Source: a virus
Lineage: Duplodnaviria > Heunggongvirae > Uroviricota > Caudoviricetes
Length of the DNA: 25,093 nt
Strand: one strand, 5' to 3'
IMG/VR virus record: IMGVR_UViG_2541047854_000006
In this document: positions 1 to 25,093 of the stretch, piece after piece
How positions within the stretch are numbered: position 1 is the first letter of the stretch
How the letters are laid out: the number at the start of each line of letters is the position of its first letter
Notes under the pieces: model-generated
Told to the model about the DNA's origin: nothing
What the model saw: the letters and a program-made list of their open reading frames with translations, nothing else
Database searches by the model: none
Made by a program: the position numbers and the translations under genes

Positions 1-19
1 CTATTTGATAAATATTAAA

Positions 20-1300
20 TTAATTTTTCATTGCTTCGTTATGGGGCATGGTTGGGGCAAACTCGCTTAACTGTGTATTTAACAAAGCTACCTGTGCATT
101 ATTGTTTTCAGACATCCATTTTCCGTATACCTGAAATACCATTTGCGCATCTGCATGGCCCATCTGGTTTGCTATAAATGCCGGGTTAGCACCAGCTGTC
201 AGCGACCAGCAGGCATAAGTATGTCTCGACTGATATGATTTTCGATGGCGGAGTCCGGCACGTTTTATCGCTGCGTCCCACATCTGCCTTATTGAGTCAA
301 CGGTAAAATGGTCACCATAATTTTTTACTCTCGCTGACACTTCAGGTTGAAAAACAAAGGTGCATTTTTGTTTTTCTGTTCTGCCATACTCTCTGAGGTG
401 AACATCAATGATATGCTCTTTGCTCAGTCTCGTTAATGTCATCTGACTCCGGAGAGCGTCGATTGCTGGCTTAATAAGATGAATGACCCGATTGGTTCCC
501 GCCTGTGTTTTTGGTACCGTGAAACGGTCTTTTGCTAAATTTCTCCTGATCATCATTGTTCCATTTTTCAGATCTATGTCCTCCCATCCAAGTGCACACA
601 GCTCACCAGGGCGAACGCCAGTATAAACAGAAACACACCATAAATTTTTTGCTTGCTGATTTCTGCACGCATCGATAAGACGGATAAATTCTTCCCGCGA
701 AAGAGGATCCGGAATGGTTCTTGATTCCTTTAATGGCGAGATCCCCTTAAACGGATTATCTGCCAGGTAACCGTTATCAACACCAAACTGGAACACGGCG
801 TTAAGATTTGTCATGTAATTAATTACAGTTACAGCCGATCTCCCTGGTTGTGTAACAATATAGTTACTTTTGGGGATCTGGTATCCAGTCAGTAACTCTT
901 TACGAACCTCCAGTAATTTTTCTTTATTAATCGATGAGGCAAGATTTTTTTCACCGATTATGCTCAGGATATTTTTGATGACGGCACGGTATGTGTTGAG
1001 TGATGTTTTGGCGACTTCAGTTTCTTTCAGTGCCAGAAATTTTTCAGCCAGTTCTTTTATGGTTAAATCTTGTCGGGCCTCACCAAATTTTTCCAGATTG
1101 CGTGAGGAGGGAAACTGTTTTGCATAGTCGAAAACACCAGTTTTTATTGCGTAACAAACAGAGGAGCGTAGTTCACCTGCAACGCGCCTGTTTTTTGCTG
1201 TGTCAGGAACCCCCAGATTTTCCCTGACTCTTACGTCTTTATAAACAAACCAGATACGTAATTTCCCTCCATGGTTTTCCACGCCTGTCGGATATTTCAT
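20..1300 (-). CDS. Prophage tyrosine integrase (lambda/Rac IntR-like, N-terminal arm-binding domain)
   Basis: 431-aa ORF 20..1315; N-terminus KYPTGVENHGGKLRIWF resembles arm-binding N-domain of lambdoid integrases; C-terminal catalytic region has R...HxxR...Y residues (RHRKSYQSRHTYACW, VFQVYGKW). Start set at second Met (MKYPTG) because it has a GAGAGAAG RBS-like sequence upstream; first Met at 1315 lacks one. Confidence 0.85.
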   Translation of the reverse strand: MKYPTGVENHGGKLRIWFVYKDVRVRENLGVPDTAKNRRVAGELRSSVCYAIKTGVFDYAKQFPSSRNLEKFGEARQDLTIKELAEKFLALKETEVAKTSLNTYRAVIKNILSIIGEKNLASSINKEKLLEVRKELLTGYQIPKSNYIVTQPGRSAVTVINYMTNLNAVFQFGVDNGYLADNPFKGISPLKESRTIPDPLSREEFIRLIDACRNQQAKNLWCVSVYTGVRPGELCALGWEDIDLKNGTMMIRRNLAKDRFTVPKTQAGTNRVIHLIKPAIDALRSQMTLTRLSKEHIIDVHLREYGRTEKQKCTFVFQPEVSARVKNYGDHFTVDSIRQMWDAAIKRAGLRHRKSYQSRHTYACWSLTAGANPAFIANQMGHADAQMVFQVYGKWMSENNNAQVALLNTQLSEFAPTMPHNEAMKN

Positions 1301-1334
1301 TTCAACTTCTCTCATTAGTTAGTGTGGCTTTTAG

Positions 1335-1586
1335 TCAAGTAAGATGACGTCTTGGTCTCGCTGATGCCTGGCGCTCAATCCAGCGATCAATTTCTTCCAG
1401 GTTGTAAAAGCATGGACTGTTATCCCATGGCATACCGTCATGAGCGACATGCTTATATTCCCTTCCTTCCATAAACGATTTTTCCCGGGCCTTTTTTAAC
1501 GTACCTTTTTTTATTCCTTTCAGCGCAATTAACTGCTCTTCGGATACCCATTTGCCGGGAGAGACAATCATGATTACTTCGCTCAT
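1335..1586 (-). CDS. Putative excisionase-like small protein (Xis position, directly upstream of int)
   Basis: 83-aa ORF immediately upstream of and co-oriented with the integrase; size and position typical for a lambdoid excisionase. Function inferred from context only. Confidence 0.45.
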   Translation of the reverse strand: MSEVIMIVSPGKWVSEEQLIALKGIKKGTLKKAREKSFMEGREYKHVAHDGMPWDNSPCFYNLEEIDRWIERQASARPRRHLT

Positions 1587-1658
1587 CGATTTCTTTATCT
1601 CTTACATCAGACGAGCGCCGGTTGCAGAATACCAGTCACAACCGGCGACAGTTGAACA

Positions 1659-3788
1659 TTAAGAATCAGCCTGACTCGGGATCAGTTTTTGCCAGATAAC
1701 TGAAACGTATTTTGCCTGGTAACGGGCGTCATCAAGTGCATTATGGCGCTCACCTTCGAATGGAATAGCCGTTCTGGCATCGAAGTCTATGGCTTTCCCC
1801 AGCTCAACGATTGTGCGTACATCGCGATCGTTGTAGTAACGCCACGGGCAGGGGATCCCCTGCCGTTCGTATGAACGGCGCAAAATCGTGTTGTCGAAGT
1901 TGGCTCCATTTCCCCAAACCTGAACAAAAAATTCACCGGAGTTTTCGTCGATAAATTCTCGCAATTGTAACAGTGCATCATCTAACGGGATTTCATCGGT
2001 CATAATGGCAGATTGCGCTTCGCGTGATTGCTTAAGCCACCATTTAATGGTGTCCCGATCAATGACTCCGCCAGCAGTTTCCAGATCGATAGTCTTACTA
2101 AATTCCGGTCCCATATCTCCGGTTTGCGGATCGAAAAATATTGCACCTATTGAGATGATCGGGGCATCAGGATTTTTTCCCATGGTTTTAAGGTCGATCA
2201 TTAGATGGTCACACGTCCTGCTGGTGGATGTGATTTCGTGATGACCGTTCACCTTAATTGGGTGATCTGCCGTCTCGCCAGTTTCATTATCGCTATTGTG
2301 ATGCTGATTGCCGCCAGTGTTCTCCTTGTGTGGATGTTCAGCGCCTTCCATTTCCTCCGGATCATCTTCCTGAACTTCAACCTGATACTCTTCATCGAAT
2401 GTTTCTTGGTATGTTGCGTCGCCCATCACCGCGCCACAATCAGGGCAGTTGCCGCCGCCGGTCTGACCGCAGGCGGTGCAGACTTTTTCCACTTCCTGTT
2501 GCGCTACTGGTTCAGGCTGTTTCGTTTCTGGCTCGTTTTGTAACGCATTTGGACTGTTTTGTTCCGCTTTTTGGTAGTTCCGTTCCGATTCATGCTGGTT
2601 CTGGTTCACAGAATCGCGGGTCTGGAGCCCCTTAACCCATTTCGGATCATTCGGGTCACTAATCCCTTCAACAAATTCACCACGTGATGCAGCAAGCAAC
2701 TTATCGGCGTCAGGCTGGCTGATATTGGCTGCCTGCATAATTTTGTTTACTTCGCCAGCGGTAACTTTTATCGGCTCTGGTTGTTCTGAATCTTCAGCGG
2801 TATCTACATTTTGCGGTAAGCCCGTGTATGTGCCATTTTTTCGGGCAAAATATTCTTCTTTTGTGATTTCAGTGGCGCCAGCAGCCAGTGCCTTATCCAG
2901 ACCAGAGAGTTTGTTTGCGCGACCGTATTTTTCTCCGTCCTTATCTGCGAAGAGGAAATAGAACGGCCCCTCACGCTCTACAGATGGTTCAGCTTCCGGC
3001 GCGGTTTCATTTTTTGGGATATCAGATACCTCAGTTTCCACTGCATCAGTTTGTGTTTCTGATGACTGGAGAACATCAACAGTGCCCAGGTCTGTTTCTT
3101 CATTCTCAAACACGCCCTTTGTCGTCAGGTATTCGCAGATATATTTGTTCAGTGCTACGGGATCTTTGTGAATGTCGATCGGACGCTCACGGACAAGGCC
3201 AAAAATAGTTTGGCGGTCGTAGCGAAGGGCATCAGGCTGTTTGCGCATTGATGCCGAGATACGCTTCCAGTCTTCGCGGTCGTTGTCGATAACTTCTTTT
3301 TTTGCCCAGCGATGGATGCTGCCGTCAATGTTTCCGGCATCCACATCACTAGGCCAGAGAGCGTAGGCCAGTTCGTCATCCAGTGTTTTCCATGTCTGCT
3401 TGTATTCGCGATGAATGGCAGCAATGACCGGGCTGATTTTTCCTGTTGAATTTTCAGTGTACTGTTGATTGGCTCTGGCGCGGGCGAGATCAACAACAGA
3501 CGTGTATTTTCCGGTTTCCTTGCGTTCACCTTCGCGACGTTTTTTCCAGATGCGCATCTCTGCCTGAATTTCGGGCCATTTAGCACCAGGAATACATTTA
3601 TGCTTAACCCACCCAATGGCGTGCAACTTAAGCTCCGGATACATGGCGTTAACTTCTGGCATTTTCATCAACGCTTCAACGATATGTCCGTCGAATGTTG
3701 CCATGTCTTCCTGCAACAATTCCTGTGCGCTAATAACCATAGCGGAACTGTTTGCTGAGAACACCGTGCGGTGTGTTGATGCAAACAA
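1659..3788 (-). CDS. Exonuclease-like protein (709 aa): unknown N-terminal region, acidic low-complexity linker, C4 zinc ribbon, C-terminal DEDD-type 3'-5' exonuclease-like domain
   Basis: Long uninterrupted ORF; central acidic stretch (EEYQVEVQEDDPEEMEGAEH); CTACGQTGGGNCPDCG zinc-ribbon motif; C-terminal region with DLET (Exo I-like), and HNALDDARY (Exo III H-x4-D-like) motifs. Exact start uncertain (several Met near N-terminus). Confidence 0.7.
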   Translation of the reverse strand: MFASTHRTVFSANSSAMVISAQELLQEDMATFDGHIVEALMKMPEVNAMYPELKLHAIGWVKHKCIPGAKWPEIQAEMRIWKKRREGERKETGKYTSVVDLARARANQQYTENSTGKISPVIAAIHREYKQTWKTLDDELAYALWPSDVDAGNIDGSIHRWAKKEVIDNDREDWKRISASMRKQPDALRYDRQTIFGLVRERPIDIHKDPVALNKYICEYLTTKGVFENEETDLGTVDVLQSSETQTDAVETEVSDIPKNETAPEAEPSVEREGPFYFLFADKDGEKYGRANKLSGLDKALAAGATEITKEEYFARKNGTYTGLPQNVDTAEDSEQPEPIKVTAGEVNKIMQAANISQPDADKLLAASRGEFVEGISDPNDPKWVKGLQTRDSVNQNQHESERNYQKAEQNSPNALQNEPETKQPEPVAQQEVEKVCTACGQTGGGNCPDCGAVMGDATYQETFDEEYQVEVQEDDPEEMEGAEHPHKENTGGNQHHNSDNETGETADHPIKVNGHHEITSTSRTCDHLMIDLKTMGKNPDAPIISIGAIFFDPQTGDMGPEFSKTIDLETAGGVIDRDTIKWWLKQSREAQSAIMTDEIPLDDALLQLREFIDENSGEFFVQVWGNGANFDNTILRRSYERQGIPCPWRYYNDRDVRTIVELGKAIDFDARTAIPFEGERHNALDDARYQAKYVSVIWQKLIPSQADS

Positions 3789-3876
3789 GATTAGCCATGA
3801 CTAACATATCGGTCAAGTGATTTTGTATGCTATAGCTAACATAATTGATGTGGTAAAAGATAACTCATTGATGATG

Positions 3877-4284
3877 TTATCTTTTATTTGTCCGCTGACG
3901 GGCTTTTAGTAATTCTTCAAAGAGTTTATTGAAGTTTTTTACTCGAGCTCGCATTTCGGCGAGCTGGGTATCCTGTTCTGATTCTGGCAGTGCATTAAAC
4001 AGCTCAAGGAGCTCTAGTTCTTTGGGGGATAAGGTAACTGGCTTCTCAACAGGTGGTGTTGGTTGCTTGTCTTCATCGCCAAATAGAATCCATGTTGGTG
4101 AGCATTGCAATACTTTGCTGAGGGCAAAAAGGTTCTTCCCTGTAGGTTCACTATCACCCCGTTCCCATTGTGATACAGACACATGGGAGATTTTCAGGGC
4201 TTTAGCAAGAGACCTTTGGGTGTGTTTGAGGTTTTTCCGACGATACCTGATGCGTTCGCCGATAGTTAAATTTTTTGTTTCCAT
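3877..4284 (-). CDS. dicA: DicA, cI-like HTH repressor of the prophage immunity region
   Basis: 135-aa protein METKNLTIGERIRYRRKNLKHTQRSLAKALKISHVSVSQWERGDSEPTGKNLFALSKVL... matches my memory of E. coli DicA (XRE-family HTH); divergent from a Cro-like gene. Confidence 0.88.
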   Translation of the reverse strand: METKNLTIGERIRYRRKNLKHTQRSLAKALKISHVSVSQWERGDSEPTGKNLFALSKVLQCSPTWILFGDEDKQPTPPVEKPVTLSPKELELLELFNALPESEQDTQLAEMRARVKNFNKLFEELLKARQRTNKR

Positions 4285-4367
4285 AGTTAGCTAATGCTAA
4301 ATCGTATTGACTATGTTTTTGTTAACATCTATCTTGTTAGTTATGACTAACAATAAAGGTGTTTTAA
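4285..4367. promoter_or_regulatory. Divergent dicA/dicC promoter-operator region with two related palindromes
   Basis: Palindrome TTAGCTAATGCTAA at 4287..4300 and GTTAGTTATGACTAAC at 4336..4351 (shared TTAG-N-CTAA half-sites) lying between divergent start codons of repressor and Cro-like genes; AT-rich. Confidence 0.6.
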
Positions 4368-4598
4368 ATGCTTAAAACTGACGCTCTTTTGTATTTCGGT
4401 TCAAAAACAAAACTTGCACAAGCAGCAGGTATTCGTTTGGCTTCGCTTTATAGCTGGAAAGGGGATTTAGTTCCCGAAGGTCGCGCGATGCGTCTACAGG
4501 AGGCATCTGGCGGGGAGCTTCAGTATGATCCCAAAGTTTATGATGAATATCGTAAGACGAAGCGGGCGGGGCGGTTGAACAATGAAAATCACTCCTGA
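4368..4598 (+). CDS. dicC: DicC, Cro-like small DNA-binding regulator
   Basis: 76-aa protein MLKTDALLYFGSKTKLAQAAGIRLASLYSWKGDLVPEGRAM... matches remembered DicC; divergent from dicA as in cI/cro arrangement. Confidence 0.85.
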   Translation: MLKTDALLYFGSKTKLAQAAGIRLASLYSWKGDLVPEGRAMRLQEASGGELQYDPKVYDEYRKTKRAGRLNNENHS

Positions 4599-4921
4599 AC
4601 AGGCTCGTGAGGCTCTGGATGCCTGGATATGTCGACCAGGAATGACACAGGAGCAGTGGCGATGTATACAACTCCGGCTACGGGTTATTCCCCTCTGAAC
4701 AGGCGCGTAAGGACTGGCAAAACGCCCGCAAAAAACTCTCGAGGGCAAAGGTGAAGAAACCTGCTGTGGTTGATCCGGACCTTATCTGGTCATCACCTGA
4801 CGGAGAAATACGTCGCTACGACAGTCGCCTAAACATAATCTGTCGCGAGTGCCGGAAGAGCGAAGTTATGCAGCGCATACTGGCTTTCTATCAGGGTAAT
4901 TTTCAGGACGTGGCGCAGTGA
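4582..4921 (+). pseudogene. Early-right ORF apparently split by a +1 frameshift (or two short overlapping ORFs)
   Basis: Frame 1 ATG 4582 gives 38 codons ending at TGA 4696..4698; frame 2 is open from 4646 to TGA 4919..4921 (ends in GTGA overlap with next gene). Both frames contain a similar EQAR..DW motif. Alternative: second ORF starts at GTG 4751 with GAGGG RBS. Confidence 0.3.
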
Positions 4922-5364
4922 GTGCACCGGCAACCATTCTTGATATGTGCTGTGGCAGCCGCATGTTCTGGTTCGATAAGTCTGACGAACGGGCGATATT
5001 CAGCGATATCAGAAAAGAAGGATACACATTACGCAATGGGAGACGCTTGATTATCAGCCCTGACATTATCGCAGATTTTCGTGCATTATCATTTGCAGAC
5101 GCATCTTTTTCGATGGTTGTATTAGACCCTCCGCATCTTGAGAGTGTTGGTGATAACGCCTGGATGGGAAAGAAATATGGACGGCTGAATAAAGATGCCT
5201 GGCGTGATGATTCGCGACAGAGATTTAAAGAAGCCTTTCGGGTGTTGAGGCCGCACGGCGTTCTGATTTTTTAATGGAATGAAACGCAAATACCGGTAAG
5301 CCAGATTCTGGCACTGACAGACAGAAAACCTGTTATCTGTCAACGAACAGGGAAAAAACGATAA
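4918..5364 (+). pseudogene. Methyltransferase-like ORF (DPPH motif) interrupted by in-frame TAA
   Basis: ORF 4918..5274 (LDMCCGS and VVLDPPH motifs typical of SAM-dependent DNA methyltransferases) stops at TAA 5272..5274 but the same frame continues WNETQIPVSQ... to TAA 5362..5364; the sequence across the stop (GVLIF*WNET) resembles the conserved post-DPPY region of methyltransferases. Confidence 0.45.
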
Positions 5365-5696
5365 AACCCACTGGATTATTTTTATGAAAGAGGCATCCAG
5401 TGAGTAGATTCGTAAGGCTACAGATACGTATATCTGAATAATTAAATTCAGTTCTGTAAATAAAATTTAATCCTTAACCGGATGGATTTCTGCACCCTCA
5501 GAACATCAGGAGGCCGCCCGAAAGGGCGGTAGTGAAATGCGAAAGTTCAAAATTATTATTGAAACGGGAATAGCTGGTGGAGATTTTGAGGATGTATTCG
5601 AAGTGGACGATGACGCAACACCTGAGGAAATTCATGACGGAGCATAAGAAATTTTCTTTAACTACTGCAATTACTCATACCACGAAATAAAAGACG

Positions 5697-5888
5697 ATGA
5701 GGAAGAACAAAGTGGCTGATTTTTGTTCAGCTAAATATAACATCAGTTTTGAAGAGCGGGATGAACTATTAATGGACTATGGTGAGTTACGCGGTGGAAG
5801 TGCTGCTGATGTCGAATCCTAGCGTGATGACTATGAAGCGGGAAAAACTCCGGTCGAAGCATATTGTGATGAGTGGGGCGATGAATGA
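5697..5888 (+). pseudogene. Small ORF with in-frame TAG (41 codons, TAG at 5820..5822, 21 more codons)
   Basis: ATG 5697; same frame continues through the amber codon to TGA 5886..5888 which overlaps the next ATG (ATGA). Coding status uncertain. Confidence 0.3.
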
Positions 5889-6172
5889 GCGAGATTAATT
5901 ATCAGGAAGGGCATGAAACGGCGGGGCAAGCAAAACCAGTGGCATGGCGATATCGCTACGTGAAAAAAGGCGTTACGGACTTTCAGGGGAAGTAGTGGTC
6001 TGGTGACTGGAAATATGTACCGAAAAAAGAGGATTGTAACGACAGGCCGAACTATCAAATTCAGGCCTTATTCACTGCCTCACCAGTCCCAGTTACATCA
6101 GAAGAACTGGTTAAAGCTGTGCACTTTTATGAACAACTAAAACGCGAAAATCCACCAACATCCGGCAACTAG
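5885..6172 (+). pseudogene. Small ORF with in-frame TAG (36 codons, TAG at 5993..5995, 58 more codons)
   Basis: ATG 5885 MSEINYQEGHETAGQAKPVAWRYRYVKKGVTDFQGK, amber, then WSGDWKYVPKKEDCNDRPNYQIQALF...SGN with terminal TAG 6170..6172; non-repetitive protein-like composition on both sides of the stop. Confidence 0.3.
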
Positions 6173-6426
6173 ATTAATGGATTAACTATGTCGGTTAAAC
6201 GACCAGCCAACTGAAAAAGCGGAAACCTGATTACAGGTTGCCAGATAAGGCAATGAGCTACCTGGCGCGGAACGGACTGATAAGTATGGGGAATGTTTTA
6301 CGATGAACCTTTAGACTAAAGAGTTTGTAACGCTATGTAAGTGATTTTTTCTGGTTTAGATATTTATATGTCCGGCCAAATTGAGGTGTGTTTAAATGTA
6401 ATTGCACATTGATTGTAGGAGGAATA

Positions 6427-6606
6427 ATGAAAAACGCATTGCAGTTTTTGTTTGTTGCGTTCTGGTTGTTCGCATCATGTATGCCCATCATCTTCACAGC
6501 AAGGTATATGGAAAAAGTTGATGTTTTGATATTAATATTTGGATATATAAATGCCCTTTTTTTAGGGGTGTTCATGGCGGTCATGTGCATTGAATACTGG
6601 CGGTAA
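6427..6606 (+). CDS. Small hydrophobic membrane peptide (59 aa, two predicted TM segments)
   Basis: ATG 6427 preceded by TAGGAGGA RBS; MKNALQFLFVAFWLFASCMPIIFTARYMEKVDVLILIFGYINALFLGVFMAVMCIEYWR is dominated by two hydrophobic stretches. Confidence 0.45.
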   Translation: MKNALQFLFVAFWLFASCMPIIFTARYMEKVDVLILIFGYINALFLGVFMAVMCIEYWR

Positions 6607-6799
6607 ATACAGCGAACTCCATTGGTTTAGTTGGATATTTACTGTGCTGGACAAAAACGGTTTGCGGGGAAATCTTAGTTAAGTAGAATGACTGCGGGTG
6701 CTTGAGGCTATCTGCCTCGGGCATGGACACCAACGGCAGATAGAGAAAAGCCCCAGTTAACATTACGCGTCCTGCAAGACGCTTAACATTAATCTGAGG

Positions 6800-8500
6800 C
6801 CAATTTCATGCTAGACACATGTAGGTTAGCCTCTTACGTGCCGAAAGGCACGGAGAAGCAGGCTATTGTTAACACCAAGCTGTAATGTCCCCTTTGAACC
6901 ATTCTAAAATGTCCCCAGACAATTCTCTGGGGGATTTTTCATGATCAAAGAGACTGTTACGATGAGTCATAAGGAACTCCACCGACTTCAGATTATTCAG
7001 GAACAAGCTGCGGCACGCATTGGCATTTCTATTCGGCAGGTTAAACGTCTGGTGCAACGGTATAGAAATGAAGGGCCTTCTGGTCTGGTTTCCCACCGAC
7101 GTGGAAAGCGTCCTAATAATTCCTTTTCTACTGAATTCAGAGCAACAGTAATTTCACTCCTCAAAGGCCGTTACGCTGATTTTGGACCTACGTTTGCGTG
7201 CGAAAAATTGCGCGAGATACACGGTTTATCTTTATCCGTTGAAACTCTCAGAAAGTGGATGATAGAAGAGGGGTTATGGCGTGAACGCCGTCGTAAAATT
7301 GCCCGTATATATCAACGCCGCATGCGACGACCATCTTACGGTGAACTGATCCAGATTGATGGCTCACCTCATGACTGGTTTGAAAATCGAGGCCCCAGAT
7401 GTACACTGATCGTTTTCATTGATGATGCCACCAGTGCGTTGATGGCGTTGCGTTTTGTGCCTGCTGAAACAACCCGGGCTTACATGGAAACCCTCCGGGG
7501 TTACCTTAATGATCATGGCGTACCGCTCGCTCTCTACTCTGATAGACACAGTATATTCAGGGTAAATAACCCAGAGCGGGAAGGTGAGCTGACCCAGTTC
7601 ACTCGTGCGATAAAGACACTGGGCATCGAGCCAATCCATGCCAACAGCCCGCAGGCAAAAGGGCGGGTAGAGCGCGCCAATCAGACACTACAGGACAGGC
7701 TGGTCAAAGAAATGCGGCTTCAGAATATCAGTGATATTGAAACAGCAAATGCATGGTTGCCGACCTTTATTGAAGCCTATAACAACCGGTTCGCTACGTC
7801 GCCTCGTACTACTGATAATGCTCATCTTGATGTGCACCATTCTGAAGAGGAACTGGGTTATATCTTCAGCCTACAGGCGAAGCGCGTTCTGTCTAAAAAT
7901 CTCACTTTCCAGTACAAAAGCAGTGCGTTTCAGGTACGCAGTGAGGGCCGGGGATATCGACTTAGGCATTCGGTTGTTACTGTATGCGAGAACTTTGACG
8001 GTGAAATTAACGTTCTGTATGACGGGAAAGCGCTGGGCTGGGAAAAGTATGTTGATGGCCCGGAGCCTATACCACTGGATGATGAAAAGAGTGTCCATGA
8101 ACGAGTGGATAATGCCCGTATTGATTTACGCTCAAAATACTATGTTAAACCTAAAGCTGACCATCCCTGGCTTACGCGCCGAACGCAAAGTCATCAGCAA
8201 GTTAAGCCCCCGAAGTTACCTAAAAAGAAGCCTGATCCCGATAAAAAAGATTGAAACCAAGATCGATTCGGTTGAGTGCATATCCATTCATAGGGTAGAT
8301 TCTTAAGTCGCGTTTCTGGTGTTCATTTTCGGGTGGTTTGTTACTTGTTTTACCGGGGATATGCCAGAAACGCGCTGAGTCAGTCTGGGCGGTGCGCGTA
8401 ATGAGGCGTTATGGTAAATAGCCTATGCTAATGTCCGCTAAGAGCAAGAAGCGGAAGTTGGCAGTTTTGTGGACTGTCCCCACAAAAGTGACTACAGAAA
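6800..8500 (+). mobile_element. Insertion sequence-like element carrying a DDE transposase (boundaries approximate)
   Basis: Single transposase ORF interrupting prophage gene order between early-right remnants and flxA; terminal inverted repeats could not be defined by eye, so ends are estimates. Confidence 0.4.
6941..8254 (+). CDS. DDE transposase with N-terminal HTH and integrase-core (rve) domain, IS481/ISNCY-like
   Basis: 437-aa ORF; N-terminal HTH-like region (AAARIGISIRQVKRLVQRY); catalytic-core motifs LIQIDGSPHDW (D), LYSDRHSIF (D), GRVERANQTLQDRL (E); lysine/proline-rich C-terminal tail. Confidence 0.85.
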   Translation: MIKETVTMSHKELHRLQIIQEQAAARIGISIRQVKRLVQRYRNEGPSGLVSHRRGKRPNNSFSTEFRATVISLLKGRYADFGPTFACEKLREIHGLSLSVETLRKWMIEEGLWRERRRKIARIYQRRMRRPSYGELIQIDGSPHDWFENRGPRCTLIVFIDDATSALMALRFVPAETTRAYMETLRGYLNDHGVPLALYSDRHSIFRVNNPEREGELTQFTRAIKTLGIEPIHANSPQAKGRVERANQTLQDRLVKEMRLQNISDIETANAWLPTFIEAYNNRFATSPRTTDNAHLDVHHSEEELGYIFSLQAKRVLSKNLTFQYKSSAFQVRSEGRGYRLRHSVVTVCENFDGEINVLYDGKALGWEKYVDGPEPIPLDDEKSVHERVDNARIDLRSKYYVKPKADHPWLTRRTQSHQQVKPPKLPKKKPDPDKKD

Positions 8501-8649
8501 TAGTTGCAATTCATAATTGATCATGGGTTGTCAGTTAAACTCGTGGCGATTTAAATAGACTAATTGGGAGTGCGTCCATTACTTATATCTTGTAATGTTA
8601 ACTATCAGAAATGATACAAAGATAATATGTCTTTAAAGAAAAGGCTGAT

Positions 8650-8676
8650 GGCGAAAAGTGGCCCGATGAGGGCCAC
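8650..8676 (-). terminator. Rho-independent terminator downstream of flxA
   Basis: Minus-strand hairpin GTGGCCC-TCATC-GGGCCAC (plus coordinates 8658..8676) followed by TTTTCGCC. Confidence 0.5.
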
Positions 8677-8690
8677 AATACGGCTGTCAC

Positions 8691-9023
8691 TTAGACGTAA
8701 ATATCAATGGTGCCAGCGGTATTTGTATCGTCTTTTTTCTCTTCTTTTTTATCAGGCTGAACTGTCGCGTCTTCATTCTTTTTCTCTGCCTGCTGCCTTA
8801 ACAACTGCTCCAGTTGAGCCCAGAGGCTTTCAATTTGCTTCTGTACCAATGCAGCCATTTCTTTTTTCTGCTGTGTCGTCATCCCCTCTTCCGATGAGAT
8901 TTTCCCAAGCTTTTCAGTCAGCACCTGAATTTGTCTTGTGATTTTGGCTATTTCTGATGTTCCTTCCGGGGCGGAGTTGTTTGAAATAACGGTTGAGGTA
9001 TTTCCCTGAATTGTGACAGACAT
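8691..9023 (-). CDS. flxA: FlxA, sigma-28 (FliA)-dependent prophage protein
   Basis: 110-aa protein MSVTIQGNTSTVISNNSAPEGTSEIAKITRQIQVLTEKLGK... matches remembered FlxA; sigma-28 promoter found upstream. Confidence 0.85.
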   Translation of the reverse strand: MSVTIQGNTSTVISNNSAPEGTSEIAKITRQIQVLTEKLGKISSEEGMTTQQKKEMAALVQKQIESLWAQLEQLLRQQAEKKNEDATVQPDKKEEKKDDTNTAGTIDIYV

Positions 9024-9046
9024 AGATTTCTCCTTTTAAAAAAGCA

Positions 9047-9073
9047 CTATCGGCATGCACAAAAAAATCTTTA
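9047..9073 (-). promoter_or_regulatory. Sigma-28 (FliA) class promoter for flxA
   Basis: Minus-strand sequence TAAAGATT-N11-GCCGATAG (reverse complement of plus 9047..9073) versus consensus TAAAGTTT-N11-GCCGATAA; about 25 nt upstream of the flxA ATG. Confidence 0.7.
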
Positions 9074-9225
9074 ATCGTATTTCTTGTGTCATTAATTGTT
9101 TGATGTTCAGATTGTTTTCCTCGCGGGCTGGCGCGCCTCAGAAAGTAAAGCTTGTTGACAGGGGTAAACGTTCGGCAATAATTTTCTGCCGCATGCGGGT
9201 GTTGCATAAAACGTGTTACGTTCCT

Positions 9226-9531
9226 TTATCGACAGGTCAGGTCACCGCTCACCCGCCGACGAGAAAGCAACACTGACATGCTAAAGCAAAAAATAGATGA
9301 ATAAGTTGAGTTGTGCATATGTAGCCTGACCGTCACAAAGTATATGGTGTCTGTACCAGTAAGATGATGGCCGGACTCTTTAAAAACGAGCTGACCTGCA
9401 CAATACAGGATGGACTTAGCAATGGCTGCTCCTGGCACAAAGCGGACAGTGATCACCGTTCTTACGACTACTTTCTGACTTCCTTCGTGACTTGCCCTAA
9501 GCATGTTGTAGTGCGATACTTGTAATGACAT
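9226..9531 (-). CDS. Hypothetical 101-aa ORF between flxA and relB (position and length of Qin ydfV)
   Basis: ORF from six-frame track; length and location agree with my memory of a 101-aa annotated gene here in K-12, but the sequence is not obviously protein-like and overlaps the relBE operator. Confidence 0.3.
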   Translation of the reverse strand: MSLQVSHYNMLRASHEGSQKVVVRTVITVRFVPGAAIAKSILYCAGQLVFKESGHHLTGTDTIYFVTVRLHMHNSTYSSIFCFSMSVLLSRRRVSGDLTCR

Positions 9532-9544
9532 TTGTAATTACAAG
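9519..9544 (+). promoter_or_regulatory. relBE operator (relO-like inverted repeat) in the relB promoter
   Basis: CTTGTAAT-N10-ATTACAAG perfect 8-bp inverted arms immediately upstream of the relB RBS (AAGAGGTG) and ATG 9556. Confidence 0.65.
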
Positions 9545-9555
9545 AGGTGTAAGAC

Positions 9556-9795
9556 ATGGGTAGCATTAACCTGCGTATTGACGATGAACTTAAAGCGCGT
9601 TCTTACGCCGCGCTTGAAAAAATGGGTGTAACTCCTTCTGAAGCGCTTCGTCTCATGCTCGAGTATATCGCTGACAATGAACGCTTGCCGTTCAAACAGA
9701 CACTCCTGAGTGATGAAGATGCTGAACTTGTGGAGATAGTGAAAGAACGGCTTCGTAATCCTAAGCCAGTACGTGTGACGCTGGATGAACTCTGA
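9556..9795 (+). CDS. relB: RelB antitoxin
   Basis: 79-aa protein MGSINLRIDDELKARSYAALEKMGVTPSEALRLMLEYIADNERLPFKQTLLSDEDAELVEIVKERLRNPKPVRVTLDEL, matches remembered RelB. Confidence 0.92.
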   Translation: MGSINLRIDDELKARSYAALEKMGVTPSEALRLMLEYIADNERLPFKQTLLSDEDAELVEIVKERLRNPKPVRVTLDEL

Positions 9796-10082
9796 TGGCG
9801 TATTTTCTGGATTTTGACGAGCGGGCACTAAAGGAATGGCGAAAGCTGGGCTCGACGGTACGTGAACAGTTGAAAAAGAAGCTGGTTGAAGTACTTGAGT
9901 CACCCCGGATTGAAGCAAACAAGCTCCGTGGTATGCCTGATTGTTACAAGATTAAGCTCCGGTCTTCAGGCTATCGCCTTGTATACCAGGTTATAGACGA
10001 GAAAGTTGTCGTTTTCGTGATTTCTGTTGGGAAAAGAGAACGCTCGGAAGTATATAGCGAGGCGGTCAAACGCATTCTCTGA
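9795..10082 (+). CDS. relE: RelE mRNA interferase toxin
   Basis: 95-aa protein MAYFLDFDERALKEWRKLGSTVREQLKKKLVEVLESPRIEANKLRGMPDCYKIKLRSSGYRLVYQVIDEKVVVFVISVGKRERSEVY..., start overlaps relB stop. Confidence 0.92.
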   Translation: MAYFLDFDERALKEWRKLGSTVREQLKKKLVEVLESPRIEANKLRGMPDCYKIKLRSSGYRLVYQVIDEKVVVFVISVGKRERSEVYSEAVKRIL

Positions 10083-10153
10083 ACCAAAGCATGACATCTC
10101 TGTTTCGCACCGAAGGTGACACTTCTGCTTTGCGTTGACAGGAGAAGCAGGCT

Positions 10154-10309
10154 ATGAAGCAGCAAAAGGCGATGTTAATCGCCCTGATCGTCATCTGTTT
10201 AACCGTCATAGTGACGGCACTGGTAACGAGGAAAGACCTCTGCGAGGTACGAATCCGAACCGGCCAGACGGAGGTCGCTGTCTTCACAGCTTACGAACCT
10301 GAGGAGTAA
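10154..10309 (+). CDS. hokD: HokD (RelF), Hok-family small membrane toxin
   Basis: 51-codon ORF not in the track (below size cut-off): MKQQKAMLIALIVICLTVIVTALVTRKDLCEVRIRTGQTEVAVFTAYEPEE; third gene of relBEF operon. Confidence 0.85.
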   Translation: MKQQKAMLIALIVICLTVIVTALVTRKDLCEVRIRTGQTEVAVFTAYEPEE

Positions 10310-10379
10310 GAGACCCGGCGGGGGAGAAATCCCTCGCCACCTCTGATGTGGCAGGCATCCTCAACGCACCCGCACTTAA

Positions 10380-10402
10380 CCCGCTTCGGCGGGTTTTTGT
10401 TT
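10380..10402 (+). terminator. Rho-independent terminator after relB-relE-hokD
   Basis: CCCGC-TTCG-GCGGG hairpin followed by TTTTTGTTTTTATTTT. Confidence 0.7.
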
Positions 10403-10477
10403 TTATTTTCAACGCGTTTGAAGTTCTGGACGGTGCCGGAATAGAATCAAAAATACTTAAGTAGCGCGCAGGGATAA

Positions 10478-10753
10478 GAGGGATGGTCCCTTAAGGGTAA
10501 AGGGATTGTTCTGGATGAAAAAAGAACCCGGTTTCATGGCGTACCGGTATATAAGATTTGTGGGCGTTGTAATGGAAACCGGTTTAGTCGTTTACCGACC
10601 ACGCTGGCACGACGTCATGTCCAGAAGCTGGTACCAGACCTGACCGATTATCAGTGGTATAAGGGGTATGCGGACGTCATTGGTAAACTGGTAACAAAGT
10701 GCTGGCAGGAAGAAGCATACGCGGAAGCGCAATTGAGGAAGGTGACGAGATAA
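10478..10753 (+). pseudogene. Q antiterminator remnant (C-terminal about 90 codons, no start codon)
   Basis: Frame open from 10478 with no in-frame ATG; translation ...KICGRCNGNRFSRLPTTLARRHVQKLVPDLTDYQWYKGYADVIGKLVTKCWQEEAYAEAQLRKVTR* aligns with the C-terminus of lambda Q (CGRCKGVGYSRMP...NLTQPTW...CHKEESIADNILNAVTR). Confidence 0.6.
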
Positions 10754-10784
10754 ATGATTTTTGCTGAAGATGGCGACATGATGT

Positions 10785-10813
10785 TTGCATTTTTCAAAAA
10801 ATATGGATAAAAT
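10785..10813 (+). promoter_or_regulatory. Late promoter candidate (PR'-like) immediately downstream of Q remnant
   Basis: TTGCAT-N17-TAAAAT sigma-70-like elements 32 bp after the Q stop, in the position of a lambdoid late promoter. Confidence 0.45.
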
Positions 10814-10862
10814 TTTTTCAACGATGGGCTTTGTATACCCGACGTTAAGAAAAAGTAGAAAA

Positions 10863-10889
10863 CCCGCTGATGAGCGGGTTTTGTGCTTT
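10863..10889 (+). terminator. Rho-independent terminator (tR'-like) downstream of late promoter candidate
   Basis: CCCGC-TGATGA-GCGGG hairpin followed by TTTTGTGCTTT. Confidence 0.55.
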
Positions 10890-11174
10890 AAATGGGGCAA
10901 TGGTAATGTTGAATCTCATCCCGGGACTCATGTCTGTTAACTTATTATTTAGCTGGTGACTTGGTTATTTGCCTGATGTTTAAAATGTTTTCTTCCAGTA
11001 CAATGTCCCTAAACACAATGAGTCTGCTTATTATATTATTAGCAGAGCTATTACGGCCAAAGTACAGCATAAGCTTTTAAAGCCAATCAACCAGTCATCA
11101 AGACAGACGGGGTTATTCATAAAAACTCTCCATGTGTGATCCGATGGGGCCTGAAATTAAAGCTTTAATATAGC

Positions 11175-11387
11175 TCATGAAAGGTAAACATTGGCAGCTG
11201 AAGGGCCACGCAGACCATTTATCCGGCAAAATTCCACGCGTAATCCGGTGGTAATTTCTTCTGCATCGCGGAGATTGAGCGCTGAAACATGAAGCTGGAC
11301 ATCGATACGACCATCGGATGGGGTGATAAGACCCTTGCCGCTTTTGCCGTCAAAGGTTTTGACAATTCCTGTCATTTTACGGGACAA
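11175..11387 (-). CDS. cspF: Cold-shock-domain protein CspF
   Basis: 70-aa protein [70 protein letters not shown]; CSD fold with divergent RNP motifs as in CspF/CspH. Confidence 0.8.
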
Positions 11388-11687
11388 AAAAATTCCTTAA
11401 TACTGATAACTTGGCGCACTATACACACGTTCCTGAAGAAAGCTATAGTTTTTTGATGGGGTTGAAGATGGCTGGATGTCTAAAATAAACATTGCTTCAT
11501 ATGTTCAACTATGCGTTAATGATTGCGTCGGTTTGAAGAACAGACGATATACGAAGTAGTTTACTAAAGCAGTTCTCATTTCAGGTGTTATTCACTTATT
11601 CCTTCTTTGAGTCTCTCCAATTAAGTACGAAGTCGTTTCTGTTATGCAAACCATTTATGCCGAAAGGCTCAAGTTAAGGAATGTAGA

Positions 11688-11903
11688 ATGTCAAATAAAA
11701 TGACTGGTTTAGTAAAATGGTTTAACGCTGATAAAGGTTTCGGCTTTATTTCTCCTGTTGATGGTAGTAAAGATGTGTTTGTGCATTTTTCTGCGATTCA
11801 GAATGATAATTATCGAACCTTATTTGAAGGTCAAAAGGTTACCTTCTCTATAGAGAGTGGTGCTAAAGGTCCTGCAGCAGCAAATGTCATCATTACTGAT
11901 TAA
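11688..11903 (+). CDS. cspB: Cold-shock protein CspB
   Basis: 71-aa protein [71 protein letters not shown]; long AT-rich 5' leader typical of cold-shock genes. Confidence 0.9.
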
Positions 11904-12185
11904 AATTCATCGCTCGTCTGTATACGATAACGAAGAAGGCTGATGCCTGAGTAGAGATACGGACAGAGTAGTGAATATTGGATCTCTTTAATAAAAAGTA
12001 AGGAGGTCCAATACATGAAACAATGGCTAGCATATTTGGCAAAATCTTAATCAGGAAAAGTATGCTAACCATTGTGGTGAAGTGCAGGTTTGCTGCATGA
12101 ATAGTTTTACAGCAGAAGCTAACTGCTGGCATGGCAAAACAAAGTGCGTAAGTGGATGACTCCCACAAAAAGCACCACAATCTCA

Positions 12186-12210
12186 AACCCGCTCAGGCGG
12201 GTTTTTTATT
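12186..12210. terminator. Hairpin terminator (possibly bidirectional) between cspB region and convergent zinc-ribbon ORF
   Basis: AACCCGC-TCAG-GCGGGTT followed by TTTTTTATT on plus strand; complementary strand is followed by TTTGAGATT. Confidence 0.6.
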
Positions 12211-12266
12211 ATCTGCTTTAAATATATTATTAAAATATAAAAAATACTTGTTACTAATAAAATCAA

Positions 12267-12437
12267 TCAGGCTACAGCTTTAAGATTTGTCTGGAATACT
12301 TTGTTGCAATGAGGGCAGATCAAAAGGGCACCTTTTTGTACTCTTGAAAAACTGTGTTCTGACTCTTGGGTGCAGTTTGGGCAGGAACATTTAACGAGAT
12401 AATTACGGCGTGATTTTGAGTTTTTACGTTCTGACAT
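12267..12437 (-). CDS. Small C4 zinc-ribbon protein (56 aa), hypothetical
   Basis: Internal Met of the 73-aa track ORF has an AGGAAAA RBS; MSERKNSKSRRNYLVKCSCPNCTQESEHSFSRVQKGALLICPHCNKVF... contains CxCPNC...CPHC. Confidence 0.5.
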   Translation of the reverse strand: MSERKNSKSRRNYLVKCSCPNCTQESEHSFSRVQKGALLICPHCNKVFQTNLKAVA

Positions 12438-12656
12438 AGGCTTTTCCTGTATAAATGGCCGTATACAGTACACTAAATATGAAAACATTTCTCGTATTAT
12501 TATTTTATATATGACTTTCTTTCAAAATAATTACCCACATTTTTAATTTGTATGTTTTTTTAGCGCCGTTGAGAACAACGTGTGCTGTCAAAACTACCCC
12601 GTAGACTCCGATCTTTTCAAACATATTGCACCATCCGTGTACATCGGGGTGAGGAT

Positions 12657-12872
12657 ATGAAATCAATGGATAAGTTAACAACAGGTGTTGCCTATGGCAC
12701 ATCGGCGGGTAATGCTGGTTTCTGGGCATTGCAGTTACTCGATAAAGTAACTCCGTCACAGTGGGCTGCAATCGGTGTGCTGGGTAGCCTGGTTTTTGGC
12801 CTGCTGACGTATCTGACAAATCTTTATTTCAAGATTAAAGAAGACAGGCGTAAGGCTGCGAGAGGAGAGTAA
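12657..12872 (+). CDS. Class II holin, phage 21 S-type pinholin with dual-start motif
   Basis: [71 protein letters not shown] closely resembles remembered S21 pinholin; MKSMDK offers two starts (antiholin/holin). Track ORF start 12582 is upstream of the likely RBS-supported start. Confidence 0.85.
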
Positions 12873-12876
12873 TCCA

Positions 12877-13184
12877 ATGACTCAAGACTATGAACTGGTT
12901 GTGAAAGGAGTCCGTAATTTTGAGAATAAAGTTACGGTAACTGTAGCCTTACAGGACAAAGAACGCTTTGACGGTGAAATTTTTGACCTGGATGTCGCCA
13001 TGGACCGTGTTGAAGGAGCTGCGCTGGAGTTTTATGAGGCAGCAGCCAGAAGGAGCGCCCGGCAAGTCTTCCTGGAAGTAGCAGAAAAATTGTCAGAAAA
13101 AGTTGAGTCTTATCTGCAGCATCAGTACTCCTTTAAGATTGAAAATCCTGCCAATAAGCACGAGCGTCCTCATCATAAATATCT

Positions 13185-13188
<4 letters not shown>
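12877..13188 (+). CDS. ydfR: YdfR-like protein of unknown function located between holin and endolysin
   Basis: 103-aa protein MTQDYELVVKGVRNFENKVTVTVALQDKERFDGEIFDLDVAMDRVEGAALEFYEAAARRS... matches my memory of Qin YdfR; stop overlaps endolysin start (ATGA). Confidence 0.6.
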
Positions 13189-14212
<1,024 letters not shown>

Positions 14213-14574
14213 GGTAATATTAAATCGGAACATTTACATCGCGGAATGTAAAATTTAAATAAAAAGGACTCTTCCATGAGCCAAAATTCCTGAAATCTTA
14301 AGGGTAAGATAAAAGGTCTTAATCAGAATGACACGTTTTATTAATAAATAAAGCTATTCTTTCATTGCTGTGTTTTTCTTTACAAAAGTAATCCTTGCTA
14401 TGGGTGGTTAATCATGCGTTAATGGTGTTCTGGTTTGTTACAAATTTATCTGAAGCAGTCATTGTTATAATTTTATTATTTGTACCTCTTGAGATTTCCT
14501 TGTTGGTTTTTCTCTCTGATATTTTTTTTCGGACCATTCTGCCCAAGGGCTAATTTCTTCAAAAGGTAATAATT

Positions 14575-14787
14575 ATGTCTAACAAAATGACTGGTTTAGT
14601 GAAATGGTTTAACCCTGAAAAAGGTTTTGGTTTCATCACGCCGAAAGATGGCAGCAAAGATGTGTTTGTCCATTTCTCAGCAATTCAGAGCAACGATTTC
14701 AAAACATTAACTGAGAATCAGGAAGTTGAATTTGGTATTGAGAACGGACCTAAAGGTCCTGCCGCTGTTCATGTAGTGGCGCTTTGA
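14575..14787 (+). CDS. cspI: Cold-shock protein CspI
   Basis: 70-aa protein [70 protein letters not shown]; preceded by about 350 bp AT-rich leader. Confidence 0.9.
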
Positions 14788-14993
14788 GGTAGACAATATT
14801 ACAAACCATATTCACTTTAGATGCCCGTGTTGTCATGGTTCCCAGTATAGAACATCATCTTTTGATGTTTCTGACATGAATCCTTTCGGGGCAAAATGTA
14901 TCTTTTGTAAATCAATGATGATTACATTTGATAATATTTCACAATACTTAAATGCCAGCCGTCTGTCGTTGGATTTAAAAAAGTGAAAATGAA

Positions 14994-15015
14994 GGCTCCT
15001 TCGGGAGCTTTTTTG
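14994..15015 (+). terminator. Rho-independent terminator downstream of cspI region
   Basis: GCTCC-TTCG-GGAGC hairpin followed by TTTTTTG. Confidence 0.6.
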
Positions 15016-15058
15016 CTTGGTGTCTATTCGATGGATACTCACATACTACGGTAACATC

Positions 15059-15289
15059 ATGAAAAAAATCATAGTTTTTTTTAACTCTGAACCAGCAGTG
15101 GTAGTGCCAGCGATGACTGGAGTTAACACCATCATGCGTGAATATCCAAATGGCGAAAAAACACACCTTACTGTAATGGCCGCAGGGTTTCCATCTCTGA
15201 CCGGAGATCATAAAGTCATTTATGTAGCCGCGGATCGACATGTTACTTCAGAAGAAATTCTGGAAGCAGCAATAAGGCTCTTGAGTTGA
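15059..15289 (+). CDS. Hypothetical protein (76 aa from ATG 15059; track ORF begins at TTG 15017)
   Basis: Open frame only; no recognisable motif; weak RBS. Confidence 0.35.
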   Translation: MKKIIVFFNSEPAVVVPAMTGVNTIMREYPNGEKTHLTVMAAGFPSLTGDHKVIYVAADRHVTSEEILEAAIRLLS

Positions 15290-15457
15290 TTTGATGCTAT
15301 TGCATTGATAATTCAGGAAAATTCTCTTTGTCTGTTTGTGTAAAATTTAGACTATCGTATGTTGATTATTGCGATGTTTCATCTTATCTTTTACACGTTT
15401 GCACCATATAATCGACTTACTGTGTAACTGGAAAGTCATAACAGACTAAAAGAGGAA

Positions 15458-15634
15458 ATGATGAATATTGAAAACTTAAAAACAAAAGCAGAAGCAGATA
15501 TTTCTGAATATATAACAAAAAAAATTATTGAACTTAAGAAAAAGACCGGGAAAGAAGTTACCAGTATTCAGTTTACCGCACGGGAAAAAATGACGGGTCT
15601 TGAAAGCTATGATGTCAAGATTAATTTAATCTGA
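15458..15634 (+). CDS. gnsB: GnsA/GnsB-family small protein
   Basis: 58-codon ORF not in the track: MMNIENLKTKAEADISEYITKKIIELKKKTGKEVTSIQFTAREKMTGLESYDVKINLI, AAGAGGA RBS; matches remembered GnsB family sequence. Confidence 0.8.
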   Translation: MMNIENLKTKAEADISEYITKKIIELKKKTGKEVTSIQFTAREKMTGLESYDVKINLI

Positions 15635-15662
15635 TGTATTCAATAATAAAATTTATCCATAA

Positions 15663-15690
15663 ACCTCGTTTTTACGGGGTTTTGTTATAT
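15663..15690 (+). terminator. Rho-independent terminator after gnsB
   Basis: ACCTCG-TTTTTA-CGGGGT hairpin followed by TTTGTTATATTTG. Confidence 0.55.
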
Positions 15691-15785
15691 TTGAATGGTT
15701 CCGAATATCTAAATCACAATTGTTGATGGTTTTTATTAAACCAATGCAGTCCGGCTCAGGAGTGAGAGAAGCCGGACGTTATGGT

Positions 15786-16211
15786 TTAGCGTGGTAAGAT
15801 CTGTGTAGTTTTCTGGATGCTTTCAGTAAATAGTAATGAATTATCAAAGGTATAGTAATATCTTTTTTGTTCGTGGATATTTGTAACCCACCGAAAAACT
15901 CCTGCTTTAGCAAGGTTTCTTCTGTATTCCTGAAATGTGATCTCTCTGGATTTCAGCTTATTAGAGGTCGTTTCTATAAGATGCCTATCCTTTGAAAATT
16001 TGACAGACACAATGTTTTTTAGGCCCTTTAATAACACTGTATTATCATTTTTTAATACAATATGAACATTCTCTGTGGCTAAATAGTAAATGTAATGTGA
16101 GACATTGTGACGTTTTAGCTCAGAATAAAACCATTGATAGTTTAAATCGTTTCGAACTTTATCAAATATTTGTTTAAAAATGACTACCTGATCCATAGAT
16201 AAACCTTCCAT
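15786..16211 (-). CDS. Prophage protein of unknown function (DUF1398-like, YdfO/YbcV position)
   Basis: 141-aa ORF; likely start at second Met (16196) which has a GGAAGG RBS. Family assignment from memory of gene order in Qin/DLP12, not verified. Confidence 0.6.
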
Positions 16212-16253
16212 GTGATATGAGGGGGCGTAGTCTGCACGATTATCTAAATTGCT

Positions 16254-16487
16254 TCAATCTGGTCTGACCTGTTTTCTGAGCAATTCAGTAATGTCACTCT
16301 TTTCTTTGTTTGCTTCAGAAGAAACTCTTTTTTCTGAGCACAGTCTCCGGCGGCAGGCTTCAATGACCCAGGCTGAGAAATTCCCGGACCCTTTTTGCTC
16401 AAGAGCGATGTTAATTTGTTCAATCATTTGGTTAGGAAAGCGGATGTTGCGGGTTGTTGTTCTGCGGGTTCTGTTCTTCGTTGACAT
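16254..16487 (-). CDS. Small basic protein (YnfO/YlcI-like, gene preceding the Nu1 homolog)
   Basis: 77-aa ORF MSTKNRTRRTTTRNIRFPNQMIEQINIALEQKGSGNFSAWVIEACRRRL...; basic N-terminus; conserved position upstream of terminase small subunit in lambdoid prophages. Confidence 0.55.
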   Translation of the reverse strand: MSTKNRTRRTTTRNIRFPNQMIEQINIALEQKGSGNFSAWVIEACRRRLCSEKRVSSEANKEKSDITELLRKQVRPD

Positions 16488-16639
16488 GAGGTTGCCCCGT
16501 ATTCAGTGTCGCTGATTTGTATTGTCTGAAGTTGTTTTTACGTTAAGTTGATGCAGATCAATTAATACGATACCTGCGTCATAATTGATTATTTGACGTG
16601 GTTTGATGGCCTCCACGCACGTTGTGATATGTAGATGAT

Positions 16640-16875
16640 AATCATTATCACTTTACGGGTCCTTTCCGGTGATCCGACAGGTTACGGGGCGGCGACCTCG
16701 CGGGTTTTCGCTATTTATGAAAATTTTCCGGTTTAAGGCATTTCCGTTCTTCTTCGTCGTAACTTAATGTTTTTATTTAAAATACCCCCTGAAAAGAAAG
16801 GAAACGACAGGTGCTGAAAACGAGCTTTTGGGCCTCTGTCGTTTCCTTTCTCTGTTTTTGGCCGTGGAATGAACA
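16640..16875 (+). other. Lambda-type cos site: cosN (12-nt cohesive end GGGCGGCGACCT at 16687..16698) plus cosB region up to Nu1
   Basis: Sequence GGTTACGGGGCGGCGACCTCGCGGGTTTTCGCTATTTATGAAAATTTTCCGGTTTAAGGC... is nearly identical to the left end of the phage lambda genome as I remember it, continuing into Nu1. Confidence 0.85.
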
Positions 16876-17421
16876 ATGGAAGTCAACAAAAAGCAGCTGG
16901 CTGACATTTTCGGTGCGAGTATCCGTACCATTCAGAACTGGCAGGAACAGGGAATGCCCGTTCTGCGAGGCGGTGGCAAGGGTAATGAGGTGCTTTATGA
17001 CTCTGCCGCCGTTATAAGATGGTATGCCGAAAGGGATGCTGAAATTGAGAACGAAAAGCTGCGCCGGGAAGTTGAAGAACTGCGGCAGGCCAGCGAGACA
17101 GATCTCCAGCCAGGGACTATTGAGTACGAACGCCATCGACTTACGCGTGCGCAGGCCGACGCACAGGAGCTGAAAAATGCCAGAGACTCCGCTGAAGTGG
17201 TGGAAACCGCATTCTGTACTTTCGTGCTGTCGCGGATCGCAGGTGAAATTGCCAGTATTCTCGACGGGATCCCCCTGTCGGTGCAGCGGCGTTTTCCGGA
17301 ACTGGAAAACCGACATGTTGATTTCCTGAAACGGGATATCATCAAAGCCATGAACAAAGCAGCCGCGCTGGATGAACTGATACCGGGGTTGCTGAGTGAA
17401 TATATCGAACAGTCAGGTTAA
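16876..17421 (+). CDS. Terminase small subunit, lambda Nu1 homolog
   Basis: 181-aa protein MEVNKKQLADIFGASIRTIQNWQEQGMPVLRGGGKGNEVLYDSAAV... essentially lambda Nu1. Confidence 0.92.
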   Translation: MEVNKKQLADIFGASIRTIQNWQEQGMPVLRGGGKGNEVLYDSAAVIRWYAERDAEIENEKLRREVEELRQASETDLQPGTIEYERHRLTRAQADAQELKNARDSAEVVETAFCTFVLSRIAGEIASILDGIPLSVQRRFPELENRHVDFLKRDIIKAMNKAAALDELIPGLLSEYIEQSG

Positions 17422-18406
17422 CAGGCTGCGGCATTTTGTCCGCGCCGGGCTTCGCTCACTGTTCAGGCCGGAGCCACAGACCGCCGTTGAATGGGCGGAT
17501 GCTAATTACTATCTCCCGAAAGAATCCGCATACCAGGAAGGGCGCTGGGAAACACTGCCCTTTCAGCGGGCCATCATGAATGCGATGGGCAGCGACTACA
17601 TCCGTGAGGTGAATGTGGTGAAGTCTGCCCGTGTCGGTTATTCCAAAATGCTGCTGGGTGTTTATGCCTACTTTATAGAGCATAAGCAGCGCAACACCCT
17701 TATCTGGTTGCCGACGGATGGTGATGCCGAGAACTTTATGAAAACCCACGTTGAGCCGACCATCCGCGATATTCCGTCGCTGCTGGCGCTGGCTCCGTGG
17801 TATGGCAAAAAGCACCGGGATAACACGCTCACTATGAAGCGTTTTTCCAATGGTCGTGGCTTCTGGTGCCTGGGCGGTAAAGCGGCAAAAAACTACCGTG
17901 AAAAGTCGGTGGATGTGGCGGGTTATGATGAACTTGCTGCCTTTGATGAGGATATTGAACAGGAAGGCTCTCCGACGTTCCTTGGCGACAAACGTATTGA
18001 AGGCTCGGTCTGGCCAAAGTCCATCCGTGGCTCCACGCCCAAAGTGAGAGGCACCTGCCAGATTGAGCGTGCAGCCAGTGAATCCCTGCATTTTATGCGT
18101 TTTCATGTTGCCTGCCCGCACTGCGGGGAGGAGCAGTATCTTAAATTTGGCGACAAAGAGACGCCGTTTGGCCTCAAATGGACGCCGGATGACCCCTCCA
18201 GCGTGTTTTATCTCTGCGAGCATAATGCCTGCGTCATCCGCCAGCAGGAGCTGGACTTTACTGATGCCCGTTATATCTGCGAAAAGACCGGGATCTGGAC
18301 CCGTGATGGCATTCTCTGGTTTTCGTCAACCGCGTTGCGTCATCCGCGATATCGCAGTCTGCGTCACAGGTTGCCCGTGAGACAAAGGTACGCCGGAAAC
18401 TGGTAA
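17396..18406 (+). pseudogene. Terminase large subunit (lambda A) N-terminal fragment, truncated by internal deletion
   Basis: Matches lambda gpA from MNISNSQVNRLRHF... through ...TGIWTRDGILWFSS (about 308 aa), then diverges into 25 unrelated codons and stops; full gpA is about 641 aa. Confidence 0.85.
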
Positions 18407-18819
18407 AGGAAAGGGCCAGGCTGAAAAGGGCCACGGTCAAAAATCCGCAGGCCAGAATCAGGGTTAACCGGGGGGATTTGCCCGTAATCAAGCTGGGTAA
18501 TGCGCGGGTTGTCCTGTCCCGCCGCAGGCGTCGTAAAAAGGGGCAGCGTTCATCCCTGAAAGGTGGCGGCAGCGTGCTTGTGGTGGGAAACCGTCGTATT
18601 CCCGGCGCGTTTATTCAGCAACTGAAAAATGGCCGGTGGCATGTCATGCAGCGTGTGGCCGGGAAAAACCGTTACCCCATTGATGTGGTGAAAATCCCGA
18701 TGGCGGTGCCGCTGACCACGGCGTTTAAACAGAATATTGAGCGGATACGGCGTGAGCGTCTTCCGAAAGAGCTGGGCTATGCGCTGCAGCATCAACTGAG
18801 AATGGTAATAAAGCGATGA
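18307..18819 (+). pseudogene. Tail completion protein (lambda Z) C-terminal fragment lacking a start
   Basis: Frame open from 18307; C-terminal 113-aa ORF (18478..18819) ends in ATGA overlap with U exactly as Z/U in lambda; upstream in-frame codons lack an ATG. Deletion junction with A lies near 18320. Confidence 0.6.
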
Positions 18820-19211
18820 AACATACTGAACTCCGTGCAGCCGTACTGGATGCACTGGAGAAGCATGACACCGGGGCGACGCTTTTTGATGGTCGCCCCG
18901 CTGTTTTTGATGAGGAAGATTTTCCGGCAGTTGCCGTTTATCTCACCGGCGCTGAATACACGGGCGAAGAGCTGGACAGCGATACCTGGCAGGCGGAGCT
19001 GCATATTGAAGTTTTCCTGCCTGCTCAGGTGCCGGATTCAGAGCTGGATTCGTGGATGGAGTCCCGGATTTATCCGGTGATGAGCGATATCCCGGCACTG
19101 TCAGATTTGATCACCAGTATGGTGGCCAGTGGCTATGACTACCGGCGCGACGATGATGCGGGCCTGTGGAGTTCAGCCGATCTGACTTATGTCATTACCT
19201 ATGAAATGTGA
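18816..19211 (+). CDS. Tail terminator protein, lambda U homolog
   Basis: 131-aa protein [67 protein letters not shown]... matches lambda gpU. Confidence 0.9.
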
Positions 19212-19218
19212 GGACGAT

Positions 19219-21210
19219 ATGCCAACACCAAATCCTCTGGCACCGGTGAAAGGGGCCGGGACCACACTGTGGGTTTATAACGGGAGCGGCGACCCTTATG
19301 CAAACCCGCTTTCAGACAATGACTGGTCGCGTCTGGCAAAGGTTAAAGACCTGACGCCCGGCGAACTGACCGCTGAGTCCTATGACGACAGTTATCTCGA
19401 TGATGAAGATGCGGACTGGACCGCGACCGGACAGGGGCAGAAATCTGCCGGAGATACCAGCTTCACGCTGGCGTGGATGCCCGGAGAGCAGGGGCAGCAG
19501 GCGCTGCTGGCGTGGTTTAATGAAGGTGATACCCGTGCCTATAAAATCCGCTTCCCGAACGGCACGGTCGATGTGTTCCGTGGCTGGGTCAGCAGTATCG
19601 GTAAGGCGGTGACGGCGAAGGAAGTGATTACCCGCACGGTGAAGGTCACCAATGTGGGACGTCCGTCGATGGCAGAAGATCGCAGCGCGACCAACAGCAC
19701 GTCTGAAACGCTTGCCGCGACACCAAAGGCAGTAAAAGCAGCCAATGACAATGCTGAGAAACGTCTGCAGAAAGATCAGAACGGTGCGGATATCCCTGGC
19801 AAAGATACCTTTACGAAAAATATTGGTGCCTGCCGTGCCTTCGGTGGGTCAGTAAGCACAACAACAGGAAACTGGACGACTGCACAGTTTATCGAGTGGC
19901 TGGATTCTCAGGGAGCATTTAACCATCCATACTGGATGTGCAAGGGTTCCTGGTCTTATGGCAATAATAAAATCATTACTGATACTGACTGCGGTAATAT
20001 TCATCTCGCCGGAGCTGTCATTGAAGTAATGGGGATAAAGTCAGCGATGACGATCCGCATTACCACACCGACCACCTCCACTGGTGGTGGAACAACTAAC
20101 GCCCAGTTTACCTATATTAATCACGGAACAGATTATTCACCTGGCTGGCGAAGGGACTATAACTCCAGAAATAAGCCAACGGCATCAGAGATCGGGGCGT
20201 TACCGTCAGGTGGAACAGCAGTATCATCAGTTAATCTGGCTTCAAAAGGTCGGGTAACCGCGCTGACAGACAATACGCAGGGGGCAGCAGGTCTTGAGTT
20301 ATACGAGGTGTATAACAACGGATATCCAACAGCGTATGGAAATATCATTCACCTGAAAGGGATGACAGCCGTTGGCGAAGGTGAGTTACTCATCGGCTGG
20401 AGTGGTACAAGCGGTGCTCATGCTCCGGCATTTATTCGTTCACGACGGGATACGACCGACGCAAACTGGTCGCCGTGGGCGCAGCTTTACACCTCGGCTC
20501 ATCCTCCTGCAGAGTTTTATCCAGTCGGTGCACCAATCCCGTGGCCATCAGATACCGTTCCGTCTGGTTATGCCCTGATGCAGGGGCAGACTTTTGACAA
20601 ATCTGCATACCCGAAACTTGCAGTTGCTTATCCGTCAGGCGTGATCCCTGATATGCGTGGCTGGACGATTAATGGCAAGCCCGCCAGTGGTCGGGCCGTA
20701 TTATCTCAGGAACAGGACGGCATTAAATCGCACACCCACAGCGCCAGCGCATCCAGTACGGATTTGGGGACGAAAACCACATCGTCGTTTGATTACGGAA
20801 CCAAATCCACGAATAACACCGGGGCGCATACCCATAGTATTAGCGGGACCGCAAATAGTGCCGGTGCGCACCAACACAAGAGTTCCGGTGCATTTGGTGG
20901 CACGAACACGAGCATTTTCCCTAATGGTTATACCGCGATTTCAAATCTAAGCGCGGGGATTATGAGCACAACAAGCGGTAGTGGCCAGACTCGTAATGCA
21001 GGGAAGACATCATCAGATGGTGCTCATACCCACTCGCTGTCCGGCACTGCTGCAAGCGCAGGCGCACATGCACATACTGTCGGTATTGGTGCTCATACGC
21101 ACTCCGTTGCGATTGGTTCACATGGACACACCATCACCGTTAACGCTGCTGGTAACGCGGAAAACACCGTCAAAAACATCGCATTTAACTATATTGTGAG
21201 GCTTGCATAA
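19219..21210 (+). CDS. Chimeric ORF: major tail protein (lambda V) N-terminal about 166 aa fused in frame to a side tail fiber C-terminal region
   Basis: N-terminus [20 protein letters not shown]...[11 protein letters not shown] matches lambda gpV; from [26 protein letters not shown] onward it matches the conserved shaft and C-terminal receptor-binding region of P2 H / lambda Stf-type fibres (PIPWPSD..., SHTHSASAS..., repeated GAHxH motifs, ...[11 protein letters not shown]). Start placed at the Met equivalent to the lambda V start. Confidence 0.8.
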
Positions 21211-21785
21211 TGGCATTCAGAATGAGTGAACAACCACGGACCATAAAAATTTATAATCTGCTGGCCGGAACTAATGAATTTATTGGTGAAGGTGATGCAT
21301 ATATTCCGCCTCATACAGGTCTGCCAGCAAACAGTACCGATATTGCACCGCCAGATATTCCGGCTGGCTTCGTGGCTGTTTTCAACAGTGATGAGTCATC
21401 GTGGCATCTCGTTGAAGATCATCGGGGTAAAACGGTTTATGACGTGGCTTCCGGCGACGCGTTATTTATTTCTGAACTCGGTCCGTTACCGGAAAATGTT
21501 ACCTGGTTATCGCCGGAAGGGGAGTTTCAGAAGTGGAACGGCACAGCCTGGGTGAAGGATACGGAAGCAGAAAAACTGTTCCGGATCCGGGAGGCGGAAG
21601 AAACAAAAAACAACCTGATGCAGGTAGCCAGTGAGCATATTGCGCCGCTTCAGGATGCTGCAGATCTGGAAATTGCAACGGAGGAAGAAATCTCGTTGCT
21701 GGAAGCATGGAAAAAGTATCGGGTATTGCTGAACCGTGTTGATACGTCAACTGCACAGGATATTGAATGGCCAGCACTGCCGTAG
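21210..21785 (+). CDS. Tail fiber assembly protein (Tfa family)
   Basis: 191-aa ORF starting in TAATG overlap with the fibre gene; [51 protein letters not shown]... typical of lambda Tfa / P2 G chaperones. Confidence 0.85.
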
Positions 21786-21882
21786 GGTAAAACATATAAA
21801 TTCTATAATTAGATGTATCTTTCCATTTACGGCAAGGAAGGGGGCTTGGAAGACGTAAAGCATCTCACACCGAGATTATTTT

Positions 21883-22473
21883 TTATATGTCAGGTGTCTG
21901 AAGTTTTGCTTTGGCTCTTAAAATGGTTTGCCGCGAGGTTTTGAATTCCCGGGCAATGGCACTTATACTTACACCTGACTTAATTCGTTCGAATACCGCC
22001 TGTTTCTGTTCTTCATTTAACACAGGTAGTCGACCAAAACGTTTCCCTGCGCCGCGGGCTCTTACTATCCCGGAATGAGTGCGTTCAAGTAAAAGGTCTC
22101 GTTCAAATTCAGCGACTGCTGAAATTACTTGCATCATCATTTTTCCTGTTGGACTGGTCAGGTCAATGCCACCCAATGCTAAGCAATGCACTCTGATACC
22201 TGTTTCGGTCAGTTGTTCCACTGTTTTCCTGATATCCATTGCATTACAACCAAGGCGATCCAGTTTTGTCACAATCAATTGATCACCACATTTCAGGCGA
22301 GCAAGCAACCGGTTAAAACCAGGACGCTCACTGGTTGCTGCTGAGCCGCTAATGTGTTCTTCGATTATTTGCTGAGGTTTGATTTTAAAACCTGCACTTT
22401 CGATTTCCCGGCGTTGATTTTCGGTGGTCTGATCCAGCGTTGATATCCGACAGTAAGCAAAAATTCGAGACAT
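21883..22473 (-). CDS. Serine recombinase, Pin/Gin/Hin-type DNA invertase
   Basis: 196-aa protein [29 protein letters not shown]... with resolvase-type N-terminal catalytic Ser region and C-terminal HTH ([19 protein letters not shown]); convergent with the fibre genes. Confidence 0.88.
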
Positions 22474-22789
22474 AGTGAGACTCTATACGAAATTGGTGTT
22501 CATATCATAATGCATCTCAGAAAATAATTATGATTATTTTTGTGCATATTTGTATGTACACGTTCGAAAATAAACGAATGCGTATGCAACCCCGTAATTT
22601 TGGTGAGACCCAAAATCGATTTTGTGAAAAATGGCTTTAACTCGGTTTGTTTTTCGAGTTCCGGGCGGACTCAAGGAAGAAGAATAGTGTTGCGTGTTAT
22701 TTTAACCAGATTTCAAGTTGTTTGGTCGTGGAAAAGTGGAGCAAAATGTTGTTAAAGTGGAAAAATGATAAAAAAGTAAGTTTATTATA

Positions 22790-23023
22790 TTACATTTTAC
22801 CATTTAAATTTTGGTTGTCTTTAAGAACTGATATCGCTGTTTGTAATAATTCTTTGTTATCCAGCCATGATTTTTTCTTTATGTTTCCTTCAATGTAATC
22901 AAGCAATGTTCTGGTATTGATAGGTCTTCCCTGTTTTGCTACTTCCACTACAGCATCCCCTAGGATAATTCTTACTTCAGGAAGCTGCGCAGGGAACCAC
23001 TTTAGGGTGTCTTTTGATTTCAT
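22790..23023 (-). CDS. Small prophage protein (YdfK/YnaE-like position next to pin), 77 aa
   Basis: Internal Met of the 88-aa track ORF is preceded by AAGGA RBS; family call from memory of gene order beside pin in Qin/Rac, not verified. Confidence 0.5.
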   Translation of the reverse strand: MKSKDTLKWFPAQLPEVRIILGDAVVEVAKQGRPINTRTLLDYIEGNIKKKSWLDNKELLQTAISVLKDNQNLNGKM

Positions 23024-23809
23024 GAAGATATTCCTTAAAATATTATTGATTTTCATTGCGATATTGTATGTCTGATTCAGGATATGTTGACTTATACATC
23101 GGTTTTGTCTGGGTTATTGGATATGCCAATCCCTAATTTTATTAGGGCATGACTAAAAATGCTGAATATGATAAGGAGAGATGTGATTATCAGTATGCTG
23201 TTCATATAGCCTCGAATTAGTAATGTGTTATATATGATATAGTTGACAATTTTTATCTTGGGTGTTCTTAAAGTTCGTAGATAAACATTGTCGTTTCAGG
23301 TATACAGGAATGCTAACAGGTGGCAGCAAAAATCAGGCGGTTTATGGCGCAAGCTGAAGCGGCAACTGCAAACTATCTTATGTAGAGACTCTACACGGAT
23401 TGGGTTTAAAAGTATACATAGATAACAGTTTTTATCTGAAAAAGAAAAATATCAAGGTGATATAGCCTATATGCCTTTGATGCGGAGGAATGAATGTGAT
23501 GGGAGTGATGTATCTGAATAGTTGAAAAACCGCAGACACGCCTTATGCAAGAACGTGCTGCGATTGGCTGGTAAATTTTTCGATAGTGTGAGTATTGAAT
23601 GATTTCCAGCCGTTCTTGATTTTACGCATAAATCCATGAAAAAACTACTTATCTGTTGGGGAGTTTTTTTGGGGCATATATGGGACAGAAATAGGCCCCA
23701 GATAGACACTGAGATCGAACTTAGGATGCTTTTTAAAAAAATGCAACTATCTGAAAAAACCTAGAAAACGCCAAGGAAACCACAGGATGGGAAAAAACAC
23801 CTGTGAATT

Positions 23810-25093
23810 ATGGATTTCCAGTTATATTCGCTCGGCGCAGCGTTAGTGTTTCATGAAATATTTTTTCCTGAATCATCAACGGCAATGGCGTTAATTTTGG
23901 CAATGGGAACCTACGGTGCAGGTTATGTGGCGCGTATTGTCGGAGCATTTATTTTCGGCAAAATGGGCGACAGAATAGGGCGTAAAAAAGTGCTCTTTAT
24001 TACCATCACCATGATGGGGATCTGTACCACCTTAATTGGTGTGTTACCGACCTATGCACAGATTGGTGTTTTTGCCCCCATCTTGCTGGTGACGCTGCGT
24101 ATTATTCAGGGGTTGGGTGCAGGTGCGGAAATTTCCGGTGCCGGTACGATGCTGGCGGAATATGCACCAAAAGGTAAGCGCGGAATTATCTCCTCATTTG
24201 TAGCTATGGGAACTAACTGCGGAACCTTGAGCGCAACGGCAATCTGGGCCTTTATGTTCTTCATTCTCAGTAAAGAGGAACTGCTGGCGTGGGGATGGCG
24301 TATACCGTTCCTGGCGAGCGTTGTCGTGATGGTCTTTGCTATCTGGTTACGTATGAATCTGAAAGAAAGCCCGGTCTTTGAGAAGGTTAATGACAGCAAC
24401 CAACCCACAGCAAAACCTGCACCTGCTGGTAGCATGTTCCAGAGCAAATCCTTCTGGCTGGCAACAGGGCTGCGTTTTGGTCAGGCGAGTAACTCCGGGT
24501 TAATTCAGACTTTCCTTGCAGGCTATTTAGTGCAGACGTTATTGTTTAACAAAGCAATTCCAACAGATGCATTGATGATTAGTTCGATTCTCGGCTTTAT
24601 GACCATTCCGTTCCTTGGTTGGTTATCCGATAAAATTGGTCGCCGGATCCCGTATATTATTATGAATACCTCCGCGATTGTGCTGGCATGGCCAATGCTT
24701 TCTATCATTGTAGATAAAAGCTATGCCCCGAGCACCATTATGGTTGCACTGATTGTGATTCATAACTGTGCGGTGCTGGGATTATTTGCTCTGGAAAACA
24801 TTACCATGGCAGAAATGTTCGGCTGTAAAAACCGCTTTACCCGGATGGCTATTTCTAAAGAAATTGGTGGTCTTATCGCTTCCGGTTTTGGTCCTATCCT
24901 GGCGGGTATTTTCTGCACCATGACGGAATCCTGGTATCCGATCGCCATTATGATCATGGCATATTCAGTGATTGGTTTAATCTCTGCGCTGAAAATGCCA
25001 GAGGTGAAAGACCGTGATTTAAGTGCGCTGGAAGACGCTGCGGAAGATCAACCGCGTGTTGTAAGAGCTGCGCAACCTTCCAGAAGTCTGTAA
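23810..25093 (+). CDS. ydfJ: MFS (metabolite:H+ symporter family) transporter, N-terminally truncated host gene
   Basis: 427-aa ORF MDFQLYSLGAALVFHEIFFPESS... begins inside the conserved (W)YDFxLYG region that normally follows a first TM helix; in-frame TGA at 23804..23806 directly upstream; Gly-rich MFS motifs (GKMGDRIGRKK). Confidence 0.85.
   Translation: MDFQLYSLGAALVFHEIFFPESSTAMALILAMGTYGAGYVARIVGAFIFGKMGDRIGRKKVLFITITMMGICTTLIGVLPTYAQIGVFAPILLVTLRIIQGLGAGAEISGAGTMLAEYAPKGKRGIISSFVAMGTNCGTLSATAIWAFMFFILSKEELLAWGWRIPFLASVVVMVFAIWLRMNLKESPVFEKVNDSNQPTAKPAPAGSMFQSKSFWLATGLRFGQASNSGLIQTFLAGYLVQTLLFNKAIPTDALMISSILGFMTIPFLGWLSDKIGRRIPYIIMNTSAIVLAWPMLSIIVDKSYAPSTIMVALIVIHNCAVLGLFALENITMAEMFGCKNRFTRMAISKEIGGLIASGFGPILAGIFCTMTESWYPIAIMIMAYSVIGLISALKMPEVKDRDLSALEDAAEDQPRVVRAAQPSRSL

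Follow-up and report, generated by a model that had tools for sequence, protein, structure and literature searches.

A probable exonuclease gene remnant beside dicA in a Qin-type cryptic prophage

Organization of the locus

The sequence analyzed here, which we call the window, is a stretch of 25,093 nt from the Caudoviricetes record IMGVR_UViG_2541047854_000006. Its left part carries genes for an integrase and an excisionase, a long open reading frame (ORF), the repressor gene dicA and the gene dicC, and the remaining window has the gene content of Qin as far as ydfJ. The features of the left part are listed below.

20..1315, minus strand: integrase, at the prophage end beside rspB (from the ORF and the annotation of collinear relatives)
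1335..1586, minus strand: excisionase, downstream of the remnant discussed below (from the ORF and the annotation of collinear relatives)
1659..3788, minus strand: mechanically delimited ORF, uninterrupted, 709 aa counted from a TTG codon
3788..3816, minus strand: putative dicBp, with -35 TTGACC (3816..3811), a 17-nt spacer and -10 TAATCT (3793..3788)
3788..3807 and 3823..3842, no strand assigned: two Oc-like palindromic sites, 14/20 matches, on both strands
3877..4284, minus strand: dicA (repressor), intact, 135 aa, 99.3% identity by tblastn (134/135 aa)
4334..4353, no strand assigned: Oc operator of DicA, matched exactly at 20/20 positions, between dicA and dicC
4368..4598, plus strand: dicC (Cro-like), 100% identity by tblastn
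4654..4656, no strand assigned: junction of a deletion (deletion 2), 1,591 bp lost, 'CAG' microhomology

An earlier note, made from the sequence alone, had described a single large gene with dicA directly upstream of it, and both are present at these positions. DicA of the window carries a private substitution, A84T, relative to K-12 and to the related locus L002.

The promoter dicBp lies upstream of ydfA and is repressed by DicA, and ydfE is counted in the dicBF operon that is transcribed from this promoter (PMC10448788). The putative dicBp of the window was read by eye, and the same sequence is found upstream of ydfA in an intact relative; a consensus promoter scanner did not call the TTGACC-17-TAATCT site. 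Operators were sought with the published Oc sequence, TTGTTAGTCATAACTAACAA (PMC3441716). The score of the two 14/20 sites is by itself not above chance, and it is only their placement that suggests that they may be operators.

The earlier note found neither dicB nor DicF in the window, and this has held up. Over its full length the window gave no match to the Rfam DicF model, whether at the gathering threshold or at E<=5; in the intact relative L003, which served as the positive control, the model scored 76.7 bits. A blastn-short search of the window with K-12 dicF was also blank. Likewise, tblastn returned no match in the window for DicB, YdfA, YdfB, YdfC, YdfD, KilR or RecT.

A 1,990-bp deletion within the dicB operon

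Intact relatives of the locus, located at the same rspB site, were found in E. coli CFSAN061762 and in phage PhiR42_1. The gene order in these relatives is dicA-ydfA-ydfB-ydfC-DicF-dicB-ydfD-exo-xis-int, where exo encodes an exonuclease-like protein of 823 aa. Window positions 1-3741 correspond to L003 positions 202-3942, and window positions 3740-4656 correspond to L003 positions 5931-6847. The left match thus reaches window position 3741 (L003 3942) and the right match begins at window position 3740 (L003 5931). The L003 interval of 1,990 bp that is missing from the window contains the whole of ydfA, ydfB, ydfC, DicF, dicB and ydfD. One breakpoint lies 30 nt ahead of the ydfA ATG and the other at exonuclease codon 130/131, and the ORF is divided as follows.

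1659..3740, minus strand: 3' part of the exonuclease gene, residues 131-823 (693 codons plus stop), collinear with L003 1860..3941 at 99.9% identity
3740..3741, no strand assigned: junction of deletion 1, 1,990 bp lost, 2-nt 'TA' microhomology
3741..3788, minus strand: 16 spurious N-terminal codons including the TTG, collinear with L003 5932..5979, between dicA and ydfA

Read from this alignment, which shows it directly, a 1,990-bp deletion fused the dicB-operon leader to exonuclease codon 131. The intact 823-aa protein, used as a tblastn query, matches the window over aa 131-823, and positions 130-822 of the 823 in the PHROG 2082 profile correspond to ORF aa 16-708. Comparison with L003 assigns 3741..3788 to the leader and -10 region of the dicB operon rather than to the exonuclease gene, and the TTG "start" at 3788 overlaps the putative -10 hexamer by the final base of the latter. 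By this comparison the exonuclease gene accounts for no more than 693 of the 709 codons, and the other 16 are read-through of the dicB-operon leader. The remnant is without the native start codon and ribosome-binding site. In-frame ATG codons occur at M131, exactly at the junction, and at M143, which is preceded by AGGAAG. The stretch that forms the remnant is called a pseudogene ('incomplete; missing N-terminus') by PGAP in L002, L006 and L007.

Among 5,426 complete E. coli genomes, a 200-nt query spanning the junction was found unbroken in just 3, against hundreds of full-length copies of the gene. The three carriers come from Sweden, Russia and South Korea and were sequenced independently as complete genomes, and PGAP calls the gene a pseudogene in each; in one of them, FORC_082, dicA is frameshifted. 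Residues 131-823 of the window copy equal those of the intact protein WP_000048342.1 except for D459G and E648K. Over 4,656 nt the window differs from strain O15_8X at two positions, both non-synonymous (E648K in the exonuclease and A84T in DicA), and 1-2 substitutions in 2,082 nt separate the remnant of the window from those of the other junction carriers. Judged from this divergence the deletion is recent, so the open frame of 693 codons is uninformative on selection either way. Deletion 2 removed most of ydaT, the replication gene O and the 5' part of a DUF977 gene, and its junction is absent from all complete E. coli genomes of the collection.

The exonuclease domain

Two features of the nuclease part of the ORF were delimited.

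1692..2207, minus strand: DEDDh (DnaQ-like, Rv2179c-like/DexA-like) 3'-5' exonuclease domain, Pfam PF16473, ORF aa 528-699
2187..2189, minus strand: codon AAA (Lys) at the Exo I Glu position, D-L-K-T versus D-L-E-T, aligned to DexA E9

The C-terminal DEDD-like exonuclease fold that had been proposed from the sequence is borne out by the profile and structure searches. The C-terminus matches PF16473 ('Rv2179c-like 3'-5' exoribonuclease') over profile positions 2-177 of 177 (E=8e-66, 221.5 bits against a cutoff of 27), and the best match in a sequence search of the PDB was T4 DexA (8KEL, E=1.9e-7). The AlphaFold2 (AF2) model used is of an intact family representative, P0241, not of the Lys variant of the window, and its C-terminal domain has a pLDDT of mostly ~80-95. 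The top Foldseek matches of this model were T4 DexA, RNase T, oligoribonuclease (Orn) and REXO2, with probability 1.00 and target TM scores of 0.6-0.74; when the whole intact model was used, matches were confined to the C-terminal domain.

The catalytic set stands in part. Exo II and Exo III are kept (the Asp of NGANFD and the H-x4-D of HNALDD), at columns where the family has D in 120/122 sequences (Exo II) and H and D each in 114/114 covering sequences (Exo III). In Exo I the Asp is kept and the D-x-E pattern is not, as the window reads I-D-L-K-T where DexA has D7 and E9. The change comes from nucleotide 2189, which is T in the window and C in L001, L002, L003, L006 and L007. Glu occupies this column in 96 of 106 covering family sequences and Lys in 3; it is also Glu in 80/80 IMG/VR loci, a scan that returned only near-identical E. 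coli prophage copies and hence gives no measure of diversity. In DEDD enzymes this Glu coordinates metal, and with Lys at this catalytic position in the window copy the chemistry of the DEDD family predicts that exonuclease activity has been lost.

The same Lys (DLKT) occurs in the full-length genes of 26 other genomes and in one stand-alone protein of Klebsiella. A prophage lineage of O103:H2 carries the Lys allele with different flanking SNPs. Gene conversion from this type of allele was considered as a source of the change from Glu to Lys, and the flanking differences at 2157 and 2235 would bound any such tract to <78 bp. In the PADLOC defense models the window copy had no match and the intact protein had only a weak generic DEDDh match.

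The RecE-like scaffold

Upstream of the exonuclease domain in the reading direction, two further features were recognized.

2262..3395, minus strand: RecE-like non-nuclease region, matching RecE residues ~271-600
2436..2480, minus strand: CxxC-x7-CxxC (C4) motif, putative zinc ribbon, ORF aa 437-451

The earlier note had left the N-terminal half unassigned. Indeed no Pfam family matches it; it is, however, homologous to the central region of RecE. The NCBIfam model NF007259 (RecE) matches over its positions 271-600 with E=1e-83 and 281.9 bits, which is far below the equivalog cutoff of 1269. BLASTP aligned residues 278-592 of K-12 RecE at 39% identity (E=2e-61), and tblastn with RecE matched window positions 2250..3347 and gave nothing in the window for RecE beyond residue 592. 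PF06630, the PD-(D/E)XK nuclease domain of RecE, was not matched, and in L001, L003 and L008 the intact gene has no recT annotated next to it.

The C4 motif and the acidic tracts that the earlier note pointed out are present, the latter at approximately aa 226-270 (net -9) and 451-495 (net -11) of the ORF. The motif aligns to RecE residues 519-533 (CNACGQTGGDNCPDC), within the stretch of greatest likeness between the two proteins. Its AF2 confidence is only ~60, and the zinc-ribbon fold is putative.

The intact 823-aa protein is modular, with an N-terminal alpha/beta domain, helical domains, a small beta domain, acidic disordered linkers, the C4 motif and the DEDDh domain. It has the helical domains and the small beta domain in common with the large exonucleases of the RecE family and the C4 motif in common with RecE, and its C-terminus is a DEDDh two-metal 3'-5' exonuclease domain of the Rv2179c/T4 DexA family. 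Among 58 long homologues of the scaffold, PF06630 is present in 23, DUF3799 in 11 and PF16473 in ~7. Even with residues 1-130 left out, AF2 modeled the retained region aa 131-490 with high confidence, and the deletion breakpoint lies near the border between a variable N-terminal module and a widely conserved module of residues 131-340.

As a side observation, the intact gene unites the uncharacterized scaffold of RecE with a DexA-like 3'-5' exonuclease. No functional study of ydfE, of the intact gene or of a PF16473 prophage exonuclease was found in the literature searched.

Likeness to known systems

In lambdoid prophages of Qin type beside rspB, the intact gene is normally the last one of the dicB (PL-like) operon, which DicA represses. 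The closest described counterpart of the window is the Qin dicBF operon of K-12 (ydfA-ydfB-ydfC-dicF-dicB-ydfD-ydfE), which shares the rspB-side site, has identical or nearly identical dicA, dicC and Oc, and has the same gene content across the window (relBE, hokD, cspB/F/I, essD-rrrQ-rzpQ, nohA, tfaQ, pinQ and ydfJ). Its ydfE is the same gene as the one studied here: it follows ydfD, corresponds with 100% identity to residues 1-256 of the intact product, is cut by IS2E, and overlaps the window remnant at aa 131-256. The two prophages differ in what they have kept. K-12 Qin retains ydfA-ydfD, DicF, dicB and the first 256 exonuclease codons and has lost xis and part of int, whereas the window has lost ydfA-ydfD, DicF, dicB and codons 1-130 and retains codons 131-823, xis and int. 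WP_000048342.1 (823 aa; PHROG 2082; PhiR42_1 and CFSAN061762) is flanked by xis and int as in the window; the window copy differs from it in having no residues 1-130, no start of its own and Lys in place of the Exo I Glu.

RecE of the Rac prophage (exodeoxyribonuclease VIII) is alike in its central region, most closely over the C-terminal part of this region with CxxC...CxxC and an acidic tail, and in its place near xis/int at the end of an early-left operon. Its N-terminal scaffold is of unknown function (PMC11611040). In contrast to the DEDDh 3'-5' domain found here, RecE ends in a PD-(D/E)XK 5'-3' nuclease, and here no recT partner lies next to the gene.

T4 DexA (8KEL) and its bacterial homologue EcD, of the modification-dependent 'HREX' defense (PMC12153337), share the Pfam family and the DEDDh fold. 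Both are small stand-alone proteins, whereas the domain is fused here to a scaffold of 640 aa. DexA W152, which along with D169 is said to recognize 5hmC, aligns to a Tyr, and the window copy is without the Exo I Glu. The possibility that EcD is this very domain was considered and rejected: the EcD cloning primer encodes MIDTET, and no retrieved homologue begins in this way. On this basis EcD was treated as a different, stand-alone member of the family. Rv2179c of M. tuberculosis, the founder of PF16473, is related through the Pfam profile only and had no PDB sequence match at E<=10.

Origin and status of the remnant

The feature is very probably a 5'-truncated remnant of a prophage gene that arose by deletion and has no function. 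A deletion by illegitimate recombination at the 2-nt microhomology removed ydfA-ydfD, DicF, dicB and the first 130 exonuclease codons and left the remnant joined to the dicB-operon promoter and leader, as the sequence comparison shows. Any transcription would then start at dicBp once repression by DicA is lifted. Loss of the toxic dicB, DicF and ydfD would, going by the literature, be a plausible selective reason for such a deletion. Because the gene is truncated by a deletion and its catalytic residue is changed, the locus resembles a prophage in ordinary decay and not a new system, and the window a decayed, already annotated cryptic prophage of Qin type. Deletion 2, the frequent partial or internally deleted variants of the gene and the non-synonymous nature of both differences from O15_8X are further signs of decay. 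The question of the role of the gene in this element, raised in the earlier note, is probably beside the point, given the 5' truncation and the Lys in place of the catalytic Glu.

Among the alternatives, the one that survives best is that dicBp, once repression by DicA is lifted, still drives expression of the truncated gene as a protein of 681-693 aa that begins at M131 or M143 and has kept some function, which could be binding of nucleic acids or partners through the RecE-like scaffold, or a residual or altered nuclease activity. The open frame, the in-frame ATGs, the AGGAAG before M143 and the retained promoter-like and operator-like sequences are consistent with expression; the confident models of the retained domains alone and the breakpoint near a module boundary suggest that the product might fold; and the DLKT variant persists in the other genomes and the Klebsiella protein named above. 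We nevertheless regard such a product as unlikely. The native start and ribosome-binding site are gone, Lys replaces a Glu that the large majority of family representatives and all of the viral loci have, the allele is rare and recent and so shows no sign of selection, and the neighborhood is decaying, as deletion 2 and the dicA frameshift in FORC_082 indicate.

A broader proposal, which we hold to be quite improbable as a whole, is that the RecE-type scaffold is a functional module of its own, to which lambdoid prophages join nucleases that run in opposite directions (PD-(D/E)XK 5'-3' or DEDDh 3'-5'), and that disabled versions, such as the Exo I Lys allele and the N-terminally trimmed form, act independently of the nuclease when dicBp fires, for example by binding DNA ends or host factors.

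The earlier note had seen a single large gene where K-12 Qin has ydfABC-dicF-dicB. A swap of this kind, in which an intact gene of unknown role is alternative cargo exchanged for the dicB operon, would agree with its place beside dicA and with the missing dicB and DicF. It has next to no probability, since the window is collinear with L003 and L001 and the swap is thereby refuted. In relatives at 99.9% identity the dicB operon is followed by the full-length 823-aa gene, which lies downstream of ydfD; the junction is what a simple deletion would leave, and this deletion explains the layout of the window; the first 16 codons are dicB-operon leader; and the gene is found in K-12 Qin too, as the pseudogene ydfE. 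An assembly or sequencing artefact such as a collapsed contig is just as implausible, as the identical junction is present in the three independently sequenced complete genomes.

The locus illustrates the decay of cryptic prophages and has little weight as a discovery. It also gives reason for caution, as a remnant fused by deletion can pass for a new gene, and this exonuclease gene is frequently met as partial or internally deleted variants. About two-thirds of complete E. coli genomes have the intact 823-aa gene, which is ydfE of K-12 in its full length.

Open reading frame and flanking genes

Prior inspection of the window described a large exonuclease-like gene directly downstream of dicA, and the open reading frame is real. 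The relevant features are listed below.

1659..3788, minus strand: open reading frame of 709 aa counted from a TTG codon (ORF call)
1659..3740, minus strand: genuine exonuclease part, 693 codons (collinearity with the intact gene)
Upstream of 3740, to 3788, minus strand: 16 leader read-through codons including the TTG, not exonuclease sequence
3877..4284, minus strand: dicA, adjoining the reading frame (ORF call and tblastn)
4368..4598, plus strand: dicC, the other flanking ORF (ORF call and tblastn)

A Pfam profile search matched the C-terminal 170 aa to PF16473 (E=8e-66), in agreement with the DEDD-like exonuclease proposed there. PF16473 is the Rv2179c-like 3'-5' exoribonuclease family, which is DEDDh/DnaQ-like. 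The C4 motif and acidic linker are likewise present, as CxxC-x7-CxxC at residues 437-451 and two strong acidic tracts at about 226-270 and 451-495. The N-terminal half, thought to be unassigned, indeed has no match in the Pfam set searched, but BLASTP showed that it belongs to a scaffold shared with the central region of RecE. Precomputed annotation places two newer accessions from outside that set, PF27430 and PF27432, on this scaffold. The reported absence of dicB and DicF also held: tblastn with DicB, YdfA, YdfB, YdfC and YdfD found no match in the window, and the Rfam DicF model, which scores 76.7 bits in an intact relative, found none at its gathering threshold or at E<=5.

Origin of the truncated gene

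The earlier note placed the large gene in the position of the dicB operon, a reading that intact relatives contradict. Residues 16-708 align to positions 130-822 of the 823-position profile PHROG 2082 ('exonuclease'), and this late start suggested that the N-terminus had been lost. Among complete E. coli genomes and phages, Megablast recovered relatives of 99.9% identity whose matching segments extend over about 2-3.6 kb more DNA than in the window. E. coli CFSAN061762 and phage PhiR42_1, both with elements at the rspB site, share the gene order int, xis, an 823-aa '3'-5' exonuclease', ydfD, dicB, DicF, ydfC, ydfB, ydfA, dicA, dicC, ydaT, O, DUF977 and methyltransferase. Pairwise blastn equates positions 202-3942 of the CFSAN061762 element with window 1-3741 and positions 5931-6847 with window 3740-4656, a clean deletion of 1,990 bp with a 2-nt 'TA' overlap. 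One breakpoint lies in the leader after dicA and precedes the ydfA ATG by 30 nt, and the other is between exonuclease codons 130 and 131; hence 693 codons are genuine and the 16 upstream of them are leader read-through. A promoter-like element (TTGACC-17 nt-TAATCT) shares its final base with the TTG at 3788, and any transcript from this element would begin downstream of the TTG.

In K-12 the ydfE pseudogene directly follows ydfD, is cut by IS2E, and matches the intact protein over residues 1-256 with 100% identity. From this identity and its position after ydfD, the large gene can be recognized as the ydfE orthologue, which normally follows the dicB operon and does not replace it. The dicBF operon runs from ydfA to ydfE and is transcribed from the DicA-repressed promoter dicBp upstream of ydfA (PMC10448788). 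The deletion took with it DicB, DicF and the lysis protein YdfD, all three of them toxic. As cells that spontaneously induce dicBp are probably lost where dicBF is present (PMC10448788), getting rid of these functions would be a plausible selective reason for it.

When 5,426 complete E. coli genomes were searched with a junction-spanning probe of 200 nt, it matched without interruption in only three (B-JRPT-4119, O15_8X and FORC_082), and PGAP annotates the gene in all three as a pseudogene, 'incomplete; missing N-terminus'. The window gene is thus a pseudogene that was already annotated, and the Qin-type cryptic prophage around it is decaying.

The intact protein family

Residues 262-627 of the intact protein align to K-12 RecE 278-592 with 39% identity overall and far higher identity in the C-terminal part, including the C4 motif and acidic tail. 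The function of the RecE N-terminal region is unknown (PMC11611040). RecE itself was ruled out for the window protein, which shares the central scaffold but lacks both a PD-(D/E)XK domain and a recT partner; the NCBIfam RecE equivalog matches only at positions 271-600, far under its cutoff. T4 DexA and the EcD 'HREX' defence exonuclease (PMC12153337) have the same C-terminal domain family in different architectures, and no PADLOC model matched the window copy.

An exhaustive HMMER search for homologues of the first 568 residues of the intact protein returned only 229 cluster representatives among 1.84 billion. The C-terminal nuclease of the 58 long representatives is PF06630 in 23, DUF3799 in 11 and PF16473 in about 7. 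PF06630 is the RecE type nuclease and DUF3799 is PD-(D/E)XK-like. These alternatives on one scaffold indicate a modular family with exchangeable nucleases, of which the intact gene is the DEDDh version. The scaffold family is a small mosaic one (relatives P0241-P0389, alignment A2), whose alternative N-terminal modules are of the exonuclease type (aa 1-130) or the RecE type (1-277). Several natural variants of the exonuclease gene with in-frame internal deletions also occur (family proteins P0122, P0197, P0058 and P0042; 527, 392, 261 and 214 aa), that of P0058 beginning three residues from the window breakpoint (...DMVI), and the gene seems prone to deletions. Our literature search turned up no work on the function of ydfE or of the full-length gene, and the remaining interest lies only in the biology of this intact scaffold-plus-DEDDh family, so far uncharacterised.

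Changes in the window copy

Over its 693 retained residues, the copy differs from the intact protein by D459G and E648K. The second change replaces the Glu of the Exo I motif D-x-E, which aligns to DexA D7/E9; the window domain is PF16473/DEDDh by profile and fold, but its Exo I motif is incomplete. At nucleotide 2189 the window has T, where PhiR42_1, CFSAN061762 and all three deletion carriers have C. When DexA is aligned with 120 cluster representatives of the family, the column of this Glu has Glu in 96 of 106 covering sequences and Lys in 3; the remaining four catalytic residues (D, D, H, D) are conserved, and the window copy retains them. The Glu is found in all 80 IMG/VR loci, of which 52 encode the full 823 aa. 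The D-L-K-T variant (window 2187-2189) also occurs in full-length exonuclease genes of 26 other genomes, such as the 805-aa gene of E. coli O103:H2 12009 (4500..6917); P0007 and P0115 are listed with it, and one carrier is a 185-aa stand-alone homologue from Klebsiella oxytoca. Because the flanking SNPs in O103:H2 12009 differ from those of the window, E648K would reflect either recurrent mutation or a conversion tract of less than 78 bp.

Having lost its native start, ribosome-binding site, N-terminal 130 residues and one metal-ligand residue, the window gene is most likely an inactive remnant. That it is still expressed from dicBp as a shortened, partly functional protein seems to us improbable. 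The frame is open, although the deletion is too recent for this to be informative; an ATG (M131) lies exactly at the junction, AGGAAG precedes M143, and the promoter-like element is kept together with two Oc-like palindromes (14/20 matches each, not significant alone). The breakpoint is also close to where a variable N-terminal module gives way to a widely conserved 131-340 module, AF2 models the retained region confidently despite the N-terminal loss, and D-L-K-T persists in full-length genes elsewhere, but none of these points shows function.

Remainder of the prophage

Compared with O15_8X, the window shows just two differences in 4,656 positions, both non-synonymous: E648K and DicA A84T. 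The latter (window 4035, dicA codon 84) also differs from K-12, and dicA is frameshifted in FORC_082; both fit a repressor under relaxed constraint after the loss of dicB and DicF.

The window also carries a second deletion (1,591 bp; 'CAG' microhomology at 4654-4656), which affects 4582-4921. Gone are ydaT beyond codon 25, replication gene O and codons 1-51 of the DUF977 gene, of which a 56-aa ORF remains at 4751..4921. The junction is found in 0 of the 5,426 complete E. coli genomes, the three with the first deletion among them. Window 4700-25093 is 99.9-100% identical to those three and has Qin content (relBE, hokD, cspB/F/I, essD-rrrQ-rzpQ, nohA, tfaQ, pinQ), ending in ydfJ.

An Rfam 'sok' (CssrC) match at 6696-6867 adjoins a 437-aa ORF (6941..8254) annotated in near-identical strains as a partial ISNCY-family transposase pseudogene, and this looks like an insertion into the prophage early-right region. 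Two cspA-type thermoregulator 5' UTRs (11527-11919 and 14429-14814, upstream of cspB and cspI) and an IS009 sRNA (21553-21751) are typical Qin cargo. At the far boundary, ydfJ (23810-25093) is N-terminally truncated according to the annotation of an identical relative; the K-12 gene, which is split by Qin integration, is truncated in the same way.

Follow-up and report, generated by a model that had tools for sequence, protein, structure and literature searches.

Stop-interrupted genes in the early-right operon of the cryptic Escherichia coli prophage Qin probably reflect ordinary pseudogene decay

The closest described relatives of the locus studied here are the Qin prophages of Escherichia coli strains K-12 MG1655, ATCC 8739 and O15_8X. 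In K-12, DicA has been shown experimentally to repress the dicC promoter, and a ten-fold drop in DicA raises dicC transcripts by ~700-fold (PMC3441716). The locus in O15_8X (L004) carries dicA, dicC, relBE, hokD, cspB/F/I, rrrQ, nohA, tfaQ, pinQ, ydfK and ydfJ. Its gene order starts with int, xis, a truncated exonuclease, dicA, dicC, a ydaT-family gene, an O-like replication gene and a DUF977 gene, continues through a class I SAM methyltransferase, a DUF7167 pseudogene, a ‘hypothetical’ pseudogene, a truncated ISNCY transposase and ydfW, and ends with flxA, relBE, hokD, the csp genes, lysis genes and tail genes; the order in K-12 Qin agrees with it. Pseudogene decay in cryptic Qin is an already known kind of feature, half of which PGAP has flagged.

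The DNA analysed here (the window) is a stretch of 25,093 nucleotides from a viral sequence record (IMGVR_UViG_2541047854_000006). Save for one absent block, it is 99.97% identical to the Qin of O15_8X, and it holds the divergent dicA/dicC immunity pair and, at the chromosomal locus on the ydfJ side, the gene complement of Qin. Its chromosomal context (relBE, hokD, cspB/F/I, pinQ, ydfK, ydfJ) is common to the Qin copies of ATCC 8739, O15_8X and K-12 MG1655, and its dicA and dicC are the genes that PGAP names in O15_8X. Judging from this identity and gene content, the window is the cryptic Qin prophage of E. coli. Unlike known Qin, this copy is without ydfABC-dicF-dicB-ydfD.

The run of stop-interrupted genes in the window belongs to the Cro-side (early-right) operon. 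The first gene of this operon, dicC, encodes an intact Cro-like regulator (4368..4598, plus strand), present in the ORF list and at identical coordinates in the PGAP annotation of O15_8X (WP_000920568.1). A consensus scan of the dicA-dicC intergenic region placed a promoter-like site for dicC, Cro-side and PR-like, upstream of it on the same strand (TTGACT-17-TATCTT, 4307..4335). From there the operon reads dicC, the ydaT-family gene, the O-like replication gene, DUF977/lygF, a small DNA methyltransferase, DUF7167 and two small nin-type ORFs, here called ORF3 and ORF4. An Rfam scan of the window returned only sok, cspA 5'UTRs and IS009, none of which overlaps the stop-interrupted run.

A first-pass annotation, made from the letters of the sequence, took these ORFs for pseudogenes of a silenced early-right operon. 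Both the homology of the ORFs to intact genes and the repression exerted by DicA (PMC3441716) agree with that reading, and we consider it very probable that the run reflects ordinary neutral pseudogene decay of the DicA-silenced Qin early-right operon. DicA would hold the promoter off, selection on the prophage as a phage would have ceased, and the genes of the operon would therefore drift neutrally, gathering point mutations, some of which make stops, along with small indels and deletions; in the strain of the window, a further 1.6-kb deletion has taken out the toxin-like and replication genes. The relaxed selection documented below is probably due to silencing by DicA, and the truncated products are presumably all non-functional.

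The largest lesion lies directly downstream of dicC, where the first-pass annotation had described a single ORF (4582-4921) with an apparent +1 frameshift. When the window is compared with O15_8X (L004) and ATCC 8739 (L002), both by blastn and directly, this proves to be a deletion junction: 1,591 bp are missing at a 3-bp CAG microhomology (4654..4656, no strand assigned), and the block absent from the window is present in both L004 (4657-6244) and L002. Lost with this block are the 3' part of ydaT, all of the O-like replication gene and the 5' portion of DUF977. What remains of the YdaT-family gene (4582..4698, plus strand), which aligns to a gene of 522 nt in L004 and L002, is 25 authentic codons (4582-4656) followed by 13 out-of-frame codons and a TGA. 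The YdaT_toxin domain, residues 59-131 of the intact 173-aa protein, is deleted in the window, so that with codons 1-25 alone the remnant falls outside the YdaT toxin family (PF06254). The DUF977/LygF remnant (4655..4921, plus strand, frame 2), identified by Pfam PF06163 and by the annotation of L002 and L004, consists of the last 89 codons of its gene (88 plus the stop; PF06163 E = 7e-16); because of the deletion its 5' part is missing, and profile positions 54-134 of 134 remain in place of the full-length domain. YdaT in frame 1 is thus joined out of frame to DUF977 in frame 2, which accounts for the apparent frameshift.

This deletion is private to the window when set against other Qin copies, its junction occurring in 0 of 5,426 complete E. 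coli genomes. The same area has been lost in other ways elsewhere. One strain (L005) is without positions 2525-4128 of L002, another (L006) without positions 2253-4129 of L002, and a third (L001) has 150 bp missing from the ydaT/O/DUF977 area, while in K-12 the next gene after the ydaT remnant ydfX is ydfW. Counting the window, the segment has therefore suffered at least five independent deletions (window, L001, L005, L006 and K-12), with a different left junction in each. Many Qin copies retain intact ydaT, O and DUF977 genes.

The gene that follows is a pseudogene of a small class I SAM-dependent (DNA) methyltransferase (4918..5407, plus strand), recognized by phrog_954 and by nucleotide alignments with intact homologs. 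As first annotated, its ORF (4918-5274) stops at a TAA (5272-5274) behind which 29 further codons are open (GVLIF*WNET); that stop is an AAA -> TAA change at codon 119. There is also a second lesion, an extra G (+1) at 5340-5342, and the original stop is the TAG at 5405-5407. The phrog_954 match (E = 4.7e-73) covers query residues 5-147, its alignment continuing through the stop, and the translation contains both the SAM-binding motif DMCCGSRMF and the catalytic motif DPPH, which places it in phrog_954. Once reconstructed, the protein shares 84-87% identity with intact E. coli proteins of 162 aa. Intact homologs are 157-167 aa long, with K at the stop position in hundreds of them; in the window, the codon-119 TAA and the frameshift at 5340-5342 break what would be an uninterrupted frame of ~157-167 aa.

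PGAP calls the 118-aa stub a normal CDS (WP_001310834.1) in many genomes, and a sequence cluster at the 118-aa length has 385 members. One might accordingly take the short forms for real conserved genes and the frames downstream of the stops for non-coding DNA, but this is very improbable. Codon by codon, the post-stop segment of the methyltransferase matches intact homologs of 157-162 aa in E. coli, Klebsiella, Salmonella and many phages. Ending at 118 aa costs the protein 44 residues, into which the phrog_954 match runs on (to residue 147), and the pre-stop segments are themselves relaxed (24 nonsynonymous to 14 synonymous changes; see below). The stop position also drifts, a rare variant (P0006) having GAA for TAA. 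On the strength of these alignments, we conclude that WP_001310834.1 is a truncated pseudogene product.

Next in the run is a gene that the first-pass inventory missed, the fourth to be interrupted by a nonsense codon. This DUF7167 pseudogene (5537..5719, plus strand) was identified by PF23768, which reaches 51.6 bits (cutoff 24.4) once the stop is repaired, and by intact 60-aa homologs in L007, L008, L012, L015 and L016. An AAA -> TAA change at codon 37 (5645-5647) interrupts the ~60-aa ORF, and PGAP labels it ‘internal stop’. ORF3 (5712..5888, plus strand), which matches phrog_519 (E = 5e-14) and intact 58-aa homologs, is absent from the PGAP annotation. Its start codon has changed from ATG to GTG (5712-5714), and the ORF called at 5697/5712-5822 does end, as had been noted, in a TAG (5820-5822) with 21 codons open after it; this is a TGG -> TAG change at codon 37 in a CCTGG (Dcm site) context. 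In one viral contig, TAA replaces that TAG.

The lesions of ORF4 (5885..6306, plus strand; phrog_660) emerge from alignment to an intact 171-aa gene (L015) and to 119-aa genes (L012, L013). Its first stop, the TAG at 5993-5995 that ends the annotated ORF 5885-5995 and leaves 58 codons open, is a CAG -> TAG change at codon 37. The TAG at 6170-6172, which had been taken for the end of the gene, makes a fifth nonsense codon, since the intact 171-aa homolog reads CAG there; the original stop is the TGA at 6304-6306. ORF4 has further lost 90 bp in frame at ~6157, between two NPP-coding repeats, and 4 nt (-4) out of frame between 6204 and 6205. PGAP labels it ‘frameshifted; internal stop’ at identical coordinates.

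Aligned to intact homologs, all five stop positions are sense codons elsewhere (AAA, AAA, TGG, CAG and CAG). What follows the stops is homologous to coding sequence and is not unrelated non-coding DNA, and the short versions are not the ones conserved. Likewise, the matches to phrog_954, PF23768, phrog_519 and phrog_660 pass through the stops. The 21-58 codons that stay open behind the stops noted at first pass could also be read as a sign of programmed readthrough or suppression, whether by a suppressor tRNA or in a context-dependent manner, that keeps the genes functional. That is extremely improbable, however: TAA and TAG are mixed among the stops, the window has 0 tRNA genes, the frameshifts in the methyltransferase and ORF4 are beyond rescue by readthrough, the stop codons themselves mutate in relatives, and the post-stop sequence is relaxed (12 nonsynonymous to 12 synonymous changes). 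Programmed readthrough or recoding would call for purifying selection on the extensions and no other disruption of the frame, and the observed extensions fit neither.

To gauge the reality and frequency of the stops, we queried 5,426 complete E. coli genomes with four 41-mers, one per stop and each centred on it, such that any megablast seed must span the variable base. At least one stop allele was present in 917 of the 5,426 genomes, and all four tested alleles in 356, including annotated Qin copies in which the alleles of the window recur at 100% identity. When the sense alleles were queried instead, 0 of 5,426 genomes had them at all four sites on a Qin-like background; L015 came closest, with two sites matching. 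Because the four stops occur together in 356 genomes, which were assembled independently, they are not sequencing errors. A sequencing or assembly artefact is scarcely credible; the small indels, too, are in the O15_8X assembly, where the alignment to the window is gap-free across their sites. The 1,591-bp junction, found in no other complete genome, is the one lesion that could by itself be an assembly collapse, but its 3-bp microhomology is clean and similar independent deletions occur in other strains.

The full tally for the run comes to five nonsense codons, two frameshifts, one in-frame deletion and one large deletion. The three in-frame stops listed at first pass are thus real, but the list was incomplete, lacking the DUF7167 gene, the fifth stop and the indels. 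We polarized substitutions against intact homologs, for which 1,113 coding nt were polarizable. The Qin lineage carries 66 derived substitutions, of which 37 are nonsynonymous, 25 synonymous and four nonsense. When 66 substitutions with the observed spectrum were placed at random on the inferred ancestor, they made 3.4 stops on average, as against the four observed in the polarizable part (P(>=4) = 0.46). The nonsynonymous to synonymous ratio of the Qin-derived changes (37:25) differs from that of polymorphisms shared with intact homologs (14:40; Fisher P = 3e-4), while the ratios before and after the stops (24:14 versus 12:12) do not differ (P = 0.43). The Qin branch has thus evolved under relaxed constraint on either side of the stops.

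The first-pass annotation had also held that a preponderance of frame-preserving stops over indels is unusual for simple decay. This does not stand up, as the stop count matches the neutral expectation and indels had been overlooked. The mix of lesions was assessed with ~0.052 stops per substitution and ~0.09 small indels per substitution, the latter taken from V. cholerae mutation accumulation, in which about one indel arises per 11 substitutions (PMC6105331). A nonsense share of five out of seven or five out of eight lesions then has P = 0.06-0.12, uncorrected for post hoc selection. If anything, the polarizable 1.1 kb is a little short of small indels, with one observed against 4-6 expected (P ~0.02-0.08), a post hoc shortfall that is sensitive to derived substitutions predating inactivation or imported by recombination. 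We also considered and rejected a single mutational signature: the stop-making changes are two A-to-T, one G-to-A and two C-to-T, and the Dcm CCTGG context holds at the ORF3 TGG -> TAG change only. Being heterogeneous, these mutation types imply no single mutational process.

That all genes of the run are inactivated, that the stop alleles stand at high frequency and that the ydaT/O/DUF977 segment has been deleted at least five times with left junctions all different would each suit adaptive inactivation, in which early-right genes (the toxin-like YdaT, the replication initiator, the methyltransferase and the small nin-type proteins) would be harmful on derepression and loss-of-function alleles would be positively selected instead of just tolerated. 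We regard this as unlikely: there are as many stops as neutrality predicts, ydaT, O and DUF977 are still intact in many Qin copies, and several lesions per gene together with drifting stop codons fit neutrality. Each of the four alternatives weighed here (short genes, readthrough, artefact and adaptive inactivation) is much less likely than neutral decay.

A separate observation concerns the placement of the stops. DUF7167, ORF3 and ORF4 are all stopped at exactly codon 37 (5645, 5820 and 5993), 108 nt past the start, and the next stop (6170) lies 177 nt further on, giving a stop spacing of ~175 nt. For one randomly placed stop per gene, three identical codon indices have P ~1e-4; neutral decay does not predict such a shared position. 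We looked for a tandem or dispersed repeat of ~175-nt period, which might point to gene conversion, and found none. A mutational hotspot at codon 37 was rejected as well, recurrence being unsupported in the 120-141 viral-contig copies per gene. In these contigs the DUF7167 and ORF3 codon-37 stops occur only together and always beside the ORF4 TAG, and independent DUF7167 stops fall at codons 2, 46 and 58. Codon 37 of ORF4 is hypervariable (CCG, TAG, CAG, TTG, ATG, TGG, CTG), and its TAG alone is far commoner than the full stop set; copies that have only this stop could be ancestral or recombinant mosaics. It is very improbable that the stops are non-random and reflect some mutational or selective process that depends on position within a silenced, translationally coupled operon, which recurrent selected loss of ydaT/O could accompany; such selection might, for example, favour stops near the next start codon, avoiding Rho-dependent polarity. 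We treat the shared codon-37 placement as a coincidence noticed post hoc, for which we offer no explanation.

With neutral decay as the preferred reading, the main value of this analysis is one of correction, as a worked example of ‘grounded’ prophage decay in which stops, frameshifts and nested deletions are seen at successive stages across strains, up to the fully deleted run of K-12. Two points bear on annotation. By the alignments above, the 118-aa ‘class I SAM-dependent methyltransferase’ (WP_001310834.1), which has been propagated widely, is a truncated pseudogene product, and the ORF3 pseudogene is wholly unannotated. Nothing in the locus points to recoding or to a new mechanism.

Comparison with related prophages sets these lesions in context. 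The methyltransferase, DUF7167, ORF3 and ORF4 genes lie intact side by side in an E. coli prophage of strain JNEC-KY178 (L015) and in phages vB_EcoS-689R5 and ArgO145, where the module reads DUF977, methyltransferase, DUF7167, a 58-aa ORF and a 171-aa ORF. Its order and its overlapping, translationally coupled junctions are as in Qin, at ~90-98% nucleotide identity; however, all of its genes are open, whereas the Qin copy has five nonsense codons, two frameshifts and the 90-bp deletion. The ORF4 pseudogene allele, for its part, moves among otherwise intact prophages. In the mosaics of ST131 strain EC958 and phage vB_EcoS-640R1, ORF4 has the codon-37 TAG and near-identical downstream DNA, as in Qin, but DUF7167 and ORF3 are intact, unlike in Qin; ORF4 there carries a +2 frameshift in an A-run, and in 640R1 additionally a 57-bp deletion. 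At the other extreme, K-12 Qin has lost the whole pseudogene run, so that dicC-ydfX is followed directly by ydfW.

In each of three consecutive, translationally coupled genes of the Qin early-right operon, DUF7167, ORF3 and ORF4, a stop falls exactly at codon 37 (window 5645, 5820 and 5993), with the next stop at 6170, 177 nt beyond that at 5993. Under a random-placement model, the probability that all three genes would be stopped at an identical codon index is ~1e-4, and neither a repeat nor a recurrent hotspot accounts for the coincidence of the stops at these three positions. The ORF3 stop, a TGG to TAG change, sits within CCTGG to CCTAG (5818–5822), the classical context in which deamination of Dcm 5-methylcytosine gives rise to amber mutations; in lacI, Coulondre and Miller reportedly found Dcm sites to be amber hotspots.

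The preceding pseudogene, which carries both a stop and a frameshift, yields a truncated product, WP_001310834.1 (118 aa, window 4918–5274), that RefSeq annotates as an intact 'class I SAM-dependent methyltransferase' in many genomes. Even in the closest intact relative, a prophage of E. coli JNEC-KY178 (L015), the nominally 'intact' methyltransferase (2164–2637) stops five codons early through a GAG to TAG change (FMK*), which suggests that its C-terminal tail is dispensable. As a separate observation, this E. coli lambdoid module also occurs, with ~90% nucleotide identity, in PP818812.1 ('Actinobacillus phage vB_Apl-pPE4'), a phage record whose stated host is Actinobacillus pleuropneumoniae; that host or the purity of the record may be questionable.

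Comparison of the window at 4654–4656 with loci L001, L005 and L006, which are Qin copies of other strains, and L017 showed that the ydaT/O-like/DUF977 segment was lost independently in the window strain, in two other lineages and in K-12 (ydfX–ydfW), and partly in a third lineage, with left junctions that differ among these independent deletions. Such recurrent loss could reflect either a deletion hotspot or selection against toxin-like and replication genes.

Downstream of the pseudogene run lies an unannotated hydrophobic ORF of 59 aa (MKNALQFLFVAFWLF..., window 6427–6606), which has a strong AGGAGG ribosome-binding site and no Pfam match. Its counterpart in phage vB_EcoS-640R1 is ~99% conserved, and there the annotation places 'hornerin' on the opposite strand. 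A sok antitoxin RNA match follows (Rfam, 104 bits, 6696–6885), accompanied by a mok-like ORF beginning MLDTCRLASYVPKG..., and this hok/sok locus seems to have been truncated by a downstream ISNCY/IS1202-like element with its transposase ORF (6941–8254).

On the other side of the region, the gene directly after dicA is one for a 3'-5' exonuclease that lacks its N-terminal part (window ~3740–3876), and the ydfA-ydfB-ydfC-dicF-dicB-ydfD block is absent, leaving this Qin copy without the DicB and DicF division inhibitors. The Qin of strain O15_8X likewise has no such block, whereas the block is present in the Qin prophages of ATCC 8739 and K-12.

Follow-up and report, generated by a model that had tools for sequence, protein, structure and literature searches.

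Is the open reading frame (ORF) of 59 codons at positions 6427-6606 of this prophage a gene and, if so, what might its product do to the host cell? The window, i.e., the whole stretch of DNA analyzed here (25,093 nucleotides; IMG/VR record IMGVR_UViG_2541047854_000006), is a Qin-type cryptic lambdoid prophage of E. coli. An original prediction, made without database searches, had singled out this ORF as the source of a small hydrophobic peptide and had guessed that such a peptide could be a toxin, a lysis protein, or a kil-type protein.

Prophage Setting and Existing Annotation

In near-identical prophages of ATCC 8739 and other strains, the gene order is dicA, dicC, early genes, two pseudogenes, and the remnant of an ISNCY transposase, followed by ydfW, flxA, ydfV, relBE, hokD, and rem. 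The early region around the ORF had been called decayed, and correctly so, since RefSeq flags two pseudogenes just upstream of the ORF in the identical sequence of other strains. Compared with ATCC 8739, the window is without about 1.6 kb after dicC (at about 4654-4656), a segment that holds a YdaT-family gene, a replication-like gene, and part of a DUF977 gene. On the other side, at about 10497, the window jumps to ydfT/Q-like sequence, and rem and ydfU of K-12 are missing. Two cspA-type thermoregulator leaders and a match to the IS009 sRNA, all at the Rfam gathering score, occur at 11527-11919, 14429-14814, and 21553-21751; they fit the late region of Qin, which is rich in cold-shock genes.

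The ORF had also been placed next to an IS element. An element is indeed close by, but the wording is imprecise, as the transposase ORF begins at 6941 and the leader of a hok/sok locus (6696-6866) intervenes. The transposase ORF itself (6941-8254) encodes a protein of 437 aa of the ISNCY family with HTH and rve domains, and the corresponding ISNCY CDS is marked by RefSeq as C-terminally incomplete in other strains.

Of 5426 complete E. coli genomes, 1585 contain the 401-bp region around the ORF (6300-6700) at an identity of at least 95%. The region was found, too, in three phage genomes deposited for E. coli, each with an intact ORF. The Qin-type ORF sits in the early-right ('nin-like') string of genes, upstream of hok/sok. 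K-12 MG1655 lacks the part of the window from 4657 to 8069, ORF included, and this absence accounts for the lack of any experimental record of the 59-aa protein. Besides the 59-aa ORF, this segment comprises a methyltransferase gene, the two pseudogenes, the hok leader, and the greater part of the transposase; in the Qin prophage of K-12, dicC/ydfX directly adjoins ydfW. The 59-aa peptide string was found neither in the searchable literature nor among the small genes of the Sakai Ribo-seq supplements. RefSeq/PGAP leaves the ORF unannotated in the records inspected, and some GenBank submissions label it 'hypothetical protein' or 'membrane protein'. The coordinates of the features discussed in the following sections are collected in Table 1.

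Table 1. Features of the locus and of its paralog (positions refer to the window unless another locus is named)
Feature	Position	Strand	Basis or remark
AT-rich untranslated spacer, conserved together with the ORF	6307-6416	+	divergence of alleles L127/L135; partly alignable with the paralog
Shine-Dalgarno AGGAGG	6417-6422	+	read from the sequence; perfect match
ORF with TAA, predicted two-helix inner-membrane hairpin, Qin-type subfamily	6427-6606	+	ORF list, paralog, dN/dS
Predicted helix 1 (residues 2-26, core about 4-24)	6430-6504	+	AlphaFold2, hydropathy, invariant columns
Predicted helix 2 (residues 31-58, core about 33-55)	6517-6600	+	AlphaFold2, hydropathy, invariant columns
T7 run within the ORF (codons 44-46)	6557-6563	+	onset of frameshifted database variants
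hokD coding sequence	10154-10309		after the insertion
Paralog ORF	L208 5001-5180 (E. coli CP042246.1); L257 about 3701-3880 (ATCC 11775)

The Reading Frame, Its Start Signals, and Chance Expectation

Both the sequence and the ORF list give a plus-strand frame that opens at ATG 6427-6429 and closes at TAA 6604-6606, and its 59 codons translate as MKNALQFLFVAFWLFASCMPIIFTARYMEKVDVLILIFGYINALFLGVFMAVMCIEYWR. With a GRAVY of +1.27, the product is as hydrophobic as had been claimed. By hydropathy, the hydrophobic residues fall into two stretches (about 4-24 and 33-55), with the polar turn RYMEKVD between them. The consensus-like Shine-Dalgarno (SD) sequence reported ahead of the frame was also found, as a perfect AGGAGG separated from the ATG by 4 nt (aata), a spacing that is short, yet inside the functional range. 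The motif varies among copies: the substitution A6420G, which turns it into AGGGGG, is carried by 64 of 185 alleles, and the paralog described in the next section has AGGGA placed 6 nt ahead of its own ATG.

T-rich DNA is prone to yield hydrophobic frames, and the openness of this one might be accidental, in non-coding prophage DNA that is rich in T and was shared recently. Chance expectation was estimated with 5000 dinucleotide-preserving shuffles of 6140-6695. An ATG ORF of at least 59 aa was present in 32% of them, a result that speaks for accident and by which the length of the ORF alone becomes uninformative. The start signal points the other way: not one of the 5000 shuffles gave an ORF of at least 59 aa that was preceded, at a distance of 4-10 nt, by a perfect AGGAGG, nor did any give such an ORF that combined at least 5/6 matches to the SD with a GRAVY of at least 1. 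A further argument against accident is that the composition of the frame varies with codon position: T accounts for 37/52/24% of positions 1/2/3, a bias with p = 0.015 (chi-square).

A Diverged Paralog at the Rac Attachment Site

A word-indexed protein search retrieved near-identical proteins together with frameshifted and truncated variants, and nothing more distant. An exhaustive HMMER search over 1.84 billion representatives recovered a second subfamily, P0079, whose common form, P0084, is MRKILMYLCISIWIVISCVPIILTSEYLTEASIMALMFGHANALCIGVFISIIYIECWR. P0084 is 59 aa long and 41% identical to the window protein from end to end (residues 1-59) in a gapless alignment, and P0079/P0084 occur on more than 1000 contigs. 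The locus is a prophage remnant of 2.3 kb at the Rac attachment site, with ttcA on one side and uspF/ompN on the other. There the gene has an integrase fragment, a DUF1627 fragment, and a permease pseudogene as neighbors, and it is the sole intact frame of at least 59 aa in the remnant. This paralog is present in 1045 of the 5426 complete genomes; it carries no annotation in any of the 30 genomes (30/30) among the matches listed.

At the DNA level, the Qin-type ORF and the paralog are 59% identical with zero indels over 180 nt, and the two flanks of the alignment are partly alignable with indels of 1-4 nt. The 73 differences are distributed over the three codon positions as 25/17/31, with pN 0.34, pS 0.72, and a dN/dS of about 0.19 by the Nei-Gojobori method, the lowest among the six frames. 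Moreover, the 59-codon frame is the only one open in both loci, the others being stopped in one or both. When the 73 differences were scattered at random, the start, the stop, and the open frame survived together in 0.4% of cases (P = 0.004), and 18 +/- 2.5 residues remained identical, versus 24 observed (p = 0.015). The alignment also places an in-frame TAA 15 nt ahead of the paralog ATG, which indicates that the conserved start is the ATG of the 59-aa frame and not the GTG at 6388 that would give 72 aa.

An accidental ORF is hard to reconcile with a frame, start, stop, and length that are kept at 59% DNA identity with indels confined to the flanks, with the P of 0.004 for survival of the frame under random substitution, or with a dN/dS that is lowest in this very frame. 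There are two diverged lineages only, so the deep comparison is that of one diverged pair, and as such it provides good evidence for what was formerly a protein-coding gene and probably still is one. Taken with the frame kept intact in most Qin-type copies, it supports the original prediction in its main part, namely a real gene for a small membrane peptide with two (predicted) transmembrane segments, and we regard 6427-6606 as probably a real membrane-protein gene. A frame that homologous regions failed to keep had been named as a reason to drop that prediction; the frame proved to be conserved both in about 98% of the Qin-type copies and in the gapless alignment with the paralog.

The same comparison bears on the opposite strand, where an 85-aa ORF (6333-6590, minus strand) could be taken for the real gene. 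It is annotated in two of the three phage records ('hypothetical protein', 'hornerin'), and the third bears the same label. Against it, this frame is interrupted by two stop codons in the paralog, it has a dN/dS close to 1 (0.54/0.66), no SD precedes its ATG, no family matches it, and its product is polar and of low-complexity composition. It is scarcely credible as the gene of this locus, and the phage records probably annotate 6333-6590 on the wrong strand.

Variation among Qin-Type Copies

Recent variation was followed in about 200 IMG/VR loci that contain the first 33 nt of the ORF, some contigs having been fetched twice. All 59 codons are intact in about 98% of these loci; the copies are at least 97% identical to each other, and their intactness is for this reason weak evidence. 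The ORF has nine polymorphic sites in this set, all non-synonymous (A16V, M28I, V31I, I37M, Y40H, A43V, L44I, V48G, and M53T), with a density of 9/180 as against 22/230 in the flanks. In the paralog set, the ORF DNA is identical in 17 of 20 copies, and three rare polymorphic sites, again all non-synonymous, compare with 15 in 400 nt of flank. Pooling both subfamilies gives 12/360 polymorphic sites in the ORF and 37/630 in the flanks.

The 12 polymorphic sites within the subfamilies are thus non-synonymous without exception (12/12), where neutrality expects about 80% (P about 0.07). Recent polymorphism shows no sign of current codon-level purifying selection and matches the neutral prediction, a fact that counts in favor of an accidental ORF. 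So does the observation that the non-coding flanks 6301-6410 and 6607-6695 are conserved as well as the ORF among Qin-type alleles, as does the fact that automated RefSeq annotation skipped the frame in the records inspected. Set against the divergence pattern of the paralog and the perfect SD, these points leave an ORF opened by accident as an unlikely explanation of the locus.

In the diverged alleles L127/L135, the sequence upstream of about 6300 differs by 27% and the interval 6301-6410 by just 2.7%; the upstream (pseudo)gene ends with a TGA at 6304-6306. Just past that stop codon lies a 13-bp palindrome, CTTTAGaCTAAAG (6309-6321), whose outermost pair is polymorphic among Qin-type alleles. 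At the aligned place the paralog reads CTTCAGtCTGAAG, with a compensatory change. The palindrome could be a protein-binding site or a product of chance.

Disrupted forms of the ORF were also found. The database variants P0019, P0021, P0022, P0024, and P0025 diverge at the T7 run and continue as frameshifted 55-aa forms that end in ...GGVHGGHVH; among the IMG/VR loci a shift at this run was seen in just 1 of 207 (L162). Many of these variants may be sequencing errors, as most come from read-archive assemblies. Variants P0026-P0035 are truncated within the ORF at several different points, showing that the region was repeatedly disrupted. Since several variants are frameshifted or truncated by IS elements or deletions, the gene is dispensable.

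Two further loci deserve mention. In L152 (IMG/VR 2537561977_000021), an IS3-family element lies about 14 nt past the stop of the ORF and replaces the hok locus; this junction was considered as a mosaic module boundary and rejected, being an IS3-family insertion. L087, which looks like a copy of 53% identity, shows deletions of single bases in its T runs and was set aside as probably a low-quality assembly.

The Neighboring hok/sok Locus

About 90 nt after the stop codon of the ORF, at 6696, starts a match to Rfam RF01794 (6696-6867, 104 bits), which corresponds to the 5' leader of the hok mRNA. In the window this leader ends at AUU in place of the AUG of hok, and in phage vB_EcoS-640R1 the same leader continues into an intact mok/hok. 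What interrupts it here is a 3.27-kb insertion (6867-10139) that carries the transposase remnant, ydfW, flxA, ydfV, and relBE. On either side of the insertion stands one copy of a direct repeat of 15 bp, GGAGAAGCAGGCTAT (6852-6866 and 10141-10155), and the hokD coding sequence follows the insertion. Where a locus extends far enough downstream to tell, the hok junction is intact in 120 cases and the insertion is present in 66. The recognizable toxin locus of this region is therefore the neighboring, split hok/sok, which the original prediction missed. The insertion of IS and relBE looks like the origin of the leaderless hokD that stands beside relBE, hokD being, as we presume, devoid of its leader elements.

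This closeness raises the question of whether the conserved block, instead of encoding a protein, belongs to the upstream regulatory DNA of hok/sok or specifies an RNA. Two facts favor such a role: the hok leader begins about 90 nt after the ORF in every undisrupted Qin-type copy, and the spacer from the ORF to the leader is conserved. Four others oppose it. No hok/sok leader lies within 2.4 kb of the paralog, the RF01794 match starts only at 6696, the divergence between the subfamilies has the codon-position pattern of coding DNA, and neither strand folds better than shuffled sequence (z = -1.66 and -0.17 for 6307-6640). A regulatory or RNA function of the block is accordingly very unlikely, and the missing leader near the paralog shows the 59-aa ORF to be a gene separate from hok. 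Over 6427-6606, Rfam gave nothing except a sub-threshold match on the minus strand (18.9 bits, against a gathering score of 59).

Expression Signals

The ORF and the early-right genes are co-directional. Allele L127, which is undecayed, has three early genes that abut one another (60, 58, and 171 aa), then a 120-nt AT-rich spacer, the ORF, and mok/hok. A simple scan of 6000-7000 found no sigma-70 consensus promoter on either strand, and neither a promoter nor a terminator of its own flanks the ORF in the window or, consistently, in the paralog. Given the shared direction and the lack of a detectable promoter, the most economical reading is that the ORF would be expressed from the early transcript on derepression, most likely the rightward one, once the DicA-type repressor is lifted. 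The SD and the AUG are predicted to be unpaired, in a loop of the local minimum-free-energy fold, and the consensus SD should allow efficient translation.

Predicted Protein Anatomy

The topology suggested for the peptide agrees with hydropathy, which gives the two hydrophobic stretches described above, and with AlphaFold2, which from an alignment of eight sequences produced a helical hairpin with helices at residues 2-26 and 31-58 (mean pLDDT 70.7). Across the eight sequences of this alignment (A3), 19 columns are invariant. They include W13, S17, C18, P20, I21, I22, and T24 in helix 1, L36, F38, G39, N42, A43, and L44 in helix 2, and the C-terminal E56, W58, and R59, and they group on helix faces. 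On helix 2, G39-xxx-A43-xxx-G47 would form a face of small residues; G47 is kept in all database variants but one (P0086). A Foldseek comparison of the model with viral structures returned generic hairpins only, the best with E = 1.4.

K or RK stands at the N-terminus; the turn has no net charge in the Qin type and is acidic in the Rac-site type. This charge pattern fits the positive-inside rule and so favors an N-in/C-in hairpin. The 59-residue product, if translated, would insert in the inner membrane as a two-helix hairpin, most likely with both termini in the cytoplasm and the acidic or neutral turn of 4-8 residues in the periplasm. Conserved polar and small residues inside the helices suggest specific packing, which may be self-association or docking on a larger membrane protein of the host, the latter being the mode of action of small membrane proteins that have been characterized; the residues that could serve either purpose are S17, C18, P20, and T24 in helix 1 and G39, N42, A43, and G47 in helix 2.

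Family Limits

The window protein had no match in Pfam (E up to 0.1 and 10), PHROGs, NCBIfam, or PADLOC, and a PDB profile search with the family had none either. Searching a 5.8-billion-protein index with the two-subfamily profile gave nothing beyond the two subfamilies, and a metagenome scan gave no further relatives. When a single genome of each species was scanned, with the Qin-type sequence as the sole query, three loci were found, in E. coli/Shigella. In phage and plasmid sequences, tblastn retrieved the same two types only, one of the matches being on a Klebsiella oxytoca 'plasmid' record. The family, made up of two subfamilies, was thus found to be confined almost entirely to sequences of E. 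coli and Shigella.

One apparent relative was discarded. The paralog scores 13.9 and 14.5 bits against DUF4212/TIGR03647, the small subunit of a sodium:solute symporter, where the respective cut-offs are 30 and 26.05; the window protein has no score, and no symporter gene is adjacent. The likeness was rejected as a compositional match between two-helix proteins.

This is a new orphan family, ordinary in kind, among the small membrane proteins of prophages. The predicted protein fits the descriptive class of small bacterial membrane proteins in its size (59 aa), its GRAVY of 1.27, its two predicted helices, and a frame conserved in the paralog. With reasonable confidence, 6427-6606 can be taken for a genuine gene whose product is a 59-residue, two-helix hairpin of the inner membrane that belongs to this orphan family of E. 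coli and Shigella.

Possible Functions and the Toxin Hypothesis

The candidate roles of such a protein could be modulation of the host membrane in the lytic cycle, exclusion, or toxicity. Regarding the last, the protein would belong to the membrane toxins (kil, lysis, or type I) and be silenced in the lysogen by the repressor; once made, it would oligomerize via the G39-A43-G47/N42 face and then depolarize or permeabilize the inner membrane. Small hairpins with a glycine-zipper-like face can form pores, and the two hydrophobic helices of this small protein, its glycine-zipper-like face, and its conserved intramembrane Asn agree with the idea. So do the strong, accessible SD, which would render any transcript productive, and the location amid the toxin modules hok/sok and relBE in the accessory region of the prophage. 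The Qin/Rac genes DicB, YdfD, and KilR, which are of similar size, are toxic upon expression. For DicB, the toxicity is stated in 10.1101/2023.04.14.536235.

Other observations weigh against toxicity. The protein resembles neither Hok/Gef nor GhoT/OrtT, holins, or any toxin or defense model, and simple scans revealed none of the marks of type I toxins, be it a promoter on the antisense strand, an sRNA, or a 5' leader with structure. It has no charged C-terminal tail and is encoded outside the lysis cassette, which makes it unlike a holin, and the paralog persists in a remnant without a partner gene. Furthermore, many small hydrophobic membrane proteins are harmless, acting as non-toxic regulators of larger membrane proteins. 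Size and hydrophobicity apart, the guess of a toxin, lysis, or kil function has no backing, homology included, and we consider it doubtful.

A more specific and rather improbable proposal is that the 59-aa protein is a membrane partner or immunity factor that modulates the Hok pores, or else a repressor-silenced toxin or exclusion protein of a new family; if true, this would bring a further component to a classic type I toxin system, or a new 'kil' class of prophage proteins. The fixed place of the gene beside hok/sok in inducible lambdoid phages offers a concrete functional hypothesis of this kind; otherwise, it is one more accessory prophage gene.

Comparison with Known Systems

Hok/Gef invites comparison as a small hydrophobic prophage peptide, and the ORF physically adjoins the hok leader. 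The two differ in architecture, as Hok has one helix, a periplasmic Cys tail, and the mok/sok/fbi RNA, whereas the ORF encodes two predicted helices. The Hok_Gef profile (PF01848) does not match the 59-aa protein, and no mok/sok/tac-fbi RNA architecture was found around its ORF, the RF01794 match lying only after it.

GhoT, the type V toxin (57 aa, PF10753), shares with the 59-aa protein its size, the predicted two-helix hairpin, and the occurrence in horizontally acquired E. coli DNA. However, the ORF has no sequence relationship to GhoT and no adjacent GhoS-like antitoxin gene. Pfam gave no match to GhoT_OrtT (PF10753) at E up to 10, and kinship was rejected at an hhalign probability of 0.25% against a GhoT sequence.

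The class II holins, or pinholins (S21, about 70 aa, two transmembrane domains), are similar in the number of helices, in size, and in their lambdoid origin. In contrast to them, the ORF lies upstream of Q in the early region, outside the lysis cassette: in the intact phage L004, flanked by early genes and hok, it precedes the start of Q by about 2.3 kb, and in the window it stands between the dicC-side genes and flxA/relBE. Its product ends with the four residues E56-Y-W-R59 and not with a charged tail. There is no dual-start motif of the Met-Lys-Met type, the next Met after M1 being M19, and the holin families of Pfam and PHROGs do not match the protein.

The closest parallel in kind is found among the uncharacterized small membrane proteins of E. 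coli and its prophages, a general class with AcrZ, MgtS, MgrB, and YohP as examples. If the ORF is translated, it joins the real small genes that pipelines overlook, and E. coli has a family of small membrane proteins with no RefSeq annotation in any record inspected. As a general class, these proteins have been reviewed (PMC12648545). The 59-aa protein resembles them in having no more than about 60 residues, nearly all of them predicted to be transmembrane, in having been missed by pipelines, and in its polar and small intrahelical residues, and it differs from most of the characterized members, which have one helix and are encoded by core genes of the chromosome, in having two predicted helices and a prophage-borne gene.

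Follow-up and report, generated by a model that had tools for sequence, protein, structure and literature searches.

A Qin-like prophage locus of Escherichia coli with a truncated quuQ antiterminator gene and a retained late promoter, pause element, and terminator

A Q-dependent late cassette is composed of a Q gene, the late promoter PR', a sigma-dependent pause element, a terminator, and the downstream genes (PMC9388147). When Q is missing, RNA polymerase pauses and then terminates, leaving the downstream genes untranscribed (PMC9388147; PMC7547250). The Q-lambda family of antiterminators (PF03589) is one of three unrelated Q families (PMC9388147). Structural work on Q-lambda has assigned residues 61-113 and 153-207 to a four-helix body, with a helix-turn-helix (HTH) in H4-H5 that contacts positions 1-4 of the Q-binding element (QBE), and residues 114-152 to a zinc-ribbon arm; residues 1-44 refold into a nozzle at the RNA exit channel, which is needed for antitermination (PMC9388147). 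Within lambda PR', the sequence AACGAT at +1 to +6 is a -10-like element that is rebound by sigma-70, generating the pause at +16 that Q requires for loading, and the GGG that follows AACGAT is a discriminator-like enhancer of this pause (PMC4005639). In the case of the lambda 6S RNA, StxS of the Stx phages, and IsrK of Gifsy-1, a constitutive late promoter and a near terminator yield a short RNA when there is no active Q (PMC7547250; PMC4825925).

A member of this family, quuQ (ydfT), is present in the Qin prophage of E. coli K-12 MG1655, where hokD is followed by rem, a small ORF, ydfU (DUF968), and the 250-aa ydfT/quuQ gene. Full-length QuuQ matches the Q-lambda structures 7ubm, 7ubn, and 4mo1 with an E value of 4.6e-36; QuuQ residues 1-120 align with Q-lambda 1-125, and QuuQ residues 160-250 align with Q-lambda 117-207. 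QuuQ differs from the lambda protein by an insertion of ~40 aa and by the presence of four CxxCxGxG motifs (CEHC, CQHC, CRGC, and CGRC, a set that also matches the DnaJ zinc-finger model) rather than lambda's two CxxC motifs. In the literature on quuQ/ydfT and rrrQ/essQ/rzpQ, K-12 included, a search turned up no work on the function of QuuQ and none on late transcription in Qin.

The stretch of DNA analyzed here (the window, 25,093 nt) is closely related to this K-12 locus. Its gene order is flxA, ydfV, relB, relE, hokD, a Q remnant, cspF (minus strand), cspB, ynfU (minus strand), essD, ydfR, rrrQ, rzpQ, and cspI; thus, as in K-12, relBE and hokD lie upstream of the Q sequence, and cspF, cspB, ynfU, essD, ydfR, rrrQ, and rzpQ lie downstream. 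From position 10492 to at least 14700 the window is 99.95-100% identical to the K-12 MG1655 Qin locus, and on the left flank the K-12 alignment is unbroken up to 10494. Gene content and identity mark the window as an E. coli cryptic lambdoid prophage resembling Qin. The segment 10100-11200 is also 100% identical to four complete E. coli chromosomes (FORC_082, NCCP12480, B-JRPT-4119, and O15_8X). Relative to FORC_082, the window has a second deletion, of 1.59 kb, at ~4654; among complete E. coli genomes, none combines this second deletion with the Q junction described below. The features of the locus are collected in Table 1.

Table 1. Positions of the features of the truncated quuQ locus and of the genes downstream (coordinates are those of the window).
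Feature	Position	Strand	Basis
Intrinsic terminator after hokD, last feature of the left flank	10378..10402	+	Terminator scan; unchanged relative to K-12
In-frame non-Q extension (hokD-rem intergenic DNA), 14 nt	10478..10491	+	Frame translation; breakpoint mapping
Deletion junction, TAA (3-bp microhomology)	10492..10494		Breakpoint mapping against K-12
quuQ/ydfT pseudogene remnant, QuuQ residues 165-250 plus stop	10495..10753	+	PF03589 match; Q-lambda alignment; lacks a start codon
-35 element (TTGCAT) of PR'-type late promoter	10785..10790	+	Direct reading; aligned to lambda TTGACT; invariant in 15 quuQ-linked cassettes
17-nt spacer TTTTCAAAAAATATGGA, candidate Q-binding element	10791..10807	+	Located between -35 and -10, as is the lambda QBE
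-10 hexamer (TAAAAT) of PR'	10808..10813	+	Direct reading; lambda alignment
Sigma-70-dependent pause element AACGAT plus discriminator-like GGG (AACGATGGG)	10820..10828	+	Identical to lambda PR' +1 to +9
Predicted short PR'-tR' transcript, ~64-70 nt	10820..10889	+	Inferred from promoter, fold, conservation, and the cassette model (PMC9388147)
tR'-type intrinsic terminator, stem 10859-10868/10873-10882, loop GATG, U-tract to 10889	10859..10889	+	Fold; conservation in cassettes
Second intrinsic terminator downstream of PR', located past cspB and ahead of the lysis genes	12185..12212	+	Terminator scan
Sigma-70 promoter-like sequence TTTATA-16-AATAAT, 126 nt upstream of the holin gene	12504..12531	+	Promoter scan
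essD/essQ, P21-type holin	12657-12872	+	Identical to K-12 protein
ydfR	12877-13188	+	Open
rrrQ, lysozyme	13185-13718	+	Identical to K-12 protein
rzpQ (Rz)	13715-14212	+	Identical to K-12 protein

K-12 and the window differ in the Q gene: K-12 has the full 250-aa gene after rem and ydfU, whereas the window has codons 165-250 only. A first, sequence-only reading of this DNA had described the region as about 90 C-terminal codons of a lambda Q-like protein, running from a CGRC zinc-binding motif onward and lacking a start codon. The likeness to Q is borne out: the remnant peptide, which reads EGWSLKGKGIVLDEKRTRFHGVPVYKICGRCNGN...AQLRKVTR (the third frame from 10442), matches the Pfam family PF03589 (Antitermination protein Q) at E=8e-28 and 96.9 bits (cutoff 26.7) over model positions 9-87 of 87, and from 10492 on, the nucleotide sequence and the 3' end of K-12 ydfT/quuQ share 100% identity. 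On these alignments, the remnant is a homologue of the Q-lambda family antiterminators. The length needs a correction. The open frame, 10478-10750, does contain 91 sense codons between an upstream stop at 10475-10477 and the TAA stop at 10751-10753, but the portion derived from Q (from 10492/10495 to 10753) amounts to 86 codons plus the stop, since the first 14 nt of the frame are intergenic DNA. Likewise, CGRC is indeed retained, and can now be placed as the last of the four QuuQ CxxC motifs.

The remnant corresponds to Q-lambda residues ~122-207, a span that takes in the latter half of the zinc-ribbon arm and, in the body, the C-terminal half with HTH helices H4-H5. The parts that precede these in a functional Q are gone with codons 1-164. 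Both the N-terminal nozzle (Q-lambda 1-44) and body helices H1-H2 (61-113) are missing, and the zinc ribbon, which would need its CxxC knuckles in pairs, is incomplete; the junction lies just past CRGC, so that the first knuckle is lost and CGRC stands alone. Nor is there a complete ORF with a start codon. The sequence-only reading had likewise reported no start codon; the first ATG, GTG, or TTG is a TTG at frame codon 86 of 91, six codons ahead of the stop. An intact Q that might be recovered through another start or frame was sought in all three forward frames, and none was found: the other two forward frames of 10440-10760 are crowded with stops and offer neither an alternative start nor a frameshifted continuation of Q. 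(A 45-aa ORF at 10506-10643 lies in another frame and has no relation to Q.) Because the start codon, the nozzle, H1-H2, and three of the four CxxC zinc motifs are all missing, the remnant is to be regarded as a dead pseudogene. This call is in keeping with public annotation: in FORC_082, PGAP labels the equivalent of 10493-10753 'antitermination protein; incomplete; partial in the middle of a contig; missing N-terminus'. The truncation is therefore already recorded, as a pseudogene call in the identical alleles, and the core of the finding is already public.

One could imagine that the stub is nevertheless translated, from a non-canonical start or by read-in, and that the resulting truncated HTH protein sits on the QBE as a decoy or repressor. 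The region equivalent to the H4-H5 HTH is retained, and a promoter-like site at 10418-10447 could transcribe it. However, the lack of a usable start codon, the stop directly upstream of the frame, and the pseudogene call by PGAP all stand against translation, and half of the four-helix bundle is gone together with the first zinc knuckle, making a stable fold unlikely. We give this idea very little credence.

Comparison with K-12 indicates how the gene was lost. The window tracks K-12 as far as L001:1317 (window 10494) and picks up again at L001:3501 (window 10492); the overlap is a TAA that is common to the hokD-rem intergenic region (K-12 L001:1315-1317) and to quuQ (L001:3501-3503). Absent from the window are 2,186 bp of the K-12 arrangement, comprising rem, the small hypothetical ORF, ydfU, and quuQ codons 1-164. 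A single illegitimate, microhomology-mediated deletion of 2,186 bp thus fused hokD-rem intergenic DNA to quuQ codon 165. Among the matches listed, the identical junction is found in four complete E. coli genomes, and because these are independent assemblies of the same junction, an assembly artefact has been ruled out.

Downstream of the stub, starting 32 nt past its stop codon, is the sequence that the earlier reading had proposed as a TTGCAT-N17-TAAAAT promoter. It is found where that reading placed it, and its resemblance to lambda PR' is extensive. The lambda promoter has the arrangement TTGACT - TATTGAATAAAATTGGG - TAAATT - TGACTC - AACGATGGG, and that of the window TTGCAT - TTTTCAAAAAATATGGA - TAAAAT - TTTTTC - AACGATGGG. 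The -35 elements and spacers are similar (~12 of 18 spacer positions are shared with lambda), and AACGATGGG occupies +1 to +9, starting 6 nt past the -10 hexamer exactly as in lambda. This supplies the qut-like site whose presence near the promoter had been suggested as a check; the other check, alignment to lambda Q, gave the similarity described above. By homology with lambda, transcription would start at 10820. The spacer is a candidate Q-binding element. There are also differences. In lambda, a -35-like TTGACT that aids Q loading is located just upstream of the pause element; in the window, TTTTTT is found at the same place. In addition, the terminator lies at ~+40 to +70 in the window versus ~+194 in lambda, the window has cold-shock genes between the terminator and the lysis genes, and its Q gene is truncated. 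What is shared with the lambda Q/PR'/6S RNA/tR' system is the protein family (PF03589) and the succession of elements, from gene through promoter and pause element to terminator.

Promoter-like hexamers are common enough that their presence carries little weight on its own: 10 are found in the region versus 6.5 +/- 2.1 expected, which is not above chance. This count would fit a reading in which promoter and terminator arose by coincidence, or in which the hairpin merely ends the convergent cspF transcript, and there is no late cassette at all; so would the terminator scan, where only the minus strand gave a score for the hairpin. Against this, the site is made credible by its homology to lambda PR', including an exact copy of the lambda pause element AACGATGGG at the same 6-nt spacing from the -10 hexamer (this 9-mer occurs once in the window versus 0.15 occurrences expected), and the unit, with a plus-strand U-tract, is kept behind quuQ-type genes that lack cspF and have unrelated neighbors. 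A chance origin seems to us scarcely tenable. The minus-strand score itself is explained by an A-tract upstream of the hairpin, which makes the hairpin bidirectional, so that it would also serve as a terminator for transcripts arriving from the convergent cspF side.

The conservation of the unit was examined in 80 viral contigs that encode QuuQ relatives at 94-100% amino-acid identity. The 170 nt downstream of the gene in these contigs fall into 25 sequence variants, from which 15 representative cassettes were aligned. A promoter-pause-terminator unit is kept behind every quuQ-type gene examined (80 in viral contigs). In the 15 cassettes TTGCAT does not vary, the spacer, TTTTCAAAAAAT.TGG, is nearly invariant, and the -10 element is TA(A/G)(A/G)AT. 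The pause element, AACGATGGGC, is kept in the quuQ-linked cassettes with occasional single substitutions at the first or third base, and ~40 nt further on, in all cassette variants, there is a hairpin followed by a plus-strand U-tract. The sequence of the hairpin varies, with compensatory changes at three pairs. Past the U-tract the sequences are unrelated, marking a mosaic boundary; the neighbors downstream differ, and cspF is not among them. From these alignments, the promoter-pause-terminator unit is one that travels with the Q gene, and the promoter in the window is a true PR' homologue, cognate to the quuQ-type Q. As read from its sequence, the locus has what a Q-dependent cassette would call for: a promoter right after the Q gene, a -10-like pause element, an intrinsic terminator, and lysis genes on the same strand.

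The terminator, which the first reading had also proposed, is well supported as the cognate tR'. The 73-nt stretch 10820-10892 folds at -30.4 kcal/mol, compared with -13.4 +/- 2.8 for shuffled sequences (z=-6.1), and the compensatory changes in relatives are as expected for a hairpin that is maintained. The U-tract that follows the hairpin, UUUUGUGCUUU, is interrupted, so some read-through is possible and termination may be incomplete. Without Q, the expected sole product of the late promoter would be the short PR'-tR' RNA.

Such an RNA, predicted at ~65-70 nt, would be of the same kind as 6S RNA, StxS, and IsrK, but it has no sequence or covariance-model similarity to them. Searches of Rfam, using the whole window at gathering thresholds and the segments 10400-11200 and 10780-10920 at permissive E values, returned no family matches; sub-threshold matches (amino-acid leaders, isrK, P9, and OrzO-P) were rejected as terminator-driven. 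Short PR' RNAs are regulatory in Stx phages and in Gifsy-1 (PMC7547250; PMC4825925), and the predicted RNA has two stable hairpins, of which the 5' hairpin (10820-10846) and the terminator are kept across divergent cassettes. It might be proposed, then, that the RNA of the window is a functional sRNA like StxS or IsrK, and that its retention after the loss of Q reflects selection. We consider this unlikely. Overlap with the pause element is enough to explain why the 5' part is conserved; there is no Rfam family, and as a member of isrK (RF01394) the RNA scores 16.6 bits against a gathering score of 50, in a match that rests on the terminator; and the deletion alleles are recent (99.9-100% identity), so retention is uninformative about selection.

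Taken together, these comparisons make it very probable that the locus is the Q-dependent late cassette of a Qin-like prophage, in which Q has been decapitated by a deletion that left the cis elements untouched. Under this explanation, RNA polymerase would still start at ~10820 and pause near +16; with no Q to load, it would terminate at 10879-10889, producing the short RNA of ~65-70 nt alone. Q-modified, terminator-resistant transcription would no longer reach cspB and essD-ydfR-rrrQ-rzpQ, and any remaining expression of the lysis genes would need local promoters or a compatible Q in trans.

The lysis cassette (12657..14212) is itself entirely open, its products matching Pfam families PF04971, PF07041, PF00959, and PF10721; it is located 1.8 kb downstream of tR', with cspF, cspB, and ynfU inserted in between. 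The sequence-only reading took it to be probably silent. Given the cassette model in PMC9388147, silence is textbook-plausible. The lysis genes need not depend on PR' only, however, because a sigma-70 site upstream of essD has been reported by genomic SELEX: the hexamers and spacing seen at 12504-12531 recur in its list of constitutive RpoD promoters, where they are assigned to essQ-rrrQ-ydfP and carry an HNS mark (PMC3946193). The lysis genes may thus have a Q-independent, H-NS-silenced promoter at this position. The loss of Q might then fail to silence the cassette, either because this promoter serves it or because a Q-lambda-family protein is supplied by another prophage. Genes of the quuQ type are common enough for the second route, occurring in 2471 of 5426 complete E. 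coli genomes at up to five places in each. Genomic SELEX, on the other hand, reports binding of holoenzyme in vitro rather than expression, and in FORC_082, which has the same allele, one place alone matches the 3' end of Q plus PR'. On balance, continued expression by either route is possible, if somewhat unlikely; it touches the consequence of the truncation and not the identity of the feature.

A survey of those 5426 complete E. coli genomes places the allele in its population. In 2415 of the 2471 genomes with a quuQ-type gene and PR', at least 80% of Q plus PR' is present in one piece, leaving ~56 that are partial; the whole hokD-to-cspF block as in K-12 is found in 1430 genomes. Among the matches listed, eight further genomes carry five other deletions in which the 5' end of quuQ has been lost and PR' and tR' are kept. 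These alleles (in MSB1_9I, FORC_081, N61, MB06021, SCZE5, and others) are independent hokD-to-quuQ-3' deletions that retain PR', the pause element, and tR' like the allele of the window, and PGAP labels all of them, too, as partial antitermination proteins; they differ in their breakpoints and in the length of Q that is left (652, 400, 325, 178, or 162 nt versus 262 nt in the window). The left breakpoints pair up, at K-12 L001 1316/1317 and 1415/1416, because of short imperfect repeats at the breakpoints. These repeats suffice, and with no IS at the junctions an IS-mediated or site-specific origin of the paired breakpoints was rejected. The IS1-containing variants H13-H17 were set aside as cases of Q loss; in these, IS1 is downstream of tR' and Q is intact.

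The recurrence of such deletions invites a reading in which decapitation of Q, with PR', the pause, and tR' kept, is a recurrent, selected form of domestication that disarms the lysis switch and preserves a useful PR'-derived small RNA. In its support, microhomology-mediated deletions have taken away the 5' end of quuQ independently at least six times, each time sparing the short PR' unit, and the left breakpoints fall into pairs. Nevertheless, these deletions are not taken as evidence of selection against Q, because the search demanded both flanks and was biased by this requirement, and because an intact Q is the rule (2415/2471). Selected domestication seems to us decidedly improbable. Rather, the decapitated Q of the window is ordinary decay of a cryptic prophage, with no new mechanism.

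The importance of the locus is small beyond its correct annotation. With regard to annotation, a caution is in order: the 87-position Pfam model spans the C-terminal region only, so that a dead stub scores as near-full-length (positions 9-87) and could pass for an intact Q in domain-based calls of prophage completeness. For the biology of the Qin late region, the locus is a clean natural case of a Q-dependent late cassette minus its trans factor, with every cis element kept, and strains with this allele would be usable as natural Q-null controls for the short RNA, for QuuQ activity, and for Q-independent expression of the Qin lysis genes.

Loss of the 5' end of quuQ, the gene for the lambda-type Q antiterminator, with retention of the late promoter PR' and its terminator tR', has occurred in at least the complete genomes of five other E. 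coli strains (MSB1_9I, FORC_081, N61, SCZE5 and MB06021; window-equivalent 10400-10760), through five more independent deletions. The left breakpoints of these deletions fall into two pairs, 1 nt apart (1316/1317 and 1415/1416 in the K-12 Qin locus, L001), while the right breakpoints differ; the breakpoints carry short imperfect repeats, such as GCGTTGAAAATGGAAA versus GCGTTGTAATGGAAA. Separately, IS1 insertions are seen near quuQ in E. coli TKEC21-59 and EC23. One of the two IS1 sites lies between tR' and cspF and leaves Q intact (five genomes among the matches listed); the other is within quuQ itself.

Relative to the Q protein of lambda, the complete QuuQ of K-12 (L001:3010-3762) contains an insertion of ~40 amino acids. 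QuuQ has four CxxCxGxG motifs, and its residues 148-193 match the Pfam family DnaJ_CXXCXGXG. Taken together, the insertion, the motifs and the family match suggest that the QuuQ arm is a two-zinc structure, in contrast to the single zinc ribbon of lambda.

In the predicted PR' RNA, the 27 nt at the 5' end are expected to fold into a hairpin, AACG.UGGG...CCCG.CGUU, which is retained in divergent quuQ cassettes with changes that are one-sided only. Because the pause element overlaps this hairpin, RNA structure may not be the cause of its conservation. Two further promoter-like sites are listed in the table. The hexamers of the site upstream of the holin gene, TTTATA and AATAAT, also appear in a table of RpoD genomic SELEX (PMC3946193), in the entry for essQ-rrrQ-ydfP, which carries an HNS mark. 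The other site stands upstream of rem in K-12; after the deletion, transcription from it would instead run into the Q remnant and onward to tR'.

Features of the window outside the quuQ remnant and PR'
Feature	Position	Strand	Basis or setting
dicA	3877-4284	minus	
sok antitoxin RNA	6696-6867	+	Rfam match, 104 bits
ISNCY-like transposase ORF, 437 aa	6941-8254	+	HTH and rve_3
Promoter-like site TTGAAG-18-TAGAAT	10418-10447		directly after hokD terminator
5' hairpin of predicted PR' RNA	10820-10846		predicted fold
cspA-type thermoregulator leaders before cspB and cspI, and IS009 RNA	11527-11919, 14429-14814, 21553-21751		Rfam
Promoter-like site TTTATA-16-AATAAT	12504-12531		upstream of holin gene; hexamers match PMC3946193 entry

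Relative to FORC_082, a complete genome that shares the quuQ junction, the window also lacks ~1.59 kb at about 4654-4656 (L002 4968-6555 in FORC_082). The missing segment includes the bulk of a gene for a YdaT-family toxin, a hypothetical gene, and the 5' part of a DUF977 gene; the junction that its loss left in the window was found in none of 5426 complete E. coli genomes. The dicA gene is intact in the window but frameshifted in FORC_082. The sok match lies 74 nt upstream of the transposase ORF, which PGAP annotates as partial in FORC_082, and no recognisable hok ORF is present near sok; 6696-8254 may represent a hok/sok locus broken by an IS element.

Within the late region, the csp genes with their leaders and the IS009 RNA are insertions. 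In the near-identical FORC_082 annotation, the gene for the large terminase subunit, with a cut C-terminus, directly adjoins a tail gene with a cut N-terminus (window ~17390-18820; L002 19296-20718). Consequently, the head and morphogenesis genes have been removed by a large deletion, which is another sign that this prophage is defective.

Follow-up and report, generated by a model that had tools for sequence, protein, structure and literature searches.

The cos site and nohA gene of a partly deleted Qin prophage of Escherichia coli and their relationship to phage lambda

The stretch of DNA analysed here (termed the window) is 25,093 nt in length (IMGVR_UViG_2541047854_000006) and carries a lambda-type cos site, followed by an open reading frame for a small terminase subunit and by a truncated gene for the large terminase subunit. 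These are very probably (probability about 0.85) the cos site and nohA of the cryptic lambdoid prophage Qin, inserted in ydfJ, in a form that is less deleted than the Qin of E. coli K-12 and that has been retained passively after a 6.4-kb deletion. The cos/nohA locus of Qin is itself already known, as an annotated feature of E. coli K-12. An earlier note on this DNA had suggested that the element keeps a packaging signal which a co-resident lambdoid phage could use in trans, and the results that bear on this suggestion are given below.

Identity of the Element

Positions 14000–20000 of the window (6 kb) are 100% identical to sequences in three complete E. coli genomes, where nohA is annotated by RefSeq. 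The relationship to Qin is seen in the comparison with E. coli K-12 MG1655. Window positions 10492–17404 display 99.96% identity with the Qin prophage of that strain, and positions 16300–17404, which span cosQ, cosN, cosB and codons 1–176 of nohA, are 100% identical. The collinear blocks shared with K-12 Qin show 99.6%–100% identity, and the K-12 annotation of the locus is cryptic prophage Qin, nohA b1548.

Genes found to the left of cos are cspI, ynfN, gnsB, ydfO and ynfO, and those on the other side are tfaQ, pinQ, ydfK and ydfJ. As annotated in the closest genome and in K-12, the Qin gene order is present, i.e. relBE-hokD-cspB/F-lysis-cspI-gnsB-ydfO-ynfO-cos-nohA-...-tfaQ-pinQ-ydfK, in ydfJ. 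The element is about 23.8 kb in length; the right Qin boundary is at approximately window position 23818 and the left boundary is at or just beyond base 1.

Two strains of E. coli carry the same locus in different states. In E. coli W, cos and the NohA protein (WP_000453611.1) are those of the window, and the cspI-ynfN-gnsB-ydfO-ynfO block is again on the left of cos, but the prophage is full length (~49 kb) and has an intact 641-codon A gene, W, the portal and complete lambda-like head and tail genes, which the window has lost. The window maps onto the ~49 kb of E. coli W in 6 pieces. There are 4 differences in 7.8 kb of the cos/nohA segment, and within window positions 16300–18332 there is 1 mismatch, which is exactly at the deletion junction described below.

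The K-12 Qin prophage has the same locus and flanking genes as the window, but displays a further deletion of 2850 bp (window positions 17405–20254). As a result of this deletion, the last 5 NohA codons are replaced by 13 foreign ones and codon 176 of nohA is fused to stfQ. The truncated A gene (termed A′), Z′, U and part of V are removed in K-12, whereas the window keeps a complete nohA and 311 codons of A. In addition, the K-12 intQ is broken by IS2, whereas the integrase of the window is apparently intact.

The three sequences appear to form a decay series, from a W-type full-length prophage to the element in the window (~23.8 kb) and then to K-12 Qin, with the window as the intermediate. 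A full-length lambda-like prophage, as in E. coli W and PhiR42_1, would have lost 6.4 kb from the middle of A to Z. Other segments would have been lost as well, with cosQ-cosN-I2-R3-I1-R2-R1 and the small terminase gene left untouched. What the window adds is this intermediate between the E. coli W prophage and K-12 Qin, with the junctions mapped to the base. As a discovery the locus carries little weight, since Qin cos/nohA and DLP12 cos/nohD are both annotated in E. coli K-12.

Anatomy of the cos Site

The window was aligned with two lambda sequences, the reference NC_001416 and one resequenced lambda, with lambda bp 1 placed at window position 16687. Positions 16324–18328 of the window are collinear with the right end of lambda followed by its left end (48140–48502, then 1–1643), and the identity is 98% over 2 kb. 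The raw alignment runs from 16324 to 18332 (48140–48502, then 1–1647), the last 4 bases being gene Z sequence. A base-by-base comparison with NC_001416 shows 389 consecutive identical bases at window positions 16351–16739 (48167–48502 and 1–53 of lambda). Within this run are cosQ, cosN together with its flanking bases, I2, and the 4 bp with which R3 begins. The order of the sites, cosQ-cosN-I2-R3-I1-R2-R1-Nu1-A, and their spacing are as in lambda.

The cosQ sequence is the signal required for the terminating cut. In the window it is found on the plus strand at positions 16657–16663 (GGGTCCT), exact in sequence and spacing, and it corresponds to lambda positions 48473–48479, reportedly the cosQ coordinates of Wieczorek and Feiss (2001). 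The sequence is 23 bp upstream of the top-strand nick position, as a lambda-type cos requires. A search of the window with the pattern cosQ(N23)cosN yielded 1 match, at positions 16657–16698 with 0 mismatches, and 100 shuffled sequences yielded 0 matches.

The cosN site (positions 16685–16700, plus strand; defined as in PMC9026076) has 16 of 16 bases as in lambda. It consists of the 12-base cohesive-end sequence GGGCGGCGACCT at positions 16687–16698 with 2 symmetric bp on each side, and nicks are expected between positions 16686 and 16687 on the top strand and between positions 16698 and 16699 on the bottom strand. The I2 spacer between cosN and cosB (positions 16704–16736, plus strand; lambda bp 18–50, its extent taken from PMC4856287) is identical to that of lambda. 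Because I2 is free of indels, the critical spacing from cosN to R3 is kept.

Coordinates of the cosB subsites were taken from the curated phage 434 record OL657226 and from Murialdo and Feiss (2022) (PMC9026076). The order R3-I1-R2 (inverted)-R1 is present, and there is no indel relative to lambda in bp 1–137. R3, the critical TerS binding site (positions 16736–16751, plus strand; lambda bp 50–65), reads AGGCATTTCCGTTCTT and is the same as lambda at 15 of 16 bases, the change being G54A. I1, the IHF binding site (positions 16760–16772, plus strand; lambda bp 74–86 according to OL657226), reads TAACTTAATGTTT and is the same at 13 of 13 bases. R2, a TerS site that is inverted relative to R3 and R1 (positions 16794–16809, minus strand; lambda bp 108–123 in OL657226), is identical to lambda, and its bases 16795–16809, read on the minus strand, are an exact copy of TGTCGTTTCCTTTCT. 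The accessory TerS site R1 (positions 16837–16852, plus strand; bp 151–166 in the 434 record) is also identical to lambda and has an exact copy of TGTCGTTTCCTTTCT at positions 16837–16851.

The earlier note had described cosN and the flanking cosB as almost identical to the left end of lambda. This is borne out: cosN is the same at all 16 bases, and cosB has six substitutions, one of which is in R3. Multiple mismatches in cosN or loss of the R-site repeats had been named beforehand as findings that would speak against the description; the base-by-base comparison gave 0 mismatches in cosN, and no R site is lost. The packaging signal had also been called functional-looking, and with cosQ, cosN, I2, I1, R2 and R1 identical to lambda it does have this appearance. 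As judged from its sequence, the cos packaging signal is intact.

Substitutions in cosB

Between cosN and the start of nohA there are 6 substitutions relative to lambda: G54A, A73G, T102C, G134A, T145G and T176G. Only G54A falls within an R site (R3). In addition, the window lacks the G of lambda bp 138. The cos regions of 12 lambda-type sequences were aligned, and this G is absent in all 12, the resequenced lambda included. The 1-bp gap was considered as a possible cosB lesion and was rejected, since 12 of 12 other lambda-type sequences are without that base; the extra G138 is particular to the reference lambda record. Each of the 7 cosB differences from the reference lambda can be found in deposited genomes of lambda-type phages. 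The 5 substitutions other than G54A are each common among natural phages (e.g. 434, 2H10, Stx1 phages, DLP12), and A73G, which is next to I1, is found in most of the natural lambda-type phages compared. Phage PhiR42_1 and the prophage of E. coli W also have G54A.

The effect of G54A bears on whether the site only looks functional, i.e. whether cos is dead because this change in R3 blocks the binding of TerS. The three R sites of lambda have the G of bp 54 in common, and it is changed here in the most critical of them. G54A raises the number of differences between R3 and R1/R2 from 3 to 4, such that R3 is missed in a search that allows ≤3 mismatches, and single transitions in R3, e.g. at bp 58, have strong phenotypes (PMC4669245, PMC9026076). 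However, bp 54 is the sole R3 change, with bp 55–65 as in lambda. The TerS contact segment determined by NMR is bp 55–63, and the functional positions are bp 56, 58 and 59 (PMC9026076). Thus G54A is one base outside the contact segment and is not among the mapped functional positions. The adjoining bp 53 is polymorphic, e.g. in the cryptic prophage DLP12 and among working phages, including 434. Furthermore, PhiR42_1 and the E. coli W prophage, which is structurally complete, share this R3 and the whole cosB with the window, and their TerS DNA-binding residues are those of lambda. G54A as a change that kills R3 was therefore rejected, and a dead cos is considered unlikely, with a small chance of being correct. 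A lesser effect is conceivable: in view of the conserved G and of R3 being the most critical R site, G54A may cause a quantitative defect with a lambda helper.

Relationship to PhiR42_1

PhiR42_1 (PV340562) is a 48.7-kb phage from host ECOR13 whose GenBank record is that of a complete genome. A literature search for a paper on PhiR42_1 or on the PV3405xx phage set yielded none. Positions 1–200 of its cos region are identical to the window, G54A included, and it shares with the window the Qin-type block cspI-ynfN-gnsB-ydfO-ynfO-cos-nohA-A at 99.3%–99.7% identity. It differs from the window in having an intact 641-codon A gene and a full set of head and tail genes.

There are also 6 positions just left of cosQ and cosN at which PhiR42_1 and the window differ, and at these the window is the same as lambda. 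To the left of cosN, then, the window agrees with lambda and PhiR42_1 differs, whereas to the right of cosN the window agrees with PhiR42_1 and lambda differs. This pattern fits an exchange at cos, of which the window sequence looks to be the product. A lambda-type TerS appears to use the Qin cosB variant in the deposited genome of PhiR42_1, a phage whose viability is taken solely from its GenBank record. That the Qin cosB variant with G54A is common to this phage genome is a modest addition to what is known of the locus.

The nohA Open Reading Frame

The nohA open reading frame (positions 16876–17421, plus strand) encodes a small terminase subunit, a homologue of Nu1, of 181 aa. It was earlier called a full-length Nu1, which is correct: the amino acid sequence matches the Pfam domain Phage_Nu1 (PF07471) over positions 1–164 of 164, with an E-value of 2e-101. 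Its RefSeq annotation in both B-JRPT-4119 and W is nohA (WP_000453611.1).

NohA differs from lambda Nu1 in 3 residues (K48R, A75T, L132I), and there are 5 synonymous changes in the nucleotide sequence. Residues 1–47 and 133–181 are as in lambda Nu1. NohA has a winged helix-turn-helix (recognition helix at positions 17–24, wing at positions 31–39) and a C-terminal TerL-binding end. Over TerS residues 1–35, a segment with the recognition helix and Lys35, lambda, NohA and all lambda-type phages compared have the same sequence.

A promoter or terminator specific to nohA was sought in the sequence, and nothing above chance was found. In vivo, binding of FNR occurs immediately upstream of nohA, and the promoter activity reported for this upstream region is low and FNR-independent (PMC1802558).

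The Truncated A Gene and the Deletion Junctions

A′ is at positions 17396–18406 (plus strand) and starts with GTG at 17396, as in lambda. Codons 1–311 of A are at positions 17396–18328; these are followed by 25 out-of-frame codons from gene Z DNA and a stop at 18406. Compared with residues 1–311 of lambda gpA, the amino acid sequence shows 4 differences; neither the Walker A box (KSARVGYS) nor the E179 region is disrupted. The only Pfam domain found in A′ is GpA_ATPase (residues 47–285), and a nuclease domain was not detected by this search. In RefSeq, A′ is marked as a pseudogene with the C-terminus missing. The A′ product is predicted not to be a functional TerL, since the endonuclease and portal-binding half is absent (homology ends at codon 311 of 641).

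The deletion junction is at 18328/18329, where the equivalent of lambda position 1643 is joined to that of 8065, with a loss of 6421 bp. The loss takes out codons 312–641 of A, the start of Z (its first 29 codons) and, between them, the genes W, B, C, Nu3, D, E, FI and FII. At exactly the junction point 18328/18329, A continues intact in E. coli W. The truncation of the large terminase subunit that the earlier note had recognized thus has a definite end point, with A stopping after codon 311 and joined to Z by the 6.4-kb deletion.

Downstream of the junction, in the direction that packaging would take, are remnants of tail genes (positions 18329–21210, plus strand). Z′ extends to position 18819 (plus strand) and matches positions 79–190 of 190 in the Pfam domain Minor_tail_Z. 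U (positions 18816–19211, plus strand) has the full Pfam domain Phage_tail_U. It is followed by a fusion of the N-terminus of V to the C-terminus of a side tail fibre (positions 19219–21210, plus strand), which has Phage_TTP_12, Phage_fiber_2 and Collar in one open reading frame. A second deletion junction is present near 19686/19687, inside this fusion, as shown by blastn against lambda. Pin-type inverted repeats were sought around tfaQ and pinQ, and nothing above chance was found.

Packaging by a Helper Phage

The element cannot package itself, as had been stated before from the sequence: the nuclease and portal-binding half of TerL, the portal and the head genes are gone. It is unable to use its own signal because Qin is without the nuclease domain, the portal and the capsid. 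A helper terminase of lambda specificity should recognize and nick this cos. Such recognition is expected because the same cosB serves PhiR42_1 and because TerS residues 1–35 are as in lambda, and we infer cos nicking and packaging initiation from the identity of cosB to that of PhiR42_1 and the E. coli W prophage. No experiment on exactly this cos sequence was found in the literature searched.

The order of events in lambda is binding of TerS and IHF to R3-I1-R2, nicking by TerL, rightward translocation of the DNA, and use of a downstream cosQ-cosN for the terminating cut (PMC4669245, PMC4856287, PMC9026076). Terminases of the cos type need a second cosQ-cosN, and DNA that protrudes from the head blocks attachment of the tail (PMC6687093).

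The Qin cos would be a passive target for an infecting or induced phage that has a terminase of lambda specificity. The TerS of the helper, together with IHF, would bind R3-I1-R2, and TerL would nick cosN at 16686/16687 and 16698/16699. The complex would stay on the nohA (cosB) side and feed DNA rightward into the prohead. The DNA that enters the head would then be nohA, the tail remnants, tfaQ, pinQ, ydfK and ydfJ, followed by host genes. The part of Qin that lies left of cos (int to ynfO; 16.7 kb, or 70% of the element) would stay outside the head, and the rightward cargo would have only 7.1 kb of Qin together with host DNA (ydfJ, mar, lsr, hipAB).

The window has no second cosN, and a search of both strands over 63 kb downstream in strain B-JRPT-4119 did not yield one either. 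The genome of this strain is the closest complete one; a 1.59-kb indel distinguishes it from the window. Filling of the head would be abortive because there is no second cosN in the window or in the next 63 kb: without a downstream cos, the head would fill, there would be no terminating cut, and the particles would be non-infectious, with protruding DNA. Abortive filling of this kind resembles the “doc” particles that Sternberg and Weisberg reportedly obtained in 1975 from unexcised lambda prophages. While the sequence identity, the anatomy of the site and the single cos are observed, cleavage, the direction of packaging and the fate of the DNA are predicted from the biology of lambda. Two outcomes would be realistic, a chromosomal double-strand break that stimulates recombination, and a homologous exchange that carries the cos/nohA segment into incoming phages.

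With respect to the element as a whole, its size of 23.8 kb is approximately half a lambda chromosome or headful. An O/P-type replication gene is not annotated in the closest genome, where the Q gene is truncated. The integrase has a chain length of 431 aa with Arm-DNA-binding and catalytic domains (Pfam), and both the integrase and the excisionase are apparently intact.

The proposal of packaging in trans can thus be kept in part. Initiation and nicking by a terminase of lambda specificity are expected; the part that is not supported is transfer of the element, given that packaging runs rightward from a single cos, that the element is of half length, that a replication module is not annotated and that Q is truncated. 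Helper-driven transfer is likely to be inefficient, and the likely events are chromosome breakage, abortive filling and recombination as documented for DLP12.

Retention of cos and nohA

Passive retention has to be weighed against readings in which cos is kept because it is used. In one of these Qin is a satellite, whose working cos allows a co-resident lambdoid helper to package and transduce the element itself. The cos is intact by sequence, the 431-aa integrase and the excisionase are apparently intact, unlike the K-12 intQ with its IS2, and a head-to-tail dimer of the 23.8-kb element (~47.6 kb) would fit within the packaging limits of the lambda head. Chromosomal islands of the cos type that hijack lambda-like helpers do exist (PMC9026076, PMC6739421). 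However, concatemers or dimers would need rare recombination because there is no annotated O/P gene and Q is truncated. Known islands of this type pair a different cosB with Rpp, whereas the gene context for an Rpp-type redirecting function is absent here; because the cosB is of the helper's own type, the element would have no packaging advantage. Packaging in situ would leave 70% of the element behind, with the terminating cos absent, and the strains differ by a series of deletions (W, the window, K-12), which is a signature of decay and not of a maintained satellite. The satellite reading is regarded as very unlikely. Much the same doubt applies to cos having been kept through use by helpers more generally. 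Packaging from position 16687 would carry host DNA (ydfJ through mar, lsr and hipAB) one way, as a cos-initiated analogue of lateral transduction, or the int+/xis+ 23.8-kb element would be packaged as a dimer; this seems highly improbable, and cos-initiated packaging of the flanking chromosome at a useful frequency is mechanistically disfavoured. If helper-driven packaging from this cos were nevertheless frequent, the mar, lsr and hipAB region could be mobilized in this way.

Retention could also have been selected for a benefit to the host, with cos as a decoy that titrates terminase, with NohA or A′ poisoning the enzyme, or with nohA as a regulated host gene. A′ keeps the Nu1-binding N-terminus and the ATPase, and the arrangement of noh beside a truncated A recurs independently in DLP12 (nohD and aaaD) and in Qin. 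The cos/nohA segment is nearly invariant in K-12, W and the window (the 4 differences in 7.8 kb being those relative to W), and there is the in vivo binding of FNR just upstream of nohA (PMC1802558). Against this, the number of A′ codons varies by lineage, i.e. 311 in the window, about 100 in DLP12 and none in K-12 Qin, and K-12 has lost the last 5 nohA codons, which are in the TerL-binding end. The variation in A′ length and the nohA loss in K-12 fit neutral erosion. The upstream promoter activity is the low, FNR-independent one cited above (PMC1802558), and a defence phenotype is not reported in the literature found. Selection for the host is given the slightest of chances. Passive retention remains the preferred reading: cos/nohA is an ordinary prophage remnant, which a helper could cut and could not efficiently move.

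Comparison with Other Systems

DLP12 of E. coli K-12 is a similar remnant, in which lysis genes and ybcV/ylcI, the homologues of ydfO/ynfO, accompany a cos, a complete Nu1 homologue and a shortened A. It differs from the window in being another prophage at another locus; its cosB has C53T and not G54A, and its A remnant is 309 bp. The DLP12 cos/nu1 region recombines with lambda approximately 100-fold more often than other prophage homologies do, and the DLP12 × lambda recombinants, which are viable, have their junctions clustered at cos (PMC3945230). Phage 434B has gained 5.5 kb from DLP12 (PMC9119081).

PICIs of the cos type resemble the window in that they are chromosomal, have a lambda-like cosN and take capsids from a lambda-like helper (PMC9026076). 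They have, however, their own unrelated cosB together with Rpp, which retargets the TerS of the helper, and they excise and replicate on induction (PMC9026076). Unlike a PICI, the window has a cosB of the phage's own type, its own TerS, and decayed phage structural and lysis genes. A PICI-like cosB of its own with an Rpp-like gene beside cos was not found; the cosB is of the lambda type, and the gene next to cos is a genuine Nu1. Identity as a cos-type PICI or satellite was rejected on the type of cosB, the gene content and the size, and the element appears to work like a dead prophage and not like a PICI.

In the helper-packaging dilysogens of Feiss, a chromosomal cos is cut in trans by the terminase of a helper, with two cos sites flanking the prophage (PMC4669245). 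The two cos sites of those dilysogens point the same way and are separated by one phage length, whereas the window locus has one cos. E. coli C was chosen as the indicator strain because it is without a lambda cosN, cryptic cos sites being avoided by phage workers (PMC4669245). Such sites are widespread in the species: of 5426 complete E. coli genomes, 4593 (85%) have lambda-type cos sites, with a median of two per genome.

Junction at cos

The Qin cryptic prophage of the window carries a mosaic breakpoint at cos, within window positions 16351–16886 (cosN at 16687). To the left of cosN, 336 bp of the window are identical to lambda, and PhiR42_1 (accession number PV340562), a phage with a Qin-type cosB, deviates at six positions there. 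To the right of cosN, 200 bp are identical to PhiR42_1 and lambda deviates at seven positions. The mosaic of lambda and PhiR42_1 sequences is consistent with recombination stimulated by cos cutting. Such recombination has been seen in DLP12, another cryptic prophage of K-12 with a cos site.

The lambda reference sequence (NC_001416) has an extra G (GAGGC) at bp 138, which falls between window positions 16823 and 16824. Neither the window nor any of the 12 other lambda-type cos sequences compared, among them resequenced lambda (PV340536), 434 and DLP12, has this G. The bp 138 G of NC_001416 reflects either an oddity of the lambda stock that was sequenced or a sequencing error of long standing.

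About 120 bp to the left of cosN, TTAAGTTGATGCAGATCAATTAAT (window positions 16543–16566) forms a perfect TTGAT-N4-ATCAA palindrome, and lambda carries it unchanged. In K-12, the site lies upstream of nohA (the Nu1 homologue) and nohB; FNR was found bound to it in vivo, and a small effect on transcription was reported (Grainger et al. 2007, PMC1802558).

A search of a collection of 5426 complete E. coli genomes using window positions 16640–16880 as query yielded lambda-type cos sequences in 4593 of them, with a median of 2 and a maximum of 8 per genome. Thirty-eight of the places found are plasmid-borne.

Deletions in Qin copies

Window positions 19189–21210 encode a single open reading frame (663–673 aa) that is a fusion between the lambda V tail-tube protein and a tail fibre. 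The N-terminal ~157 residues are from V and are followed by tail-fibre repeat and collar domains, with the junction near 19686/19687; the RefSeq name is ‘phage tail tube protein’. The fusion is the outcome of a second internal deletion, in which everything from gene G up to the beginning of stf was lost. A full-length Qin-type prophage of ~49 kb is present at the ydfJ locus of E. coli W (NC_017664, positions 1746609–1795584). There Q is intact and the late operon is complete (nohA, A, W, portal, protease, D, E, FI, FII, Z, U, V, G, T, H, M, L and further genes).

The Qin of the window differs from that of K-12 at window positions 20–1586, 3740 and 10492–10497. It has an apparently intact integrase of 431 aa and an excisionase, whereas in K-12 intQ is broken by IS2. 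The ydfA-dicF-dicB-ydfD segment (K-12 positions 1648479–1650466) is missing from the window, and so is a stretch with rem, ydfU and the greater part of ydfT, the Q gene (K-12 positions 1642751–1644929). Thus, the deletions differ between Qin copies and are partly non-nested.

The complete genomes nearest to the window are those of O15_8X, FORC_082 and B-JRPT-4119, and each matches it over its whole length at 99.9%–100% identity. The match is split into two pieces, with the break at window positions ~4600–4920, and spans 1.59 kb more in all three; the window must therefore come from a fourth related strain, one that has lost slightly more DNA. The extra DNA in B-JRPT-4119 contains genes for a YdaT-family toxin and a DUF977 protein, along with their neighbours.

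Follow-up and report, generated by a model that had tools for sequence, protein, structure and literature searches.

The A/Z deletion joint of a Qin-type Escherichia coli prophage and the recurrent use of its breakpoint in tail gene Z

The window, which is the whole stretch of 25,093 nucleotides that was analysed, corresponds to a Qin-type lambdoid cryptic prophage of E. coli. The annotation of identical DNA in the genomes of B-JRPT-4119 and O15_8X places it at the rspB/ydfJ chromosomal site, between rspB and a truncated ydfJ. Around the joint described below the window carries the Qin gene set, which consists of relBE, hokD, cspB/F/I, essD-ydfR-rrrQ-rzpQ (essQ/rrrQ/rzpQ), gnsB, ydfO, ynfO, nohA, tfaQ, pinQ, and ydfK, and wherever the K-12 Qin prophage and the window both have DNA they are colinear and 99.6-99.96% identical. 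The stretch from 16800 to 19400 is identical in B-JRPT-4119 and O15_8X and 99.9% identical in FORC_082, while the identity of NCCP12480 extends only to position 19034. Besides phage lambda, two intact relatives served as references. PhiR42_1 (48.7 kb) is an inducible relative with the same early and lysis genes and a complete lambda-like head and tail module, and strain N18-04097 has an intact prophage of this type at the same chromosomal site as the prophage of the window. The region from cos to pinQ contains the following features:

16687..16698, plus strand: cosN 12-mer GGGCGGCGACCT, intact, equal to lambda position 1; the lambda alignment begins at window 16687
16876..17421, plus strand: nohA (Nu1, terminase small subunit), 181 aa, intact; Pfam Phage_Nu1 1-164/164, E 2e-101
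17396..18328, plus strand: A', terminase large subunit codons 1-311 with a GTG start, ATPase domain only; PGAP pseudogene 'missing C-terminus'
18328..18329, no strand: deletion joint J4, from three-way alignments
18329..18406, plus strand: out-of-frame tail of the A' open reading frame, 25 codons and a stop inside Z DNA
18328..18819, plus strand: Z', tail gene Z codons 30-192 and stop; PGAP pseudogene 'missing N-terminus'
18816..19211, plus strand: U (tail terminator), 131 aa, intact; Pfam Phage_tail_U 1-130/130
19219..21210, plus strand: V(1-156)::Stf(518-end) in-frame chimera, with joint J5 (GCAGC) at 19682-19686
21210..21785, plus strand: tfaQ, tail fibre assembly protein, from annotation and Pfam
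21883..22473, minus strand: pinQ, serine recombinase, listed for context from annotation (PMC12529663)

The open reading frame at 17396-18406 encodes 336 amino acids, which are codons 1-311 of lambda gpA followed by 25 out-of-frame residues (TALRHPRYRSLRHRLPVRQRYAGNW, then a stop codon), and its overlap with nohA resembles the A/Nu1 overlap of lambda. A preliminary description of this DNA stated that the gpA-like sequence ends abruptly after ...GILWFSS and that the C-terminal part of gpZ follows in another frame, and both the alignments and the Pfam matches confirmed it. The breakpoint, which had been placed near 18320, is real, but its exact position is 18328. The A-derived DNA ends there with the completion of codon 311 (...WTRDGILWFSS), while the Z-derived DNA starts at the same nucleotide, the first base of codon 30 (AAC, 18328-18330), in a frame different from that of A. 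The three-way alignments showed that nucleotide 18327 is found in A only and that 18329 is the first Z-only base, while the A at 18328 is common to both parents, being the third base of A codon 311 and the first base of Z codon 30. A megablast match with the intact phages extends to 18332 across one mismatch, but the true identity ends at 18328. The frame from 18307 to 18819 is Z-related, as had been suggested, and it matches Minor_tail_Z (PF06763) over profile positions 27-190 of 190; position 18307, however, is a stop-to-stop frame boundary and not the start of the Z-derived DNA.

The search for microhomology at the junction, which had been proposed earlier, found a single shared base, so that the overlap is 1 nt of perfect microhomology, and there is no filler. 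J4 has in this respect the properties of a microhomology-poor illegitimate deletion, which are an overlap of 0-5 nt, no filler, and parents without a long repeat. Taken alone, J4 looks like any deletion with 1-nt microhomology. One 9-mer, CGTCATCCG, lies across the breakpoint in A and has a second copy 10 nt within Z, but a crossover there would give a different product, and this candidate was rejected. Random breakpoint pairs shared a repeat of at least 9 nt in 0.7% of trials, and the presence of this repeat at the A/Z joint is a probable coincidence.

The only Pfam domain of A' is GpA_ATPase (PF05876; residues 47-285, E 4e-51). The C-terminal nuclease/portal-binding half of gpA, which is about 641 aa in full length, is absent from A', and because the homology stops at codon 311 without a second Pfam domain, A' is a pseudogene and not a functional member of the gpA family. 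Z and A are in different frames, so that beyond the joint the A' open reading frame passes through 25 junk codons of Z DNA before it ends at 18406. On the other side of the joint, Z' does not match full-length gpZ with its own start, as codons 1-29 and the ATG are deleted, and the earliest in-frame start is a TTG at 18478. Judging from their sequences, neither A', with its missing nuclease domain and junk end, nor Z', with its missing start and first 29 codons, is expected to function. The A and Z fragments were already flagged as 'incomplete' pseudogenes by the NCBI pipeline.

The same gap of 6,421 bp was found against all three references, corresponding to lambda 1644-8064, PhiR42_1 25141-31561, and N18-04097 9580-16000. 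It contains A codons 312-641, W, B, C/Nu3, D, E, FI, FII, and Z codons 1-29. This mapping, which the preliminary description had recommended for lambda coordinates, agrees with its view that the 3' half of A and the portal, protease/scaffold, capsid, and head-tail joining genes were lost. That they were lost in one event is the most parsimonious explanation, given a clean joint whose two flanks match intact alleles perfectly, but proof is impossible, as a later deletion erases earlier joints. The element is unable to build or fill capsids, because the deletion took the nuclease/portal-binding half of the terminase and every head gene. It still contains cos, nohA, U, the V-Stf fusion, tfaQ, and pinQ, while all head genes and the segment from the 3' part of V through G-T-H-M-L-K-I-J-lom to the 5' part of stf are absent. 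The window is thus a defective prophage, in which particle-forming genes are missing and five deletions, J1 to J5, can be defined relative to PhiR42_1. Those other than J4 are the following:

3740/41: J1, 1,990 bp, overlap TA; takes the 5' part of recE through ydfC, dicF, and dicB, which K-12 keeps
4654-56: J2, 1,591 bp, overlap CAG
near 10492-97: J3, about 2.2 kb; takes rem, ydfU, and the 5' part of Q
19682-86: J5, 11,865 bp, overlap GCAGC; V codon 156 in frame with Stf codon 518

The overlaps at these four joints are 2, 3, 3, and 5 nt long. J5 is the second large deletion of the structural module that had been recognized as a V/fibre chimera, and the alignments bear it out, with 11,865 bp missing between V and Stf; its product is annotated as 'phage tail tube protein'. 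J2 is absent from O15_8X, FORC_082, and B-JRPT-4119, and therefore the source of the window is a slightly more decayed relative of these strains. NCCP12480 carries J4 and has in addition lost the DNA between U codon 72 and a point in stf. The A/Z joint is in kind a product of ordinary prophage decay and belongs to a familiar class of lambdoid deletion scars. The five deletions, the 1-nt microhomology at A/Z, and the recurrently used Z-side end go beyond what had been described before.

There are no differences between the window and PhiR42_1 in nohA and A', which are 100% identical to the intact alleles, and none between Z' and the Z gene of N18-04097, while Z' is 97.8% identical to lambda Z (11 differences in 491 nt). 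U together with V' differs from N18-04097 at five positions, and U alone at one. No decay after the A/Z deletion was detectable when A' and Z' were compared with the intact alleles. Two bases just inside Z differ from both lambda and PhiR42_1, but neither changes an amino acid in the Z frame, and the intact N18-04097 allele has both; repair-associated mutations at the joint were rejected, as both neighbouring differences are natural alleles. J4 is rare: a 120-nt probe across it matched end to end in four of 5,426 complete E. coli genomes, in a single contig from a gut metagenome, and in one contig of IMG/VR (L077), which also carries the V-Stf joint.

The closest analogue of the A/Z joint is the nohA-stfQ joint of K-12. 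K-12 Qin belongs to the same prophage family, is located at the same ydfJ site with flanks that are 99.6-99.96% identical, and is also headless as a result of a non-homologous deletion starting in or beside gene A. It differs in that a single, larger deletion joins A codon 3 directly to Stf codon 357 (window 17404/20255-57; here and below a slash marks the joint) and spans both structural-module joints of the window. The first three codons of K-12 StfQ (963 nt), GTG-AAT-ATA, come from gene A, and the rest is Stf from Thr357 onward (VNI/TALTDN). K-12 Qin keeps dicB/dicF and rem-ydfU, which the window is without, and therefore the two prophages decayed independently. The two deletions used different copies of one 8-mer, TAACCGCG, which was the copy in stf in K-12 and the copy in Z in the window.

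There are exactly two copies of TAACCGCG in the 48.7-kb PhiR42_1, one in Z and one in stf, on the same strand. The second one is retained in the window:

20255..20262, plus strand: second TAACCGCG site, in stf, native in the window; a joint in K-12, NCCP12480, WG5::PA8, ET896, OW848980, NCTC9066, and IMG/VR contigs

The K-12 and NCCP12480 deletions have their right ends at the same stf nucleotide, window 20256/57 (GGGTA/ACCGCGCTG), and the local sequence at the Z end of J4 (CATTA/ACCGCGTTG) equals that of the stf site. To collect joints, complete genomes and IMG/VR contigs were probed for the flanks of both sites. This gave about 26 distinct rearrangements, involving different partners, in which one or the other TAACCGCG copy is joined at exactly the same nucleotide. 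On the stf side, 13 different left partners are joined at TA/ACCGCG, including A codon 3 (K-12), A codon 82, portal B, capsid E (two positions), Z codon 29, U codon 72, ynfO, the 5' part of stf, an HK97-type protease, and others. The Z side has seven different left partners joined at TA/ACCGCG, which are the ynfO-cos spacer (23CRST024), Nu1 at lambda 697 (L3452210II), A186 (three Kenyan isolates), A311 (the window), A489, and two in other phages. In six joints it is the left side of the site that is retained and the right side that is replaced; one of them (L204) runs into inverted stf DNA, and its reciprocal partner lies outside the contig. Within 30 nt upstream of either site no locus examined diverged elsewhere than at the TA. 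Partial matches of a 120-nt stf probe in complete genomes start at probe positions 56-59.

As a control, all non-colinear joints listed in 235 loci (2.19 Mb) were considered. Eleven of the 27 distinct joints touch the two TAACCGCG sites and the rest are scattered, and since these loci were retrieved by sequence beside the two sites, the absolute rates are biased, while the position of divergence within a locus is not. Some of the scattered joints are of the TA type, and a Nu1 site, GATA/CCGG, was used three times. The other four deletions of the window do not use a TAACCGCG site. A scan of genome contigs for the site returned only chance matches and two E. coli loci, and a literature search for the motif or a described hotspot found nothing relevant. 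Within the data set, which was assembled around the two sites, the recurrence of the TA/ACCGCG joint is statistically robust, and it is apparently undescribed.

The partner sites have a sequence pattern of their own. TA is present at the crossover in 14 of the 17 partners whose native sequence was recoverable (phage TA frequency 0.044, binomial p 6e-17), while the other three are one base off (CA, TG, TT), and there the product carries either version. An 18th partner site, from 23CRST024, which was outside this count, has TA as well. The partners also tend to have G at position -2 (12/17, p 2e-4) and C at position +2 (10/17, p 1.5e-3). Four of the five partners of the Z site have this G(-2) even though the Z site itself has A at -2, which argues for symmetric recognition (GNTANC) and not for homology to the partner. 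The two strong sites are conserved on the right arm only (ACCGCGYTG). In J4 the left site in A is CGT-CA-TCCG and the Z site is CAT-TA-ACCGCG, so the left site shows both G(-2) and C(+2), its right arm TCCG is akin to the ACCG of Z, and only its first crossover base differs (CA, not TA). J4 fits the recurrent pattern, and the recurrence together with the TA partners suggests a site-preferring, TA-centred exchange.

The alignments show that J4 is the scar of a 6,421-bp deletion, and we consider it likely that this deletion arose in one non-homologous step, by an exchange at a preferred Z site that is hit recurrently. A secondary site in A (CGT-CA-TCCG) would have recombined with the preferred site in Z (CAT-TA-ACCGCG), and the exchange would have been centred on a 2-nt position by a sequence-preferring process with a 2-nt overlap. 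Such a process could account for the fixed crossover, the TA in both partners, and the weakly symmetric GNTANC context. The candidates are a dimeric enzyme that would cut or exchange strands with a 2-nt stagger, and a nick or replication block at a fixed point, after which 2 nt would pair. A broader proposal can be made tentatively, namely that an unrecognized, sequence-preferring recombination activity encoded by the host or a prophage, which may be serine-recombinase-like or of another type with a 2-nt stagger, acts on the lambdoid prophages of E. coli and uses TA/ACCGCG as a strong site and GNTANC as weak sites. This activity might repeatedly cut out head and tail modules, thus providing a directed route to domestication, and might have made stfQ.

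The main alternative to an exchange of the serine-recombinase type is a sequence-specific nick, double-strand break, or replication arrest at TA/ACCGCG, for which a nuclease or a protein bound to the DNA would be responsible, followed by template switching or ligation in which the 2-nt TA end pairs with a TA elsewhere. This is a possible explanation, though we think it rather unlikely. Deletions at arrest sites reportedly have one fixed and one variable end with short pairing between them, as is the case here, and the sequence common to both sites lies on one side (ACCGCGYTG), which could also be explained in this way. On the other hand, break repair in E. coli normally involves resection, while the fixed side has kept every base in all of the roughly 26 joints. 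The side that stays may be the left or the right one, and the partner context is symmetric and extends beyond TA. This explanation fits less well because there is no resection at all and either side is retained.

A specific form of the enzymatic explanation is that a serine recombinase (PinQ, PinR, or another resolvase or invertase) with a 2-bp TA crossover acted on TAACCGCG as a strong pseudo-site and on GNTANC as weak partners, which appears doubtful. The fixed crossover dinucleotide and the need for TA in both partners are consistent with it, as are the mismatched partners, of which either version is kept as for a 2-nt heteroduplex. The symmetry of G(-2) and C(+2), which holds even for the Z-site partners, the retention of either side of the sites, the one joint to inverted DNA, and the location of pinQ beside stf-tfaQ also agree with this mechanism. 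PinQ, PinR, and PinE have been reported to act at the e14 pix repeats, which are of the AAACC-NN-GGTTT type with a TT/AA centre (PMC12529663). We verified that the pix repeats of e14 in K-12 are of this type (CCTTCTCCCAAACCAA). The arrangement found here, GGT-TA-ACC, is the reverse of it, and there is no pix-like sequence at the joints. The action of PinQ on pix sites at the joints was rejected, as the repeats CCTTCTCCCAAACCAA are unlike TA/ACCGCG. A AAACCNNGGTTT-like site was not found at the joints either, and the window contains 14 loose matches to it versus 15.4 expected. Additionally, no reciprocal pair of inversion joints was recovered among the loci, and no inverted partner of the stf site was found near pinQ.

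Random illegitimate recombination, by end joining or by replication slippage at 1-nt microhomology, would make the shared Z end a coincidence or a result of sampling bias. The single nucleotide of perfect microhomology at J4, the 2-5-nt overlaps at unrelated sequences in the other four deletions of the window, and the scattered joints in other loci are what this explanation predicts. It is nevertheless very improbable, given that seven partners are joined at one Z nucleotide and 13 at one stf nucleotide, that the 48.7-kb phage contains no TAACCGCG copy besides these two sites, that no other divergence was seen in the 30 nt upstream of either site, and that TA is present in 14/17 partners (p 6e-17). 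Lastly, there is practically no chance that the short A and the headless Z are native features of the phage lineage or an assembly artefact, for which nothing but the open reading frame pattern itself speaks, because the closest relatives, 99.8-100% identical, have a full 641-codon A and a full-length Z with the complete set of head genes between them, and the identical joint is present in four independent complete genomes, one metagenome contig, and the IMG/VR contig L077.

Several other candidates were considered for the TA-centred exchange and set aside. The phage att core, ATTATGGATTTC, is unrelated to the site. An IS or another inserted and later excised element at the sites was rejected, as no occupied site was seen in about 250 loci, and no inserted element, which an IS-mediated deletion would have at its joint, was present at either site in any locus examined. 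By reasoning, a gyrase-type exchange with a 4-nt stagger would put the crossover at either border of NTAN, but every joint falls in its middle. A comparison by eye with Chi, EcoKI, Ter, RuvC/RusA, and cosN gave no fit. Selection for in-frame Stf fusions was rejected as well; the fusions of K-12, NCCP12480, and the window are in frame, but those of WG5::PA8, OW848980, and NCTC9066 are not.

On its own, the scar explains how one Qin lineage lost its head genes, which is routine decay already flagged automatically in the form of pseudogenes. The deletions that disarm lambdoid prophages are usually attributed to chance, with selection sorting the outcomes. In the present data, about 26 distinct rearrangements, found in unrelated strains and even among phages of different type at this locus, end at the same nucleotide of one of two identical 8-mers, and their partner sites share TA. 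If an enzyme were responsible, the inactivation of E. coli prophages would be partly targeted, and the architecture of K-12 Qin would be explained.

The A' fragment can be compared to aaaE of the e14 prophage in K-12, which is also a truncated remnant of a terminase large subunit and which the annotation lists as a pseudogene lying in the chimeric gene ymfN. We take aaaD of DLP12 to be another such remnant left by prophage decay. Both aaaE and aaaD differ from A' in their phages of origin and in their joints. At the level of single joints, the rearrangements resemble alternative end joining and recombination independent of short homology, with a microhomology of 0-5 nt, no filler, and no need for RecA-type homology. 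Illegitimate recombination and alternative end joining reportedly take place in E. coli, but neither of them is known to come back repeatedly to one nucleotide. A second comparison is with site-specific recombination at secondary sites. Lambda Int promotes secondary-site b deletions, and Cin is said to recombine at quasi-sites. In contrast to both systems, the fixed sites described here are located inside the structural genes Z and stf, and not in att or cix/pix, and they do not match the known pix sequences. The rearrangements at the two TAACCGCG copies are like those of Int and Cin in having a fixed strong end, variable weak partners, and shared crossover bases, and in giving rise to both deletions and inversions.

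The carboxy-terminal part of Stf is repeatedly found fused to other genes at this locus, and in the window the following features are involved:
19219-21210: V(1-156)::Stf(518-end) chimera, an intact 663-codon open reading frame, which carries the annotation 'phage tail tube protein' (WP_001301021.1).
20255-20262: recurrent crossover site in stf, native in the window and used in K-12 (L004) and at the loci L006 and L009-L012.

In the stfQ gene of K-12, codons 1-3 of terminase gene A (GTG AAT ATA) are fused in frame to Stf from Thr357 onward, and in the genome of NCCP12480, codon 72 of U is joined in frame to this same codon 357. The same stf nucleotide is joined to other partners in WG5::PA8, where the partner is ynfO, and in ET896, OW848980, and NCTC9066. 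Together with the chimera of the window, those of K-12 and NCCP12480 make three independent in-frame fusions of the Stf C-terminus, which could be due to chance (about 1/27), or could hint that the expression of the Stf C-terminus has been kept, together with that of TfaQ. On the V side, three different deletions, including the V/Stf deletion of the window (19682-19686), start within 30 nt in codons ~152-161 of V (positions 32906-32935 of sequence L002); the start nucleotide is not common to these three deletions, and their overlaps are not TA. Farther into stf, the similarity between alleles is lost across window positions 20842-21014. This divergent region contains ATACCGCGATTT (20930-20941), which is the sole loose AAACCNNGGTTT-like match in stf, and which may be a degenerate site of the pix type, the repeat at which the Pin recombinases are reported to act.

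Different headless variants are present at the same locus in strains MEI1O2-23 (L265), ET896 (L010), and OW848980 (L011). In one of them codon ~64 of A is joined to the capsid gene E, while the other two carry head modules that are not of the lambda type (DUF1441-type terminase, HK97-type protease), and these are fused to the same right end, Stf-TfaQ-PinQ. The presence of different left modules on the same right end indicates that this right end is older or more stable than the DNA to its left.

At the 3′ end of Nu1 (window about 17380-17384, lambda ~697) lies another crossover that is used recurrently, GAACTGA-TA-CCGGGG, the third of this kind. In L044, L241, L202, and L264 it is joined to three different partners, of which one is the Z site, and the other two lie in the J region. 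At the A/Z joint of the window (18324-18346), the sequence CGTCATCCG crosses the parental A breakpoint, and its second copy lies 10 nt inside Z in the allele of the window. A repeat of at least 9 nt within ±20 nt was obtained in 0.7% of trials with random breakpoint pairs; the position of the joint does not coincide with the repeat.

Elsewhere in the window, deletions relative to both PhiR42_1 and K-12 remove ydfA-B-C, dicF, dicB, and ydfD (3740-3741), leaving a Qin variant without the DicB/DicF division inhibitor, and, in a second deletion, rem and ydfU together with the 5′ portion of the gene for the Q antiterminator (about 10492-10497). At 4654-4656, 1,591 bp comprising the 3′ end of dicC, a ydaT-like gene, and most of replication gene O are missing, while they are kept in the otherwise 100% identical O15_8X, FORC_082, and B-JRPT-4119. 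This loss marks the source strain as a further-decayed relative, absent from the 5,426 complete genomes. The cos region is retained:
16687-17421: cosN GGGCGGCGACCT and full-length nohA (Nu1), both intact and adjoining the truncated A gene.
Because both are intact, the cos of the element could, in principle, still be recognized by a lambda-type helper terminase.

Follow-up and report, generated by a model that had tools for sequence, protein, structure and literature searches.

An in-frame fusion of the tail genes V and stf in a cryptic Qin prophage of Escherichia coli, a probable relic of prophage decay

How does a single open reading frame (ORF) come to begin as a phage tail tube protein and to end as a tail fiber, and does its product serve any purpose? 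The question is raised by a 25,093-nt stretch of viral DNA, called here the window, in which positions 19219-21210 of the plus strand, including the stop codon (21208-21210), encode a protein of 663 aa from an ATG start; an earlier note, made from the sequence alone, had counted 664 aa. An alternative in-frame ATG upstream, at 19189, would give 673 aa. In RefSeq the ORF is WP_001301021.1, labelled "phage tail tube protein". We find that this chimera, V::Stf, is not a new protein family: it is an in-frame relic of prophage decay, of a kind already known, for instance, from the stfQ gene of E. coli K-12. We put at about 0.85 the probability that the ORF is an accidental product of this decay without a selected protein function.

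The V-stf fusion in a Qin prophage remnant

The window represents a cryptic Qin prophage that sits in ydfJ, as assigned from the annotation of strain O15_8X, whose corresponding region is identical, and from comparison with K-12. It contains the Qin gene set (dicA/dicC, relBE, hokD, cspB/F/I, gnsB, ydfO, nohA, tfaQ, pinQ, and ydfK), and an 11-bp att core repeat, TTATGGATTTC, is found at both prophage ends. An apparently complete Qin-like prophage occupies the same locus in E. coli 88-3493 and E. coli W, with the gene order Nu1, A, W, B, C, D, E, FI, FII, Z, U, V, G, T, H, M, L, K, I, J, lom, stf, tfaQ, and pinQ. The window is collinear with these intact prophages except for clean gaps: relative to E. 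coli W, five deletions, each of 1.6-11.8 kb and with a microhomology of 2-6 bp, have reduced a 49-kb prophage to a 25-kb remnant. The main features are listed below in window coordinates.

3740/3741; 4654-4656; 10492-10497; 18328-18332; 19682-19686: deletion joints relative to E. coli W (alignment)
10493..10753, plus strand: remnant of the late-gene antiterminator Q (ydfT/quuQ), N-terminus deleted (annotated in the identical genome; aligned with E. coli W)
17396..18332, plus strand: gene A, truncated terminase large subunit, approximately codons 1-312 (PF05876; C-terminus annotated as missing)
18328..18819, plus strand: A'-'Z junction (18328-18332; 6.4 kb lost) and gene Z remnant (alignment, Pfam)
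18816..19211, plus strand: gene U, intact tail terminator, directly 5' of the chimera (PF06141, E 8e-62, full length)
19219..19686, plus strand: gpV part of the chimera, codons 1-156, the entire tube-forming N-terminal domain (Pfam, PDB, DNA identity)
19682..19686, no strand: deletion junction with the 5-bp microhomology GCAGC (three-way alignment with the parental sites of 88-3493 and E. coli W)
19687..21210, plus strand: Stf part of the chimera, residues 518-1024 of a 1024-aa side tail fiber (alignment, Pfam, PDB, PHROG)
20254..20257, no strand: HS3, GGGTA^ACCGCG (GGTCGGGTA^ACCGCGCTG), a recurrent right-hand deletion endpoint in the Stf part, intact here
21210..21785, plus strand: tfaQ, intact tail-fiber assembly chaperone gene, 191 aa (PF02413, Caudo_TAP, E 4e-43)
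21883..22473, minus strand: pinQ, serine DNA invertase, convergent with tfaQ (PF00239 and PF02796)

The in-frame deletion chimera of V and a fiber gene proposed in the earlier note is borne out by Pfam domains, by alignment with lambda gpV, and by the DNA of the intact relatives. Its near-lambda gpV start is genuine as well, with the correction that the alignment gives this part 156 aa and not about 166. Compared with lambda gpV (PDB 6p3e), residues 1-156 are identical at 151 of 156 positions, with five substitutions (E 1e-99), and the likeness ends at residue 156 (AEDRS|ATNSTSE). The lambda tail tube domain PF16461 (Phage_TTP_12) covers residues 18-152 over its full profile (1-135 of 135, E 1e-70). 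The three structures 6p3e, 2k4q, and 7t2e all align with residues 1-156, which is also the length of each of the gpV N-domain constructs 2k4q and 7t2e (156 residues). The DNA of the gpV part is 96.9% identical to V of strain 88-3493, and the native V ribosome-binding site, GAGGA, is kept ahead of the chimera at 19211-19215. Thus the tube domain (97% identity), the place after U, and the ribosome-binding site are shared with lambda. However, lambda gpV is a protein of 246 aa with an Ig-like domain at about 160-246, whereas V::Stf has 507 fiber residues instead. The C-terminal Ig-like (Big_2) domain of gpV is absent from the chimera, and the parental V of 88-3493 goes on with TVTAATGMTV.

The remainder of the protein is a tail fiber. 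It has a Phage_fiber_2 (PF03406) repeat at residues 156-185 and a Collar domain (PF07484) at residues 437-484 (Pfam). PHROGs assign residues 1-175 to a major tail protein and residues 150-663 to a tail fiber (PHROG 295). Among known structures, the phage Mu fiber S (PDB 5yvq) matches residues 145-208, the S/S' construct (PDB 8ju3) matches residues 178-334, making this segment Mu S'-like, and the T4 gp37 receptor-binding tip (PDB 2xgf) matches residues 433-663, which form a His-rich tip. The source is Stf of 88-3493 (WP_000279080.1; the counterpart in E. coli W is WP_000279140.1): the DNA is 99.9% identical to its stf, and the last 507 residues are identical at 506 of 507 positions, the one difference being a K to N change at chimera residue 485. 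The intact Qin-like Stf and V::Stf have the same repeat, Collar domain, and gp37-like tip, and are followed by the same tfaQ, but the intact protein has residues 1-517, which the chimera is without. In particular, Pfam gives no match in the chimera to the tail-attachment domain PF08400, which is present in full-length Stf relatives.

Thus the first 156 codons of V and the last 507 codons of stf make up the chimera, with the frame preserved across the join. The pentamer GCAGC corresponds to codon Ser156 of V and to codon Ser517 of stf; V sequence reaches position 19686 and stf sequence begins at 19682, so that collinear alignment with the intact prophages gives two clean breakpoints with a 5-bp overlap and zero inserted DNA. 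Both parental flanks of the join are contiguous in the intact prophages. The DNA missing at the junction amounts to 11,865 bp relative to 88-3493 and to 11,782 bp relative to E. coli W. Upstream, U is still there, but none of the genes G through J is left in the 25-kb window, which confirms their loss reported in the earlier note; the same deletion has also taken the Ig-like domain of V, lom, and residues 1-517 of Stf, so that the full list of losses reads V Ig-like domain, G, T, H, M, L, K, I, J, lom, and Stf 1-517. The lost part of Stf comprises the PF08400 domain, an Ala/Ser-rich shaft, and the first fiber repeat. The junction lies immediately before the conserved fiber motif, the place where the switch had been seen. 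As noted previously, an intact chaperone gene comes next: the start of tfaQ overlaps the stop codon of the chimera, and its product is the same RefSeq protein (WP_000885611.1) as in the intact prophages.

We suggest the following history. In the ancestor, ydfJ would have housed a complete lambdoid prophage of the Qin type, similar to that of 49 kb in E. coli W and 88-3493. A single illegitimate recombination between the GCAGC pentamers at V codon 156 and stf codon 517 would then have excised 11.8 kb, and the frame was kept across the join because both pentamers happened to share the codon phase.

That the first 156 residues are native to some fiber family, or that the join is an artifact, is hardly credible. 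The identity of these residues to lambda gpV and their position directly after U, where V belongs, speak against the former. An assembly or sequencing artifact is rejected because three complete genomes, independent of each other, and two contigs, one from IMG/VR and one from a metagenome, have the identical junction; these independent assemblies have no frameshift at the join, and the N-terminus is genuine gpV.

Some traits of the fusion count against its reading as a relic. A random break need not be so neat: exactly one complete structural domain of gpV is left, and the fiber part opens at a domain-like repeat boundary. The ORF itself is intact, with the native V ribosome-binding site ahead of it and an intact chaperone gene behind.

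Distribution and related fusions

The junction was searched for with a 401-nt probe centered on the V-stf join. It is covered in three of 5,426 complete E. coli genomes, those of strains O15_8X, FORC_082, and B-JRPT-4119, in all of which the entire 25-kb window is at least 99.9% identical. Since the three carriers share the entire window, they represent one event in one lineage. The exact 663-aa protein occurs on 109 contigs, including one of E. coli 101-1, and there is one single-residue variant among them, a divergence too small to show selection either way. Where adjacent stf sequence is present, the junction was seen in one of 26 IMG/VR loci and in one of 22 metagenome contigs, the latter from a gut metagenome. 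None of 50,697 phage genomes covers at least 80% of the chimera in one place. Among the matches listed in a protein search, all are fibers that cover 50-80% of the query (mostly 77%), and none has the tube domain.

The sister strain NCCP12480 has the A'-'Z junction in common with the window, and its Z-U region is 99.98% identical. It carries an extra deletion of 1.2 kb, from about window 19034-19035 in U to about 20256 in stf, by which the V::stf join is gone. Thus the chimera arose once, marks one lineage, and has already been lost in a relative.

The closest known counterpart of V::Stf is StfQ of the cryptic Qin prophage of K-12 (b1547). The locus, the stf allele, and the kind of event are the same, and StfQ is also an in-frame deletion chimera, consisting of the GTG start of terminase gene A and two more codons joined to the Stf C-terminus (VNI|TALTDN). 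The K-12 deletion is independent and extends from window 17404 to 20255-20257, leaving 317 Stf residues and removing Z, U, and V. That stfQ is an accident of the same kind bears on the reading of results obtained with this gene.

Other in-frame fusions to the Stf C-terminus were found by protein search: A::Stf (P0091, at a DLP12-like locus), Lom::Stf (P0052), J::Stf (P0044, at Qin), and HokD::Stf (P0048, which keeps the first 16 residues of HokD). Like V::Stf, all four are flush microhomology joins of an arbitrary upstream ORF. They differ from it in their left partners and loci, and the A, Lom, and J fusions are joined 57-60 nt 5' of the V::Stf join, at GGCTA^ACGGG.

Function and expression of the chimera

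The earlier note had offered two readings, an accidental deletion product or a retained receptor-binding module. The former is favored by the five deletions, by the out-of-frame A'-'Z fusion, by the occurrence in three of 5,426 genomes, and by the loss in the sister strain; the latter found no positive support. Gene A forms the left side of the A'-'Z deletion, homology to the intact prophage stopping at 18332, and the Z remnant matches positions 79-190 only of the PF06763 profile (Pfam). The fusion, from about codon 312 of A to the middle of Z, is out of frame, with a stop at 18406 in the frame of A; one in-frame V-stf join beside it matches the 1-in-3 expectation by chance. Furthermore, the operon of lambda gpV has G, T, H, and the tip genes, whereas that of the chimera lacks them and with them tube initiation. 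In the absence of tape measure, initiator, and tip genes the tube domain cannot build a tail, and without the N-terminal attachment domain PF08400 the fiber part cannot be mounted on one. From these considerations the chimeric protein would lack a selected function.

The chimera is also likely to be expressed weakly at most, as judged from the DNA, since Q is truncated and there is no promoter signal above background upstream. The deletion at 10492-10497 took rem, ydfU, and the N-terminus of Q, and promoter-like sites upstream of the chimera are no commoner than in shuffled sequence. Between the Q remnant and the ORF there are several terminator-like hairpins and opposite-strand genes.

The intact receptor-binding tip and chaperone gene make it conceivable that the fusion was exapted as a receptor decoy. 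With TfaQ, the Stf C-terminus would trimerise, occupy or mask an outer-membrane receptor, and lower the adsorption of phages that use it. The gpV domain would then provide signals for translation and ride along harmlessly at the N-terminus. Deletions in Qin, Rac-like, and DLP12-like prophages repeatedly spare the stf C-terminus and tfa, together with pin where it is present, and in one published case (Kirigo et al. 2025, PMC12529663) overproduction of the chimeric e14 protein StfE2 reportedly reduced adsorption of T2; no other functional claim for a fragment of this kind has been published. Nevertheless, we consider the decoy unlikely. The StfE2 precedent relies on overexpression and docking (PMC12529663), V::Stf has no evident signal for secretion or surface display, and there is no obvious route outward for a cytoplasmic fiber fragment. 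None of the PADLOC-DB defense profiles matches the chimera, TfaQ, PinQ, or U. The chimera is limited to one rare lineage and deleted in the sister strain. Finally, at another site in stf, HS3, none of seven kinds of chimera found by scanning DNA is in frame; since the DNA-level chimeras at stf are mostly out of frame, the 3' region can be kept without a translated product being required.

StfE2 resembles V::Stf as a chimeric side-tail-fiber fragment of a cryptic prophage near tfa and pin genes, but it has a different origin. It results from reversible Pin inversion between pix sites and involves two fiber genes, whereas V::Stf results from irreversible deletion at a 5-bp microhomology. Formation of V::Stf by Pin, in the manner of StfE2, was rejected, as no pix-like site (of the TTCTCCCAAACC-NN-GGTTTGGGAGAA type) is found at or near the junction. 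There is no inverted repeat pair around stf-tfaQ in a search that recovered the e14 pix sites as a positive control, and a repeat scan beside pinQ found no invertible segment or pix-like inverted repeats left.

Still less probable is a role as a dominant-negative poison of tails, in which the Q protein of an invading or induced related lambdoid phage reads through the late operon of Qin, gpV(1-156) co-assembles with the tube of that phage, and the trimeric fiber blocks or deforms it. Residues 1-156 are indeed the entire tube-forming domain and are nearly those of lambda, the C-terminal Ig domain of gpV is dispensable for assembly, and the DNA 3' of the Q remnant is collinear with the intact prophages. 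However, this scheme is entirely inferential, it faces the same rarity and secondary loss as the decoy, the hairpins and opposite-strand genes mentioned above lie between the Q remnant and the ORF, and there is no sign that any Q acts on the operon.

If the chimera is a relic without a selected protein function, the sole use it plausibly keeps is a passive one, as a reservoir of stf-tfa DNA. For lambda, the frequency of recombination with the stf/tfa region of Qin is about 2e-6 per phage (PMC3945230), so that the stub stays a donor of receptor-binding sequence for infecting lambdoid phages.

V::Stf is a worked example of how cryptic prophages lose their structural genes by short-homology deletions. 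One in three such events leaves a long, plausible-looking ORF, which pipelines then name as a gene.

Recurrent deletion endpoints in stf

The chimera itself is of little weight, but the recurrent endpoints in stf are a lead worth following. Deletion endpoints in the stf family cluster at a few TA-centered sites, across Qin-, Rac-, and DLP12-type loci. At GGCTA^ACGGG (Stf Asn494), the A, Lom, and J joins all fall within the same 4 nt, and in an IMG/VR contig the antisense strand of bet is joined there, which makes four left partners in all. The HokD join, at AGCTA^AGCAGC, is 2-8 nt from the V join, which lies 4-8 nt to the right of this site. The third site, HS3, has at least 10 different left partners, including those of K-12 stfQ and NCCP12480; the deletions of these two both end at HS3, with left endpoints 1.6 kb apart. 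The hot-spot sequence GGGTAACC contains the TA.

HS3 was scanned by searching IMG/VR with the 30 nt just to its right, a probe that is unbiased for deletions ending further left. Nine of the 58 loci found are chimeric exactly at HS3, and these are of seven different kinds, with A codon 82, E codon 63, L codon 184, B codon 358, I codon 136, a ClpP-type head protease, and a ParB-like gene of a Rac-type prophage as left partners. In the same 58 loci, the 2.1 kb of stf that precede the scanned sequence contain only four other endpoints: an internal stf deletion 20 nt away, the bet join, a Lom join at GACTA^ACAGC, and the V join. Among complete genomes, the HS3 region is present in 1,275 and its right half only in 468, mostly K-12 derivatives. 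Within the 60 genomes listed there is at least one further left partner at HS3, at the Rac locus; the ClpP-protease join recurs; and another event ends 33 nt to the left of HS3. The left sites at HS3 are mostly of the form [C/A]GG[T/A]TA^, an imperfect match to the lost CGGGTA, and the mismatched base in the products derives from the left partner.

Several causes of this clustering were considered and rejected. Selection at the protein level for in-frame fusions is not the explanation, given that all seven kinds from the DNA scan are out of frame with the left gene. Crossover sites of the Pin/Gin type are not involved either: a scan for AAACC-NN-GGTTT with up to two mismatches is empty at the junction and hot spots, the pix sites of e14, used as a control, are unlike the hot spots, and a quasi-site does not agree with the inferred position of the crossover. 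A protective effect of RecBCD and Chi at the right-hand end is rejected, as the window contains no Chi in the needed orientation, and so are hairpins or cruciforms at the hot spots, where DNA folding z-scores range from -0.5 to +0.7. The IS3 present in stf of seven genomes lies 53 nt to the right of HS3, and none of the junctions examined has an IS end next to it. The Qin att core TTATGGATTTC, considered as a secondary-site partner, is unrelated to the hot spots. Escape from CRISPR self-targeting does not fit, since the products usually rebuild the sequence beside the retained side and no target would be lost. A natural mosaic boundary at HS3 was rejected as well, phages mEp332 and Turner breaking homology at window positions 19682, 19796, and 20518.

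The clustering suggests, tentatively and with the odds against it, that a sequence-specific break or strand transfer recurrently strips the lambdoid morphogenesis genes and spares the fiber tip, tfa, and pin, V::Stf being one of its outputs. The spared module, translated in the window via the gpV start, would then be what is kept. If a specific mechanism does lie behind the endpoints, it would help to explain the recurrent stf'-tfa-pin stub of E. coli cryptic prophages and would offer a tractable system for the study of illegitimate recombination hot spots. No description of a deletion hot spot in stf or of the chimera accessions was found in the searchable literature.

As for the V join itself, its region lies within 8 nt of a recurrent endpoint and may be breakage-prone. 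The join uses GCAGC and not TA and, being a single event, it cannot be attributed to a hot spot. Homology to the stf allele begins at window position 19682 in phages mEp332 and Turner; the exact switch from V at the fiber motif is partly due to the start of stf allele homology at that base.

Deletions separating the remnant from the intact prophage

The 25-kb window differs from the 49-kb Qin-like prophage of E. coli W by five microhomology deletions, and TA or TAA is among the shared bases in two of the five joins. Their positions in the window and approximate sizes are as follows.

3740-3741, microhomology deletion of about 2.0 kb
4654-4656, microhomology deletion of about 1.6 kb
10492-10497, microhomology deletion of about 2.2 kb
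18328-18332, microhomology deletion of about 6.4 kb (the A'-'Z join of terminase A to gene Z)
19682-19686, microhomology deletion of about 11.8 kb (the V::Stf join)

The Z'-U-V' segment lying between the last two joins (18333-19681) shares only 96.8-96.9% identity with the intact prophages in strains 88-3493 and W, compared with 99.8-99.9% for the flanks on either side; the 42 differences are concentrated at the start of V (19217-19242). The ancestor of the window prophage evidently had a different allele of the Z-U-V module. E. coli NCCP12480 (locus L003, 5626-5636) represents a sister lineage that shares the A'-'Z junction; there an extra 1.2-kb deletion extends from U into stf and has eliminated the V::stf junction, showing that decay of the prophage is ongoing.

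A repeated deletion endpoint in stf

The site HS3 (GGGTA^ACCGCG) recurs as the right-hand end of independent deletions in the stf family. It lies in the Stf part of the chimera and has a counterpart in L004, a locus from a compared genome.

Window 20254-20257, HS3
L004, about 2675-2678, the same site

Among the 58 IMG/VR loci holding the 30 nt to the right of HS3, nine have a chimeric join exactly at this site. The left partners observed at HS3 include terminase A codon 3 (K-12) and U 73 (NCCP12480); further partners are A 82, E 63, L 184, B 358, and I 136, together with a protease of the ClpP type and two more genes, one ParB-like and the other at a Rac locus. The annotated K-12 gene stfQ (b1547; locus L006, 4886-5848, minus strand) is itself an in-frame deletion chimera, in which the GTG start of terminase A and two further codons (VNI) are joined at HS3 to Stf from TALTDN onwards. 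The nohA frame crosses the same join out of frame.

On its right side, the A'-'Z deletion ends at a site (window 18328-18340; parent sequence CATTA^ACCGCGTTGC) that has TAACCGCG in common with HS3. The site at terminase A codon 82/83 (GTCGGTTA^T) is the left endpoint of two different deletions elsewhere, one leading to HS3 (locus L072) and the other to K codon 38 (locus L105). Three more stf endpoints, recurrent or TA-centred, fall in sequence that the window has lost, a short way to the left of the 19682 junction.

L004, about 3254, AGCTA^AGCAGC, joined by HokD (2-8 nt away from the V::Stf join)
L004, about 3310, GGCTA^ACGGG at Stf Asn494, joined by terminase A 524, Lom, J, and antisense bet
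L004, about 3373, GACTA^ACAGC, used by another Lom join

The orphan invertase and other stf variation

In the region 21786-22473 of the window, the invertase gene pinQ, convergent with tfaQ, is an orphan: neither pix-like inverted repeats nor an alternative fibre cassette was found for it in the window. This arrangement fits the finding, reported in PMC12529663, that PinQ acts in trans on the P segment of e14.

In E. coli 6409 (locus L011, 6630-7888) and six other genomes, an otherwise intact stf contains an IS3 copy on the right side of HS3, at a distance of 53 nt; the prophage concerned still retains J and lom. Natural Stf variants with a single Phage_fiber_2 repeat rather than two were observed at four loci (L075, L088, L100, and L102), a form that homologous recombination between the repeat copies could explain. 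Finally, two records labelled E. coli DH5alpha (H136 and H137) contain a full 49-kb Qin-like prophage; in this they resemble E. coli W and differ from K-12, and the strain label looks doubtful.
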